A stretch of 64,000 nucleotides of DNA. Source: Heteronotia binoei. Lineage: Eukaryota. How positions within the stretch are numbered: position 1 is the stretch's first letter; every line of letters begins with the position of its first letter. A program made the position numbers and the translations under genes. Below the pieces are notes generated by a model, which made no database searches, had not been told where the DNA came from, and saw only the letters and a list, made by a program, of their open reading frames with translations. The DNA is taken from contig NC_083229.1 in assembly GCF_032191835.1 (NCBI RefSeq), forward strand, positions 992,001-1,056,000, written 5' to 3'. This document shows positions 1-64,000 of the stretch, in pieces.

Positions 1-29
1 AGGAAGTCACGGCCCTGCTGGGCAAGTGA
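1..29 (+). CDS. EXOSC4: Last codons of upstream gene, probably exosome component 4 (..QEVTALLGK*)
   Basis: Reads ag gaa gtc acg gcc ctg ctg ggc aag tga. Resembles the EXOSC4 C-terminus (..ILLGD*) and fits EXOSC4-GPAA1-CYC1-SHARPIN-MAF1 synteny. AATAAA signals follow at ~183 and ~223. Only 9 codons visible. Confidence 0.6.
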
Positions 30-399
30 GCCCAGGCCAGCTGCAGCCCTGGGGGGGGGAGGTGGAGGCCTATCCTCCCTCCCCAGGCTGTGCCCCCACC
101 CTCTGCTTGGGGGGAACCACTGCGCTGCCACTTGATGAGGAAAAGCAGCGTGCATGCATGGAGATTTGCTATAGGTTGTTTGAATAAAATGTTGAATGAA
201 ACTGGTTTTTTACTGGTCAAAGAATAAATATTCTTCCAAAGAAAGCATGGAGTGTGGATCTATCCGTCAGTGCCAAGAGCCTGCAGGGCCTGTGGGTATT
301 GTTCGCTGAAATGCCAGAGGAGCCCTTTGTTTATTCAAGATCTTTATTAGCCACCTTTCTTCCTTACAGAGCTTAAGGCGGCTTACAAACACTTCAGAT

Positions 400-1300
400 G
401 AAATCCTGGAGACCAACGCCTATGAGGACAGGCTGGGGGACTTGGGGATGTTCAGGCTGGAGGAGAAGAGGAGGCGGGAGGGACAGGAGGGCTCCCTTAG
501 AGGAGGGCAGCAGAGGAGACGGCTCACAAGAAGGGGTCTAAATTAAGGGCAGGAAGGTGCCGGCTGGATATTAGGAAAAAACAGCTGTTCAGTCCGCTAC
601 CAGGAGAGGTGGGGAGCTTCCTTTCACGGGCAGGCTTGAAGCAGGGGCTGGACTAACCCTTGTCATGGATGCTCTAGGCCAGGGGTGTTGAACGCAGGTG
701 TTATGAGGGCCAGATCTGACATAAAAGACCTTGTCGGGCCAGGCCATGTGTGTATCTATATAAGTTTAGGTGGCAGAGATATTAACTTTATAAAGGTGAC
801 AGATTTTTTTTAAATAAAACATCCTTAAAATATTAGCACTCCTTGGTCTCAAAGGTGCTTTCTTTGTATTTCTCCCATGGGATCCAGGGAACTGGGCAAA
901 GGAAGCTCTGGCTTTTTCCTTCCTTCCCCAGGGGATGAGGGTGGGGGAGGAGTCTCAGCCAATAGAAAGAAGAAAGGCTTGGCTCAGTAGGTTTGCTGTG
1001 CAATTAAGAGAGCCTGGCAAAGCAAGCTTTGACCCCCCCCCCTTCTTCCCAAAAGTAGGAACCGCAACCAATGGAGAAAACAGAATTTTTGCTCTGTATT
1101 GCCTGTAGGATCGGGCAAGCCTGGCAAGGCAAGCTGTGATGCAGAAGGAAGTAGTTGCTCAGGAGCCTGATAGGAGCCCTCCAAGGGCCTGATTTGGCCC
1201 CTGGGCCACATGTTTGACACCCCTGCTCTAGGCTGATCCTGCATCGAGCAGGGGGTTGGACTAGATGGCCTATATAGCCCATTCCAACTCTATGATTCTA
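400..1300 (+). mobile_element. CR1 LINE 3' fragment interrupted by a hAT MITE
   Basis: Degenerate CR1 ORF2 end at 400-679; its tail resumes at 1226 (..ggggttggactagatg..ccattccaactctatgattcta). Confidence 0.7.
680..1225. mobile_element. Non-autonomous hAT element
   Basis: TIRs caggggtgttgaac / gtttgacacccctg; perfect 8-bp TSD CTCTAGGC at 672-679 and 1226-1233. Confidence 0.88.
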
Positions 1301-1610
1301 GAATGGACAAGCCACTACAGGGAAGGTCTGTTTTCTATGGACGGTTTGATGATACTTGTGTTCTACCAGTTTGCCTTTCAACAGCTTGTGTTTTGTACGG
1401 TGCTTTGTGACTATCAGCCACCTCTGAAGAGACAGAACAGGCAGATGCTCCATAAATATAGTGGTCCTGCCAAGGCAACCCCCCTCTTTACCCCCTTTCA
1501 CAGGCTGCCAGCACTGCTGGTCTGGAGATGCCTCCAGCACCCAACGGGAGAGGGCTTCTGCCGGCTCAGGCAGTGCTGGGCGGTGGGTGAAGACGCACCT
1601 CTCCCAGTCA

Positions 1611-1792
1611 ATATTCCCTCTAAGCTGCGGAGTCTTGTGAGCAAATATTCTACTTTGTGAGCTACTGGCATGAAAGTCGTGAGTTCCTACATAAATCAAT
1701 CGGCTCTGGGGCTCTCCTTGCTGAGCTGAGTCAGAGGCTAAAACACTGTGAGCTGGCTCCCAGTAACTCAGAGGGAACTGTGCTCCCCGTTC
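1611..1792. mobile_element. Short DNA-transposon-like repeat (hAT-like); relatives at ~29524-29724 and ~35561-35740
   Basis: Termini ..attccctctaagctg / cagagggaact.. and the same internal gagtcttgtgagcaaa motif at three loci. Confidence 0.6.
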
Positions 1793-1845
1793 GCCCTGGG
1801 GCCACACATCCACGACAGGCCATCGGTGCTGGTTATGGTTCTAAG

Positions 1846-2361
1846 TAGGGTTGCCAATCCCCAGGTACAGGCAGGGGATCCCCCGGTTTGGAGGCCCCCC
1901 CCCACTTCAGGGTCATCAGAAATTGGGAGGGGGGAAGGAAATGTCTGATGGGAGCTCCCTTATTCCCTATGGAGACTGATTCCCATAGGGGATAATGGAG
2001 AGTTGATCTGTGGATATCTGGGGCTCTGGGCAGGGGCCTGTTTTCTGAGGTAAAGGCACCAAATTTGCAGCATAGCATCCAGTGCCTCTCCTCAGAACAT
2101 ACTCCAGGTTTCCAAAAGACTGGACCAGGGGCTCCAGAACTCCCTTTAGAGTTCAGTTATGCTTCCACAACCTTGCTCCTGGCTCTACCCCCCCCCCCCG
2201 CCAAAAAAAGTCTCCTGCCTCCACCCCCAAAGTCTCCAGATATTTCTTGAATCCCGTGAATTTAGGGGGAGGGGTTTGTGAGTTTCCTGCCTTGTGCAGG
2301 GGGTTGGACTAGATGACCCTGGAGGTCCCTTCCCACTCTATGAAATGGACCTGGCAACCCT
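1846..2361. mobile_element. hAT (Tip100-like) non-autonomous element with TAGGGTTGCCA termini; relative at 17218-17570
   Basis: tagggttgcca at 1846 and ctggcaaccct ending 2361. Internal sequence shared in reverse with 17218-17570. Confidence 0.65.
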
Positions 2362-2371
2362 CGTTCTAAGC

Positions 2372-2504
2372 CAGGGGTGGCCAAGGGTAGCTCGCCAACG
2401 TTTTTGCCTACAACTCCCATCAGCCCCAGCCAGCACGGCCAATGCTGGGGCTGATGGGAGTCGTAGGCAAAAAACATCTGGCGAGCTGCCCTTGGCCACC
2501 CCTG
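2372..2504. mobile_element. Palindromic hAT MITE
   Basis: Near-perfect foldback (caggggtggccaaggg..cccttggccacccctg); TSD ttctaagc / ctctaagc. Confidence 0.85.
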
Positions 2505-2539
2505 CTCTAAGCCCCAGCACAGGCCAGGCCAACGGTATC

Positions 2540-3330
2540 GAATCTCAGCAGCAGGGCCCTGGGGAGCCCTCGGGTGGGAGGCCGCGTAGGGCGCCTAGGG
2601 TTGCTTTGCGGGGGGGGGGGTCGCCATAAGTTGGCTGCTGCAAGACAGGGCCAAAGCGAGCGGCCTCCAGGCTGCTGCAAGACAGAAGAAGAAGCCGGAG
2701 GGGCAACGCCGCCCCCCTCCCCCGAAAGGGCGAAAAGCCCTGCTGAAGGAGAGCAGGAAGCCCCGCCTCCGGGGAGGAGGCGCCACCACCGGCCAGGCCC
2801 TGCCCCTCGCCCCGCTGTTCTCCGGCCTGCCTCTCTTCTGTCGCCGCCGGGAAGGAAGGAGGGAGGCCGCCTTGCTGCCCGCCATGGGGCTGCTCTCGGA
2901 CCCGCACCGCCGCCGCGCCCTCGCCCGCCTCCTGCGGCGCCTCCACGCGCCTCTCTGGTGAGCCCCGGGCGGGCGGGCGGTCTTCTTCCTCCTGCTGCGG
3001 CTGCGGTGCTTACCGGCGCCCCGTCTCCCCCTTGTGTCCCCGGGCAGCGTGCTGAGCTTCGTGGCCGGGCTGGGCTGGCTGGTGGCGCTGGCCTTCCAGC
3101 CGTGCACGCTGCGCGCCTACATGTCCGAGAACGCCATGGGCTCCACCATGGTCGAGGAGCACTTCGGCTACGGCGAGCGCGCCCTCTCCTACGCCCGGGA
3201 CTTCGCCGCGCACAAGAAGAAGGCCCGGTGAGTGAGCGAGCGAGCGACGCCCCGCTGGCCGGCACAAGCGGCACTCGGAGGGAGACCGCCGCCAAGAAGA
3301 GGGGGGGGCCTCGCCTGCCTTGCAGGGTTT
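2540..3330 (+). promoter_or_regulatory. GPAA1 CpG island / promoter
   Basis: CpG-dense, with GC boxes (ccccgcctcc, gccccgcc) spanning exons 1-2. Confidence 0.75.
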
Positions 3331-6300
3331 GCAGCACGGCCTGGGCGGCCCTCTGACAGCAAGGAGGGTCCTCTGAATCTAGGGGGAGGGCTGGTGGGTT
3401 TCCTGCATGGTGCATGCAGCAGGTTGGACTAGATGACCCTGGAGGTCCCTTCCAACTCAGGAGGTGCTGGCCTCTCCTTCCTTGGAGGTTTTTCAGCAGG
3501 GGCAGGAGGCCCTCTGACAGCAGTGAGGATCCTGTGAATTTAGGGGGAGGGGGTTGTGGGTTTCCTGCATGGTGCAACGAGTTGGACTAGATGAGCCTGG
3601 AGGTCCCTTCCATCTCAGGAGGTGGTGGGCTCTCCTTCCTTGGAGGTTTCTAAACAGAGGCTAGATGGCCATCTGACAGCAATGAAGATCCTGTGGATTT
3701 AGGGGGAGGGGTTGGTGAGTTGCCTGCCTGGGGCAGGGGGTTGGACTAGATGACCCTGAAGGTCCCTTCCCACTCTAGGATTCTGTGCTTCTAACCAACA
3801 AAGCTTGATTCAGAATATGTCCACTTTCAGGTATGCATGCACACACGAGAGCTGACATTCTGAATCAAACTTTGTTGGTCTTCAAGGTGCTAGCAGACTC
3901 CGACTTTGCAGGGGGAAAGAGTTTTGCGAGGCGGCAGAGAAGCTCAGGGGCTGAAGGACTCCTTTGCTGCTGCTTCTGCCTTCCCTGGGGGAAGCAGGGG
4001 GGGGCAGGTGCCCAGGCGCTAAGCGGAGGTGGCCAGAAAGGAAAAGCAACACTGGACGGGGGGAACAGGCTGCTCCTTTGGGGAACCTTCTGGGGAAACC
4101 AGCCTGTCTCTTCAGCCTGCCTGGGAGGGCGGGTGGGGTGGGGGGGTCAGAGGGTGCACTCATGCTCCTCTCTCTGTCCCCAGGGGCATGCCGGTGGCCT
4201 GGCTGGAGAAGACCATGTGGAACCTGGGCCTGGAGGTCTACAAGCAGAGCTTTTCCCGCACGCTGCCCTTCCCCGATGAGCTGCGCGAGAGATACGTACG
4301 GGCCAAGCCTTTGTGGAGGGCCAAGGGAGATGGGTTCATGCCTAGCAGCCAGAGGGTGGCAGGGGGGAAACCAGCCCACGGCTGGAGGAGAGAGAGATGT
4401 CTGTGCCCTGCTCCCTGACCCCTCCTCTTTGCAGATGGTGAAGGGAACCAACGTCTATGGAATCCTGAGGGCCCCCCGGGCAGCCAGTACGGAGTCCTTG
4501 GTGTTGAGCGTCCCCTGCAGCGAAGGCCCCCAGAACAACCAGGCCGTGGGACTGATGCTGGCCCTGGCGTCCTACTTCCGAGGTGAGCCAGGCTGCCCTG
4601 CGGCACTTCCTGGGGCCAGGCAGCGTCTCCAGGTTCTTTGCATTTCATTTTGTGTGTCTGTTTGTGTTTTGAACACCACAACTGAGAGGTAATGTTTACA
4701 AAACTACACCCAGGGTAGAGAAGACAGAGAAAGAAGGACTTTTCACTCTTTCTCACAATACAAGAACTCCTGGCCACTCCATGAAGTTAAGGAGCTGCGG
4801 CCTTAGGCCAGGTAAAAGGAATTCCTTCTTCACCCAAAGAGTAACAGGAGGTGGGGGCAGCTACAAGCATAGGCCACTTCAAGAGGGGGTTGGAGCAGAG
4901 GTCCATGAGTGGCTATTAGCTGCAAGGTCTAGATGGAACACTGTCTGGAGCAGCGATGCTCTGTCTTCTTGGTGCTTGAGGGGTAAGGGGGGAGGGCTTC
5001 TGGAGTTCTGGCCCCACTGGTGGATCTCCTGATAGCACCCAGTTTTTTTGGCCACTGTGTGACACAGAGTGTTGGACTGGAGGAACCATTGGCCTGATCC
5101 AACATGGCTTCTCTTATGTTCTTATGTGACACAGAGTGTTGGACTGGAGGGGCCATTGGCCTGATCCAACGTGGCTTCTCTTATGTTCTTACGTGTGACT
5201 CAGAGTGCTGGACTGAAGGGGCCACTGGCCTGATCCAACATGGCTTCTCTTATGTTCTTCTGTGACACAGAGTGTTGGACTGGAGGGGCCATTGGCCTCA
5301 TCCAACAGGGCTTCTCTTATGTGACACAGAGTGTTGGACTGGAGGGGCCATTGGCCTGATCCAGCAGGGCTTCTCTTATGTTCTTATGTGACACAGAGTG
5401 TTGGACTGGAGGGGCCATTGGCCTGATCCAACAGGGCTTCTCTTATGTTCTTCTGTGACACAGAGTGTTGGACTGGAGGGGCCATTGGCCTCATCCAACA
5501 GGGCTTCTCTTATGTGACACAGAGTGTTGGACTGGAGGGGCCATTGGCCTGATCCAGCAGGGCTTCTCTTATGTTCTTATGTGACACAGAGTGTTGGACT
5601 GGAGGGGCCATTGGCCTGATCCAACAGGGCTTCTCTTATGTTCTTCTGTGACACAGAGTGTTGGACTGGAGGGGCCATTGGCCTCATCCAACAGGGCTTC
5701 TCTTATGTTCTTATGTGACACAGAGTGTTGGACTGGAGGGGCCATTGGCCTGATCCAACAGGGCTTCTCTTATGTTCTTATGTGACACAGAGTGTTGGAC
5801 TGGAGGGGCCATTGGCCTGATCCAACATGGCTTCCCTTATGTTCTTATGTGACACAGAGTGTTGGACTGCATGGGCCATTGGCCTGATCCAACATGGCTT
5901 CTCTTATGTTCTTCTGTGACACAGAGTGTTGGACTGGAGGGGCCATTGGCCTGATCCAACAGGGCTTCTCCTATGTTCTTATGTGACACAGAGTGTTGGA
6001 CTGGAGGGGCCATTGGCCTGATCCAACAGGGCTTCTCTTATGTTCTTATGTGACACAGAGTGTTGGACTGGAGGGGCCATTGGCCTGATCCAACAGGGCT
6101 TCTCTTATGTTCTTATGTGACACAGAGTGTTGGACTGGAGGGGCCACTGGCCTGATCCAACAGGGCTTCTCTTATGTTCTTATGTGACACAGAGTGTTGG
6201 ACTGGAGGGGCCACTGGCCTGATCCAACAGGGCTTCTCTTATGTTCTTATGTGACACAGAGTGTTGGACTGGAGGGGCCACTGGCCTGATCCAACAGGGC

Positions 6301-9300
6301 TTCTCTTATGTTCTTATGTGACACAGAGTGTTGGACTGGAGGGGCCACTGGCCTGATCCAACAGGGCTTCCCTTATGTTCTTATTGTGACACAGAGTGTT
6401 GGACTCGAGGGGCCACTGGCCTGATCCAACAGGGCTTCTCTTATGTTCTTATGGGACACAGAGTGTTGGACTGCATGGGCCACTGGCCTGATCCAACATG
6501 GCTTCTCTTATGTTCTTATGTGACTCAGAGGGTTGGACTGGAGGGTCCACTGGCCTGATCCAATGTGGCTTCTCTTATATCGTTAACCTCCTGTTGTTGG
6601 TTGTGGGCACGAGTCACGTGGGGCAGAGTTCAGCCTGCCTTTCTCCCCAGGTCAGATCTACTGGGCCAAGGACATCATCTTCCTGGTGAATGAGCACGAC
6701 CTCATCGGCATGGAGGCCTGGCTGGAGGCCTACCACAATGTCAATGTCACAGGTGAGCCGTGCCAGGGCGGGGCTTCCCTTCCCACAGACCCTCAACTGC
6801 TTCTGCTGGCCCCTGTGGGCTCCTGGCCTCTCTCCCGCTTTCTCCAATGCCCCTAGCAGAAGTTTGCTTGGGCTGCCTCTCACCCCAAAGCCTCACTGGC
6901 GGCAGCACAGGCAAGCTGGTTATGTCCCAAACAGGCTTCCGTCCTTGAGACGGTGCTGCAAAACCGTAGACAAGGTAAGCTATTAAAACACATTTTTAGT
7001 GTATGACCTGGGTGCGAGTCGGAGCTGCCTTTGTCAAATACAGGCAGGCCTTCAGAGGCTGGCTGATTCTCCTAGGCCACAGTGCTGACCGGAGATCTAA
7101 GAGCCAGTTTGGTATAGTGGTTAAGTGTGCGGACTCTTATCTGGAAAACCGGGTTTGATTCCCCACTCCTCAACTTGCACCTGCTGGAATGGCCTTGGGT
7201 CAGCCATAGCTCTTGCAGGATGTTGTTGAAAGGGCAGCTGCTGTGAGAGCCCTCTCAGCACCTACCTTACAGGGTGTCTGTTGTGGGGGAAGAAGGGAAA
7301 GGAGATTGTGAGCTGCTCGGAGTCTATGTCCTTGAAAGGGCAGCTTCTGGGAGAGCTCTCTCAGCCCCACCCACCTCACAGGGTGTCTTTTGTGGGGGAG
7401 GAAGGGAAAGGAAATTGTAGGCTGCTCTGAGACTCTGTCCTTGAAAGGGCAGCTTCTGGGAGAGCTCTCTCAGCCTCACCCACCTCACAGGGTGTCTGTT
7501 GTGGGAGAGGAAGGGAAAGGAGATTGTAGGCTGCTCTGAGACTCTGTCCTTGAAAGGGCAGCTTCTGGGAGAGCTCTCTCAGCCCCACCCACCTCACAGG
7601 GTGTCTGTTGTGGGGGAGGAAGGGAAAGGAGATTGTAGGCTGCTCTGAGACTCTTGTCCTTGAAAGGGCAGCTCCTGGGAGAGCTCTCTCAGCCCCACCC
7701 ACCTCACAGGGTGTCTGTTGTGGGGGAGGAAGGGAAAGGAGATTGTAGGCTGCTCTGAGACTCTGTCCTTGAAAGGGCAGCTCCTGGGAGAGCTCTCTCA
7801 GCCCCACCCACCTCACAGGGTGTCTGTTGTGGGAGAGGAAGGGAAAGGAGATTGTAGGCTGCTCTGAGACTCTTGTCCTTGAAAGGGCAGCTCCTGGGAG
7901 AGCTCTCTCAGCCCCACCCACCTCACAGGGTGTCTGTTGTGGGAGAGGAAGGGAAAGGAGATTGTAGGCTGCTCTGAGACTCTGTCCTTGAAAGGGCAGC
8001 TCCTGGGAGAGCTCTCTCAGCCCCACCCACCTCACAGGGTGTCTGTTGTGGGAGAGGAAGGGAAAGGAGATTGTAGGCTGCTCTGAGACTCTGTCCTTGA
8101 AAGGGCAGCTCCTGGGAGAGCTCTCTCAGCCCCACCCACCTCACAGGGTATCTGTTGTGGGGGGAGTAAGATAAAGGAGGTCGTGAGCTGCTCTGAGTCT
8201 CTGATTCAGAGAGAAGGGGGGGGGTCTAAATCCGCAGTCGTCTTTTTGCTAGAGCTCCAGTCGTCCGGGATGTTGGGCCGGGCGGGAGCCATCCAGGCGG
8301 CCATCTCCCTGGAGCTGAGCAGCGACGTCATCACCAGCTTCGACGTGGCCGTGGAGGGCCTGAACGGGCAGCTGCCCAACCTGGACCTGGTCAACCTCTT
8401 CTACGCCTTCTGCCAGAAAAGCAACCTGCTCTGCACCATCCAGGGGAAGGTGAGTTTTGGGGCGGGGGGATCAGGAGCCAGTTCCAGGGTGGCGGAAGGG
8501 TGCCCAGGTTGCTTGTGCAGCCCACAGGCAGAGGGCGCTGGAGAGCAGAGGAGTCCTGCTTTGCACAGGGCCGGATCCCGCCCCTCTAGCCTGCTTCTCC
8601 TCACTGCTGGGTCCCTGAGGAACTGGCTTCTTTGGCCCTTGTGGCACCGGGGGGGGGGCCCTGCTCCGTCCCCTGACCTGGCTGACTCTTTCCCGCAGCT
8701 GCAGCGCTCCGACTGGGACTCGCTGCCGGCCTACCTGCACTCCCTGCAGACCCTGCTGCTGATGGTGCTCAAGCAGGGCTCCGGCCGGCCTCAGGGGGAC
8801 CACGGCCTCTTTCTGCGCTACCACATTGAGGCCATCACCGTGCGGGGCATCAACAGTTTCCGCCAGTACAAGTACGACATGGGCGCCGTGGGCAAGTGAG
8901 TAGCCTGGCCGGGCAGTGCCCTGAGCGCAGGAAGCGGGGAAGCGCGGCGGCCGGGGTGGCGGAAGGGTGCCTGGGTGGGCGGGCGGGCAGGGGCCCTGAA
9001 GAGCTGAATGGGGTCGCGGGGGGGGGGGGGAGAGGGTGCTCCCTACTCTTTGCCTGCCTCCCCAGAACCCTGGAGGGAATGTTCCGGAAGCTGAACAACC
9101 TGTTGGAACGCCTGCACCAGTCCTACTTCTTCTACCTGCTGCCTTCCCTCTCCCGCTTCGTCTCCATCGGGGTCTACATGCCGGCCTTCGGCTTCCTCAT
9201 CCTCATTCTCGTCTTGAAGATATCCTGACTGGGGGGGGAGGGGCGGAAGGGGCTGTCCAGCTCTTGCTGCCTTTGATCCGGGGCTGGGGTGCTCTGTCAC

Positions 9301-12300
9301 ATGGCGGGGAGCCCAAAGTGGGCTTGCTGAAGCCCTGCTCCCTTGCTGCACTGGTGGCCGGCAGCCAGAGGCCCCGGGGGGGGGCTGTCCTGGAAGAGAG
9401 GGGGGGCTTGCCCCCCTCAGCAGGGAGGGCAAGGGGAGGCCTGGTTGCTGAGCCCCACTCTAGCAGCAGGGTGGGGACCCAGAGGCCCTCCAAGCGCAAG
9501 GCAGAGGGGTGCAGAGTCCTGGATGAGATGGCCACCCTCAGGCGAGCAGAAGGGCTCTGGCAGAGGCAACGTCTCTGGCTCCTCTCTCGCGGCCTCCCTG
9601 GTCCTCCCGCCTGGGCGGCTGGATGGAAAGATGTCCAGGTGCTTTTGCAGCAGAAATAAACTCGCAGCCTCGCGCCCCCCCCCCCCCCAAAAAAAGACTG
9701 GAAGGAGCTTGGGGGTGTCCCTTCTGCTCGCCAGACGCTCTGTGCAGGATGGCAGGCAGTTCCTGGCGCACCCCAGCCAGCACGGGGGCTCCACTGCCTT
9801 CGCTCTTCCAGCCGTCTCAGCAGCAAATGAATATAGGACGCTCCGTGAAGGTTTTTACTAATGCATGTACCAAAACAATTTTACACTGAACAATATTCAG
9901 TAGTAGTCTAAAAATTTTTTTTACGGAAAACTGTACAATGTTCTTCGTTTGTAAAGCTACACAAAGTCCAAGAAATTCCAAAATGGATCTGGCTGCTTCC
10001 CAAAACAGCTGTGGCTGCAAACAGACTGCTGCGTCTGTCCTCTGCTCGGAATCTCCTTCTTCAGGCGGCTCACCAAAGGGGTAAAGTATTTCAGTTGGCT
10101 GCGCTCTGTGTTTTCAGTGGATCTGGCTCACACTTCTTGGCCCCTTTACCCCTTGCAGCCACACCTGTTTTGGGAAGCAGTCCTATCTGTTTCGGAATTT
10201 CTTGGACTTCGTGTAGCTCTACAAAGAAAGAAAGAACATTGTTGTTTTCTGTAAAAACTTCTTTTGGAATACTACTGAATATTGTTTAGCATAAAATTGT
10301 TTTGGTACATGAATTAGTAAAACCCTCACGGAATGTTCTGTATTTATTTGCCTATCTATACCCATGCACTCCCTATCTTGCCAGCCATCTCAGCTGGGCT
10401 AGATCTCAGGGGAGCTCTGACACAGGGCGGGGGGCAAAGCCAGGACGCAAGGTCCCTGCCCAGCACTCTCTCAGCTGGGGCCTGAGAGCTGCAAGAGGTG
10501 TGTGAATCCTAGAGTTGGAAGGGACCTCCAGGGTCATTTAGTCCCAGTCCCCTGCACAATGCAGGAAACTCACAAACACCTCCCCCTAAAGTCACAGGAT
10601 CCACATTGTATGAAGTGGTTGGTTTCAGACTTGGTCTGCGCATTCCATCTTGGAGTCCCCTGATCCGCTCTGAAGTTTGCCGAGTGTGCAGTGAGTCTCA
10701 GCCTAACCACTTTCATGGGATTGTTGGCATCCGGGGCAGGCAAGAGAAGCATCTGTCTGCCACCGCCCCTCCCCCGGTCACGGGTCTCCTCTCCAGAGCA
10801 GAGGGGGAGGGGTCTAGTTGGCAGGTGAAGAGTTTTGTGGATCTATTTCCCTTGATTCTTCCCACGCTCTGGATCTGTGGATGAAGCTGAGTGGCTGCGA
10901 CGTGGACCCTGCTGACCAGTCTTGTGACGGAGGCCCTGTGGCAACAGAGGTGTGTGGCGGGTGGTGCGCTCTCTATGGGCAAGATTTGCTGTGACCACCA
11001 GCGGGGTCAGTCCCTGGTCTGTGTGGACCCTTCTGCCTGCATACCCCAAACGGTTGTAATGTAATGTAAAGTAAAATTTTATTTATATCCCGCCCTCCCC
11101 CGCCGGGGCAGGCTCAGGGCGGCTAACAACATTGAGGCCCTGGTGCTGTTTACTTCTGTTAAGTGACGGCCGTTCTAGTCTCAGCTGGACTGCCTGGGAG
11201 ACATGATTTGGACATGCAGGAAATGCATCCTGCAAACTGTGATTCCCTGGCTGCACTCCTGAAAGCTAGAAACTCTTTTAAAAGTGAAACCTTTGCTGTT
11301 CTTGGGGTCGCACTGGGAAAAGCAGGACACACCCAGTTTGTGTAGGGGAGAACATAGAACATAAGAGAAGCCATGTTGGATTAGGCCAGTGGCCGCTCCA
11401 GTGCCATCAAGAGGTCCACCAGTGGGGCTAGAAGCCCTCCCACTGTCCCCCCGCCCAGCACAAGAACACAGAGCATCACTGCCCCAGAGAGTTCCAACAA
11501 TAAGCTGTGGCTAATAACCACTGATGGACCTCTGCTCCATATGCTTATCCAGCCCCCTCTTGAAGCTGTTTATGCTTGCAGCCGCCACCCCAACCTGTGG
11601 CAGTGAATTCCACATGTTGATCACCCTTTGGGTGAAGGACTTCCTTTTATCCGTTCTAACTCGACTGCTCAGCCATTTCATTGACTGCCCACGAGTTCTT
11701 GTATTGTGAGAAAGGGAGAAAAGGACTTCTTTCTCTACCTTCTCCATCCCATGCAGAATCTTGTAAACCTCTATCATGTCACCCCGCAGTCAACGTTTCT
11801 TCAAGCTAAAGAGCCCCAAGCGTTTTAACCTTTCTTCATAGGGAAAGTGTTCTGACCCTTGAATAATTCTAGTTGCCCTTTTCTGCACTTTTTCCAATGC
11901 TATAATACCTTTTTTGAGTTGCGGGGACCAGAATTGTAGGTGGGAGGGGGGGGGGTTCCCTGCCTTATTTGGGGGGGGGGGGGCAGCTGCCCGGGACTCC
12001 CAAGTTGTCATCCCTTTTCTGTGAACGGAAGCTGGTGTCAGTTGCCCAAGAAAAGGGACCCAAGGTGGTGGGGGGGGGCAAGATCCCTTTCCCGCTGCCA
12101 GACTGCTCCGGTGGTGAGCGGGGCAGGGCAGAGCTGCCTGTCCCCAGAGGAGGGGTCTCCCCGCAGCCCCTGCCTGGCCTTCAGGTCTTTCTCTTCCGCA
12201 CAGGAGGCCTGGCCAAGCCTGCTGAGCCTGGTGCCCCCGCTGCTGATCTGCCACGCCACGGGCCTCGCCCTCTACTTTGTGCCCATCCTGGGGCAGCACA

Positions 12301-14340
12301 TGGCCACCCACCACTTCCCGGTGTCGGAGGCCGTGGTGCTCACGGTCATCGCCATCTACGTGGCGGGGCTGGCGCTGCCCCACAACACACACAGGTTCGT
12401 GGGGGGAGGGGGCTGTGGCTTCTCTTCCCCGGCAGAGGGCTGGGCTGGAGGCTCCAGACTTCCCTTGCATGGGGCTAGGAGGTGGGGTGCTGGGCTGGAC
12501 TCGCTGCGGGGAGCCCCTCTCTGGACCTGCTAAGCTGCCTTATGTGGACTCAGACCACCCGTCCCAGGCAGCCTGGCGGCGGCAGCTCTCTCTCCAGGGG
12601 CTCAGGCAGGCAGAGAAAGGTCTTTCCCTTCCCCTCCTGCCTGGTCCGTTTCACTGGGGATTGAATGAGGGACCTTCCGCAGGCCAAGCAGAGACAGCGC
12701 CCGTTCCCTCCGCCACCAGCAGGGGGAGGTGTGGCCGGTTGTGCCTGAAGCAGCGGGTGCTTGTGCCCTGCAGGGTCCTGACAGGCGCGGGAAGCGACCG
12801 TGGCTGGATGCTGCTGAAGCTGCTCTCCTTGCTGTACCTGGCCATGCAGCTGGGCTGCATCGCCCTCGTCAACTTCTCCCTGGGCTTCTTGCTGGCCGTC
12901 ACCATGGTGCCTGTGGCCGCCGCCGTCCAGCCCACCGGGCCCAAGTACGTGGGGGGAGGGATCATTCCGGTTCCTTTCAGCTTCTCCCTCCCCGAGCAGC
13001 AGCCTTAGGAGGAAGGGGGCAGGTGGAGGAGGAGGATTGGTGTGGCAGCCCCAGATGTTTTCCAAGGTCAGGGACATTCAGAGGTGGGCTGCCGTTACCT
13101 GCCTCTGCAGAGCAACCCTGGGCCTCCTTGGGGGTCTCCCACCCAAATCTGGCCCACCTCAGGCAGGGGGCTGGAATGAGAAGCCTGAGGGCTGAGAGAG
13201 AGGCCTTCTGCCCTCCAAGAGCTCTCTGGGCCAGTCTGGAGCTGCCCAGAAGGGTTCACTTTGCTGGACCCTCGAGAGTCCCTGCTCTCGGGGCCACACG
13301 TTGCGTTATTATTTGAGTTCAGAAACTCAGATTGTCTCTTCAGTTGTAGGGCAGATACTTGGTGAAAAAAACTAGTCTTGTAGAGGAGTTTTCGCAAAAG
13401 GAATATGTTCTGCCATTCTGTGGAGCCCCAGCCTCTTCCTACACCCGCCTGGAGCGGCAGCCTTGGAGATGATTTCCCTGAAGATATTTGGGTTTCTCGT
13501 TTTTGTTGCTGGACCCTCTGTATGGCAAAGCATTGAACTTATGAACATATGAAGCTGCCTTCTACTGAATCAGACCCTCCTGGGTCCATCAAAGTCAGTC
13601 TTGTCTACTGGCAGTGGCTCTCCAGGGTCTCCAGCTGAGGTTATTCACGCCTACTTGCCTGGACCCTTTTTAGTTGGAGATGCCAGGGCTTGAACCTGGG
13701 ACCTTCTGCTTATCAAGCAGATGCTCTATCACTGAGCCACCGTCCCTCCCCTAAAGGTTTTGGGAGATCCATTGTTCATATGAACATACGAAGCTGCCTT
13801 CTACTGAATCAGACCTTCCTTGGTCCATCAAATTCAGTCTTGTCTCCTCAGACTGGTAGTGGCTCTTTCTCCAGGGTCTCCAGCTGAGGTTTTTATGCCT
13901 ATTTGCCTGGACCCCTTTTAGTTGGAGATGCCGGGGATTGAACCAAGCAGATGCCCTGCCACTGAGCCACCGTCCCTCCCCATTGCAGATGAAAACGAAA
14001 GGGAGAGTGCCAGCCTTTTCCTATGGGGCGGTGTGGGGTGTGTGTGCATGCAGGGGATTGCGAACCCCACCCCATTTGTCTGCCTCTCCCCCGCAGGGCG
14101 CTGCAGGCTGCGCTGCTAGTGCTGGTGACTCCAGCTGCCACACTACTGTTCTGCATCTTCCTGTACCACGAGCTGATCGAGTACCCCATCTCCATGCTGG
14201 AGGGCTGGCAGCGGTTCCTGCAGGCCATTGCTGAGGGGCTCCTGGACCACCACCTCTATGGCTCCATCGTCTTCCCCTTCGTGGCGTTCTTTGTCTACCC
14301 CTGCTGGCTCTTGCTGTGGAATGTGCTCTTCTGGAAGTAG
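2884..14340 (+). CDS. GPAA1: GPI-anchor transamidase subunit GPAA1, 12 coding exons, ~617 aa
   Basis: Exons 2884-2957, 3048-3227, 4184-4295, 4435-4582, 6651-6752, 8253-8449, 8699-8895, 9066-9219, 10866-10949, 12204-12394, 12774-12944, 14097-14340 (sum 1854 nt, open frame). Peptides [77 protein letters not shown] match GPAA1. All introns are GT-AG except intron 8 (AT-AC). Confidence 0.97.
3310..3790 (+). mobile_element. Clustered CR1 3'-end fragments (GPAA1 intron 2)
   Basis: Three degenerate copies of ggggttggactagatgaccctggaggtcccttcc, the same family as the CYC1 intron array. Confidence 0.75.
4690..5055 (+). mobile_element. CR1 LINE 3' fragment heading the 67-bp array
   Basis: Degenerate SHNTRT.GHSMKL..FFTQRV end of CR1 ORF2 plus 3' UTR. 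Confidence 0.8.
5056..6580 (+). repeat. Tandem array (~23 copies) of the 67-bp CR1 3' terminus
   Basis: Unit gtgacacagagtgttggactggaggggccattggcctgatccaacagggcttctcttatgttcttat, with some 59-bp variants. Confidence 0.95.
7101..8245 (+). repeat. Squam3-like tRNA-derived SINE with an internal ~109-bp segment repeated ~9 times
   Basis: SINE head (agccagtttggtatagtggttaag..ggtttgattcc). gtccttgaaagggcagc recurs at 7328, 7437, 7546, 7656, 7765, 7875, 7984 and 8093. Confidence 0.9.
9220..10865 (+). other. U12-type (minor spliceosome) AT-AC intron 8 of GPAA1
   Basis: 5' end ATATCCTG after ..LVLK. Branch-like TCCCTTGAT at 10848-10856. Ends CCCAC, then in-frame ALDLWMKL. No GT-AG solution restores the protein. 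Confidence 0.93.
9823..10351. repeat. Long inverted repeat (arms 9823-10020 and 10153-10351), probably a foldback/MITE relic
   Basis: The reverse complement of the right arm aligns along the left arm at roughly 80-85% identity (by eye); 132-nt spacer. Confidence 0.88.
11350..11940 (-). mobile_element. CR1 LINE 3' fragment
   Basis: Minus ORF 11511-11777 [33 protein letters not shown], with tail aacatagaacataagag. Confidence 0.9.
13532..13982 (-). mobile_element. Two tandem Squam2-like tRNA-derived SINEs
   Basis: Reverse-strand head ggggagggacggtggctcagtg..ggttcaa, shared body, and (atatgttc) tail. Copies at ~13532-13751 and ~13772-13982. Confidence 0.8.
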
Positions 14341-14798
14341 CTCCCCCAGCCACAGGCTCTGCCCTTGAACCTGGCCTGCCCAGCTTGCCTGCACCCAGGG
14401 TGTGCCCATGGGGGTGGGAGGGCAGGCGTATGGACCACTGCTGAGTCTGCAGAGCAAAACGCTGTGGGCAGAGGGAAGCTGGAAAGAATGCCACCTGGCG
14501 CTCTGCCCTGGAAGGTGGGTGGGAAAAGTGGGGCACAGGAGGAAGGCCCTTGACGGGCAGAGGGGAGCCTGAAAGGGCAAGCCTTGACCAGGAGGGTGGG
14601 AGCAGGACCGCCTGTGTTCCAACAGGTGCTCTTGTGACGCGCACACCCCCTGGTTAGGGGGCCAGGGAGAGGCTGAGCTGTCTGGGGGGGCATGCACTGG
14701 TGCTGCATTCTGGTCTCAGGTGCTGCGGGGGGGGGGCTCTGTCATGCCCAGGCGGAAGAGGGTGTGTCATAGGTGGGCGGTTCAACCTTTGATATGAA

Positions 14799-14804
14799 AA
14801 TAAA
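14799..14804 (+). terminator. GPAA1 polyadenylation signal AATAAA
   Basis: First AATAAA ~460 nt after the stop codon. Confidence 0.6.
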
Positions 14805-15429
14805 GAGAGGTGATTGTGTGATGAGCCTTGCTTTCAGTTGAATTCCTCCTGAAGTTTCTATCCTGCCAGATAGCCGAATGCAGCCGCCAGCCCTTCCAGA
14901 TACTCCATGTAACAACAGCTGAATCCAGACTCTGTCTGACAAAGGGAGCTTTGACTCGCAAAAGCTCATCTCCCTCCCCCCCCCCCCCATCACGTTGGTT
15001 TCTGAGCTGCTCCTGGAGAATACCGAGGCAGATGGGTGGACGCTGGAGCAGACAAAATTCAAGCCCAGTCAGGCACCAGCAAAGTTTGATTCAGGGTATA
15101 AGCTTCAATGTGCAAGCACACTTCTTTCATCAGAAATGCTGGAACGCTTTTCTCAAGCCTTACTTAGGGGGGTGTTGCTGTCAGGAAGGGTCACTTAGAA
15201 CCAAGATGCAGAAGTGCTGGGGGCAGGGGGGGTGCAGCTGAGATTCACTTCAGCCTTCCAGGACCACCTTCAATGGGTGACTTCAAAGTGGCTGTTTTTC
15301 TGCAAAGGAATTTTAGAAACAGACAGGAATGAGAGATTGCAGAATTACAAGTTATTACAAGACTCAACAATGGAACCCCCTGGACTTTACAGAGATACCA
15401 GCTTTTTATATCACTACACATGCGGATAA

Positions 15430-16045
15430 GTCACTCAGTTTTCACTTATGCACAGAAATCAAACTTTGTTGGTCTTAAAGGTTCCACTTGAGTCAAACTT
15501 AATTCTCATATCTGTTGTTAATTTCTTTATTATCTGTGTACTGATTTACTGCTATTTACGTGCCTTACCTAATGTGTTGTTCCAATCTTAGCTGCATTTT
15601 TTGCTCAGTTAACTTAGGCAATTTAACTCTTATTAGCCCTTTGTGGCAACTAGTCCTCTATATGTAATATTTGAGGAAATCCGTTTCAATGAATCTAAAT
15701 GGGTCTCTCAATTCTAGCTTGTACCCAGAATTGAACTTATTTGACTTGTTGAGGCTACTGGACTCAAACCTCATTCTCACATCTGTTCGTTAACTCTTGT
15801 ATTTGTATTCCAATTTACCACCCTTCACAGATCTTTCTTGTACCAAAATCACCTATAGTCACCCAGTACTTACACATCTTGATTCTAAGTGGCCCTTTCT
15901 GTCGGCAACCCCCCACCCACCCCCTATAAGTTGGGGAAATCTTGTTGCAATGTATCTGAAGACGTGTGTGTGCACACACAAGCTTATACCATGAATAAAA
16001 CTCTGTTGGTCTTAACAGTGCTACTGCACTTGAACTTTGGTTCTG
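15430..16045. repeat. Decayed copies of a Penelope-like terminal repeat (also ~3800-3910, ~47850-47920, ~54140-54440)
   Basis: Recurring aactttgttggtcttaaaggt..actggactcaaac motif. Family assignment from memory. Confidence 0.45.
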
Positions 16046-16389
16046 CCCTTTAAGGCCCTCGCTGGCCAGGGACCCACATATCTTCAGGGCCGCATCTCTC
16101 ATTGTGCCTCTGGAAGAGTGTTGTGCTCTGGGAACAAAAACCACCTGGTGCTCCCCAGCCCAAGAGAAATCTGGCTGTCCTTGACTAGGCCCAGGGCCTT
16201 TTTAGCCCTGGCCCCTACCTAGTGGAACTCTTGAGAACATCTGTGTCTTGTGGGATTTACTACCTTTGCACAGGGCTTGCAAGCCAGAGATCTTCCACCA
16301 ATCATTTGGCTGAGGACAGTGCCGGTCTGGCACTCTCTTGCCCTCCCACACCCGCTGCACCGACTCCATACTAGGGGGCCTGTGGGAGC

Positions 16390-16680
16390 TGGAACTGAAG
16401 AAAAGGAGGAGATTGGATTTATGCCCTGCCCTTCACTGCATGAAGGAGTCTTGGAGCGACTTACAATCTCCTTTCCCTTCCCCTCCCCACAAAAGACACC
16501 CTGTGAGGTAGGTGGGGCTGAGAGAGTTCTGACAGAAACTGCTCTTGAGCAGAACAGCTCAGAGAACTTGTGGCTGACCCAAGGTCACTCCAGCAGGTGA
16601 ATGTGGAGGAGGAAGGGGGAATGAAACCGGATTCTCCCAGATAAGAGTCTGTGCCCTTAACCACTATGCCATACAGGCTC
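16390..16680 (-). mobile_element. Squam3-like SINE
   Basis: Reverse-strand copy of the SINE at 7101. Confidence 0.75.
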
Positions 16681-17599
16681 TGCCTGGAAGACTGGAAATT
16701 TTACCTGTCATCTTGGATACAGCATGATCCTGTGAATTCGGGGGGAGGTATTTGTGAGTTTCCTGCATCGTGTAGGAGGTTGGACGAGATGATCCTGGAG
16801 GTCCCTTCCCGCTCTAGGATTCTATGAATTTATAGTTGTCTTTAAGGATCTTAATGTTTCCTTGATTTCCACCATTTATTGTATTCTGTTGTTGCACACT
16901 GCTCTGGGCCCTACTTCAGGGAACAGCAACTTAGAAATAAAATTTAATAAATGTCTTTGTACTGCTGCAGACCAACAGACCTACCTACCCTGGGTGTCTT
17001 GGCAACACAATGGGAAACCACAGCTGGTGTGTTTGTAAACACACAGAAGAAATTGCTGTGCAATAATTCAAATATTCACTCACCCTTCTCCTCGGGTGTC
17101 AGCAGAGCCTGGCACAACCTCCCAAAGCGCAGCAGGGGCTCCCTCAGCTCCCTCTTCTCTTCCAAAAACGGCGGGGGGGGGGTTGCCTTCGTTTGCCTCC
17201 AAAGCCGGTCACCCCCATAGGGTTGCCAAGTCCAATTCAAGAAATATCTGGGGACTTTGGGGGTGGAGCCAGGAGACTTTGGGGGTGGAGCCAAGATCAA
17301 GGGTGTGACAAGCACAATTGAACTCCACAGGGAGTTCTGGCCATCACATTTAAAGGGACGGCACACCTTTTCAATTCCTCCCTTCCATAGGAAATAATGA
17401 AGGATAGGGGCACCTTCTTTCGGGGCTCATAGAATTGGACTCCCTTGTTCAATCCTTCTGAAACTTGGAGGGTGTTTTGAGGAGAGGCGCCTGATGCAAT
17501 GCTGCAAGTTGGGTATGCCTACTTCAAAAAACAGCCCCCAGCCCAGATACGTGCAGATCAATTCTCCATTGCATGCCTGGGCTCAGCACCCAGCAGACA

Positions 17600-18170
17600 T
17601 TTCCCTTCACGCCCCCAGGGCGGGGCTGAGGCATCCCCGGGCGCAGAGCCCCGCCCCCTCCCCGCGCGCGCGCTCGGGTGACGTCACGCGCCTCCCCGGA
17701 AGCCCGCCCCTTAACTTCCGCCGCGCAGTGCCTTGTGGGGGGCGTGGGGCGGCCGGGCTCCCCTCCAAGATGGCGGCGGCGGTGGCCTCAGCGGCGCGGA
17801 GCCTGGCGCGTGTCTCCCGGGGGGGCCTCCTGCTCCCGCCCCCGCCCCGAGGGCCCTGCCCGCGGGTAAGCCCCGCCCACGCCCCGCCCCGCCGCCCCCG
17901 GGCCCGCCCGCCCGCCTCCCTCCCGCCCCCCAAGGTCACCGCGCCCCCGGGGTCAGTGGAGGGAGGGGAGCGGAGGCGCCGCCCGGCTGCGGCAAAGAGG
18001 GGACACCGCCCGCCATGCCCCCCCCTCCTCTCTCCCGCGGCTGCCGCCTCATCCGGGGGCGCCTCCGATCGCCTGACCTTGAACTGGGCTCAGCCCCCCC
18101 CCCCCACACACACTCTTGGCGCGGCGGAAGCCCCGGGTCTCCGTGCATGCTCCCCGCTCGCCTGACAGCA
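17600..18170 (+). promoter_or_regulatory. CYC1 CpG-island promoter
   Basis: CRE palindrome TGACGTCA 17679-17686, ETS/GABP CCGGAAG 17696-17702, GC box 17704-17710, YY1-type CAAGATGGCGGC overlapping the ATG at 17770. Confidence 0.8.
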
Positions 18171-21100
18171 TCCCGTGAATGTACAGGGCGGAGGGGCTTG
18201 TGAGTTTCCTGCATCGTGCAGGGGCTGGACTAGATGACCCTGGAGGTCCCTTCCAACTCTAGGATTCTAGGCTAGATGGCCCTCTGACAGCAATGAAGAT
18301 CCTGTGAATTTAGGGGGAAGTGTTTGTGAGTTTCCTGCATTGTGCAGCGGATTGGACTAGATGACCCTGGAGGTCCCTTCCAACTGTAAGATTCTATGAT
18401 TTTCCTTCCTTGGAGGTTTTTCAACAGAGGCTAGATGGCCATCTGACAGCAATGAAGATCTGTGAATTTAGGGGGAAGTGTTTGTGAGTTTCCTGCATTG
18501 TGCAGCGGATTGGACTAGATGACCCTGGAGGTCCCTTCCAACTGTAAGATTCTATGATTTTCCTTCCTTGGAGGTTTTTCAACAGAGGCTAGATGGCCAT
18601 CTGACAGCAATGAAGATCCTGTGGATTTAGGGGGAGGGGTTTGTGAGTTTCCTGCCTGGTGCAGGGGGTTGGACTAGATGACCCTGGAGGTCCCTTCCAA
18701 CTCTAGGATTCTATGATTCTTCTTTGGAGGTTCTTCAACAGAGGCTAGATGGCCATCTGACAGCAATGAAGATCCTGTGGATTTAGGGGGAGGGGTTTGT
18801 GAGTTTCCTGCCTGGTGCAGGGGGTTGGACTAGATGACCCTGGAGGTCCCTTCCAACTCTAGGATTCTATGATTCTTCTTTGGAGGTTCTTCAACAGAGG
18901 CTAGATGGCCCTCTGACAGCAATGAAGATCCTGTGAATTTAGGGGGAGGGGTTGGTGAGTTTCCTGCATTGTGCAGGGGGTTGGACTAGATGACCCTGGA
19001 GGTCCCTTCCAACTCTAGGATTCTATGATTTTCCTTCCTTGGAGGTTTTTCAACAGAGGCTAGATGGCCATCTGACAGCAATGAAGATCTGTGAATTTAG
19101 GGGGAAGTGTTTGTGAGTTTCCTGCATTGTGCAGCGGATTGGACTAGATGACCCTGGAGGTCCCTTCCAACTGTAAGATTCTATGATTTTCCTTCCTTGG
19201 AGGTTTTTCAACAGAGGCTAGATGGCCATCTGACAGCAATGAAGATCCTGTGGATTTAGGGGGAGGGGTTTGTGAGTTTCCTGCCTGGTGCAGGGGGTTG
19301 GACTAGATGACCCTGGAGGTCCCTTCCAACTCTAGGATTCTATGATTCTTCTTTGGAGGTTCTTCAACAGAGGCTAGATGGCCATCTGACAGCAATGAAG
19401 ATCCTGTGGATTTAGGGGGAGGGGTTTGTGAGTTTCCTGCCTGGTGCAGGGGGTTGGACTAGATGACCCTGGAGGTCCCTTCCAACTCTAGGATTCTATG
19501 ATTCTTCTTTGGAGGTTCTTCAACAGAGGCTAGATGGCCATCTGACAGCAATGAAGATCCTGTGGATTTAGGGGGAGGGGTTTGTGAGTTTCCTGCCTGG
19601 TGCAGGGGGTTGGACTAGATGACCCTGGAGGTCCCTTCCAACTCTAGGATTCTATGATTCTTCTTTGGAGGTTCTTCAACAGAGGCTAGATGGCCATCTG
19701 ACAGCAATGAAGATCCTGTGGATTTAGGGGGAGGGGTTTGTGAGTTTCCTGCCTGGTGCAGGGGGTTGGACTAGATGACCCTGGAGGTCCCTTCCAACTC
19801 TAGGATTCTATGATTCTTCTTTGGAGGTTCTTCAACAGAGGCTAGATGGCCATCTGACAGCAATGAAGATCCTGTGGATTTAGGGGGAGGGGTTTGTGAG
19901 TTTCCTGCCTGGTGCAGGGGGTTGGACTAGATGACCCTGGAGGTCCCTTCCAACTCTAGGATTCTATAATTCTTCTTTGGAGGTTCTTCAACAGAGGCTA
20001 GATGGCCATCTGACAGCAATGAAGATCCTGTGGATTTAGGGGGAGGGGTTTGTGAGTTTCCTGCCTGGTGCAGGGGGTTGGACTAGATGACCCTGGAGGT
20101 CCCTTCCAACTCTAGGATTCTATGATTCTTCTTTGGAGGTTCTTCAACAGAGGCTAGATGGCCATCTGACAGCAATGAAGATCCTGTGGATTTAGGGGGA
20201 GGGGTTTGTGAGTTTCCTGCCTGGTGCAGGGGGTTGGACTAGATGACCCTGGAGGTCCCTTCCAACTCTAGGATTCTATGATTCTTCTTTGGAGGTTCTT
20301 CAACAGAGGCTAGATGGCCATCTGACAGCAATGAAGATCCTGTGGATTTAGGGGGAGGGGTTTGTGAGTTTCCTGCCTGGTGCAGGGGGTTGGACTAGAT
20401 GACCCTGGAGGTCCCTTCCAACTCTAGGATTCTATGATTCTTCTTTGGAGGTTCTTCAACAGAGGCTAGATGGCCATCTGACAGCAATGAAGATCCTGTG
20501 GATTTAGGGGGAGGGGTTTGTGAGTTTCCTGCCTGGTGCAGGGGGTTGGACTAGATGACCCTGGAGGTCCCTTCCAACTCTAGGATTCTATGATTCTTCT
20601 TTGGAGGTTCTTCAACAGAGGCTAGATGGCCATCTGACAGCAATGAAGATCCTGTGGATTTAGGGGGAGGGGTTTGTGAGTTTCCTGCCTGGTGCAGGGG
20701 GTTGGACTAGATGACCCTGGAGGTCCCTTCCAACTCTAGGATTCTATAATTCTTCTTTGGAGGTTCTTCAACAGAGGCTAGATGGCCATCTGACAGCAAT
20801 GAAGATCCTGTGGATTTAGGGGGAGGGGTTTGTGAGTTTCCTGCCTGGTGCAGGGGGTTGGACTAGATGACCCTGGAGGTCCCTTCCAACTCTAGGATTC
20901 TATGATTCTTCTTTGGAGGTTCTTCAACAGAGGCTAGATGGCCATCTGACAGCAATGAAGATCCTGTGAATTTAGGGGGAGGGGTTTGTGAGTTTCCTGC
21001 CTGGTGCAGGGGGTTGGACTAGATGACCCTGGAGGTCCCTTCCAACTCTAGGATTCTATGATTCTTCTTTGGAGGTTCTTCAACAGAGGCTAGATGGCCA

Positions 21101-24100
21101 TCTGACAGCAATGAAGATCCTGTGGATTTAGGGGGAGGGGTTTGTGAGTTTCCTGCCTGGTGCAGGGGGTTGGACTAGATGACCCTGGAGGTCCCTTCCA
21201 ACTCTAGGATTCTATGATTCTTCTTTGGAGGTTCTTCAACAGAGGCTAGATGGCCATCTGACAGCAATGAAGATCCTGTGGATTTAGGGGGAGGGGTTTG
21301 TGAGTTTCCTGCCTGGTGCAGGGGGTTGGACTAGATGACCCTGGAGGTCCCTTCCAACTCTAGGATTCTATGATTCTTCTTTGGAGGTTCTTCAACAGAG
21401 GCTAGATGGCCATCTGACAGCAATGAAGATCCTGTGAATTTAGGGGGAGGGGTTTGTGAGTTTCCTGCCTTGTGCAGGGGGTTGGACTAGATGACCCTGC
21501 AGGTCCCTTCCTACTCTAGGATTCCTGACAGAGCGATTCCTCAGTGGAACAGGCTTCCTCCTTGGGAGGTGGTGGGCTCTCCTTCCTTGGAGGTTTTTAA
21601 GCAGAGGCTGGATGGCCATCTGACAGCAATGAAGATCCTGTGAATTTAGGGGGAGGGGTTTGTGAGTTTCCTGCCTTGTGCAGGGGTTGGACTAGATGAC
21701 CCTGCAGGTCCCTTCCTACTCTAGGATTCCTGACAGAGCGATTCCTCAGTGGAACAGGCTTCCTTCTTGGGAGGTGGTGGGCTCTCCTTCCTTGGAGGTT
21801 TTTAAGCAGAGGCTGGATGGCCATCTGACAGCAATGAGGATCCTGTGAATTTAGGGGGAGGGGTTTGTGAGTTTCCTGCATTGTGCAGGGGGTTGGACTA
21901 GATGACCCTGGAGGTCCCTTCCAACTCTAGGATTCTAGGCTAGATGGCCCTCTGACAGCAATGAAGATCCTGTGAATTTAGGGGGAAGTGTTTGTGAGTT
22001 TCCTGCATTGTGCAGCAGATTGGACTAGATGACCCTGGAGGTCCCTTCCAACTGTAAGATTCTATGATTTTCCTTCCTTGGAGGTTTTTCAACAGAGGCT
22101 AGATGGCCATCTGACAGCAATGAAGATCCTGTGAATTTAGGGGGAGGGGTTTGTGAGTTTCCTGCCTTGTGCAGGGGTTGGACTAGATGACCCTGGAGGT
22201 CCCTTCCAACTCTAGGATTCTAGGCTAGATGGCCCTCTGACAGCAATGAAGATCCTGTGAATTTAGGGGGAAGTGTTTGTGAGTTTTCTGCATTGTGCAG
22301 CGGATTGGACTAGATGACCCTGGAGGTCCCTTCCGACTCTGATTCCTGACACTTAGAGCAGCTCCTCAGTGGAACAGGCTTCCTCCTTGGGAGATGGTGG
22401 ATGGGCTCTCCTTCCTTGGGGGGTTTTAAGCAGAGGCTAGATGGCCATCTGACAGCCATGAGGATCCTGTGCGTTTGGGGGGAGGGGTTTGTGAATTTTC
22501 TGCATCATGCAGGGGGCTGGACTAGATGACCCTGGAGGTCCCTTCCAACTCTAGGATTCTAGGTTTTTCAACAGAGGCTAATGGCCATCTGACAGCAATG
22601 AAGATCCTGTGAATTTAGGGAGAGGTGTCTGTGAGTTTCCTGCATGGTGCAGGGGGTCAGACTAGATGACCCTGGGGGTCCCTTCCAACTCTAGGATTTT
22701 AGGTTTTTAAGCAGAGGCTAGATGGCCATCTGACAGCAATGAGGATCCTGTGAATTTAGGTTTGTGAGTTTCCTGCATGGTGCAGGGGGTTGGACTAAAT
22801 GACCCTGGAGGTCCCTTCCAACTCTAGGATTCAAGGTTTTTCAAGAGAGGCTAGATGGCCACCTGACAGCAATGAAGATCCTGTGCATTTAGGGGGAGGG
22901 GTTTGTGAGTTTCCTGCATGGTGCAGGGGGTTGGACTAGATGACCTTTGAGGTCCCTTCCATATGATTCTATGACAGGTTCTCCAGTGGAACAGGCTTCC
23001 TCAGGAGGTGGTGGGTTCTCCTTCCTTGGAGATCTAGATGGCCACCTGACAGTGATGAAGATCCTGTGAATTTGGGGGGAGGTGTTTGTGAGTTTCCTGC
23101 ATTGTGCAGGGGGTTGGACTAGATGGCCTTGGAGGTCCCATCCAGCTCTTTGGGGATTCTGTGACTCCTGGTGAACTGGAGGCACCCCACCTCCTCCCCA
23201 GTTTTCTTTCGGCAGTGTTAGACTATAGCAGGGGTGGCCAAACTGCAGCTCAGAAGCCCTTACTGCCTTTTTGGCCAGCTTGGAGAAAGCATTTGTGTCT
23301 TAAAATCACTTCTCCAAGTCAAGCTTGAAGAATGCATGTAAATTTAAAAGTACTCTCTTTCCACCTCTCCCTCCCTCCCTCCTGTCTTGTGGCTCTCAAA
23401 CATCTGATGTTTATTCTATGTGGCTCTTATGGTAAGCAAGTTTCGCCACCCCTGGACTATAGGCTCTACCTCCCCACCCCCTCCCCATGCACAGCCTACC
23501 TTCTGCTGGCTTGGTTTTACCCAGGCTGGTGGCACAGCGCTTGAGGGAGAGGCTTCTGGGTCCCCCTCTGAAACCATTGAGGCTCCCGGAGCGCAGGGGA
23601 CAGGGAAGCTCTCCACAGCCCAGTGGTGGGAGGAGGACTCACTTGCCGGCTCTGGAGCCTTTCCCAGTGGCAGATGCCCCCACGGGTCAGAGGCCTGTTC
23701 CTTGTTTGGAGAGGGAGGGAGGGGGCACCTCTGTGGCTTGGCTCCACTTTGGGCTGCTGGCAAGGTGGCTTTGTTTTCCTCATTCAGGCAGCTCTCCACA
23801 TGCTAGATGCCTCCTTCCTTTACAGTTTTGATGGTAGGTGGGTTGGCAGTCTGGGAGGGTGGGGGTGCGGGCTACTGCAAAGGCCTCCATAGGTAGCTGG
23901 TGGAATCTCAGGCTCCTCCCTGCCCATCACACCTTCCTGCCTGCCCATGCTTGTATCACATCCAGTTGTCTTCTCTTCCAGGCTAACATGGCATCTCTGT
24001 CTAGTCTCTCCCGGGGCAGGAAGGTGGCCCTGACTACCTTGGGTGTGTTGACGGCAGGCGGAGCGGGCCTGGCCTTGGCCCTTCACACAGCAGTGAATGC

Positions 24101-26602
24101 TGGGGAGCTGGAGATGCATCCCCCCCAATATCCCTGGAGCCACGCCGGGTTGCTGTCCAGCCTGGATCACAGCAGGTGGGTGTGGGTGGGGGGAGCTTTG
24201 CTCTTCCGCAGAGGACAGTGCCAGAGCATAGACCTGCCCCCAACCACAGTGGGAATTTGCCGGGGGGGGGGGTGTTCTGTGCCTTGTTCCCATGATTCAG
24301 CCGTTTGATTTTCTCAGTGGAGGACATAACTCTTTCCCAACCTCAGGGGCAGGGAACTCGGAACAACCTTTGACTCCTCCCAGGGAACTCTCTTGTCTCA
24401 TGCCACACCCCTGGGCTGCCCTTCCTTTTCTGCCCTGATTGTCCCAATATGTGCAGCCGCTATCCAAGATTGCTTTCTGCCAAATCCCATTTTGGGGTGG
24501 GGGGAACACCTCCTGCCCTCAAGTTACTGCAGCTGTGTTCTCTGCCGTTGTTGCTGGTCCCTGCCCCTCCTCCAGAGGTGTAAAATAACCAGAAGATTTA
24601 GAGCCATGAAGAAAATCAGAAATTTAGGGGGAATTGAAAACATTTATAGTAGGTTCAAATCTAAACTTTTTTGACTGATTTAACAACATAACACATACCA
24701 TAACTTGGTGTGTTTGTGGTCCTTAAAAGTGTGCCTAAGGACATCATGCATTGTCAATTTTGGCCCTTTCAAGGGTAGGAAAAATGAAAATTAAGGACAG
24801 AAAAAGAAATTTCATAACAAGTATGTAAGTTGGGCAAAACTTTTCTCATATAGTGTATAAAAATACATGTGATAAACACGTTATTACATATTTATTGTGG
24901 CAAATATTAATGTTTTTAAAAATTGATTTTGAGAATATTGTATACATAGGAATTATTTAATGCAGTAATTGGCCAATTTTTATCCTATATGTCATGAGAA
25001 AAACCTAGTATTAAAAACATTTAACTTATTTTGAAAAGAAAAATTCCTAGGGTTTTAGTGGCACACCAGATTTCCCAGTTTTGGTACTGCATGAATTGAA
25101 GAAATCTTCAGACTGTTTCACACTGCGCATCTTGAGTGAGAAAGATCTCTTCATGAATATTTCATTGGTTCCAAATTTTCCCATGCTCTTCCGCTGGACC
25201 TTCCCATCCCTGCGCTGCTCCTGTGTGGCCGTTTGTCGAGCCTCAGCCTTCACTTGCGCTGTGAAAGGAGAGCTCTTTCACCTCCACTCTGGCAGGAGGT
25301 TCGCGGCCTGCTTTGGCATCCCTTCATGGCCGTTGCCCACCTCCTGTCCTTGCTGACGGTCACTTTCTTCTTGCTTTCAGCATTCGGCGTGGCTATCAGG
25401 TGTACAAGCAGGTGTGTTCTGCCTGCCACAGCATGGATTACCTGGCCTTCCGCAACCTTGTCGGAGTCAGTCACACGGAAGCTGAAGCCAAGGCCTTAGC
25501 CGCAGACGTACGTGCCGCTTGCCCTCTCCACCAGAGCGGTTGGGGCCAACCCTGCTGGTAGCTGGAAGAGGGGGGAGTCGAGGCCCTCGAGTGGGGGCGG
25601 GGGGGTGTTGCAAGACCTAATCCTGCTTTTGGGGAGTGCAGTGATGCTCCAGCAGGTGGAAGGTGGGTCATCTGGTTGGTCAGGGCTGAGGAGGCTCCTA
25701 CACAACAATTGGCTCATTCCCCTGCAGGTTGAGGTGCAGGACGGACCCAATGAAGATGGTGAGATGTTTATGCGTCCCGGCAAGCCTTCCGATTACTTTC
25801 CTAAGCCTTACCCCAATCCTGAAGCAGCCCGGGCAGCTAACAACGGGGCACTCCCCCCAGACCTCAGCTATATCGTCAACGCTAGGTAATGCAGGCAACA
25901 GAGACACCCGTGTGTAGGGACAGGCTGCTGGCTGGCGGGTTCTGGCCAGGGAGGGGAGTGGATGGCCAGCTTTGAGCAGGAGCAGCAGAGAGTCCAGCAT
26001 CTCCTGTGTCCTTGTCTTTCAGGCACGGTGGAGAGGACTACGTCTTCTCCCTTCTCACTGGCTACTGCGATCCGCCTGCTGGGGTGACACTGCGGGAGGG
26101 GCTGTACTACAACCCGTATTTCCCTGGGCAGGCTATTGGTATGGCCCCACCCATCTACAATGAGATCTTGGAATTCGAGGACGGTAAGGGGGCACGTGTG
26201 GCCTCTCTCTGGGGGCATGGGGGGGCAGAGGGTTGTGCTCCCAGACTGACCCTTGTGGCTTTTGGCAGGGACCCCGGCCACCATGTCACAAATAGCCAAG
26301 GACGTCTGCACCTTCTTGCGATGGGCAGCGGAGCCAGAGCACGATGATCGCAAGCGGATGGGCCTGAAGGTCAGTCTGTCCTGGCTGCCATCTCTTCAGA
26401 GAGCATCCGGGGGGAGGGGGGGCGCTTGGTGTTTTCAAAACACCCTCCAGAGTTGGTGTTTCCTTGAGCCTGAAGCCTTCTCTTCCCCTCCCCCCAGATG
26501 CTGTTGATCTCAGCCATGCTGACGCCCCTCTTTTATTACTTGAAACGGCACAAGTGGTCAGTCCTTAAGAGCAGGAAGATTGCTTACCGGCCTCCCAAGT
26601 GA
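17770..26602 (+). CDS. CYC1: Cytochrome c1 (complex III), 7 coding exons, ~313 aa
   Basis: Exons 17770-17865, 23982-24175, 25381-25507, 25728-25885, 26023-26183, 26269-26369, 26498-26602 (942 nt). Heme motif CSACH; [47 protein letters not shown]-type C-terminus. All introns GT-AG. Confidence 0.98.
18170..23160 (+). repeat. ~5-kb tandem array of a CR1 3'-end unit (156 bp in the homogeneous core) in CYC1 intron 1
   Basis: cccttccaactctaggattc recurs every 156 bp (19321, 19477 ... 20101). About 19 near-identical core units, with more diverged units at both ends. Confidence 0.96.
23229..23454. mobile_element. hAT MITE
   Basis: TIRs caggggtggccaaact / agtttcgccacccctg; perfect TSD GACTATAG at 23221-23228 and 23455-23462. 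Confidence 0.9.
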
Positions 26603-26803
26603 GATGTTCCAGGGGCCTGGACCAACCGACCTCTGCTGCCTGCGTGGGACTGCCTCTGCTGCCCCAGGAATGTCTATACGGGCCGGCAGGAGGACGGGTG
26701 CTCCTCTCCAGTGCTGTTTCTGTTATTTAATGTTTCTCCATCCATGCAGTCACCCATGGAGCCTTGGGAAGAGGACCCTGGGAGCCAGGGGTGGCAGCTG
26801 CCC

Positions 26804-26809
26804 AATAAA
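26804..26809 (+). terminator. CYC1 polyadenylation signal AATAAA
   Basis: cccAATAAAcatac, ~200 nt after the stop. Confidence 0.7.
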
Positions 26810-27120
26810 CATACGTCTTCAACCAGATAAGCCTCTGTCTTGAAATCTAGCAGCAAGCGGGGGGGGGGGGGGTGTAGTGCTCAGCCTGCTGTTTCCTCCA
26901 GCTCTCTCCTGGCTTCCTGCGGGGGGGGGTGTGCTGCCAGCCTCAGTGATTCCAGCTGAGGACTAGGCTGCTGCAAGCACTAAGCCCGAGGGCTAAAAGT
27001 TGCAAACTGAAATTTCAGAGTAAGTGACCCGCAGTCGCTACAGGAGGGTTGTGAGTGAGCACTGCATCCCACTCACCCCATCCCAGAAAGAAGGTCCAGC
27101 ACGTTCCCAGCATTTACACC

Positions 27121-27126
27121 TTTATT
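27121..27126 (-). terminator. Poly(A) signal of the long SHARPIN-RBR transcript
   Basis: TTTATT on + (AATAAA on -), ~350 nt past the stop at 27479. Confidence 0.65.
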
Positions 27127-27478
27127 GAATGGCTCTCTCACCCAGATGTGCAGCTACATGCATCTTGGGGCCCCTGGCAGCTCCCCAGGGCTTGGGGAGG
27201 AGGTTCTCGGGAGAATTGCTCTTGTTTTCCTCTGACCCATCCGTGATGCTTGCTTGTGGGGGGGCCAACCTTCAGAGGTAGATACGGACTGCCAGGAAGG
27301 TGTGGGAAGATCAGCCTCCACCCCAGCTCTGTAGGGATGAAGCATTAGCAAGCCACTACAGGGTTAAATAGTCCAGTGGGGGGGGGAAGGAGCCTCTGTC
27401 TCTAGTGAAGCCCCACCCGCAGCAGTTCAGGAGGGGGCGTACTGCGTCCCTTGTGTCTTTCCTCCTGGCAGCAGGTGC

Positions 27479-30400
27479 TCAGTGGCAGTTCAGACAATTG
27501 GGGTGGCATCTCTGCCCGTTGACGTTGCACCGGCAGCCTCCACTGGTGTCACCAGGGCCCTGCTCCGAGGGAGGAGAAGAAACACGAGAGTGGGTTAGAG
27601 CAGGCCAAGACACACGCGTTCCACATCCTACCAGAAACTCCGTGACTGTATCTACAGGCCTCCCATTTCCACCACCCCCGACCGCATCCAACAGTCCATT
27701 GTGTGTAGCCAAGCCCCACGCGATACTCGCATCTCTTCCAGCCCCTTGAAAAGGCATTTCTGCAGCCACAGTATCCTCCTGATGTGGTTAGAAGGATGAC
27801 TGGAAAGGCCAGAATGACAGAAAGGGGCAGCTTGCTGTAGACAAACCCAAAGGCAATGACACCAGCGGGGGTCACCTACAGCTCACCACTCAAGGCAGCC
27901 GGCGCATTATGGGAGACCAGCCGCTACCCATGCTGCACAGGGACCCTTCCCTCACACAGGCACTGGGAGCAGGGAGGGCGGGGCTAACCTTTCCTGCCTT
28001 ACAGGCAGCCTGTGCATCAAACCCAGTTCTCCCAGATAAGACAGCTCTGGCTGACCCAAGGCCATTCCAGCAGGTGCAAGTGGAGGAGTGGAGAACCAAA
28101 CCCGGTTCTCCCAGATAAGAGAGCTCTGGCTGACCCAAGGCCATTCCAGCAGGTGCAAGTGGAGGAGTGGGGAATCAAACCCGGTTCTCCCAGATAAGAG
28201 AGCTCTGGCTGACCCAAGACCATTCCAGCAGCTGCAAGTGGAGGAGGGGGGAATCAAACCCGGTTCTCCCAGATAAGAGAGCTCTGGCTGACCCAAGACC
28301 ATTCCAGCAGCTGCAAGTGGAGGAGGGGGGAATCAAATCCGGTTCTCCCAGATAAGAGTCTGCACTCTTCACCACCACACCAAACAGGCGCTCATTCAAC
28401 CACAATGTTCCAAAACCAGTGGACGGATATTTTGTCCTTCCAGAGCATTCAGTTGCTGACCTAAGAGCAGCAGTTCTCTTACAAGGGAATTTCAAAGGGA
28501 GATGAGAAAGAGACGGTCACTGCTGAATTGCAGCTGACAATGAAGCGCAAGACAAGGCATCCGCCTGGACTGAAGCGAGACGTTGGTTTCCTGTCTCACT
28601 ACTAAAGCTGATTTCTCCATGCCTACCATCCCTCTGCTTATCACATCTAATCCAGCCATATCTGCCATTGTCATCCGGCATCTGCAACCCCCCCCCCCTT
28701 CAAGATATAAGGGCAGATGGACTCCCATTCTAGCTGTGTCTGAAGAAGTGAGCGGGGACTCCCAAAAGCTCCTCCCCTGCGGCCACCAACTGTGCGAGTC
28801 TTTCAGGTGCTTCTGGACTGGCTCTTTTCTCCATGTCAGGAGTGTTCACCTGCCGTGGCCTTCCCAGCCTTGAAAGGAGCCTGGCTTGCACAGTGAAGGA
28901 AGCTGACAATTCTCAGGTTCTGCATCTCAGTCTACAAACCTTCATTCAGGCCAGCCCAAGCAGCACAGCCTTTCAGTTCTCCAGAGCTGGGTGCAAAAAA
29001 AAGCAGCTATCGCTAGCCACTGACCCCCCACCCCAAAACTCCTGCTTCTGACTTCCAGCCCCCCACGCCCTGCCTCCCTCAAGCCCTAAAATGTTGTGGT
29101 GAGCTGTAGGTGACCCCCAGTGAGTTGCAGACAGAAGCTTGAAAAGACCCCTCCCCCCCCCAGTAATATTCTGCTTGCTGAAGCATTTTGGAGAACCTGA
29201 CGCCCTACATACTGCGTCCGCTCTTTGGGTCTGTCTTGTATGGGATTTCCCACCATTCTTTCCAAAAGAACCCCCAAGGCAGCTAATGGACACAAATGAA
29301 GCATTGTAATAAAATACTAGAACGAAGCGTTTAGCCAGCCGCTGACAAAGCAGTGCCCCGTTTCAAGTCTCTCTACTGGTCAGCATCTAGGAGGCAGGTG
29401 GGGAGTCCCTGAAGCCTCGGGTTGGGAGCGCGTATGCCAGGATCCTGCCCCTTCCCACACAATCGCCTCTGGGAGCGGCAGGCCAGAACCTGATGCCAAG
29501 ACGGACTGAGCACTTGCAACCGATGCTCCCTCTCTAGCTATGGAGTCTTGTGAGCAAAAAATCTCCTTTGTGAGCTACCAGCATTAAAGCTGTGAGTGAG
29601 CAACTTGGCTCCTGTATCAATGATTGTGCTCGGGCCCTCCTTCCTGAGCGAAGGCAAAAATGTGTGAGCTGGAGGCTTAAAAACTGCGCTAGCTCACACT
29701 AACTCAGCCTAGAGGGAACTCTGTTTGCAACGCTCTCGGGTGCAAGTTTACTTTCGCTCTGCAGAGCCCTGCACCTTTCTTCCTTCTAAGCCTCACCAGA
29801 CATTGGCCGTGCCCTTTCAAGTTTATCTTTCCAATCACAGGGCTGGGCTAGAAACAATGCCATAAAAAAATACTCAACCAGTGAGAACCGGCATTCTGTG
29901 TGTGCACTTTTATTGCGACAGCGACAGAACCCTGAGTGACTCCCCCTGGAGGCTGCCCGCCCCATCCAAGCCCTCCTTCCTGGAGGGAGGGAGAAATTCT
30001 GAGACTCATCAACATTCTTCCTGCCCAGCGGTGGCCGCGAACTCCAGAGACCCCCTGGGGATGATGCCTCACGCCCCAAGCAGCTGCTCTGCACACAGAA
30101 GGCCTTTGGCTCCGTCCCCATGGAAAGCAGCAGGTGATGGGAGGCACCTCCGCCTGACACCCCAGAGAGCCTCACCTGCCCACAGCAAAGGAGACTGAGG
30201 GAGGGGGTCTAACCAGGCAGCTTCAGGTGTAGAGGAGGAAAGGGAGGGGGCAAAGTGGGACCCACTGGCAACACCACCCTTGGCCAAGGCTGGAGAAGAG
30301 GCAGCCGTTGCACCAGGGAGGCAGGGCAGCTTGTGGGATCAGCCTGTTCTTGGTGCTGAAGAGGGGGAGGGGGTACCCGACCTCCCATCCTTTGGGCTCC

Positions 30401-33400
30401 TGCTCCAGCTCATCTCCCCTGCCCCACACACTCACCCCTGGCCCCCAGCGGGGCCCTTTGGTCACCCAGCAGATCTCCGTCTGGCAGACAGGACAGCGGA
30501 GCCAGTCGCAGCCACCCTTCTTCTGGACCACGATGCGGCAGACGGGGCAGTGCATGGCCTCCCCCAATTGCACCAGCGTCTGCGGAGGGGAAGGGGGAGA
30601 GGAACAGTTACGGCCTTGAAGGAAATGGGCCCAGCTGCCGGACCAGGAGGACAACAAGAAGAAACTGCAGGACTGAACTGTTAGGCATACGGGGGGACAA
30701 GGCTTCTGCAGAGGGAAGCCCTGCCTCGCCAACCTCTTGGAGTTCTTTACACAAACATGCACCCACCTCTGGGGGTGGGGAGTGAATAGATGGGACTCTT
30801 CTAGAACTCGGGAGCATCTAACAGGCAGTAGATCCAGGATGGACAAAAGGAAATAGTACTTTGCACAAGTGATTACAATGTGGGATTTGCTGCCAGACGG
30901 TGTGGTGATGGCCACAGGCACAGATGGCTTGAAAAGGAGGTGAGGCGGAGGTCTGCCGGCAGCTGCTAGACCTGGTGGTTGAGGGGAATAGCTCTGCATT
31001 CAGAGGCAGAAAACCTCCACCCCTCAGTGGGAAGACCTGGCCCTCTGTGCACTGTTGCAGGCTCTCCTGATTAACAGTTGGCCACTGGATGCGTGGGGAT
31101 GCTGAACTGGATGGATTGTTGGTTTGATCCACTAGGGCTCTTCCTACATCCCCACCTAGCCTCTAGGGAAGGCCTCCTTTCTCTGCAGCCACTGAACTCC
31201 AGACCAGCTAAGCCACAGCAGGAATGGACACGCCCCAAGCTCCGCAGTCGCTCACCTTGAGCATGTTGCTGGTCTCCCGGGCCTCAGCATCATTCTGGGC
31301 CTGGGACTGCAGCTTGTCCTGGTACTGCTTGCAGTTCATGCCCTCATGAATGGCCTGTGGGCGAGAAAAGGGGCTCTGTTTCTCTGGACACCTTTCCCAG
31401 GAGTGCGCCATTCCATTGGCTAGGGGGTTTTTTGTGCCAAGACCCCAGGAAGAAGAAAAGGCCTGCCAGGGTTCCCTGGGCTTGTGCCCCCTGCTAAGTG
31501 GGGGAGGGCAAGCACCCTCTGCATTCCCAGGCGGCGGCTGTCACAGGCAGGCTGAAGTGGGAGGAGCTGGTGTGGCTGCCTTGATCACTTCAGCTGGTCA
31601 CTGCCTCCCCTGCCCTGGTGGTCCCTTCTCTCCTCGCCTGGCCTAGAGCAACCCCCGAGGGAGGCTGCAGCTCAGTCAAGGAGGTTCGGATGCAGCACCG
31701 CAGGTTCTGTGTTCCCAAGAAACAGACATCTTTGCAATTTCCAGACAGGCTGACATGGAGGACTCAGAAAGGAAGTTGCAGAGCTGGACAAAATGGAGGA
31801 GGAGGAGGAGGAGGGGGCCACCAAAGCAATTACGGGGTTGGAGCAGCTTCCCCAGGAGAAAAAGGACATGGCAGAAGTTTATGGAATGGAGAACACTGAC
31901 AAAGAGAACTTTTTCTCCCCATCGCATCATTCTAAAAGTTGGGGCCACCCAGTGCAACTGATGGGCACAGCAGGTTCAGGGCAGAGAAAAAGAGACATTT
32001 CTTTTCTCAACGAAGTTGCAGCATTCTCTGCCAGTCAGTGTTCTCCTGGCCAGAAGCAGTGACGACTTTAAAAGGGCAGCCAGCCTCTAACCCTCGAGGG
32101 CAAGCCTCGCCCTCCCTGCCAGCTCTTGGACCTTCTGCAGCACAGCTCTTCTGGCCTCCTCCTGCGGGGCTGCTAGAAGGCGATACTAGCAAGGAGGGTC
32201 TTTGCCCTGGCTCACCTTGCACACCAGGCAGTTGAGTGCCCAGCAGATAGGGCAACGGAACTCATTGACATCGTCCTCGTAGATGCACCAGCCCAGGCAG
32301 TCGGCCGTCTGGCAGTGGTAGCTGTTCTGGGCGCGGCTCTCAGCCACCGCCAGCCTCCTCTCCAGGAAACGCTCGTACTCCTCCTGCGACACCAGCTGCA
32401 GAGAGAGGGGGGCTGCTTCAGTGTCCCTCGGGGGGGGGGAAGAGGCAGGCAGCAGCTGGGGGGACAGGACTCCCAAGGCCAAGTAGCCAGCAACTTCTGC
32501 ATTCTGCCAGAGGAGACAGACCACAAAACCCGCCAGGCCAGGAAGACAGATCACACCTCCAGCAGCTTGCCCACCACCCTCCAGGGCACAGCCACTCACC
32601 GCCCGGATCTCTCGGTCCTGTAGGTGGCTGCTGCAGGCGTAGCTGTCATCCCGGAAGGGGCAGGCCACCTGGGGCTCCTCGCTGCAGTTGATCAGCTGCC
32701 GCAGACAGTCCCTGCCCATAAGGACAGAAGAGAAACCATGTTGGAACAGGCCAATGACCCATCCAGCCCAACACTCTGGGTCACACAGTGGCCAAACAAA
32801 ACTAAACCAGGTGCCATCAGGAGGCCCATCAGTGGGGCCAGGACACTAGAAGCGCTCCCACTGTTGCCCGCCCCCCCAAGCACCAAGAATACAGAGCATC
32901 ACTGCCCCAGACAGAGCGTTCCATAAGAACATAAGAGAAGCCATGTTGGATCAGGCCAGTGGCCCATCCAGTTGCACACTCTGTGTCACACAGTGGCCAA
33001 AAAACCCAGGTGCCATCAGGAGGTCCATCAGTGGGGCCAGGACACTAGAAGCCCTCCCACTGTGCCCCCCCCCAAGCACCAAGAAGACAGAGCATCACTG
33101 CCCCAGATATAACAACATGAGAGAAGCCATGTGGGATCAGGCCAATGGCCCATCCAGTCCAACACTCTGGGTCACACAGTGGCCAAAACCCCCCCCCAAA
33201 ACCCCAAGTGCCATCAAGAGGTCCACCAGTGGGGCGAGGACACTAGAAGCCCTCCCACTTTGCCCCCCCAGCACCAAGAAGACAGAGCATCACTGCTCCA
33301 GACATAAGAGAAGCCATGTCGGATCAGGCCAATGGCCCATCCAGTGCAACACTCTGTGTCACACAGTGGCCAAAAAACCCAAGTGCCATCAAGAGGTCCA

Positions 33401-36400
33401 CCAGTGGGGCTAGAAGCCCTCCCACTGTGTCCCCGAAGCACTAGAATAAAGAGCATCACTGCCCCCAGACAAAGAACTCCAACAAGACGCTGTGGCATAT
33501 GCCAGAGAAAGGAAGGGATGAGCAGTCAAGCTTCTGGGTCCCCGCCCTCCGCCCCGTCCCCAGTCCCAGGCGGCAGGAAGGAGCCCCTCACCTGCAGAAG
33601 CTGTGGAGGCACTCCCGCAGCAGCACCCCCTGGCCCGGCTCCACGTCTAAGTAGCAAATGCGGCACTCCGTGGCCTCCTGGGTGGGGACCAGGGCCTCTT
33701 CGTCCAGCTGGCACAGCTGCTGGAAGTTCTGCCACCGCTCCTGCTCCAGGGCCTGTGCAGGGGGAGGAGACAAAGGCAGAGGAGCAACAGGCAGGCCTGA
33801 GGGCAGGGGGCTCAGCCCAAGCCAGGCCACAAGCCTCAGCAGCTTCGCCTGCAAACCTTTCACAACCAGAAGCCACCCGTCTGCAATGAGGGAGAGAGGA
33901 GGACCTGCTGGGATAAGAGACCAGGAAGCTGGAGGGCTGGGGAGAAGGGGGGGATGCCACTAATCACAGGGAACACTGCCCCTAGGAAGAAAGGTTCAGA
34001 CGCTTGGGGCTCTTTAGCTTGGAGAAACATCAACTGCGGGGTGACATGATAGAGGTTTACAAGATAATGCATGGGATGGAGAAGGTAGAGAAAGAAGTAC
34101 TTTCCTCCCTTTCTCACAATACAAGAACTCGTGGGCATTCAACGAAATTGCTGAGCAGTCGGGTTAGAACGGATAAAAGGAAGCACTTCACCCAAAGGGT
34201 GATTGACGTGTGGAATTCACTGCCACAGGAGGTGGCGGCGAATACAAGCATAGCCAGCTTCAAGAGGGGATTAGATAAACATATGGAGCAGAGGTCCATC
34301 AGTGGCTATTAGCCTTGGCGTATTGTTGGAACTCTCTGTCTGGGGCAGTGATGCTCTGTCATCTTGGCGCTTGGGGGGGCAACAGTGGGAGGGCTTCTAG
34401 CCCCACTGGTGGACCTCCTGATGGCATTTGGGGTTTTTGGCCACTTGGTGACACAGTGTTGGATCCAACAGGGCTTCTCTTATGTTCTTATGTGACACAG
34501 AGTCTTGGACTGGAGGGGCCACTGGCCTGATCCAACATGGCTTCTCTTATGTTCTTATGTGATACAGAGAGTTGGACTGGAGGGGCCACTGGCCTGATCT
34601 AACATGGCTTCTCTTATGTTCTTCTGTGACACAGAGTGTTGGACTGGAGGGTCCATTGGCCTGATTCAACATGGCTTCTCTTATGTTCTTATGATACAGA
34701 ATGTTGGACTGGAGGGGCCATTGGCGTGATCCAACAGGGCTTCTCTTATGTTCTTCTGTGACACAGAGTGTTGGACTGGATGGGCCATTGGCCTGATCCA
34801 ACAGGGCTTCTCTTATGTTCTTATGTGACACAGAGTGTTGGACTGGAGGGGCCATTGCCTGATCCAACATGGCTTCTCTTATGTTCTTATGATACAGAAT
34901 GTTGGACTGGAGGGGCCATTGGCCTGATCCAACAGGGCTTCTCTTATGTTCTTCTGTGACACAGAGTGTTGGACTGGAGGGGCCACTGGCCGGATCCAGC
35001 AGGGCTTCTCTTATGTTCTTCTGTGACACAGAGTGTTGGACTGGAGGGGCCACTGGCCGGATCCAGCAGGGCTTCTCTTATGTTCTTCTGTGACACAGAG
35101 TGTTGGACTGGAGGGGCCACTGGCCTGATCCAGCAGGGCTTCTCTTATGTTCTTCTGTGACACAGAGTGTTGGACTGGAGGGGCCACTGGCCTGATCCAG
35201 CAGGGCTTCTCTTATGTTCTTCTGTGACACAGAGTGTTGGACTGGAGGGGCCATTGGCCTGATCCAGCAGGGCTTCTCTTATGTTCTTCTGTGACACAGA
35301 GTGTTGGACTGGAGGGGCCACTGGCCGGATCCAGCAGGGCTTCTCTTATGCTCATCTTGCTTGGGAGGCAGGTCCATAAAGGTGCTGGAGATCCAGCTCC
35401 TGCCCTCTGGGTCCTCCAGGGCAACTCTGCACAAGGAGGCATCCAGCTGCTTGACTCCTCCCCAGCAACCTTCCCGCTCGAAGGGGCCTTGACAGTGCAG
35501 CCGTAGTTGGCCGAGGAGAGGCTTGTTCAGCTGATGGCCAGGACCTGCTGCACGTCTAGCCAGTGTTCCCTCTAGGCTGAGCTAGTGTGAGCCAGCTCAC
35601 TGTTCCTTAGCCTCCAGCTCACGCATTTTTGTCGCAGCTGAGGAAAATGGCCCCAGAGCACACTTATTTATGCAGCAGCCCACAACATTAGTGCCAGGAG
35701 CTCACAAAGCAGAATTTTTGCTCTCCACAGCTCAGAGGGAGCTCTGCTTCCAGCGTCAGGAAGAGGAGGAGCAGCAGCTTCCGCCCGCTCAGGGCAGCCA
35801 CAGGAGGCAAAGGCAACATCACCCTCCTGCCCTGAGGGCTTTTCCCTTCCACCTCCCAAGAACCCACCAGGTCAAGCCCTCTGAGCAGCAGCTGCATGAC
35901 CTGGAAGCTCCATGGCCAGAGGATCTTGGCTCCCTCCTTGTCTTCCCTGCCACACAGCAGGATAAAATGGGGGAGGGAAAGTTACAGGACCCCCAGCTGT
36001 TGGGAGGAATGAAATGGATGAGCCCAAACGACAGCACTGGTCCAACACCAGAGGGGAGTGGGGTGTGCCCGCCGGGACAGGAGGGGTTGCTGTCTGCCCC
36101 ACAAGAGACAGACTTACAGCTGTCTCGCATCTGGGGTATTTGTGGGTTTCCTGCACTGTGCAGGGGGTTGGACTAGATGACCCTGGAGGTACCTTTCAAC
36201 TCTAGGATTCTATGACTTCCCGCTCCATCACTTCAGCTACTCTGGCCATGCGACTCCCCCTCCACGCCCCCTGCAACCTCTGCGGACGGGTGGGCTTGGG
36301 GTGAGTGTGGTGTGCTGGTCAGGGCCAGAGGTTGGGATATCAGGGTCCCAATCCCTGGTGCCTGGGTGACCTGGGGCCAGTCACACCTGCATCTCAGCAG

Positions 36401-39400
36401 AACCTGCCTCACAAGGGGCTGGGGAGGAGGAAATGGAGGAGGGGAGAACCATATGGGGTAGTCGGAGATCAGCCGAGCTTCCGGGATGCATCCAGGGCAC
36501 CTTCCCTTGGTGTTCACGAGCCCTCAAAGTACATTCAAAAGCTGTGAGAAGGTGGGAGAGCCACAGACTGGGGCCACGGATCCCTTCCTCTGGGACTCCA
36601 CTTGTGACATGGGGCGTGGGGTCCAAAGAGGGTGGTTTTGTTTGTTTTAGTTTTGGGCACCACATTTTAAGAAGGCTCTAGACAAGCTGGAACGGGTCCA
36701 GAGGAGGGCAACGAAGATGGGGAGGGGTCTGGAGACCAAGTCCTATGAGGGAAGGTTGAAGGAGCTGGGCATGTTTAGCCTGGAGAGGAGACGGCTGAGG
36801 GGTGATAGGATCACCATCTTCGAGTACTAAGGGCTGTCATATAGAGGAGGGTGTGGAATTGTTTTCTGTGACCCAGAACTAGTGGGCTGAAATTAAATCA
36901 AAAGAGTTTCTGTTTAAATATAAGGAAGAACGTCCTGACAGAGCGATTCCTCAGTGGAACAGGCTTCCTCCTTGGGAGGTGGTGGGCTCTCCTTCCTTGG
37001 AGGTTTTTCAATAGAGGCTAGATGGCCATCTGACAGCAATGAGGATCCTCTAAATTTAGGGGGAGGTATTTGTGAATTTCCTGCATTGTGCAGGGGGTTG
37101 GACTAGATGATCCTGGGGGTCCCTTCCAGCTCTATGATTCTAATTGCACTACTGCAGATGCGCAGTAGAGTCCAGCAAGTGCCTTCCATTTACAACTTCA
37201 TAGTTCAGGTTCTGAATATGCATTTTGGCCTTAGTTTGTTGAGTGAAAGGGAACAGAAAGGAACTCGGGGGGGGGTGTTGAAATTGACAATGCTTTTTTT
37301 AATTGACAAGCAGCTGCAAAGCCCCCTTTTCCCTATTGTTGAGCACTTGGGGGATTCTCAGCCACTGTGAAAAATGGGAATGTGTCACGTGATCTCCTAA
37401 AGGGGGCCTTTTCGATCGCTTCCCCCCACTGGTGGAACAACTGCCAGGGGAAGTGCAGGCCTTGTGGGATCTTGGCCAGTTCTGCAGGGCCTGCAAAACC
37501 ATCTTCTTCCAGCTGGCCTTTAGTTAACAGAGTTACATACTTGATGTCAGCTAGAGATCAGTCAAATCGCCCTTTGTCAAGAAACCTCGACTAAAGACCA
37601 ACATCACTACTCTCCCCCCACCAAAAAATAAATCCTAGGCTTTCAACAAGGTACCTCACCAAAGAGTCCCAAGGAAACCTAGCAGTTGGGACTAGGGCAC
37701 AGGGCCTCCCCACATGGATTGAAAACTGGTTAAAGAACAGGAAAGCAAAACAGAGGCATAAATGGACAATTCTTGCAGCAGGGGAGGGGGGGGCACAGAC
37801 ACAGACAAAAAGAAATGCTTATTGACTCAAGGATAGTTAAACAGTGGAATTCACACTTGTAGATTTAAAAGGTTAGATTTCTAGCAAGGAGGTCCATCAA
37901 TGACTACATGACCCGGCTAGCAAAGGGAACTTGCACCTGCAGAGGCAGTGCCCCTCGGAAACCCCCTGCAGCACCAGAGGAGGGACTTGGCCTCTGTGCC
38001 CCGTTTGTGAGCCTTCCAGCTTAACTGCTGTGCAGCAGGAAGCTGCAGCCGATACGTGCGCAGGGTAGGGCTGATCCAGCAGAGTCCTTCTTGTGTTAGG
38101 CCTTCATGCAAGAAGCACAAATTTCTGGTCCTGTCCCTGAAGCCGTGTGGGCAGGGCCAAGAGGGAGGCTGGTGTTTAGGGGGAGGGGTTTGTGAGTTTC
38201 CTGCGTTGTGCAGGGGGTTGGACTAGATGGCCCTGGAGGTCCCTTCCCACACTAGGATTCTACGGTGGTGCACTCAAGAATGAGCACACAGAAAGCAGGC
38301 AATGCAGCCAGACTGGTTAGAGCTGCCCTCGGGCAGACAGAAAAGGTCTTGGTTTGGCCTCCCAAAGCATCAGTCCCTCCTCCTCCTCATCCTCCCCCCA
38401 GTGAGAGCAGCTGGGCATCAGCACATGACACCCTGTCCTTACCAGCCTCCCCCCACCCCACAAACTGAAGCAGCCCCGATACCAAGCTGGCCTTTCTGGT
38501 CCACAGGAATCATTTAATAGAACAAGGTGCTCATTCTCCAAGAGTCTTCAAATGTACAAACACTTTACAGAAATAAAACCCGCCTGAAAAGGGCACTTGA
38601 AACTTCAACGCCAGACAAATCACAGTGTTCAGTGCAAGAAGGCGGCCAGTGGCCTCTCCCAGCATGCATCGCTCCACGGCACTCTCCCCCGTGGCTCACA
38701 GTGACACGAATGGCCCGAGGAGGCCAAGGCCTGCAGACTGAGACATGGCTGCGCTGCCAGAGCCCCAAAGGCACAGGCCCATCCCCGGGCAAGGGAAAGG
38801 GTCGGGGAGACTGCAGGGCAAAGGGGCCTCCTTCCCTCGCAGCTTCAGTGGCAAGTTTAAAAGGCAGAAGCTGGCTTGAAGTCAGCCCAAGAGGGGGGGG
38901 GGCTGCCCGCGCAGCCTCCAGCACTAGCGATGGCCCCCGCCAAGTGCTCTGGCATCTCCTCTCTCCGCAGCTATGGGATGCAGTGCCACGGCCAGGCAGC
39001 GCCTGCTTCTCAGAGGGCCAGAGGAAAGGAACCTGCTTCAAGGGTCACCTGAGCACAGGCAGCTTGTCAAGGTACCCCAGAATGCAGCAGGCTTGTGGTG
39101 GATCCTTCACAGAGGAACTGGGAGAAGGCAGAACTGGGGGGCCAGATCCCCTCCCCGCAAAAGCCTGGCTCAGGCCTGCAAGGTCCATCCCAGGGAGAGG
39201 TTCTTCCGCCCAAGAGCCAAACCAGACCCTTGAATGTGCAAGCTGTGGCCCCCTTTCTCAAGGAGGCTTTGGGTTTGCAGGACTGAGCCGGAAGGCAGAG
39301 GCCACAGACCATAATGCCCAGTCCTGAACTAGGGATGGGGTGCAGCAAGGCTCCTGCACCGTTAGGAGTGTCACTGCCACACAAGCCACTTGTGGCACCA

Positions 39401-42400
39401 CAGAGAAACCCTGAGCCCCTCTGCTCCCTCTTCTGCAGCACCCCACGGAACTGCCCCCTCCCCCCAAGGCTCAGTGGGCAACAGAAACATTGAACGGGGG
39501 ATTTTCAGAAGCAAAACAAGGAACCGGAGAGCCCGCCCATGGTCCAGCCTGCACTTGGCTCCTCAGGGCAGCCGCTGCTGCAACCGTCTCCCAGGAGGTC
39601 AAGCAACGCAGGCCCAGCTGCAAAGCAGGAGCTCTGCTGCTCAAGGCTCCGGGTGCCGGCTAGGAGAACTCCGAGGAAAGGTGGATGAAGTCATCCAGGG
39701 AGCCGGGGCCGCCGGCACAGGGCAGAGCAGAACTGTCTTCTCTCCTTCCCTTTTCCTGCCGCAAGAGAAAAAAGAAAGAAGAGAAGAGAGTCACGGGGTG
39801 TCGGGGCTCACCTGAAGAGGTAAAGGCCCAGAAGGAAATATGACTTTCCCCCTGTTTTTCCACAGTGGAGGGAGGAAAATGAATTTTTGGAATGCATCAA
39901 AAAAAAAAGAAGCCAACATTCATTTAGATTTCTTTTAAAGCAAGATTTTACTAAGAATGCGCAGCAGTGACATCTACTAAGGAATCTACCTCATTAGAGC
40001 AATTTTATGTATGCTGTGGGCACATATGCATTTTCAAGTATGTATTTATTGCTTACACGATTTGTCTATGGTAGGCTCTCTGGATAATACACTATCACGT
40101 AACACACCCAACACTTCCAAGTTGTAAAGCTGAACATCCAAAGGAGCGATGAGCTCTGCCACTTGCATGCTTAAGGCCTCTCTTCCCCCTACTTTTCAGA
40201 AGGCAACACACCAAGACACACGCATTACGGCAGCACAGAATACAACGCTTGGCAGTTCTCCCTTGCTTGTAGACAACAGCCTCTGCCCTTTGAAATCCCA
40301 TCAATGTGTCAAATATTAGTTATCAATGATGCACTTTATGTTGTTACAGCAAGAACAGTATTGCATGCTCGTTTTGGCAGCACATACATGATAGAGAAGA
40401 TTAGCCTGGCCCCTGCGCAAGGATGACACAAATTTGCAATGTTCCAATTCCAATTTTACTCCCCAAAAAACCCATTTGGAAAACGATGCAGGCCAAATCA
40501 TAGAGTTAGAAGTGACCTACAAGGTCATCTAGTCCAACCCCCTGCACGATGCAGGAAACTCATCAACCCCTCCCCCTAAATTCACAGGATCCTCATTGCT
40601 GTCAGATGGCCATCTAGCCTCTGTTTCAAAACCTCCAAGGAAGGAGAGCCCACCACCTCCCAAGGAGGAAGCCTGTTCCACTGAGGAATCGCTCTAAGTG
40701 TCAGGAATCCTAGAGTTGGAAGGGACCTCCAGGGTCATCTAGTCCAACCCCCTGCACAATGCAGGAAACTCAGCAACCCCTCCCCCTAAATTCACAGGAT
40801 CTTCATCGCTGTTAGATGGCCATCTAGCCTCCGTTTAAAAACCTCCAAGGAAGGAGAGCCCACCACCTCCCAAGGAGGAAGCCTGTTCCACTGAAGAACC
40901 GCTCTAACGGTCAGGAAGTTCTTCCTAATGTTGAACTGGAAACTCTTTTGATTTAATTTCAACCCATTGGTTCTGGTCGCACCTTCTGGGGCCACAGAAA
41001 ACAATTCCACAATTTTGTCTTGCTAAGAAAGTATGGCTGAAATCTGTTTCCGCAACGTGCTCCTTCAAACTGTCTAAACCGTTATCCTTCCCATGGCTTC
41101 AAAATTTGCAGAAACGTCAGGCATTCTCAGCTCAGCCTAGGCCTTCTTCACCAGGCCAGGGCCCCTTTCACCCCTCAGCATCTGGTTTCTGCCACGGCCA
41201 CCCCAGCAACACTCCAAGCCACACCAGCATCTCCTTCCTCAAGCATCTCACAAGCAATCAGCCCCAGGGGCCCAGTCACCCCACAAGCTGTCAGGTGGGA
41301 ACTCCCAGCCATGCTCAGCTACATGCCTGGGGTCCCTTCCCTTCCCTTGACCTGTGCCAGGCACTCCCACGCCACTGCCTCACATGGCCAACCACCGCCT
41401 GCCAGGAAGGGGGAGGAGGAGGAAGCCAGGAGTAACGTCACTTCTTGCATTTTCCCTCTCACTTCCCCACCACTAATTCGCAAACCAGTCTTAACATCCA
41501 CACAGAAAAAAGAACCCCACAGGCAGGCAAGGATCAGGTCACAAACACAACGAAAGACAGACGGTGCCAACGGAGGAGGGTCCAGCCAGGCAGCCCCTGG
41601 GCAGAGGCAGAAGCAGCCACCTTACCTGCTGGTACCGCACAATCCCCTCCTTCTCCTGCTGCATCCGCCACAGCTCCATTTCATCGGGTCTGTAGCTGCC
41701 AGGAACCACATAGCTGGCAGGCCGGTCGGTGCTGCACATTTCACAGCCGGGGCGGGTGGGCTTGTTGATGAAGGTGCAGGTCGGACAGGACCAGCCGGCC
41801 TGTAAGGTAAGTGGAGGAAGAGGCCCATGGGATCCCCCCAACTGGCTCCACACAGCCGTGGCCCAGAAGGCACAACGTGGGAAAGGGAGCCCTCCAGGGA
41901 AGAGGGGCAGCCCTGTGGGAGGGAGGCAAGAGAGTCTACCTGGACAGGGGAAGGGGGGGCAACAGCTGCAGCCGGAAGAGCTGGAGGCTGGTTGGGAAGG
42001 AGGTCGGTCAGCTGCAGCACACTCAACCTCTCCTCGATGTCATTCTTCTTACTTCCATGAGACGCACCTGCTGGCCAGAAATGCATCAGGGAGAAGCGTT
42101 ACCTACTTGCAGCCAACAGCCTGCTGATCCAGACAAGCCCTGGCCTCGGGGAATGAAGCCTCGGTTCACCCACCTGTCTTTGGCAGAGAGTTGGACGAAG
42201 GCCGCCCAGCGTTGGAGCCATCCGAGAGCGACGAAGGGGCCGGCTGCAGCACCACCCAGTCTTTGTCCTCTTTGTAGCGCTGCTCCGAGAGACTGGCCAC
42301 TTTTGCAGTCAGCAGGTAGAGAAAGGCCGTGTCTCCATCCTTGCGAATCCCGTAGGAGCCCACTGTCCGGTCGTCGACACAGAGGCACTGACCAATAATC

Positions 42401-45400
42401 CAGCGCTGGACACTGGGGTGGAACCCATAATCCTGAAAGACCTTGGAAAGGACAGAAAACAGAGGCAAGGTTAGGACTAGAAAAGCCGCAGTTGCTCGTC
42501 TCTCTTTTGCAGCACTCAGAAGATCTTGGGACTCTTCTCTGACATCTTTCTTGAGGCTGAAAGGCAGAAGAACAGGTTTCTCTGGGGTCCCCTTTCTGCT
42601 TCCCAGTCCTTGGACTCCATCCCCACACTACCTTCTGCCTGAGAGCCGCGATTGTGGTGTGCGTCTGCACCGGGATGGTGATGTTGGCTGAGCACATAGC
42701 ATCCTCCACGCCCACCTTCATGCTACAAGAAAGAACAGCCGTGAGCAAGATGGCACGCTGCAAGATGACCCTGGCCCAAATCACTACTGCCAAAGCCAAG
42801 CTTCCCCTCCCCCGAGCTCCATGCTCCACACACACCTGATCTCACTCGCGGGGTAGCAGGACTCCTTTGGAAGGATGCGCAGAGCCGCTTGTTGCTGAGC
42901 CAGTGCTGTGGCACATCGAACAGCCTCTTCCTGGTTCCCAAGTTCAATAGCCGTGGAAAGCTGGAAAGCCAGGTCTTCTAAGGAGATACGGACACAAAGG
43001 CAGGCAAAAGTCAGCCACCCTTCCACCCCATCTTGGCTGGACAGGCTGCCCCCTCCACCTCGTGGGGTGATTTCAGTGAGCCACACACCCTGTTCCCTTC
43101 TCAGCTTGAAGAAATGGCTGCATTCTACAGGCTTTCCTCCACTATGCATTGGTGCACTCCCCAAGCCGATTTCTAAGAGCTCCAAAGAGGCTGCTTGCTT
43201 TTATAGTAACACATTCTTCTTACTCGCTCCCGTTGCCACTAGCCAACAATCTCTCAAGGAGCCCACCTGTTTCAAGCACCAGTTCCCTAACCCAAAGCGG
43301 GCAGAAGGAAGTTCCCAGCCAGCCCACTGATGCCTCCTTCCACAAGGCCTGGGCGGACTAGGTAGCCAAGGAAGCAAGTCTGATCAGCTGAGAAAGCAAA
43401 AAAACCCAAGCCTCACTTTTTTTCTAGCAGAAAGACCGGGCAAATTTCCCAGGCTGCACAATTTAGATCTTTCTTAGTAAGTTTCCTCAGTATTCATTCT
43501 CCACCGCAGCTGGCACGCAACGGCTCCAGAGGGAGCCACAGGCCGCCCTCCACCTGCACCTTTCCCAGTCAAGCTGGCCACCAACCTTTCCTGGCCAGTT
43601 CCGCAGGCAGAGAGCCCTCAGGCTCTGACACAGGCAGAGAGTTCGTAGCAGCTGAAAGATTATGAGGAGACCGTCCTGTCGCCACGTGGGGGCCCTCCGC
43701 AGCTGGGGAGAGACAAGGAGAACAATCTCAGAGGACAGAAGCCCTCGGCTCCTCAGACCAGCTCAAGAAGGGGGCAGGCCTGAAATCCTAACACTGGTGA
43801 GAAACCAAAGCAGAATACAAAATGCTTATTGCGGGCAAAGAACGAATCTACTGGTTCGTGTTCCCTAGGAAGTGCTCGTTCCAGCTAAAACCAGCTGCTG
43901 CATCCAGCAGAGGCTACTGGCAGCCTGGCACACCACCCTGAATCACAGTACTGATCTTTGATGGGGGACACTGTGCATGAGAAATGAGAGGGACGGCAGT
44001 TCACAAATGGCTGCAGGATCTGAAAGCAGCTATTCCTCTCAAGGACAGGATGGGCAATGCCTGGGGAGTGCATCCACAGGCAACTCCTGGGTGTACACCG
44101 GGCACTACCAGCAAATCTCTGTACATGTTTCACAGGGCCAGAAACCTGACACAGCCCCACACATCAGATTGGTGCAGCCTGTGTACTGCTCGCCAAAATC
44201 ATTTGGAACAGTACAACATAGTCTCTGGCTTGTGCGATCTGAAGCCCCTCATCACAATGCAGAGCTGTACTGCAACGCCTCCTCCGACTAATGCTACCGG
44301 GCTGTGGTGGATCCGGCCCACGAACCCACACTTGTGGTCCCAGTGGAGCAACATCTTGTCACATGGAGGATGCACGCCCCTTGCCTCCTGGCCACAGAAA
44401 TGTGCTTTGCATGAGCCAGCCAGCTCTTCTAGCCAGAGTAGGGACCACAAATGAGCCCCTCCCTGAGACTTGCCAGGACCTTCCTGGGCAGCAGCTGACC
44501 TTTCTGGACCTCCCAAAGGGAGCTGCTGACGACTGCCCACCACTTCTGGGCCTCGTGCTCATCCTCAAAATGAAAGACAATGGGGTCATCCGGGCGAGCC
44601 AAGACTTTCAGCTCATGGCATGTGGGCGTCTTCACTTCATAGGAAATCTCTCTGAGGCTGTACTCCACCAGGCTCTAGAGGCAAAATATAAGAACATCAG
44701 AAGAGCCCTGCTGGATCAGAACGATGATCCATCTAGTCCAGCATCCTGCCTCACACAGCAGCCAGCCAGTTCCCCCGGAGGGCCAACAATTGGGCAGAGA
44801 GGCCGAGGCCTTCCCCTGAGAAGAGCATCAGAAGAGCCCTGCTGGAGCAGAACAGGGAGGGTCCATCTAGTCCAGCCTCCTGTCTCACACAGGGGCCAGC
44901 CAGTTCCTCTGGAGGGTCAACAATTGGGCAGAGAGGCTGAGGCCTTCCCCTGAGAAGAACATCAGAAGAGCCCTGCTGGGTCAGACCAGGGAGGGTCCAT
45001 CTAGTCCAGCCTCCTGTCTCACACAGAGACCAACCAGTTCCTCTGGAGGGCCAACAACAGGGCAGAGAGGCTGAGGCCTTCCCCTGAGAAGAACATCAGA
45101 AGAGCCCTGCTGGGTCAGACCAGGGAGGGTCCATCTTGTCCAGCTTCCTGCCTCACACAGTGGCCAACCAGTTCCTCTGGAGGGCCAAGAAAAGGGCAGA
45201 GAGGCCGAGGCCTTCCCCTGAGAAGAACATCAGAAGAGCCCTGCTGGGTCAGACCAGGGAGAGACCATCTAGTCCAGCCTCCTGTCTCACACAGTGGCCA
45301 ACCAGTTCCTCTGGAGGGCCAGCAACAGGCAGAGAGGCTGAGGCTTTCCCCTGATGTTGCCTCCTGTCATTCAGAGGTTAACAGTCTCCAAATGTGGAGG

Positions 45401-47481
45401 CTTCACTTGACCATCATGGCTAGTAACCATTGACAGACTTATCCTCCCTGAATCTCTCTCATCCCCTTTTAAAGTTCTTTATTCCAGAGACCAATTGCTG
45501 AGCAGACAGGTTAAAACGGATAAAAGGAAGTACTTCTTCACCCATAGGGTGATTAACATGTGGAATTCACTGCCACAGGAGGTGGTGGCGGCCACAAGCA
45601 TAGCCACCTTCAAGAGGGGTTTAGATAAAAATATGGAGCACAGGTCCATCAGTGGCTATTAGCCACAGTGTGTGTGTATATATAAAATTTTTTGCCACTG
45701 TGTGACACAGAGTGTTGGACTGGATGGGCCATTGGCCTGATCCAACATGGCTTCTCTTATGTTCTTGCATCCTCAGGCAACAAATTCCACAGTTTAATCC
45801 TCCGAAGTGAGCGGAAGAAAGTCCTTCGGTGGGCATGCAAGGTCAAGTCACTCTTACCCACCTGGACCGCAGTCCAACCCCCTCCCCAGCAAACTACCCA
45901 AAAGCTACACCAAAGGTGGCCAAACTGCGGCTCAGGAGTCTGACTCTTTCACACATATTGTGCAGCACTTGAAGCCCCCCCACCCCCTTTAATGCCTGGC
46001 TTGGAGAAGAAGAAGAAGATATTGGATTTATATCCCGCCCTCCACTCTGAAGAGTCTCAGAGCGGCTCACAATCTCCTTTCCCTTCCTCCCCCCCAACAG
46101 ACACCCTGTGAGGTAGATGAAGATACTGGATTTATATCCCGCCCTCCACTCCAAAGAGTCTCAAAGCGGCTCACAATCTCCTTTCCCTTCCTCCCCCCCA
46201 ACAGACACCCTGTGAGGTAGATGAAGATATTGGATTTATATCCCGCCCTCCACTCCAAAGAGTCTCAGAGCGGCTCACAATCTCCTTTACCTTCCTCCCC
46301 CACAACAGACACCCTATGAGGTAGATGAAGATATTGGATTTATATCCCGCCCTCCACTCCAAAGAGTCTCAGAGCAGCTCACAATCTCCTTTCCCTTCCT
46401 CCCCCGCAACAGACACCCTGTGAGGTAGATGAAGATATTGGATTTATATCCCGCCCTCCACTCCAAAGAGTCTCAGAGCGGCTCACAATCTCCTTTACCT
46501 TCCTCCCCCACAACAGACACCCTGTGAGGTGGGTGAGGCTGGAGAGGGCTCTCACAGCAGCTGCCCTTTCAAGGACAACCTCTGCCAGAGCTATGGCTGA
46601 CCCAAGGCCATTCCAGCAGCTGCAAGTGGAGTAGTGGGGAATCAAACCCGGTTCTCCCAGATAAGAGAGCTCTGGCTGACCCAAGGCCATTCCAGCAGGT
46701 GCATGTGGAGGAGTGGGGAATCAAACCCGGTTCTCCCAGATAAGAGTCTACACACTTAACCACTACATCAAACTGGCTCTCTTTACCTTCTCTCCCCCCC
46801 ACAGCTTACAATCTCCTTTACCTTCCTCCCCCACAACAGACACCCTGTGAGGTAGGTGGGGCTGAGAGAGCTCTCCTAGAAGCTGCCCTTTCAAGAACAG
46901 CTCTGCCAGAGTTATGGCTGACCCAAGGCCGTTCCAGCAGCTGCAAGTGGAGGAGTGGGGAATCAAACCCGGTTCTCCCAATTAAAAGTTTTCGAACCTA
47001 AAAAGAAGACTGTACATTTATACCCCACCCTTCTCTCTGAATCAGAGACTCAGAGCGGCTCACAAGACACCCTGTGAGGCGGGTGGGGCTGAGAGAGCTC
47101 TGACAGAAGCTGCCCTTTCAAGGACAGCTCTGCCAGAGTTATGGCTGACCCAAGGCCATCCCAGCAGGTGCAAGCGGAGGAGCGGGGGATCGAACCCGGT
47201 TCTCTCGGGCAGGAGGGCCGGAGAAGGCACGGCGGCTGCTGGCAGAAGAAGCGCTGCCTCCTCACCGGCTCTGGGCCCGAGTCCTGGCCGCCCCTCAGGC
47301 CGAGGCGGAAGCGGTCGTGGCCGGGCGCGGCGCTGAGCTGGAGGAGGAGGAGGCGCCGCCCGGTGCGGCCCAGGAGCGGCAGCGGGGAGGGCCGAGGCAC
47401 CCAGGCCCGCGCCGACGCCAGCAGCTGCTGCGGCTGCCCCGCCGAGGAGGACGAGGAGGAGCCCCCCGCCGCAGCCGCCAT
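27479..47481 (-). CDS. SHARPIN: SHARPIN orthologue with C-terminal HOIL-1L/RBCK1-like RBR E3 module (PH-LTM-UBL-NZF-RING1-IBR-RING2), 14 exons, ~679 aa
   Basis: Minus-strand exons 47481-47266, 44674-44500, 43651-43586, 42977-42836, 42722-42632, 42441-42174, 42070-41940, 41799-41626, 33752-33592, 32711-32600, 32395-32216, 31354-31256, 30579-30436, 27559-27479. All GT-AG, phases compatible, 2040 nt. PH-like N-terminus, LTM ([15 protein letters not shown]), UBL ([12 protein letters not shown]), NZF ([20 protein letters not shown]), RING1 (CRIC..CLHSFCRDC), IBR, RING2 ([14 protein letters not shown]), end NCLNCH*. Occupies the SHARPIN position between CYC1 and MAF1. Confidence 0.92.
28010..28385 (-). 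repeat. Squam3-like SINE with the 79-bp head/B-box segment repeated 5 times
   Basis: aaacccggttctccc-like motif at 28019, 28098, 28177, 28256 and 28335. Confidence 0.88.
32755..33480 (-). mobile_element. Cluster of CR1 3' tails (four partial copies) in SHARPIN intron 9
   Basis: Repeated cataagaacataagagaagccatgttggatcaggcc..cactgccccaga. Confidence 0.85.
33965..35350 (+). mobile_element. CR1 3' fragment followed by ~13 tandem copies of its 67-bp terminus (34470-35350)
   Basis: ORF 34004-34312 [29 protein letters not shown]; same array unit as 5056-6580. Confidence 0.92.
36660..37135 (+). mobile_element. CR1 3' fragment (family of the CYC1 array)
   Basis: Degenerate [24 protein letters not shown] end and ggggttggactagatga tail. 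Confidence 0.82.
39660..39755 (-). CDS. Candidate alternative terminal exon for a short SHARPIN-type isoform ([31 protein letters not shown])
   Basis: On -, a ~29-nt pure pyrimidine tract (39790-39762) preceded by GTGAC and followed by GCGGCAG|GAA. Phase 0, like the NZF exon donor. Stop at 39662-39660, then a repeat-free 1.1-kb stretch ending in TGTA motifs and ATTAAA (38518-38513). Confidence 0.5.
   Translation of the reverse strand, partial: EKGRREDSSALPCAGGPGSLDDFIHLSSEFS
40365..40456 (+). pseudogene. Degenerate U6 snRNA copy
   Basis: tgctcgttttggcagcacata..gagaagattagcctggcccctgcgcaaggatgacac matches U6 with substitutions and an internal deletion. No obvious PSE/TATA. Confidence 0.85.
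40500..41010 (-). mobile_element. CR1 3' fragment with duplicated tail
   Basis: Minus ORF 40792-41010 [18 protein letters not shown]..; two tail copies. Confidence 0.85.
44690..45360 (-). repeat. Tandem array (5 x ~134 bp) of a third CR1-type 3' terminus
   Basis: aagagccctgctgg at 44701, 44832, 44966, 45100 and 45234. Confidence 0.88.
45480..45770 (+). mobile_element. CR1 3' fragment
   Basis: ..[17 protein letters not shown] and ttctcttatgttctt tail. Confidence 0.82.
46004..47205 (-). repeat. Cluster of Squam3-like SINEs including 5 tandem 104-bp tail units
   Basis: gaagatattgg-like motif at 46015, 46119, 46223, 46327 and 46431; further partial SINEs to 47205. Confidence 0.88.
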
Positions 47482-47650
47482 CTCCCCGCCGCCGCCCGGA
47501 TGCGGAAGCGGCAGGCCCGCTTCCGCTGGCCGCGACAGGAAGTCCCGCCCCCTCCTGCCAGGCAGCGAATGGCGCCGCCCTGGTGGCGGAGGTTGGAACT
47601 CCACCGCGCTGCTGGTCCTCGGACTCCGCCCCTGGGAGGGACCCAGCTGG
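47200..47650 (-). promoter_or_regulatory. SHARPIN CpG-island promoter
   Basis: CpG-rich. YY1-type GATGGCGGC at the ATG, ETS cores (cggaag ~47503, ggaagt ~47538), GC box cccgcccc. Confidence 0.7.
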
Positions 47651-47783
47651 GCTCTGGGGGACAGTGGCTCTGCAGAGGTTTTTGCTTACAACTCCCATCA
47701 GCCCCCGCCAGCATGGCCAGTGGCTGGGGCTGAGGGGAGTTGTAGGCAAAAAACACCTGGAGAGCCACTGTCCCCCACCCCTG
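47650..47783. mobile_element. Palindromic MITE related to 2372-2504
   Basis: Shared core tacaactcccatcagccc..gccagcatggcca..ggggctga.gggagttgtaggcaaaa with inverted arms. Confidence 0.75.
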
Positions 47784-48029
47784 ACTGGAGCAGCACAACA
47801 AAGCTGAGTAAAGGAGCGCCTGTGATTGAAGAGTCAAGGTGCAATCAGTAATTATTGATTGAATAAAACTTAGCTGGTCTTAAAGGTGGACTTGTCCACT
47901 GCTTTGTTCCGTTGCTTCAGACCACCGCGGCTGCCTACTGGGACCTATTCATGATTGTTGTTACCCGCCCAGAGCCTATTTGGGAATGGGCAGGCTATAA
48001 ATTGAAATAAATAAAGAAACAAAGATTTA

Positions 48030-50270
48030 AATGCTGTCTTGAATTACATGGGATTTGGCCCAAATTTTCTAAATTCCATTTTGGCTATCTACAAAAACCC
48101 TAAAGCACAATTAACTATCTACAATCACAGATCGGACAAAATTTATTTATCAAGAGGCACACGACAAGGTTGTCCGCTTTCTCCAATTTTGTTCGCCATC
48201 TCGTTGGAACCTTTGGCCCATTCAATACGGTCGGATCCTGATATTGAAGGTATTATGGTGAGAGGTATCTCCCACAAAATCAGCCTTTTTGCTGACGACA
48301 CTGTTGTTTATTTGAGCAACCCTCTACATTCGTTAACCAAATTAATGCAGACTTTAACATCATTTAAGGAGTTCTCAGGCTTTACCATCAACATGTCTAA
48401 ATCGGAGATTTTCCCGATTCACCTTCCTCTAGATGTCCACCAACGTTTAGAATTTTCTTTTCCTTTTAAATGGGTTACCAAATCATGGCGACATCTGGGC
48501 ATTTACATACCTTTGGACCAAGCTAAACTATTCGAAGCAAATTATAAACAACTTTTTACAAACACCAAAACCAACTTGAATAAATGGACTAAGCTTCAGC
48601 TTAATTTGGTTGAGAAAATTGACTTATTAAAATCTTTTGTTCTACCAAAGTTTCTTTTTTTATTCCAAAATCTTCCTATTCCTATAAAAAGCAACGATAT
48701 GAAATCTTGGCAAAAATGTTTCTCCCTTTTTATATGGAATAATAAGAAAACAAGGATATCATATCAGGTCCTGTCTAAACCTACAGCTAAGGGTGGTTTG
48801 GCTGCACCAATCTTGAACCGCTACTACATGGCAGCCCAGCTTCGTAATGTTTTACTTTATGCCAGAAAAGAATGCCAGCTGCCATGGATTCAAATTGAAA
48901 CTGCAAGTGTGCATCCTATACGTCTTAATGAATTCCTTTGGAATACTAGAGCTGAACGAAGTAAAATAGTGTTAAGCAACCCTTTTCTGAGATGCACCTT
49001 GGAGATTTGGGATAAATTTAGAAATCTCACAGTCCAGCCCTCCACTCCAGTAATGGCCTTTTTGGGTCAGCCTTGGTTTCTTCCAGGAATGTCTAAGGGG
49101 GGATTTGAAATTTGGCGACAACACAACATCCTTAGAATTTCAAATGTCAGCTCCAAAGGCCATCTGCTTACACGTGAACAATTGGAATCCAAATATAGTC
49201 TCAAAATTCCCTGGTATGAGTATCAACTTTATGACGTGCTAAATAAAGTTGTTCCTGTTATGATACCCGAAAGCCATCTAAATGTTTTTGAAAAACTAAT
49301 TATTAAAGAAAACACAATAATGAGAGGTGTGATTTCAAAAATATACCTTTTATTGAACCAAAAAAATTGGGCGTCGGCTTCAGCACAACAAAACGCTTGG
49401 AGCAAAGACTGCTCTATTAATCTATCAGAAGACGATAGAAGAATGGTCCACGATCTGGATGTCTTCAATCTGCAAATCCCGTTGCACAAATTTTAAACTG
49501 CAACAATTCAAATTAACTTCAAGGTGGTATTTGACTCCTGTTTCCCTCAGCCATGCAAGTAAAAGCTATAATCCTCTTTGTTGGAAAGGTTGTGGGGAAA
49601 TTGGATCATTTCTTCACTGCTGGTGGTCCTGTCAGAAAATTCAAACTTTTTGGAATACCTTGATTAGCAAAATTGAGATCATTGTTAATGAAACCATTCC
49701 TCGGACTCCAGAATCCATTTTGCTTAACTACTGGCCATCTAATAAATATTCCAAGCAAAAAAAGGAACTTATTTCCCTTCTGATATTGGCAGGCAAAATC
49801 TTGCTCGCAAAGTCTTGGAAAGTGGCAAAGGTCCCTTCAATTACTCGGTGGTTTCAAAAGGTATGGGAAATGATTATACAGGACAAAATAGCTTGTCAAC
49901 TTACACTTAGTGATAACCCTAAGGCTGAATTTTTTTTTGTTGAAAAGTGGTTTAAATTTTTTGAACACATGAATGCTAATCCGTCAAAAAAGAACAAAAT
50001 GCCAAAGAAATACCTAAGTTTTGTGTTGTATTGAGGTACATTTGCCATCACTAATGACCATCCTAAGAATTTTGGCTGGGGTGCTGGGGGTAGCTGATGA
50101 TAATACAATTAACACCCCCCCTTTTTTTTTCTTCCCCTCGTGGCTTGTGTGTGTGGATGGATGAGTGTGTTTTGGATTATTGTTTTTTTGATGTTCAAAA
50201 TATTGTAATACTGTATTTCTTATATGGAAACTTTTTCTTGTTAATAAAAATAAAAAAACTTTGAGTTCAA
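48030..50270 (+). mobile_element. 5'-truncated L1-clade LINE (ORF2 RT and C-terminal zinc knuckle) with target-site duplication
   Basis: ORF 48039-49496 with RGTRQGCPLSP and FADD. Frameshifted continuation to 50034 has CWKGC..HCWWSC. 3' AATAAA/A-rich tail. 17-bp TSD aaagaaacaaagattta at 48013-48029 and 50271-50287. Confidence 0.93.
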
Positions 50271-50314
50271 AAAGAAACAAAGATTTATTCAGAATGTCAG
50301 CTTCCCTGTGCTCA

Positions 50315-50790
50315 GACAATAGGATGCCCTTTCAAGGACAACCTCTGCCAGGGCTATGGCTGACCCAAGGCCATTCCAGCAGCTGGAAGTGGAGGAGTGG
50401 GGAATCCAACCCGGTTCTCTCAGATAAGGGAGCTCTGGCTGACCCAAGGCCAAGAGAGCTCTGGCTCACCCATTTCCAGCAGGTGCAAGTGGAGGAGTGG
50501 GGAATCAAACCTGGTTCTCCCAGATAAGAGAACTATGGCTGACCCAAGGCCATTCCAGCAGCTGGAAGTGGAGGTGTGGGGAATCCAACCCGGTTCTCTC
50601 AGATAAGGGAGCTCTGGCTGACCCAAGGCCATTCCAGCAGGTGCAAGTGGAGGAGTGGGGAATCAAACCCGGTTCTCCCAGATAAGAGAGCTCTGGCTGA
50701 CCCAAGGCCATTCCAGCAGCTGCAAGTGGAGGAGTGGGGAATGAAACCCGATTCTCCCAGGTAAGAGTCTGCGTACTTAACCACAACACC
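50315..50790 (-). repeat. Squam3-like SINE with ~5 tandem 79-bp head/B-box units
   Basis: Same unit as 28010-28385. Confidence 0.85.
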
Positions 50791-50798
50791 AAACTAAT

Positions 50799-50925
50799 AG
50801 AAATAAAGTGCACAATTGTATCATCCCAAAACCATTCCCTCCACGCACATCCCCTCTTCCAGCCTGTGGAAAAATTGTCTTCCACAAAACTGGTCCCTGG
50901 TGCCAAAAAGGTTGGGGACCATTGC
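50799..50925. mobile_element. MER1-like hAT-Charlie end
   Basis: gtggaaaaattgtcttccacaaaactggtccctggtgccaaaaaggttggggacc resembles a MER1 terminus. Confidence 0.65.
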
Positions 50926-51617
50926 TTTAGGCCAACACAGCTACCCATCTGACTCCACATCTCCATGAGGGGGTGGTGTATGGGAGCCCTTTTTAGTAAG
51001 TTGCTAAGGGCTAAGGGTCACTGGGGCCTGGCTGCCCTTTGTGGGCAGGTATGTGACGTGAGGCCCTGCTGTCCAATCTCTGCAGCACTACGCAGGATGG
51101 GCCCCATGGAAGATGTGGGAGCTGAGTGGTGCAGCCGTGGGGCACCCCTCACCTTAGCGCCAGAGTTCTGGGAGGCAGACAGGCTGCTGGCGTGACCTGT
51201 TGTGTCCCTTCCTTTCAGTTGCCCTCAGGCTGCTCCTGCTCGAGTACAGCCAAGGCAGAAGAAGCCCATTCCCCCTTGTGGCAGACTCCCTGCCTGGCCC
51301 TGGGGAGGCTGCTGCACAGCGCGACTGGGCCCCACGATCCTCGCTGGCCAGCCAGGCCCCAGGGAGGCTGCCACATGGCTTGGTTCGGCCCAGCAATCCC
51401 CAAGGGCTACACCAGGTGAGCTCGGGACAGAGGTTCCCCACGCCTGTATTAGATGCTCAAATGTTGGACAGGCTCCTCCAGCTCTTCAGGCCAGCACCTG
51501 CTTAAATGGCTGCCTCCTCCTCCAGATCTCAGTTAAGAGCTCTGTCTGCTCTGACGGACTCCGCACAAGAGACCTCCTCCCCACAAAGTTTAATCACCTC
51601 TCTTTGCCCCACCCACT

Positions 51618-52430
51618 AAGAAGAAGAAGAAGATGAAGAAGATATTGGATTTATATCCCGCCCTCCACTCCGAAGAGTCTCAGAGCGGCTCACAATCTCC
51701 TTTCCCTTCCCCCACCACAATAGACACCATGTGAGGTAGATGAAGATATTGGATTTATATCCCGCCCTCCACGCCGAAGAGTCTCAGAGCGGCTCACAAT
51801 CTCCTTTCCCTTCCTCCCCCACAACAGACACCCTGTGAGGTAGATGAAGATATTGGATTTATATCCCGCCCTCCACTCCGAAGAGTCTCAGAGCAGCTCA
51901 CAATCTCCTTTACCTTCCTCCCTCACAACTGACACCCTGTGAGGTAGATGAAGATATTGGATTTATATCCCACCCTCCACTCCGAAGAGTCTCAGAGCGG
52001 CTCACAATCTCCTTTCCCTTCCTCCCCCACAACAGACACCCTGTGAGGTAGATGAAGATATTGGATTTATATCCCGCCCTCCACTCCGAAGAGTCTCAGA
52101 GCGGCTCACAATCTACTTTACCTTCCTCCCCCACAAAAGACACCCTGTGAGGTAGATGAAGATATTGGATTTATCTGCCGCCCTCCACTCCGAAGAGTCT
52201 CAGAGCGGCTCACAATCTCCTTTACCTTCCTCCCCCACAACAGACACCCTGTGAGGTGGGTGGGGCTGGAGAGGGCTCTAACAGCAGCTGCCCTTTCAAG
52301 GACAACCTCTGCCAGAGCTATGGCTGACCCAAGGCCATTCCAGCATCTACAAGTGGAGGAGTGGGGAATCAAACCCGGTTCTCCCAGATAAGAGTCCGCA
52401 CACTTAACCACTACACCAAACTGGCTCTCC
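51618..52430 (-). repeat. Squam3-like SINE with 6 tandem 104-bp tail units
   Basis: gaagatattgg at 51638, 51742, 51846, 51950, 52054 and 52158; (GAA)n tail. Confidence 0.9.
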
Positions 52431-52554
52431 CTAGCCAGTCTAACCCGGTCAGAGAAGCTTTCCAGAAGTCTCCAGAATGTTCCTTCCGGAAGTCTTAGTA
52501 TTTCATTCCTCCAAGTCGCTGACCGCTCATACCCTGCCACAAATTGTGTTCGTC

Positions 52555-52700
52555 TTCAAGACGTTCAGAGGTGGCTTGCCGTTGCCTGCCTCTGCCACAC
52601 AACCCCCGAGGCTTTTTTAGTGGTCTCCCGCCCAAGTACTCATCATGGCCACTTCTGCTGAGCTGAGCTGCTGAGCTGGGCTGACTCCCAGGTCAGGGGA
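52555..52700 (-). mobile_element. Degenerate 5S-derived SINE-like fragment (another at ~60375-60480, +)
   Basis: Reverse reads agtacttgggcgggagacc..gcagaggcaggcaacggcaagccacctctgaacgtc, i.e. a 5S C-box-like segment plus an RTE-type tail. Confidence 0.45.
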
Positions 52701-53479
52701 GTCTTTAAGACGCCACTAGACTTTTTCTTTGCTATGCCCAACCCACACGGTCCAGCCAGGCACCCCGTTTTGGACTCAGCACAAAGTGTGGCCTTCAACA
52801 GCCTCTTGAGCGTCCAAACAGCCCCAAAAGGGTTTTATTTCCCTGGCAATCCCACAATGGAAGCTGGGCTCCCCAAATCAAAACACCACGAAGGAGAGGC
52901 GGGGTTTTCAAGGAAGGAGACGTTCACAAGTGGTGCAGGACGGGCGGCAGCAGAAAAGAGCAGAAGCACCTTCAAGAATAACAGAATCTGTGGCAGGGGA
53001 GGAGCCAAACAAGAGAGCTATAAAGTCAGGTAAACAACAAAGCAATTAAAGAAGTGTTACGAAAGTAAAGGTCTCTGGCTGGTTCTCCAGTATGGTGCGT
53101 GCCAACGTCTTTCCTGTCCTCCACCAAGTGTTTTTAACAATGGGTGGGGCAAAATGGGGCTTCTGCCCAGTCGGCCATTGGAGATTTGATTGGCTGCACA
53201 GATGAAAATAACTGCAGGGCTGGTTTTTTTCTCTCACGCTGCCCCAGTGTATCTTTCAGTTAGTCCTCTTGCCCCCTGCACTTGGGGTTTTTTGGGGTGT
53301 GGGTGGCTCCACCTCCCTCAGAAGCCATTTTGTGGTTGGGTGTGTCCACCACCTTGTGCCAGAATTCCAAAGGTGCCCACAGGCTCCAAAACATTGGGGA
53401 CCCCTGGATGAGGGTATGATACATGATAAGAATGCTCCATTAGGTTTTCTGAAAAGGGGTTCTATAGGACAAAGTTTGA

Positions 53480-54130
53480 ACATAAGAGAAGCCCTGTTGG
53501 ATCAGGCCAATGACCCATCCAGTCCAACACTCTGGGTCACACAGTGGCCAAAAAAACCACGTGCCATCAGGAGGTTCACAAGTGGGGCTAGAATCATAGA
53601 GTTGGAAGGTACCTCTAGGGTCATCTAGTCCAACCCCCTGCACAATGCAGGAAACTCACAAACACCTCCCTCTAAATTCACAGGATCTTCATTGCTGTCA
53701 GAAGCCCTTCCACATTGTCCCCTCCCAAGCACCAAGAATACAGAGCATCACTGCCCCAGACAGTTCCAATAAAATGCTGCGGCTAATAACCACTGATGGA
53801 CCTCTGCTCCATATTTTTATCCAATCCCCTCTTGAAGCTGGCTATGCTTGTAGCCGCCACCACCTCCTGTGGCAGTGAATTCCACATGTTAATCACCCTT
53901 TGGGTGAAGAAGGACTTCCTTTGATCCGTTCTAACCTGACTGCTCAGCAATTTCATTGAATGCCCACGAGTTCTTGTATTGTGAGAAAGGGAGAAAAGGA
54001 CTTCTTTCTCTACTTTCTCCATCCCATGCAGAATCTTGTAAACCTCTATCATGTCACCCTGCAGTCGACGTTTCTCCAAGCTAAAGAGCCCCAGGCGTTT
54101 TAACCTTTCTTCATAGGGAAAGCGTTTGAG
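53480..54130 (-). mobile_element. CR1 3' fragments (nested)
   Basis: Minus ORF 53783-54133 [25 protein letters not shown]. Confidence 0.88.
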
Positions 54131-54880
54131 CATAGCGTGTATGCACAGGAGAGCTTATGCCCAGAATTAAACTCTGTTGCTACTGGAGGTGCCTGACTGG
54201 ACTCAACTATCGTTCTGCAGGGTCACTTGGAACTGGGATGAGGGAGAAGAACAAAGCTGGAGTCCAGCAGCACTTTTAAGACCAACAAAGTTTTATTGAG
54301 AATGTCAGCTTTTGTGTGCATGCACATTTCAGCAGACAATGGAATGGGGTCCAGTGAGCAGAGCTACATATAGCTGGTGGGCAGTGGTTAAGCATGCAAA
54401 ATAGTACAAAGTTAGAATCCAACGGCAAAATAATGAAATCAAATTTAAAGAATAACAAGTTTGGTTTGGATAGTATTAGTTTCACTGGAATACAGCAAAG
54501 GAAATAAACATGTTAGAATTGGAGAATGGTGGTGAGAATCTACCATCACAAGGCAGTAAATGTGGAGTTTGTCAATTGCTCTGTTTCTCCTCAAGCATGG
54601 GCTAAACTGAGAACATCTTTTTCTCAGAGGTGTTTCTGTCCACCTAATTTACTTTTTAACATCAGGCATAGCATTATAAATATAATTCTAGTTTGCTAAT
54701 TAAAAATACATTAGAATACAGTGGAAGATGGGTTTAGCATATGTAATGAGACAAACAACCAATATCCCTTATTCCAGTTTGTCAATACAAAAAGGCCTTA
54801 TTCTGATACACCATTCTAAAAGAGAAATGCATAGGAATACAGTGGATGTATAGCTCTACTTGGTGAATATGGGTTTAGCA

Positions 54881-55206
54881 CAGGGATGGCCAAACTGTGG
54901 CTCGGGAGCCGCATCATGCGGCTCTTTCACACATACTGTGTGGCTCTCAAGGTTCCCACCCCTTTGCTGGCTGGCTGGAAAAAGGCATTTCTCTCTTTAA
55001 ATCACTTCTCCGAGCTGAACCAACCGGCTGCTTGAGGAACGCATTTGAAGTCAAAAGTTTTCTTTCCACCTCCCCCTCTATTTGCTTCCTTTCCACCTTT
55101 TTTCCCTTCCTTCCCTCAAACATCTGACGTTCGTGTCTTGCGGCTCTCAAACATCTGATGTTTATTCTAGGTGGCTCTTATGTTAAGCAAGTCAGGTACA
55201 CCCCTG
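54881..55206. mobile_element. hAT MITE (family of 23229-23454)
   Basis: cagggatggccaaact..acccctg; TSD gtttagca / gttgagca. Confidence 0.8.
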
Positions 55207-55384
55207 GTTGAGCATATGCAATAAGAAATCAATATTCCTGTTCAGTCCCAGGGAGGTGTTTGTTCCAAGTTTCATAATAATTTGTAATTCAGCAATTTCT
55301 CTTTCCATTCTGTTCTTGAAGTTCCTTTCAATTTCACTATTTTGCTATTGGATCCTATCTTTGTACTATTTCGCACGCTTTACT

Positions 55385-56165
55385 GCTTTTTGTTCAGTCG
55401 CACAGTTGAGTCCGACTCTTTGTGACCCCCTGGACCAAGTCACGCCAGGCCCTCTGTCTTCCACCATCCTCCGAAGTCTGCCCAAATTCTTGTTTGTTAC
55501 ATCAGTAACACTGTCCAGCCATCTCATCTTCTGCCATCCCCTTCTTCTTTTGCCTTGTCTTTCCCAGCATCAGGGTCTTCTCCAGGAAGCACTCCCTTCA
55601 CATTGGGTGGCCAAAGTCTTTGAGCTTCAGCTTCAGCATCTGACCTTCCAGGGAACAGTCTGGGTTGATTTCCCTTAGCACTGACTGATTGGATCTTCTT
55701 GCAGTCCAAGGGACTCTCAAGATTCTTCTCCAGCACCACATCTCAAAAGCATCTATTCTTCTGCGCTCAGCCTTCCTTATGGTCTAGCTCTCACAGCCAT
55801 ACATTACTACTGAGAATACCATCGCTTTAACTATACAGACTTTTGTTGGCAGGGTGATGTCTCTACTTTTTATTATACTGCCCAGGTTTGCCATAGCTGT
55901 CCTCCCAAGGAGCAAGCGTCTTTTAATTTCATGGCTACAGTCACCATCTGCAGTGATCTTGGATCCTAGAAATGTGAAGTCTGTCGCTACTTCCATGTCT
56001 TGCCCTTCTATTTGCCAAGGGGTGATGGGGCCGGATGCCATGATCTTAGTTTTTTTGATGTTGAGTTCAAGCCTGCTTTTGTGCTCTCCTCTTTCACCCT
56101 CAACAAGAGGTTCTTTAGGTCCTCCTCGCTTTCTGCCATTAGAGTGGTGTCGTCTGCATATGAGG
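55385..56165 (-). mobile_element. BovB (RTE clade) LINE 3' fragment
   Basis: Minus-strand peptides YADDTTLMAESEEDLK, KKTKIMASGPIT, HEIKRRLLLGR, TKVCIVKAMVFSVVMYGCES and the characteristic BovB 3' end (cagtcgcacagttgagtccgactctttgtgaccc). Frameshifted. Confidence 0.9.
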
Positions 56166-56279
56166 CTGTTGCTGTTTCCCAGCAATCTACCAGCTGTATG
56201 CAGCACTGCCCATTGTGCCCCGTCTCAATGTCTGACGAAGTGTGCATGCAGACAAAAGCTCAGATGCGGAATAAGACTC

Positions 56280-57400
56280 CGCTGGTCCTCAGGGCTGCTT
56301 CAGCCCAACAGCGCTGCTGCCCACCGGGCTCCCTCCGCCGCCGCTGCAAGCGGACAGATCAGCGCGGGAAACGCAGGATTCCAAATATAGGCGCATGGCC
56401 ACGCCCACTGGCCGAGAGGGCGTGGCCAGCCCCCCCCGCCCTTCTGCCTTTGTTCCTCCGAGGGCCGAGAAACGCCCCCTCCGGCGCAGCCTATCAGGGC
56501 CGAGCTCCGTCCCGACCGCAGTCAGAGGCGGGGAAACTCCTGATGAGCGTCGCCTTCCTCCAGTCGCGTCTTCAGAGCCGCATGATTGGCATTCGTGTGG
56601 GCGAGTAGGAGCTCGCAAGGTGTCAGGCGTCCAATGGCGGCTCGGCGCGGGCGGGGCTGCTGGCGCTTGTTGTCGTCCCGTCCTGGAGCAAGAGGGGTTC
56701 CGTCGCTGGCTTCGCTCTGAGGGAAGGCGATCCGGGGGGCGATCCGGGGGGCGCGATCAGCGGGCAGCACCGTCCCGAGCACTCGGGGACATGTCGAGGC
56801 GGGCAGGGCCCCGGAGGGCCGCTTGGAGGAGACGGACGGCGACGACGGCTGAGACGGCGCTGACGCCGAGTTCGAGTTCCCTCCGGAGATTGCACCGCTC
56901 GACGGTCTTCTGCCCTTGAAGGAGTTCGGCCGCGAGCGGAGAAAGAGGAAGCGGCCCCGGGCGCCCACAGCAGGTTGGTGGAGCGGGGCGGCTACGGGCC
57001 CTCAGCGCTTGGACTACGCTTCCCGGCATGCCGCGCGTCAAGGGCTCCCTTGTCGGCTATTCGCTAATAGCGCGGGGCACCTTGGGAAATGGCGTCTTTT
57101 GGCCTTGGGCCCGCAACGGGCCCTGCCTTCCCCGGCGCGCGGCATTCTGGGAGCTGCCATCCCTCGGCGCGCGGCATTCTGGGAAATGTAGTTTTTCCCC
57201 TCCCCGGGGGAAACTGCGGCTCCGCCGAGCTCGTCGTGGGGCTGGCTCGGCCGTCTCTGGCTCTGCATCCCTGGGCGAAGGAGGCGCTGGAGAAGGCCGC
57301 TGTGCAGGGCACGGAACGCTGCCTCCGACTCGCAGCAGCAGACCTGTTCAGCGCACAGCGGGGACCGTGGCCGCCTTAGTGCTCCCTGCCCCCCCCCCCC
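56280..57400 (+). promoter_or_regulatory. MAF1 CpG island with probable non-coding exon 1 (donor at 56973/56974)
   Basis: CpG island with ATTGG 56585-56589 and CCAAT 56631-56635, and KLF/SP sites 56397-56427. CAG|GTTGGT donor candidate. Nearest island upstream of the MAF1 coding exon. Confidence 0.6.
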
Positions 57401-58384
57401 AAACAAACCCCGGACACTCGTTGCTTGGAACAGGAGGTGCCTCTCCTCTGTGCCTGCGGTGAATGCCCAGGCTTGCAAGCGCCTCGTCTTTTCTGCAACT
57501 TCCCTGTGCTTTCTAATCGAAGCCAGGCGTTGTGCAAGTCCGCTGCCTGTTTTAAAAATTCTGGAAGCGCCCACAATTTCGGCAAGCTTGCATGCATTCA
57601 TCGCCAGGGTTTTTAAAGGAGGCTTTCTTTAAGGACATTACAAACCCAGGAATATTTCCAAGCAGAGGACTGAGACCTCGTTATTGGCATTCACATCAAA
57701 GGACAAGTGGATCGCTGGCCTTCAGGTGATCAAAGACGCCGCTCCTTTCTGCCTCGCCTGCCTGTCATTCTGCACGAAGGAGCGGCCTCTGCTTTCTGTG
57801 GTGCTGCTGAGTCTGGAACATCTGTTTGCAGGGGGCCTCTTCCTATGTCCTTCTTGGACATAGGACTGCCCTCATGCCTTGACCTTTAAAGGCCCTGCAC
57901 ACTTTATAAAGGAAACCTGCAACAGGCCAGTCTTAAGGCTGTAGCCCTGATGCTGCTCTAATTCCTGCAGGACCTGCAAATCTAGCAGGGATAAGTCTCT
58001 TGAAAATCAAATTAAACATCAACATAACAGCTCTTTCAGGCCCAGGAGGCAGCATCACACATAGCAGGATTTCACTTAAGTCACTGGACCACAGGGGGTG
58101 CATTCACACACACTAAATAACGCATTTTGCAACTGGATTCTTACTGTGAAAGAATAGCAAAATCCGCTTGCAACCAGTCACAGTGTGAAAGCGTCCAGGG
58201 TGTTTGCCCCCACTTAGATACTTGGGAAGCTTCCCTCCCCCTTTCCCAAGGCATGGCAAGTATTCTATGCAGTTCCTGGTTTTTTCCCGTCTTTTACGTG
58301 AGCTTTTCTAAACTCCCACTTTTGATGGGGTTCAGCTACTTCTTTCTGACTCAGTAAAGAGCCATGGTGTTATTGCTGGAGATT

Positions 58385-59420
58385 CATAAGAACATAAGAG
58401 AAGCCATGTTGGATCAGGCCAATGGCCCATCCAGTCCAACACTCTGTGTCACATAAGAACATAAGAGAAGCCATGTTGGATCAGGCCAGTGGCCCCTCCA
58501 GTCCAACACTCTGTGTCACATAAGAACATAAGAGAAGCCATGTTGGATCAGACCAATGGCCCCTCCAGTCCAACACTCTGTGTCACATAAGAACATAAGA
58601 GAAGCCATGTTGGATCAGGCCAGTGGCCCCTCCAGTCCAACACTCTGTGTCACATAAGAACATAAGAGAAGCCATGTTGGATCAGGCCAGTGGCCCCTCC
58701 AGTCCAACACTCTGTGTCACATAAGAACATAAGAGAAGCCATGTTGGATCAGGCCAATGGCCCCTCCAGTCCAACACTCTGTGTCACATAAGAACAGAAG
58801 AGAAGCCCTGTTTGATCAGGCCAATGGCCCATCCAGTCCAACACTCTGTGTCACATAAGAACAGAAGAGAAGCCCTGTTGGATCAGGCCAATGGCCCCTC
58901 CAGTCCAACACTCTGTGTCAAACAGTGGCCAAAATTTTTTTTATACACACACACACACACACACACACTGTGGCTAATAGCCACTGATGGACCTCTGCTC
59001 CATATTTTTATCTAAACCCCTCTTGAAGGTGGCCATGCTTGTAGCCACCACCACCTCCTGTGGCAGTGAATTCCACATGCTAATCACCCTTTGGGTGAAG
59101 AAGTACTTCCTTTTATCCGTTTTAACCTGTCTGCTCAGCAATCGAATGCCCACGAGTTCTTGTATTGTGAGAAAGGGAGAAAAGTACTTCTTTCTCTACT
59201 TTTTCCATCCCATGCATTATCTTGTAAACCTCTATCATGTCACCCCGCAGTCAACGTTTCTTCAAGCTAAAGAGTCCCAAGCGTTTCAACCTTTCTTCAT
59301 AGGGAAAGTGCTCCAGCCCTTTAATCATTCTAGTTGCCCTTTTCTGGACTTTCTCCAATGCTATAATATCCTTTTTGAGGTGCGGCGACCAGAACTGCAT
59401 ACAGTACTCCAAATGAGTTC
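58385..59420 (-). mobile_element. CR1 3' fragment with 8 tandem copies of the 67-bp terminus (58385-58920)
   Basis: cataagaacataagag at 58385, 58452, 58519 and onward; ORF2 end continues to ~59420. Confidence 0.92.
58944..58968 (+). repeat. (CA)n microsatellite inside CR1 3' UTR
   Basis: Direct reading. Confidence 0.9.
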
Positions 59421-59489
59421 ATGCAGCCACAAAAAATGCTTTCTTCCAGCTTAATTTAGTTCGGAAGACGGTGCTCCACATTGACTTGG

Positions 59490-59890
59490 CCACTCTGTCC
59501 ACCTGGAAGCATGCCGCAGGAGCACTGAGACTAGACTGTTGCAAGGTGCCGTATGTGGCTCTGCCCTTGAAGTCAACACGGAGACTCCTCCAGTTGGCGC
59601 AGAATGCCACAGCTCTGTCATTATCAGGAGCATGCGCTTTACACCCATTCTTCAGTCACTCCACTGCCCATCAGTTACTGGGTTCAGTTCAAAGTGTTGG
59701 CTGTGGAACATGAAGCCCTTCATTACCTTGGATACTCATATCTGCAGGACTGCCTCTCCACCTGTGTCCTACCACAACAACTTTGCTTATCTGAGCAGGG
59801 CCTTCTGCGGTGCCATCTTGCAAACGGGCAAGGTACACAACAGCCTGTACCTGTGCATTCCCTGTAGCACCCCCCCTTGTGGAATGCCCT
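59490..59890 (+). mobile_element. Old L2 LINE ORF2 fragment
   Basis: RLDCC..YVALPLKSTRRL.QLAQNA..TPILQSLH..ISYWVQFKVL, typical of the L2 C-terminus, with frameshifts. Confidence 0.7.
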
Positions 59891-60644
59891 GCCGGAGGAG
59901 GCAGGTGGATGTGTGTGTGTATGCATGTGCATAATCATGCATGCATCCCCCCCCCCCCCCCCCAATCTTTACGCCTTACGTAAGGTTACACTGTCTCTGT
60001 GTCTTGGCTTCCATTTCCCCAGGTATGGATCTCTGATCAAGTCTCATCTTCAGTCAGCCTCTCCTGCAGTATTGTTTAAAACCCCTCCCTCTCTGCCTAC
60101 CCTGGATTTTTAATTTACTTTATAGCCCCCCCCCCTTCTTGCTGAGACTTCAGAAGAATAACGGGGCATAAAATAATGTGTTTAACAAATGGTTCAATGG
60201 GACTAGGATTTCATAACTTAGAAACAATTCAAAAAGAGTGTCCGACATGATGCATGATAAACCATGTAAAAATGGAATTAGAAAAGTAGAAAGTAATGCA
60301 ATAAGAATGTGGTACTATATATGATAGCAGAATAGGCTCCATCCAGCCTGGCTCCTTTATCAAATTCTCCCTGTATCACTCTGACTTGGATAGCCCAGGC
60401 AAGCGCAATCTCATTTGCAGGGCCGATCTGGGCAAGTACTTGGACCGGAGACCTCCAATGGAATATCCTCCCTGCCCCCAGTAGGGGTCAGTCACCAGAG
60501 GTTGTGGTGCACACCAAGGCAGATTTTCTTTTAAATCTCCTTATATCCATTCTATTGCCCAGAAATGTTCAGAGACTCTGTCATCTCAGTAGCTGCCGCA
60601 GCTCAAGGCCTGGAGGTACTCTGTGCCTATAACCTCTGTGCCAG

Positions 60645-61140
60645 TTTGGTGTAGTGGTTAAGTGTGCGGACTCTTATCTGGTTTGATTCCCCACTCCTCC
60701 ACTTGCAGCTGCTGGAGTGCCCTTGGTCAGCCAGAGCTCTCTCAGGAGTTGTCCTTGAAAGGGCAGCTGCTGTGAGAGCCCTCTCAGCACCACCCACCTC
60801 ACAGGGTGTCTGTTGTCAGGGAGGAACGTAAAGGAGATTGTGACCGCTCTGAGAATCAGAGTATAAGGCGGGATATGAATCCAATATCTTCTTCTTAAGT
60901 GCGTGGACTCTAATTTGGGACAGCCGGGTTTGATTCCCCATTCCTCCACTTGCAGCTGCTGAGTGACCTTGGGTCAGTCACGGTTCTCACAGAGTTCTCT
61001 CAAGGGCAGCTTGAGAGCTCTCTCAGCCCCACCCACCTCACAGGGTGTCTGTTGTGGGGAGGGGAAGGGGACGGGGATTGTAAGCCGCTCTGAGACTCCC
61101 AGTGAAGGACGGGGTATAATTCCAATACCTTCTCCTCTCT
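60645..61140 (+). mobile_element. Two Squam3-like SINE copies
   Basis: gccagtttggtgtagtggttaagtgtgcggactc head, and cctcacagggtgtctgttgt body twice. Confidence 0.8.
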
Positions 61141-61829
61141 TCTTTTTGCGTGGCTGAATAAAGCTGGTTGTGCAGCCTCTCCATCAGAGCCCTGCTCTTC
61201 TTGTGTTCTTGGGCCCCTGGAGCTTGACCCCCTTCTCTCAGCCTACCTTCTCTGGGCTGTCCTTGGAGCAGGGACCGAGGTCGATGAGAAGCTGCTTGGT
61301 GTCCACTGCTGGCCTGCAGGGTTTCTAGTTACAGCTGGAGTGTAAGGAGGCCTGTGGGTGTCCAGTTTCCAAAGTCCTGGCAGAGGCATGTGAGGCTTTG
61401 GGTGCAGCTCAGCTGCTGCCACTGTTTACATCCTGCCTGACCCAAGGTCTGCCCAGTCCAATTGTCTTGTTTCCAGGGCTGGACGGCCAGGTACTTCTGG
61501 GAGCCCTGGAAGCGAGCCTTCTGCCCTCCCCAGAGTCCTGCTGCCTCTCTTTGGTAGCTTCACTCATTCAGCTGTTAAGAGCTCTGTGGTGGCAGGGATT
61601 ATGCGGCAAGGACCTTTCAACTGATGATAGATGTCAAATTTCTAGAAATGCTGGAGGGAGGGGGAACTTGCTTACATGAGAAAACAGGAATTTGGGGGGA
61701 AGTTGAAATATATGAAATACTTCCCTAGCGAACTTATTTAACAACATAAAATGCATTGTTATTACTTAGCATATAAAAATGAACCATTTGGGTTGTTGTG
61801 TTTATAGAATTTTAAAGTACAAACATGGA

Positions 61830-62600
61830 ATCAAAGAGTTGGAAGGCGCCAGAGAGGCTGTCTAGTCTGTCCTGATCAGTGCAGGATCAGCCTAGAGCAT
61901 CCCTGACAAAGGTCGGTCCAGCCACTGCTTAAAGACTGCCAGGGAAGGGGAGTTCCCCACCTCCCTAGTCAGCTGCTGCTGAACTACTCTTACTGTAAAA
62001 AAAAAAATTCTTAATATCCAGCCTGTACCTTTCAACAGGTAATTTAAATGCATTGTTTTGAGTCCTCTCCTCTGCTGCCCACAGGAACAGCCCCCTGCCC
62101 TCCTCTAAGGGACAGCCCTTCAGAGATTTATAGGGAGCAGTCAGACTCCTCCCCTCCTCTCCAGACTGAACCCTCCCAGCCTTTCCTCCTAGGGCTTGGT
62201 CTCCAGGCCCCTGGTCATCCTCTGCACCCGCTCCATTCTGTCCACATCCTTTTCTTGAAGCGAGGCCTCCAGAACTGCACCCAGGACTCCAGGTGCAGTC
62301 TGACCAATAAGCAGTGTTTCCACTGGGCAAATTGAAGACATTTTAAGAACTTGAGAAGAGCCCTGCTGGATCAGGCCTGTGAAGATCCGTCTTCTAGTCC
62401 ATGCAGCATCCTCTTTCACACAGAGGTAGCCAGTTGCATTGGGAGGCCAAACAAGCAGGGCCCAGAGGCTGCTGCTGTCTCCTGGCACTGCCGTCAGAGG
62501 TGGATTGCCTTCAGGCACCCCGGCTAGGAGCCACTGATGGGCCTCTGCTCCATGAATCTGCACAGCCTCCTTTTAAAGCCATCTCAAATGTTTTCATCCT
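61830..62600 (-). mobile_element. CR1 fragments
   Basis: Minus-strand DVDRMERVQRMTRGLETK..; CR1 tails. Confidence 0.7.
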
Positions 62601-62789
62601 ACAGATATTTGAGTTGTCCTAAGAAGCATTTCTCTTATTCCAGAAAAGAAGATAATTCACATGAGCTTTCCCCTCCAGTACTCCCCACAAACTTGCATTT
62701 TTTCCTGTCAAAATACCAGGGAAAGTGGTATTTATCCCCCTAATTTTGGTCTGGGGGGAGTCTGGGCTTTCCCACCTCTACTGCTGACC

Positions 62790-62790
<1 letters not shown>

Positions 62791-62842
<52 letters not shown>
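62791..62842 (+). repeat. (CT)n microsatellite
   Basis: About 25 CT units directly upstream of the MAF1 exon acceptor. Confidence 0.95.
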
Positions 62843-62847
<5 letters not shown>

Positions 62848-62912
62848 TGGCAGGAAGTTTCAGTCGCAGAGCCGCACCATTGAGGATTATTCTGGCCCCA
62901 AGAGGCAGAACA

Positions 62913-62995
62913 ATGAAGCTGTTGGAAAACTCACGTTTTGAAGCGCTGAACTCTCAGCTGACAGTGGAGACAGGAGATGCGCACATCATTGGCAG
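62913..62995 (+). CDS. MAF1: First coding exon of MAF1, RNA polymerase III repressor (gene continues beyond window)
   Basis: [27 protein letters not shown](R) matches the MAF1 N-terminus. Donor AG|GTTTGC; acceptor at ~62853. Confidence 0.95.
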
Positions 62996-63204
62996 GTTTG
63001 CAATTGACACAAGGAGTGGTTTCCACAGAGTTAAAAAGTTGGGAAGGACTTAAAGACCGTCCAGTCCAAGCTCCAGGCAGGGAGAACCCGCCACATCCCT
63101 GGGCAGCCCAGCACAGAGCTGCCCTGATGGTTAAAAGATTCTTCCTCACATTCCCCTGATGTCTCCGTCCCTGTATTCAATTTGTTATGGTTTATTTATT
63201 ACTT

Positions 63205-63530
63205 TCGTTTTTTTTTTTTTTTTAAATTTTAAAGTTTTATTGCTAAGAATCAAATACAAACATAACAAAACACTGACACACTAATAACATGAAACATATA
63301 ACATAAAAAAGCAACACAATACACAACACAATAAACATACTACTCCCTACCACTTCATCCCCTACCAACTACACCCCACACTGGAGAGGGATAGGGGGGT
63401 TAAACATAAAAACATTACACAGTTCAATGCTTCATTCATACATTATCCTGATATACTCCTTATATATCATAGCTTCTGTTTTTATATGCCTTATATCATA
63501 TATCATATATCTTAACCTATCATATATCAT
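63205..63530 (-). mobile_element. 3' end of a poly(A) LINE (L1/Tx1-like)
   Basis: T-run followed by TTTATT (AATAAA plus poly(A) on -) and GT-rich 3' UTR on -. Confidence 0.5.
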
Positions 63531-63734
63531 AACCTCTGTTTTTAACCCTGTTTTCTATCCCGCCCTCTCCACAAGTGGACTCAGGGCGGCTAACAATTGA
63601 CCAAAACACAATTTAAGGTTGCAATTTAAAAGCAGTAAAATGAACAGAATACATTTCATGGTGCTACTCAAACCCATTGTGGCAAGTCCTCTCCTCCACT
63701 ACCCTCAAAATGCTGCCCTGCCCTCCTCTGACAA

Positions 63735-64000
63735 GGGGAGGGGCCGTGGCTCAATGGTCGAGCACCTGCTTGGTAAGCAGAAGGTCCCAGGTTCGATCCC
63801 CGGCATCTCCCACTAAAAAGGGTCCAGGGAAATAGGCATGAAAAACCTCAGCTGGAGACCCTGGAGAGCCGCTGCCAGTCTGAGTAGACAAGACTGCCTT
63901 TAGGGAGGGACAGTGGCTCAGTGGTCGAGCACCTGCTTGGTAAGCAGAAGGTCCCAGGTTCAATCCCCGGCATCTCCAACTAAAAAGGGTCCAGGCAAGT
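63735..64000 (+). mobile_element. Head-to-tail Squam2-like tRNA-derived SINE dimer
   Basis: A box gtggctcaatggt and B box ggttcgatcc, then SINE body; second copy starts at 63903. Confidence 0.82.

Follow-up and report, generated by a model that had tools for sequence, protein, structure and literature searches.

Mammalian SHARPIN is tethered to HOIP and HOIL-1L by two elements, the LTM (LUBAC-tethering motif), which binds HOIL-1L, and the UBL, which binds the HOIP UBA. The human protein comprises 387 aa and ends after the NZF, having PH, UBL and NZF domains only (PMC3375506, PMC9084887). In human HOIL-1, the product of RBCK1, roles have been described for the catalytic cysteine C460, for W462, which replaces the usual His, for E471 and for the C-terminal H510, while the Zn2/Cys6 cluster follows the pattern C-x19-C-x-C-x6-C-x3-C-x2-C (PMC9834252).

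A third set of relatives is found in public gene annotations. Models of ~700 aa with a PH-to-RBR architecture, named ‘sharpin’ or ‘RBCK1-like’, occur in squamates, turtles, birds, amphibians, coelacanth, ray-finned fishes, sharks and chimaera. RefSeq models of the fused protein number more than 100, and the name ‘sharpin’ is given to this architecture in some twenty squamates as well as in many other vertebrates. The long SHARPIN-RBR form is already known from these annotations, and the sequence-only reading of the present locus overrated its novelty, although its mention of a sharpin/rbck1-related gene in teleosts was right, as ~710-aa teleost ‘RBCK1’ models carry Sharpin_PH. No statement of an RBR in non-mammalian SHARPIN was found in the literature searched in full text, which lay outside subscription journals.

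The window, a 64,000-nt stretch of Heteronotia binoei DNA on contig C7, carries on its minus strand (47481..27479) a single protein-coding gene, a SHARPIN orthologue with a HOIL-1-type RBR. Its 14 exons, separated by introns that are all GT..AG, join into one 696-aa ORF running from an ATG at 47481 to a stop codon that ends at 27479, and encode in order Sharpin-PH, LTM, UBL, NZF with a helical tail, RING1, IBR and RING2. The model aligns near full length (76% identity, 691 columns) with the 704-aa Pogona vitticeps RefSeq ‘sharpin isoform X1’, through which the small exon 3 was uncovered; the two are collinear across the 14 exons and show no difference of substance. The introns, ORF and collinearity bear out the one-frame, 14-exon gene that had been proposed from the letters, and the ORF and domain pattern is well beyond chance. 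The exons are:

47266..47481, minus strand: exon 1, ATG and N-terminal half of Sharpin PH (aa 1-72), from the ORF and GT donor; aligns to Pogona sharpin residues 17-75
44500..44674, minus strand: exon 2, C-terminal half of Sharpin PH (aa 73-130), 76% identical to Pogona
43586..43702, minus strand: exon 3, linker (aa 131-169), 59% identity by tblastn with Pogona sharpin; AG/GT sites and frame agree
42836..42977, minus strand: exon 4, LTM (aa 170-216), from Pfam and splice sites
42632..42722, minus strand: exon 5, first part of UBL (aa 217-247)
42174..42441, minus strand: exon 6, remainder of UBL and linker (aa 248-336), 77% identical to Pogona
41940..42070, minus strand: exon 7, linker (aa 337-380)
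41626..41799, minus strand: exon 8, NZF and its helical tail (aa 381-438), ending in phase 0 at a consensus donor
33592..33752, minus strand: exon 9, helix and first half of RING1 (aa 439-491), with RING matches; 82% identical to Pogona
32600..32711, minus strand: exon 10, second half of RING1 (aa 492-529), 90% identical to Pogona
32216..32395, minus strand: exon 11, IBR (aa 530-589), 95% identical to Pogona
31256..31354, minus strand: exon 12, end of IBR and linker helix (aa 590-622), with an RNA joint
30436..30579, minus strand: exon 13, RING2 with predicted catalytic Cys C646, W648 and E657 (aa 623-670)
27479..27559, minus strand: exon 14, Zn2/Cys6 cluster cysteines, terminal His H696 and stop codon, from the translation

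Minor ambiguities concern two acceptors, that of exon 6 (42441, which homology favours, or 42432) and the tandem acceptor of exon 7 (42070 or 42067). The surroundings of exon 1 have a GC content of 0.68 and a CpG observed/expected ratio of 0.68.

The N-terminal half of the protein shares its PH, LTM, UBL and NZF with mammalian SHARPIN. Pfam detects Sharpin_PH (PF16764) on exon 2 (E 1.7e-21), which also matches the human SHARPIN PH structure 4EMO, as well as the LTM on exon 4 (E 3.1e-19), Zn_ribbon_RanBP, the NZF zinc finger, on exon 8 (E 2.4e-08) and, exon by exon, pieces of RING and IBR. The best PDB match of the exon 6 UBL is that of SHARPIN (5Y3T_C, 68.7 bits, vs 55.6 bits for the HOIL-1L UBL; 5X0W is also a top match), and the NZF and tail of exon 8 match the HOIL-1L NZF-plus-tail structure 3B08 at 78 bits. 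The neighbours are CYC1, tail-to-tail with SHARPIN (Cytochrom_C1 exons C7:1017379-1018378, plus strand, window 25379-26378), and MAF1, head-to-head with it (Maf1 exons C7:1056398-1058492, plus strand, from 64398, just right of the window), which is the human gene order. Domains and neighbours together confirm the earlier assignment of this PH-to-RBR gene to the SHARPIN locus. Unlike mammalian SHARPIN, which has neither the NZF tail helix nor RING1-IBR-RING2, the window gene has six extra exons (33752-27479) for them, and its frame runs on through RING1, IBR and RING2; ending after the NZF defines the mammalian form of SHARPIN only.

With HOIL-1/RBCK1 the protein has in common the LTM-UBL-NZF(+tail)-RBR body, the catalytic Cys/Trp/Glu, the C-terminal His, the Zn2/Cys6 spacing and the RBR intron positions, with 47-78% identity across the RBR domains. 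RBCK1 differs in being without a PH domain, in being a distinct gene and in forming a sister clade. Whether this genome has a separate RBCK1, a point raised by the sequence-only reading, can be answered: a complete RBCK1 lies on another contig (G000:C2:9444599-9488198) and shares its exon breaks with SHARPIN-RBR, down to the intron that parts the NZF and RING1 exons, which in RBCK1 is 13.7 kb long. The window gene is therefore not the RBCK1 orthologue, given its place in the sister clade and an RBCK1 locus elsewhere.

Both catalytic features singled out in the sequence-only reading are present. The catalytic-Cys peptide aligns to QKKDGCDWIRC of human HOIL-1, the RING2 exon matching human HOIL-1 (exon 13 scores 83 bits against the RING2 structures 8BVL, 7YUJ and 8EAZ), and the translation ends ...NCLNCH before the stop. 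Human C460, W462, E471 and H510 correspond here to C646, W648, E657 and H696, and their equivalents are invariant in all 22 SHARPIN-RBR sequences compared. All zinc-binding Cys/His of RING1-IBR-RING2 are kept, amounting to 35 of the 35 Cys/His columns that are invariant in RBCK1, columns that 21-22 of 22 SHARPIN-RBR sequences retain, and the Zn2/Cys6 cysteines (C659-x19-C679-x-C681-x6-C688-x3-C692-x2-C695) are spaced exactly as in HOIL-1. Sequence comparison marks the RBR as the best-conserved part of the SHARPIN-RBR protein, with RING2 the top domain; between the squamate window gene and chimaera, RING2 is 78% identical, vs 33% for the PH domain. At the position preceding Gly-Cys, Gly is found here, and Asp or Glu in most members of the SHARPIN-RBR clade and in HOIL-1.

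The joint between the two halves of the gene lies across the 7.9 kb from exon 8 to exon 9. The pair 41626 to 33752, the boundary already suggested by the sequence-only reading, is the top-scoring donor and acceptor and is in phase 0 (CAG/GTAAGG ... CTGCACAG/GCC); beyond 41626, the predicted exon 9 side of the joint reads GCCCTGGAGCAGGAG... RNA mapped to the exon 9-13 side gives this predicted joint indirect support. Contigs of RNA runs X1 and X2 splice exons 9-10-11-12-13 exactly at the modelled sites. Exon 9 is covered by X1 record 1 and X2 record 5 and is joined to exon 10, contig letters 27-191 passing directly into 192-302; the following joints are at 32395/32600 (exon 10/11, CT..AC ends, in X1, X2 and a single raw read of X4), 31353/32215 (exon 11/12, in X1, X2 and a single raw read of X5) and 30579/31256 (exon 12/13), and the X1 contig extends 269 nt beyond exon 13. 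Raw-read depth across the RBR exons is ~1-2, and all three differences between RNA contigs and assembly in these exons are synonymous. X1 also contains 0.40 of the words sampled from the exon 4-8 stretch. Upstream of exon 9 the contig match enters the intron by 3 nt (CAG) and then ends, which is the expectation if exon 8 (...GCAG) precedes exon 9.

Alternatively, the locus could hold two genes: exons 1-8 would form a short mammal-like SHARPIN and exons 9-14 an independent RBR-only gene whose promoter lies in the 7.9 kb between them, and the unbroken frame would be a coincidence or a relic. RBR-only ‘RING-type domain-containing protein’ entries of the UniProt/Ensembl type do exist, in Varanus (327 aa), Chelonoidis (320 aa), Zosterops (317 aa) and Anas (233 aa), but these match the RBR from exon 10 on only with nothing in frame matching their N-termini: that of Anas is off-frame exons 7-8 (E 1.7e-16) joined straight to exon 10, and that of Zosterops is off-frame exon 9 (E 2.4e-11). 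The Anas and Zosterops entries are mis-framed models of the long gene, and were rejected as examples of a second gene. Exons 9-11 have no Met, and the 26 extra 5' letters that the RNA contigs carry before exon 9 are absent from 30400-36399, so that the exon 9 acceptor is spliced to sequence more than 2.6 kb upstream. The homologous NZF/RING1 intron is present in RBCK1, and the RefSeq models are not alone in encoding the fused protein: in another species, a Logan run-assembly contig of 2,990 nt has it as an uninterrupted 696-aa PH-to-RBR ORF. The 30-nt exon 8/exon 9 junction had no exact match in JGI metagenome contigs and, at up to three mismatches, none in the animal's own genome in a search for a retrocopy; neither outcome is informative. 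Two genes at this locus are most improbable.

Given one gene, its RBR might still not work as a HOIL-1-like LUBAC ligase, being instead a pseudo-enzyme, a structural module or a ligase outside LUBAC. No SHARPIN RBR has a reported activity, mammals do without the domain, and the Gly before Gly-Cys departs from the Asp/Glu of HOIL-1 and most clade members; against this, dead catalytic domains usually shed such residues, whereas here the zinc ligands and the equivalents of C460, W462, E471 and H510 have stayed invariant for ~450 million years in a protein whose RING2 is its most conserved domain, and the LTM and UBL, which in mammals are the tethers to HOIP and HOIL-1L, are retained. Such a reading is unlikely. 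Somewhat less so, if still improbable, is the production of both a long ligase and a short scaffold, through an alternative last exon or read-through in intron 8. Read-through of the exon 8 donor would reach a stop after 28 more codons, with AATAAA/ATTAAA signals at 40957 and 40050, but the homologues listed included no short isoform, in a search whose length filter would hide most of them. The explanation preferred overall, one SHARPIN orthologue whose RBR is predicted to be a HOIL-1-like ligase in LUBAC, is held with high confidence.

The evolutionary setting is given by a tree with invertebrates as outgroup, in which a SHARPIN-RBR clade (SH-aLRT 99) and an RBCK1 clade (95) each span chondrichthyans to tetrapods. 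The window gene groups with squamate SHARPINs, as the C2 gene does with squamate RBCK1s, and the ‘sharpin’ and ‘RBCK1-like’ proteins of Pogona, Anolis, Notechis, Chelonia, Strix, Latimeria and Callorhinchus share both clade and architecture with the window gene. This indicates that SHARPIN and RBCK1 are paralogues that were already distinct in the jawed-vertebrate common ancestor. The two began as an LTM-UBL-NZF-RBR body, and their intron positions are common through the RBR, including the long phase-0 NZF/RING1 intron. With two sister clades each spanning the gnathostomes, the 387-aa mammalian SHARPIN is most simply read as the form that lost the RBR, which the non-mammalian lineages kept; on the tree, an RBR gain in non-mammals instead is very unlikely. 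The suggestion in the sequence-only reading of an ancestral paralogue truncated in mammals is supported by the long form extending from chimaera to birds, in a sister clade to RBCK1.

By homology to its mammalian counterparts, SHARPIN-RBR would dock on HOIP and HOIL-1 within LUBAC through its LTM and UBL, dimerise through its PH domain and bind Met1-linked di-ubiquitin through the NZF and its tail. The RBR would act as a HOIL-1-like RING/HECT-hybrid ligase, in which ubiquitin would be handed from an E2 to Cys646 and discharged onto hydroxyls (Ser/Thr or sugars), aided by His696 and the Zn2/Cys6 cluster. From the conserved residues we infer both ligase activity and LUBAC membership, and a non-mammalian LUBAC may accordingly contain three RBR subunits. 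A broader proposal, which we judge about equally likely to be right or wrong, is that SHARPIN serves throughout the non-mammalian jawed vertebrates as a second active HOIL-1-like LUBAC ligase, ester-forming and activated by Met1-ubiquitin, and that the paralogues lost complementary parts, RBCK1 shedding the PH domain and mammalian SHARPIN the RBR; the ancestral LUBAC would then have had three RBR enzymes. For the PH loss in RBCK1 there is a weak lead, a mollusc N-terminus that may resemble Sharpin-PH. Pfam gave only a faint Sharpin_PH match among invertebrate RBCK1-like N-termini, in a chiton (E 0.16), and vertebrate PH domains compared with mollusc N-termini as profiles scored a probability of 71% (E 3.8e-5); an AlphaFold model from a 3-sequence alignment, with six strands and then a long helix, has a pLDDT of 41 and is unreliable for fold search. 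In birds, an RBCK1-clade protein was not found among the matches listed, and SHARPIN alone might supply HOIL-1-like activity there.

The window gene itself is ordinary and already annotated, and its value lies in drawing attention to the RBR of non-mammalian SHARPIN. If the proposal is true, the textbook LUBAC, with a catalytic HOIP, a ligase HOIL-1 and a non-catalytic scaffold SHARPIN, is a mammalian special case, and outside mammals the HOIL-1-type module has SHARPIN as a second natural host. Knock-down or knock-out of ‘sharpin’ in zebrafish, Xenopus, chicken or reptiles would remove a probable E3 ligase besides a scaffold, which affects how such knock-outs are to be read, and comparison of the SHARPIN and RBCK1 paralogues could reveal the features that serve ester-bond ubiquitination.

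The window contains no N, and SHARPIN and HOIL-1 (RBCK1 product) peptides are recognisable in open-frame pieces on its minus strand, from 47481 to 27479. These pieces were joined by a splice-site search in which frame was kept, with strong GT-AG pairs at each step, and one small exon (43702-43586) was gained by aligning the RefSeq Pogona vitticeps protein P0207 (704 aa, sharpin isoform X1) to the window. The final model is a single 696-aa ORF of 14 exons with introns that are all GT..AG, and is 76% identical to the Pogona protein over 691 columns. The sequence-only reading had proposed a SHARPIN gene running in one frame from PH, LTM, UBL and NZF into a complete RBR; its coordinates and 14-exon count were borne out, its 41626/33752 boundary is correct in the frame-keeping splice model, and both peptide strings it quoted (the RING2 Cys stretch and the C-terminal end) were found as stated.

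Exons of the SHARPIN model, with the basis of each
47481-47266, minus, exon 1, frame-keeping splice model
44674-44500, minus, exon 2, frame-keeping splice model
43702-43586, minus, exon 3, P0207 alignment
42977-42836, minus, exon 4, frame-keeping splice model
42722-42632, minus, exon 5, frame-keeping splice model
42441-42174, minus, exon 6, frame-keeping splice model
42070-41940, minus, exon 7, frame-keeping splice model
41799-41626, minus, exon 8, frame-keeping splice model
33752-33592, minus, exon 9, frame-keeping splice model
32711-32600, minus, exon 10, frame-keeping splice model
32395-32216, minus, exon 11, frame-keeping splice model
31354-31256, minus, exon 12, frame-keeping splice model
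30579-30436, minus, exon 13, frame-keeping splice model
27559-27479, minus, exon 14, frame-keeping splice model

Exon 7 begins at a tandem CAG|CAG acceptor (42067-42070), which could gain or lose one residue (Ala).

Single exons matched the Pfam families Sharpin_PH (1.7e-21), LTM (3.1e-19) and RanBP/NZF (2.4e-08), along with RING and IBR fragments. Among solved structures, exon 2 resembles the human SHARPIN PH domain (4EMO), the UBL exon scores higher against SHARPIN than against HOIL-1L (68.7 vs 55.6 bits), all 57 residues of the NZF exon match the HOIL-1L NZF and helical tail (3B08, 78 bits), and the RING2 exon matches human HOIL-1 RING2 (83 bits; 8BVL, 7YUJ, 8EAZ). Cytochrome c1 (CYC1; four exons, 25379-26378, plus strand) lies tail-to-tail with the gene, ~1.1 kb past its stop codon, and plus-strand MAF1 exons start ~400 bp past the right window end. 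In human, too, CYC1 is followed by an opposite-strand SHARPIN and then by MAF1, which identifies this gene as the SHARPIN locus.

The 7.9-kb intron 8 (...VRYQQ|ALEQ...) separates the NZF-tail exon from the RING1 exon. The same genome carries a separate, complete RBCK1 on another contig (~C2:9444599-9488198), answering a question raised by the earlier reading; it has LTM, UBL, NZF and RBR, and is without a PH domain in the 50 kb examined. Throughout the RBR its coding sequence is split into exons at the same points of the protein as in the window gene, and a 13.7-kb intron between its NZF-tail exon (...LRQYEQ) and RING1 exon is the counterpart of intron 8. A fusion of two neighbouring genes at this point was therefore rejected, the junction being an intron inherited with the LTM-UBL-NZF-RBR gene body. 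Translation continued past the exon 8 donor meets a stop after 28 more codons, and poly(A) signals lie at 40957 and 40050. A separate RBR-only gene was suggested by short entries from Varanus, Chelonoidis, Zosterops and Anas, in which the match to the window protein starts at exon 10. The N-terminus of the Anas entry is off-frame exons 7-8 joined straight to exon 10 (E 1.7e-16), and that of the Zosterops entry is off-frame exon 9 (E 2.4e-11); all four are mis-framed versions of the one long gene and were rejected as support for a separate one.

For four of six H. binoei RNA runs, reads and contigs were aligned to 30400-36399. Contigs from X1 (995 nt) and X2 (695 nt) span exons 9 to 13. The joints 32395/32600, 31353/32215 and 30579/31256 are exact, each with plus-strand CT..AC ends, exons 9 and 10 are contiguous in contig coordinates, and the X1 contig reaches 269 nt past exon 13. 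An independent study (X4 and X5) adds single raw reads over two of the joints, at a depth of ~1-2. Both contigs carry 26 extra letters 5' of exon 9 that are absent from the 2.6 kb upstream, so that the predicted exon 9 acceptor is spliced to a more distant exon. The contig match extends exactly three bases (CAG) past this acceptor and no further, as expected since exon 8 ends ...GCAG and intron 8 ...ACAG. X1 also contains 0.40 of sampled words from the exon 4-8 stretch. A 2,990-nt Logan run-assembly contig from another species holds an unbroken 696-aa ORF with Sharpin_PH, LTM and NZF matches, whose alignment with Pogona sharpin covers 99% of its length; an ORF uninterrupted at such length indicates that this contig is most likely transcript-derived. 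The RNA data from H. binoei support the exon 8/9 joint, short of proof. RNA contigs and reads differ from the assembly at three sites in the RBR exons (30514, 32264 and 32342, plus-strand A>G), all synonymous third-codon changes (Gly644, Asn573 and Ala547, respectively), which are probably polymorphisms and not editing, because the transcript strand shows T>C.

In the exon 9/10 intron and intron 8, 32800-33400 and 34000-35400 hold repeat copies with enormous summed RNA-contig depth, many 'opposite strands' joints link about 33002-33377 to 34314, and near-identical minus-strand ORFs recur every 67 nt at ~34547-35442. The pattern resembles an abundant interspersed repeat whose end is tandemly reiterated, and not gene sequence. 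Between SHARPIN exon 1 and MAF1, an AT-rich block (GC 0.37) at 48039-50034 (plus strand) contains ORFs of 485 and then 191 aa, which look like LINE-type retrotransposon coding sequence.

Using exons 10-11 as query against 1.84 billion representative proteins returned bird sharpin isoforms X1/X2 (702 and 683 aa; Sharpin_PH, LTM, UBL, NZF, RING), sturgeon and paddlefish RBCK1-like proteins of the same architecture (718 aa), and the four short RING-type domain-containing protein entries. Two further searches used full-length orthologues as queries, and among the matches listed were Sharpin_PH plus RBR proteins of about 650-750 aa from ~twenty squamates (e.g. Anolis, Sceloporus, Elgaria, Notechis, Crotalus, Vipera and Zootoca), turtles, many birds, caecilians, frogs, salamanders, coelacanth, bichir, sturgeon, gar, bowfin, many teleosts, sharks, rays and one chimaera. 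The NZF-RBR half also retrieved ~510-aa RBCK1 from mammals, reptiles, amphibians, fishes and sharks (58-62% identity). Among the best 120 NZF-RBR relatives listed, RBCK1-clade proteins came from mammals, turtles, crocodilians, squamates, tuatara, amphibians and fishes, and none from birds; every bird match, including some annotated as 'HOIL1 protein, partial', was a SHARPIN-clade protein. RBCK1 may be absent from birds, or their assemblies may have failed to capture it.

In a maximum-likelihood tree (47 sequences, 524 columns, quick IQ-TREE method, six invertebrate sequences as outgroup), SHARPIN-RBR and RBCK1 form sister clades (SH-aLRT 99 and 95), and within each the branching follows the species tree, chondrichthyans through tetrapods. 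The window protein groups with squamate SHARPINs and the C2 gene with squamate RBCK1s. As both clades span chondrichthyans to tetrapods, the duplication is older than the gnathostome radiation, a date that would fit the vertebrate genome duplications. Mammalian SHARPIN has 387 aa, with PH, UBL and NZF (PMC3375506, PMC9084887). On these phylogenetic grounds the long form of SHARPIN is the general state, and the mammalian protein would most simply be the truncated one, in keeping with the earlier suggestion that mammals shortened it.

Mollusc RBCK1-like proteins (P0456 from a chiton, P0459 and P0030 from abalone) have 150-230 residues ahead of the LTM that are weakly Sharpin PH-like (Pfam E 0.16; hhalign probability 71%, E 3.8e-5), and the AlphaFold model of this N-terminus is of low confidence (pLDDT 41). 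The PH domain may predate the SHARPIN/RBCK1 duplication. Should the similarity be genuine, the ancestor would have had the PH-LTM-UBL-NZF-RBR architecture, and the vertebrate paralogues would have lost complementary ends.

In HOIL-1, the active-site Cys C460 is essential, H510 is required in ligase-to-substrate transfer, and a Zn2/Cys6 cluster (C-x19-C-x-C-x6-C-x3-C-x2-C) is needed for activity (PMC9834252). The window protein matches the six-Cys spacing exactly, and C460, W462, E471 and C-terminal H510 correspond to its C646, W648, E657 and H696, equivalents of which are invariant in 22/22 SHARPIN-RBR proteins; the catalytic Cys and terminal His are thus kept, as first noticed. When 22 SHARPIN-RBR and 20 RBCK1 proteins are aligned, the window protein keeps every Cys/His column that is (near-)invariant in RBCK1, namely NZF C199/202/213/216 and the RING1, IBR and RING2 sets; 21-22 of the 22 SHARPIN-RBR members keep them too. 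Identity to the chimaera orthologue is 78% in RING2, 66% in IBR, 60% in RING1, 60% in NZF and 33% in PH; judged by sequence conservation, the RBR is the most constrained portion of the protein.

The window gene is an ordinary member of a family annotated many times in RefSeq and UniProt, and the SHARPIN-RBR architecture is already known at database level. No statement on an RBR in non-mammalian SHARPIN was found in a full-text literature whose coverage leaves out most subscription journals; the biological implication is seemingly little discussed, and easily tested. By analogy with the mammalian homologues, the LTM and UBL would anchor the protein on HOIL-1 and HOIP, the PH domain would dimerise, and the NZF and its tail would bind Met1-linked di-ubiquitin; the RBR would accept ubiquitin from an E2 at C646 and, assisted by H696, transfer it to hydroxyl acceptors.

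Follow-up and report, generated by a model that had tools for sequence, protein, structure and literature searches.

The SHARPIN gene of Heteronotia binoei very probably contains a genuine and ancient alternative terminal exon, located on the minus strand from position 39755 to approximately 38490 of the 64-kb window (the whole stretch of DNA that was analysed). Our results support the view that a short adaptor and a long enzyme both come from this single gene. A first-pass annotation had proposed that use of the exon leads to a short PH-LTM-UBL-NZF form and that skipping it leads to a SHARPIN protein with a RING1-IBR-RING2 (RBR) module. This proposal is supported by the tails of orthologous proteins and mRNA contigs, by conservation and by RNA words confined to the exon.

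The SHARPIN gene and its predicted products

The exon map, built by tblastn together with a splice-aware model, places SHARPIN at 27479..47481 on the minus strand, with 14 coding exons in the long form (PH-LTM-UBL-NZF-RBR) in addition to the alternative terminal exon. Pfam searches with the exon ORFs detected Sharpin_PH (1.7e-21), LTM (1.3e-18) and Zn_ribbon_RanBP (3.3e-08), along with matches to RING and IBR that were all below the curated cut-offs of Pfam. Among PDB entries, the gene matched the Sharpin structures 4emo and 5y3t. The last exons of CYC1 are found at 25985-26616 of the window on the plus strand, convergent with SHARPIN, and CYC1 also adjoins the gene in the turtle and swan loci. 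A PH-less RBCK1 paralogue is present elsewhere in the gecko genome, on contig C2. The Sharpin-type PH domain, the synteny with CYC1 and the separate RBCK1 identify the gene as an orthologue of SHARPIN rather than of RBCK1/HOIL-1.

The upstream exon common to both forms is the NZF exon (41626..41799, minus strand), which encodes the NZF core and a HOIL-1L-type tail helix and ends in ...VRYQQ. On direct reading, its donor is CAG/GTAAGG in phase 0, with the last exon base at 41626 and the GT at 41625-41624. Residues 371-432 of the Gekko orthologue align to the HOIL-1L NZF structures 3b08 and 8im5. The NZF tail helix has been said to be unique to HOIL-1L (PMC10511788). Contrary to this statement, our comparison shows that a predicted 'NZF tail' helix also occurs in non-mammalian SHARPIN.

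When the alternative last exon is skipped, splicing would reach the distal acceptor of the RING1 exon (33592..33752, minus strand, first base 33752). The spliced models gave 468 aa for the short form and 696 aa for the long form, each about 17 aa more than the lengths given in the first-pass annotation (about 452 and 679 aa). In the 696-aa model, the RING1-IBR-RING2 exons are in frame with the N-terminal part and contain no stops. The model with the junction 41626->33752 is 100% identical to the RefSeq 'sharpin' of Heteronotia binoei and, among the proteins returned by our searches, the RefSeq product for this species is the long form only. By its domain content the long isoform would be a candidate HOIL-1-like RBR E3 ligase.

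Elements and conservation of the alternative terminal exon

The features claimed for the start of the exon were all found on direct reading of the minus strand. A branch-point-like GTGAC, putative in function, lies at 39794-39790; the corresponding motif is ATGAC in Gekko and snakes, and a CTGAC lies upstream in turtle and swan. It is followed by a pure pyrimidine tract (39763..39790, minus strand), which is 28 nt long rather than the approximately 29 nt stated earlier, and which is the sole pure run of at least 25 nt on the minus strand of the window. Gecko, snakes, swan and elephant shark share an identical tract core, CTTCTCTTCTTTCTT. GCGGCAG then extends up to the exon start, with the AG of the proximal 3' splice site at 39757-39756 and the first exon base at 39755. 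The position orthologous to this AG is the mRNA junction in swan-like contigs, and the corresponding protein junction, YQQ/EKGRRE, occurs in at least 20 species. The first approximately 22 nt of the exon (GAAAAGGGAAGGAGAGAAG) are purine-rich and nearly invariant.

The coding part (39660..39755, minus strand) consists of 31 codons in phase 0 and a TAG stop (39662-39660). The 31-aa tail that it encodes begins with EKGRRED, continues the NZF exon in frame, and is variable among species in its middle. An AlphaFold2 model of the Gekko short isoform, based on a 21-sequence alignment, had a mean pLDDT of 56 with values below 50 in the tail, which limits structural inference to the statement that the tail is probably disordered. 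When the tail of one protein (P0018) was used alone in a search for homologous proteins, the query itself was the only match. A 78-aa stop-to-stop ORF query matched one unspliced snake contig, a result that is informative on conservation and not on splicing.

The 3' untranslated region (UTR) of the short isoform would span 38490..39659 (minus strand, approximately 1.15 kb), with cleavage predicted about 15-25 nt after ATTAAA. As had been claimed, this region is free of repeats and carries TGTA motifs (near 38570-38555) and ATTAAA (38518-38513), both by direct reading of the minus strand. The whole 1.3-kb segment contains no internal repeats and is present as a single copy in the 2.63-Gb genome; SINE-like copies lie on either side, at 38175-38260 and 40496-40915. 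The ATTAAA is the sole AATAAA/ATTAAA-type hexamer within the UTR. Such polyadenylation signal (PAS) hexamers number 37 per strand in the 64 kb, approximately one per 1.7 kb, and the motif alone is therefore at chance level. It is located, with the TGTA motifs, in a conserved distal block (38490..38649, minus strand) and is followed, after the predicted cleavage site, by a putative GT/G-rich downstream element (38430..38489, minus strand). Identity of this element to Gekko kuhli is 0.80, compared with 0.45 further downstream.

Identity to Gekko kuhli was 0.89 in the acceptor and 0.91 in both the ORF and the final 160 nt of the UTR; for comparison, the proximal UTR gave 0.60-0.62 and introns gave 0.40-0.62. 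Between the gecko and snake loci, only the NZF exon (87%), the acceptor together with the ORF (85%) and the RING1 exon (84%) align; identity of the ORF to Crotalus is 0.85. On these alignments, the acceptor, ORF and poly(A) block display exon-grade conservation inside diverged introns. At the protein level, dN/dS of the tail is 0.17-0.47, with 0.20-0.24 for the deepest pairs, and a 12-residue motif is kept from swan to gecko through synonymous changes (GAT/GAC/GAG and CTT/CTC/CTG). The length of the ORF and its stop are maintained at 30-31 codons in gecko, snake, swan, turtle and a lungfish-like mRNA.

A search across species, proposed earlier for squamates, turtles and birds, found the exon in all three groups and beyond. 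In Gekko, Crotalus, a second snake, turtle, swan, gar and elephant shark, it occupies the interval between the NZF exon and the RING1 exon, and conservation of the alternative 3' splice site extends from gecko to elephant shark. Judged from this distribution, the alternative terminal exon is about as old as the jawed vertebrates.

Short-form transcripts and rival explanations

Proteins that carry the tail after the NZF exon follow the consensus ...YQQ/EKGRRE..SL[DE][DE]F[IV]HLSSEF[SC]. In the RefSeq sharpin of Gekko japonicus (XP_015275509.1, 463 aa) the tail comes directly after YQQ, and it is also present in proteins of Gekko kuhli, Crotalus adamanteus (KAK9402799.1), Alligator, Xenopus tropicalis and Rhinoderma (X2), in isoform X2 of Gallus gallus sharpin (XP_040552088.1), in several teleost proteins and in a lungfish-like mRNA from Logan. 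Contigs L003 and L004, both lungfish-like, each represent a complete mRNA of the short form. At the swan locus, two independent swan-like RNA contigs align in 9 exons; in both, the NZF exon is spliced to the orthologous acceptor, the 3' UTR then runs on unspliced for at least 1.5 kb, and the RING1 exon is never reached. The short sharpins in RefSeq, GenBank and UniProt share with the predicted gecko form the same exon, the junction after YQQ, the 31-aa tail family and the PH-LTM-UBL-NZF architecture. They differ in being unpublished automatic gene models of other species, the gecko being listed with the long form only. Our literature search found no paper on non-mammalian SHARPIN isoforms. What is already known is thus the short form in databases for other species, and we did not find the switch, its age or its splice elements described in papers.

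In Heteronotia binoei itself, RNA coverage is confined to the alternative exon segment. Three RNA libraries (X1, X2 and X3) contain 72%, 38% and 33% of 141 sampled words from 38490-39790, and these values fall to 33%, 16% and 14% of 341 words once 1.9 kb of flank is added; words of the flank alone are at approximately 0-5%, so that coverage stops at the flanks of the segment. These counts come from small libraries of one study and have a coarse resolution that is blind to strand, junction and exact ends.

The exon might instead be the constitutive last exon of SHARPIN, with the downstream RBR exons forming a separate gene under its own promoter and no switch between them. GenBank does split the loci of Gekko kuhli and Crotalus adamanteus into a short sharpin and a downstream RING-containing gene, and the full-length matches found only in Logan (transcript-assembled) were, among the best 120, all short forms. 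However, the RING1 exon starts in phase 0 right after ...YQQ, and the models give it no separate start codon. Annotations of dozens of birds, squamates, turtles, amphibians, bony fishes and sharks contain joined proteins, about 700 aa long, that run from PH to RBR, and in Heteronotia binoei the joined model and the RefSeq protein are the same. We consider two separate genes most unlikely, and the split gene models look like annotation artefacts caused by the alternative last exon.

A second alternative accepts the exon but takes it as a non-productive decoy or poison exon whose use would mainly reduce how much long ligase is made, with a short protein and a tail that are functionless in themselves. 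The predicted disorder of the tail and its variable middle would fit this, as would the fact that conservation is strongest at RNA-level elements, namely the pyrimidine tract, the purine-rich start and the poly(A) block. A functionless tail is nevertheless difficult to reconcile with a dN/dS well below 1, with a motif retained through synonymous changes, and with an ORF length and stop position conserved in the sauropsids compared and in the lungfish-like mRNA. Full-length short mRNAs have been assembled in many runs. Because the exon is terminal and has a predicted poly(A) site, its mRNA would by the usual rule not be a substrate of nonsense-mediated decay (NMD). We regard the decoy as very unlikely. 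Finally, neither a 31-codon frame following an AG nor a lone ATTAAA is remarkable where PAS hexamers are this frequent, and the segment could have been a chance ORF and PAS, or an unrelated transcript or enhancer overlapping the intron. This is effectively refuted by the recurrence of this peptide after the NZF exon in numerous species, in mRNAs as well as proteins, by the single-copy segment with its exon-restricted RNA coverage, and by the conserved pyrimidine core and exon start.

A putative switch between adaptor and ligase

With the segment taken as an alternative terminal exon of SHARPIN, the spliceosome would, after the NZF exon donor at 41626, either take the proximal acceptor at 39756/39755 or skip to 33752. 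On the proximal route, cleavage and polyadenylation after ATTAAA would end the transcript, and the mRNA would direct synthesis of the 468-aa non-catalytic PH-LTM-UBL-NZF protein with its 31-aa tail. On skipping, the product would be the 696-aa protein, whose RING1-IBR-RING2 ligase module is HOIL-1-like. Proximal splicing with polyadenylation may compete with distal splicing, kinetically or under regulation, to set the choice. Their conservation suggests that the near-invariant pyrimidine element and the purine-rich exon start are control elements; the former is rich in UCUU and CUCUCU, which makes PTB-type binding a plausible guess. The two products may have different roles in LUBAC, and the isoform ratio could, we speculate, tune LUBAC composition.

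The secreted and membrane forms of immunoglobulin mu are a classical example of a switch between alternative last exons by intronic polyadenylation. The arrangement in SHARPIN resembles it in opposing a proximal terminal exon with a poly(A) site to distal splicing, and in giving products with a common N-terminal part and differing C-terminal modules. Unlike the classical switches, it would strip a ubiquitin-ligase subunit of its entire catalytic RBR module, and conservation of its 3' splice-site elements spans the jawed vertebrates. Another parallel, within LUBAC, is RBCK2, described in PMC4064560 (citing Tatematsu et al. 2008 JBC) as an RBR-less splice variant of mammalian RBCK1/HOIL-1 that reportedly inhibits or tethers the long form. 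Both cases concern paralogous LUBAC subunit genes with a long RBR ligase and a short form without RING-IBR, but RBCK2 derives from a different gene. The NZF-to-RING1 intron of the gecko RBCK1 paralogue (C2, 9.452-9.483 Mb) contained no recognisable homologue of the tail exon, and there is thus no support for a switch older than the duplication of SHARPIN and RBCK1.

The short form had also been called mammal-like. Human SHARPIN (Q9H0F6) is a 387-aa PH-LTM-UBL-NZF protein, and the mammalian protein ends approximately 10 residues after the NZF core. To our knowledge, the mammalian gene has no RBR exons; it adjoins CYC1, as in the gecko. The likeness therefore holds for the non-catalytic PH-LTM-UBL-NZF architecture without RBR and for the CYC1 neighbour. 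It does not extend to the C terminus, as the gecko form keeps a HOIL-1L-type NZF tail helix and the conserved 31-aa tail. We know of neither this helix nor an EKGRRED...DDFIHL tail in human or other mammalian SHARPIN, which would accordingly not simply be the gecko-type short isoform made constitutive.

A broader scenario is possible, although we hold it to be rather doubtful. SHARPIN of the ancestral jawed vertebrate would have been dual-output, with a switch about 450 million years old, regulated through the pyrimidine element (possibly PTB-type) and the purine-rich start, supplying LUBAC with an adaptor and a second HOIL-1-type ligase. The conserved acidic-aromatic motif of the tail, [DE][DE]F-x-x-[LIV], LIR-like in sarcopterygians, would serve in docking. 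In the mammalian lineage the RBR exons would later have disappeared, along with the NZF tail helix and the tail, so that a short form truncated still further became fixed as 'SHARPIN'.

Nearly all of LUBAC biology has been worked out in mammals, in which SHARPIN acts solely as a non-catalytic subunit. The SHARPIN orthologue of the gecko, and of birds, reptiles, amphibians, bony fishes and sharks, is predicted to encode a HOIL-1-like RBR ligase as well as a short adaptor, and one deeply conserved alternative last exon would decide between them. For annotation, this exon marks a problem, as the short form is missing for the gecko among the proteins returned and some genomes split the locus into two genes at this point. 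The gene offers a testable model for the origin of the mammalian adaptor, and our results suggest that the adaptor-to-ligase ratio may be a regulated variable in most vertebrates.

The SHARPIN gene of Heteronotia binoei and its candidate last exon

The candidate exon (39755 to ~38490, minus strand) lies in a gene whose successive exon ORFs matched Sharpin_PH, LTM, a RanBP-type zinc finger, RING and IBR in Pfam, and which also matched the Sharpin PH structure (PDB 4emo). Splice-aware gene models guided by orthologues gave a long form of 14 exons and 696 aa, 100% identical to the RefSeq entry 'sharpin [Heteronotia binoei]', and a short form of 9 exons and 468 aa in which the candidate exon is the last. 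The first-pass annotation had estimated 679 and ~452 aa for these isoforms, each about 17 aa too short. A NAGNAG-like pair is present at the acceptor of the exon preceding the NZF exon (42067-42070, minus strand); guided by different orthologues, the long model used 42070 and the short model 42067, a difference of one residue.

The last exons of CYC1 (cytochrome c1) were found at 25985-26616 on the plus strand, convergent with SHARPIN, and CYC1 adjoins SHARPIN in the turtle and swan loci too. This placement in gecko, turtle and swan agrees with the CYC1-SHARPIN arrangement of mammals. A separate paralogue, RBCK1/HOIL-1, is located on another contig of the gecko genome (G000:C2:9452649-9482884, plus strand), with UBL, NZF, RING1, IBR and RING2 exons at 44-63% identity; a search of this locus for a PH match found none. 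Taking into account the CYC1 neighbour and the separate, PH-less paralogue, the host gene is the SHARPIN orthologue, which in this gecko carries an RBR module.

The NZF exon ends in ...TAC CAG CAG (last base 41626, phase 0) and is followed by a GTAAGG donor, and the RING1 exon, with a good acceptor before it, starts at 33752. In the intron between them, direct reading of the minus strand located all the elements that the first-pass annotation had listed: a branch-like GTGAC (39794-39790), a pure pyrimidine run (39790-39763), GCGGCAG with the acceptor AG at 39757-39756, an open frame of 31 codons beginning at 39755 and closed by TAG at 39662-39660, TGTA motifs near 38570-38555, and ATTAAA at 38518-38513. 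The observation was confirmed, with the single adjustment that the pyrimidine tract, pure as described, measures 28 nt and not ~29 nt. ATTAAA is the only PAS-type hexamer in the presumed UTR of the candidate exon; it carries little weight by itself because such hexamers are common (37 per strand in the window). No other pure pyrimidine run on the minus strand of the entire window reaches 25 nt. Long pure pyrimidine runs number only three in the window, one of them a CT-rich run of 55 nt at 62788-62842 (plus strand), where the minus-strand ORF reads RERERE....

A repeat search of the 1.3-kb candidate segment found no internal repeats, and the segment occurs only once in the 2.63-Gb genome searched. 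SINE-like copies are present on both sides and bracket this single-copy exon. The upstream one, at 40496-40915, is a 210-nt unit in tandem duplicate (92% identical), and that at 38175-38260, just downstream of the predicted poly(A) site, is an 86-nt inverted copy (93%). The same NZF-to-RING1 intron harbours a tandem array of ~67-nt units (~34490-35360, minus strand), which translate as repeated EKPCWIRP...NIREALLD in ORF lists; the array gave laddered BLAST matches to dispersed copies in Gekko kuhli and was probably derived from a dispersed repeat.

RNA evidence and short forms in other vertebrates

RNA from this gecko was examined as sampled sequence words in three small libraries of one study (X1, X2 and X3). 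Words of 38490-39790 (n=141) were found at shares of 72%, 38% and 33%, respectively. When 1.9 kb of flanking intron was added (37190-40390, 341 words), the shares dropped to 33%, 16% and 14%, against 30%, 16% and 14% expected if words of the candidate segment alone were present; this leaves about 0-5% of the flank words in the libraries. As word coverage is restricted to the segment, the segment behaves as an exon of mature RNA, and not as pre-mRNA or DNA background.

Orthologues were collected by whole-library searches with the PH exon and by a full-length search. Among the matches returned, twenty-odd carry a homologous tail and end shortly past the NZF exon, including RefSeq sharpin of Gekko japonicus (XP_015275509.1, 463 aa; tail at the NZF-exon junction), proteins of Gekko kuhli, Crotalus adamanteus, Alligator and Xenopus tropicalis, isoform X2 of both chicken sharpin and Rhinoderma, a lungfish-like mRNA (tail GKGRREDG...QDDFVYISDNGIY) and teleosts (EKGRREELR...NLDQDY). 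For the lungfish-like short protein there are two complete mRNA contigs, which come from two runs. A further two runs gave two swan-like mRNA contigs, each of which aligns with the genomic locus of swan in nine exons; in both, the NZF exon is spliced to the orthologous acceptor and continues into at least 1.5 kb of colinear 3' UTR, never reaching the RING1 exon. They are direct spliced-mRNA evidence for the NZF-to-candidate-exon junction in a sauropsid.

The chicken X2 isoform reads ...YQQGRRED..., without the EK that opens the tail elsewhere, which points to an acceptor placed 6 nt deeper or to a change at this spot. The X1 and X3 isoforms of chicken have an unrelated repetitive tail after YQQ. 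GenBank annotates the SHARPIN locus of Gekko kuhli and that of Crotalus adamanteus as two gene models each, with the break exactly at the candidate exon: a short sharpin and, downstream of it, a gene containing a RING. The internal poly(A) site has probably misled the annotation here.

Conservation of the acceptor, the tail and the poly(A) region

In all the loci examined (Gekko kuhli, Crotalus, a second snake, turtle, swan, spotted gar and elephant shark), the candidate exon is found in the interval from the NZF exon to the RING1 exon. Intron sequence cannot be aligned at all between gecko and snake; the only three pieces that do align are the NZF exon (87%), the candidate acceptor with its ORF (85%) and the RING1 exon (84%). 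Against Gekko kuhli, identity was 0.89 for the NZF exon, 0.40-0.62 for flanking intron, 0.89 for the candidate acceptor, 0.91 for the tail ORF and 0.60-0.62 for the proximal UTR, rising to 0.91 in the final 160 nt of the UTR, ATTAAA included, and then 0.80 in the downstream GT/G-rich element and 0.45 further downstream.

Gecko, snakes and swan share the intronic pyrimidine tract and the opening ~22 bases of the exon with little or no change, and the 15-nt core of the tract, CTTCTCTTCTTTCTT, is identical in elephant shark as well. This 3' splice-site region is under unusually strong constraint. Judging from the shared position and the core identical as far as elephant shark, the exon is about as old as jawed vertebrates. 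The dN/dS of the 31 tail codons was 0.17-0.47 (0.20-0.24 in the deepest pairs), and that of the NZF exon 0.06-0.09. A 12-residue block of the tail is retained via synonymous changes, which speaks for selection acting on the peptide in addition to the RNA elements.

Proposed switch mechanism, products and relation to known isoforms

From one donor the gene offers two competing acceptors; behind the proximal one come a stop codon and a poly(A) block that is conserved. Short and long products both exist across vertebrates. The candidate is an alternative last exon of the skipped-terminal-exon type. The proposal that its use yields a short SHARPIN and its skipping the SHARPIN-RBR ligase is supported by the orthologue tails, the spliced swan-like mRNAs, conservation and the exon-restricted RNA words, and we consider it very probable that this is a genuine, used last exon. 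The proximal acceptor, transcribed 6 kb sooner, would win by default, and the short:long ratio would be set by the non-canonical ATTAAA together with factors acting on the pyrimidine element and the purine-rich exon start. Since UCUU and CUCUCU are frequent in the conserved element, one may reasonably guess that PTB-type proteins bind it.

The short form retains PH, LTM, UBL and NZF, including the HOIL-1L-type tail helix. In the Gekko orthologue, residues 371-432 align to the HOIL-1L NZF structures 3b08 and 8im5, with a predicted helix at 414-434. The NZF exon of non-mammalian SHARPIN (41626-41799, minus strand) encodes the YxP linker and the 'NZF tail' helix; according to PMC10511788, this tail is known from HOIL-1L alone. 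Past this point the long form carries RING1-IBR-RING2 in place of the 31-aa tail. The tail is probably disordered (predicted pLDDT <50). KGRRE is invariant in it, and its C-terminal acidic-aromatic motif looks LIR-like, [DE][DE]F-x-x-[LIV], in tetrapods and lungfish; one might speculate that the tail is a docking motif.

The short form is already present in RefSeq, GenBank and UniProt as automatic gene models of other species, and in that sense of database presence the exon is not new; for H. binoei, the long product alone was listed among the proteins returned by our search. No publication on SHARPIN isoforms outside mammals or on a SHARPIN-RBR turned up in full-text literature searches. The nearest published analogue is RBCK2, a splice variant of the paralogue RBCK1 that also lacks the RBR, according to a passage of PMC4064560 citing Tatematsu et al. 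2008. No recognisable homologue of the tail exon was found in the NZF-to-RING1 intron of gecko RBCK1. Human SHARPIN ends ~10 residues past the NZF core, and the term 'mammal-like', applied earlier to the short form, is for that reason only approximately right. It is plausible that mammals fixed the short form. The isoform itself already stands in the databases, but its biology is apparently unpublished and is of real relevance to the evolution of LUBAC.
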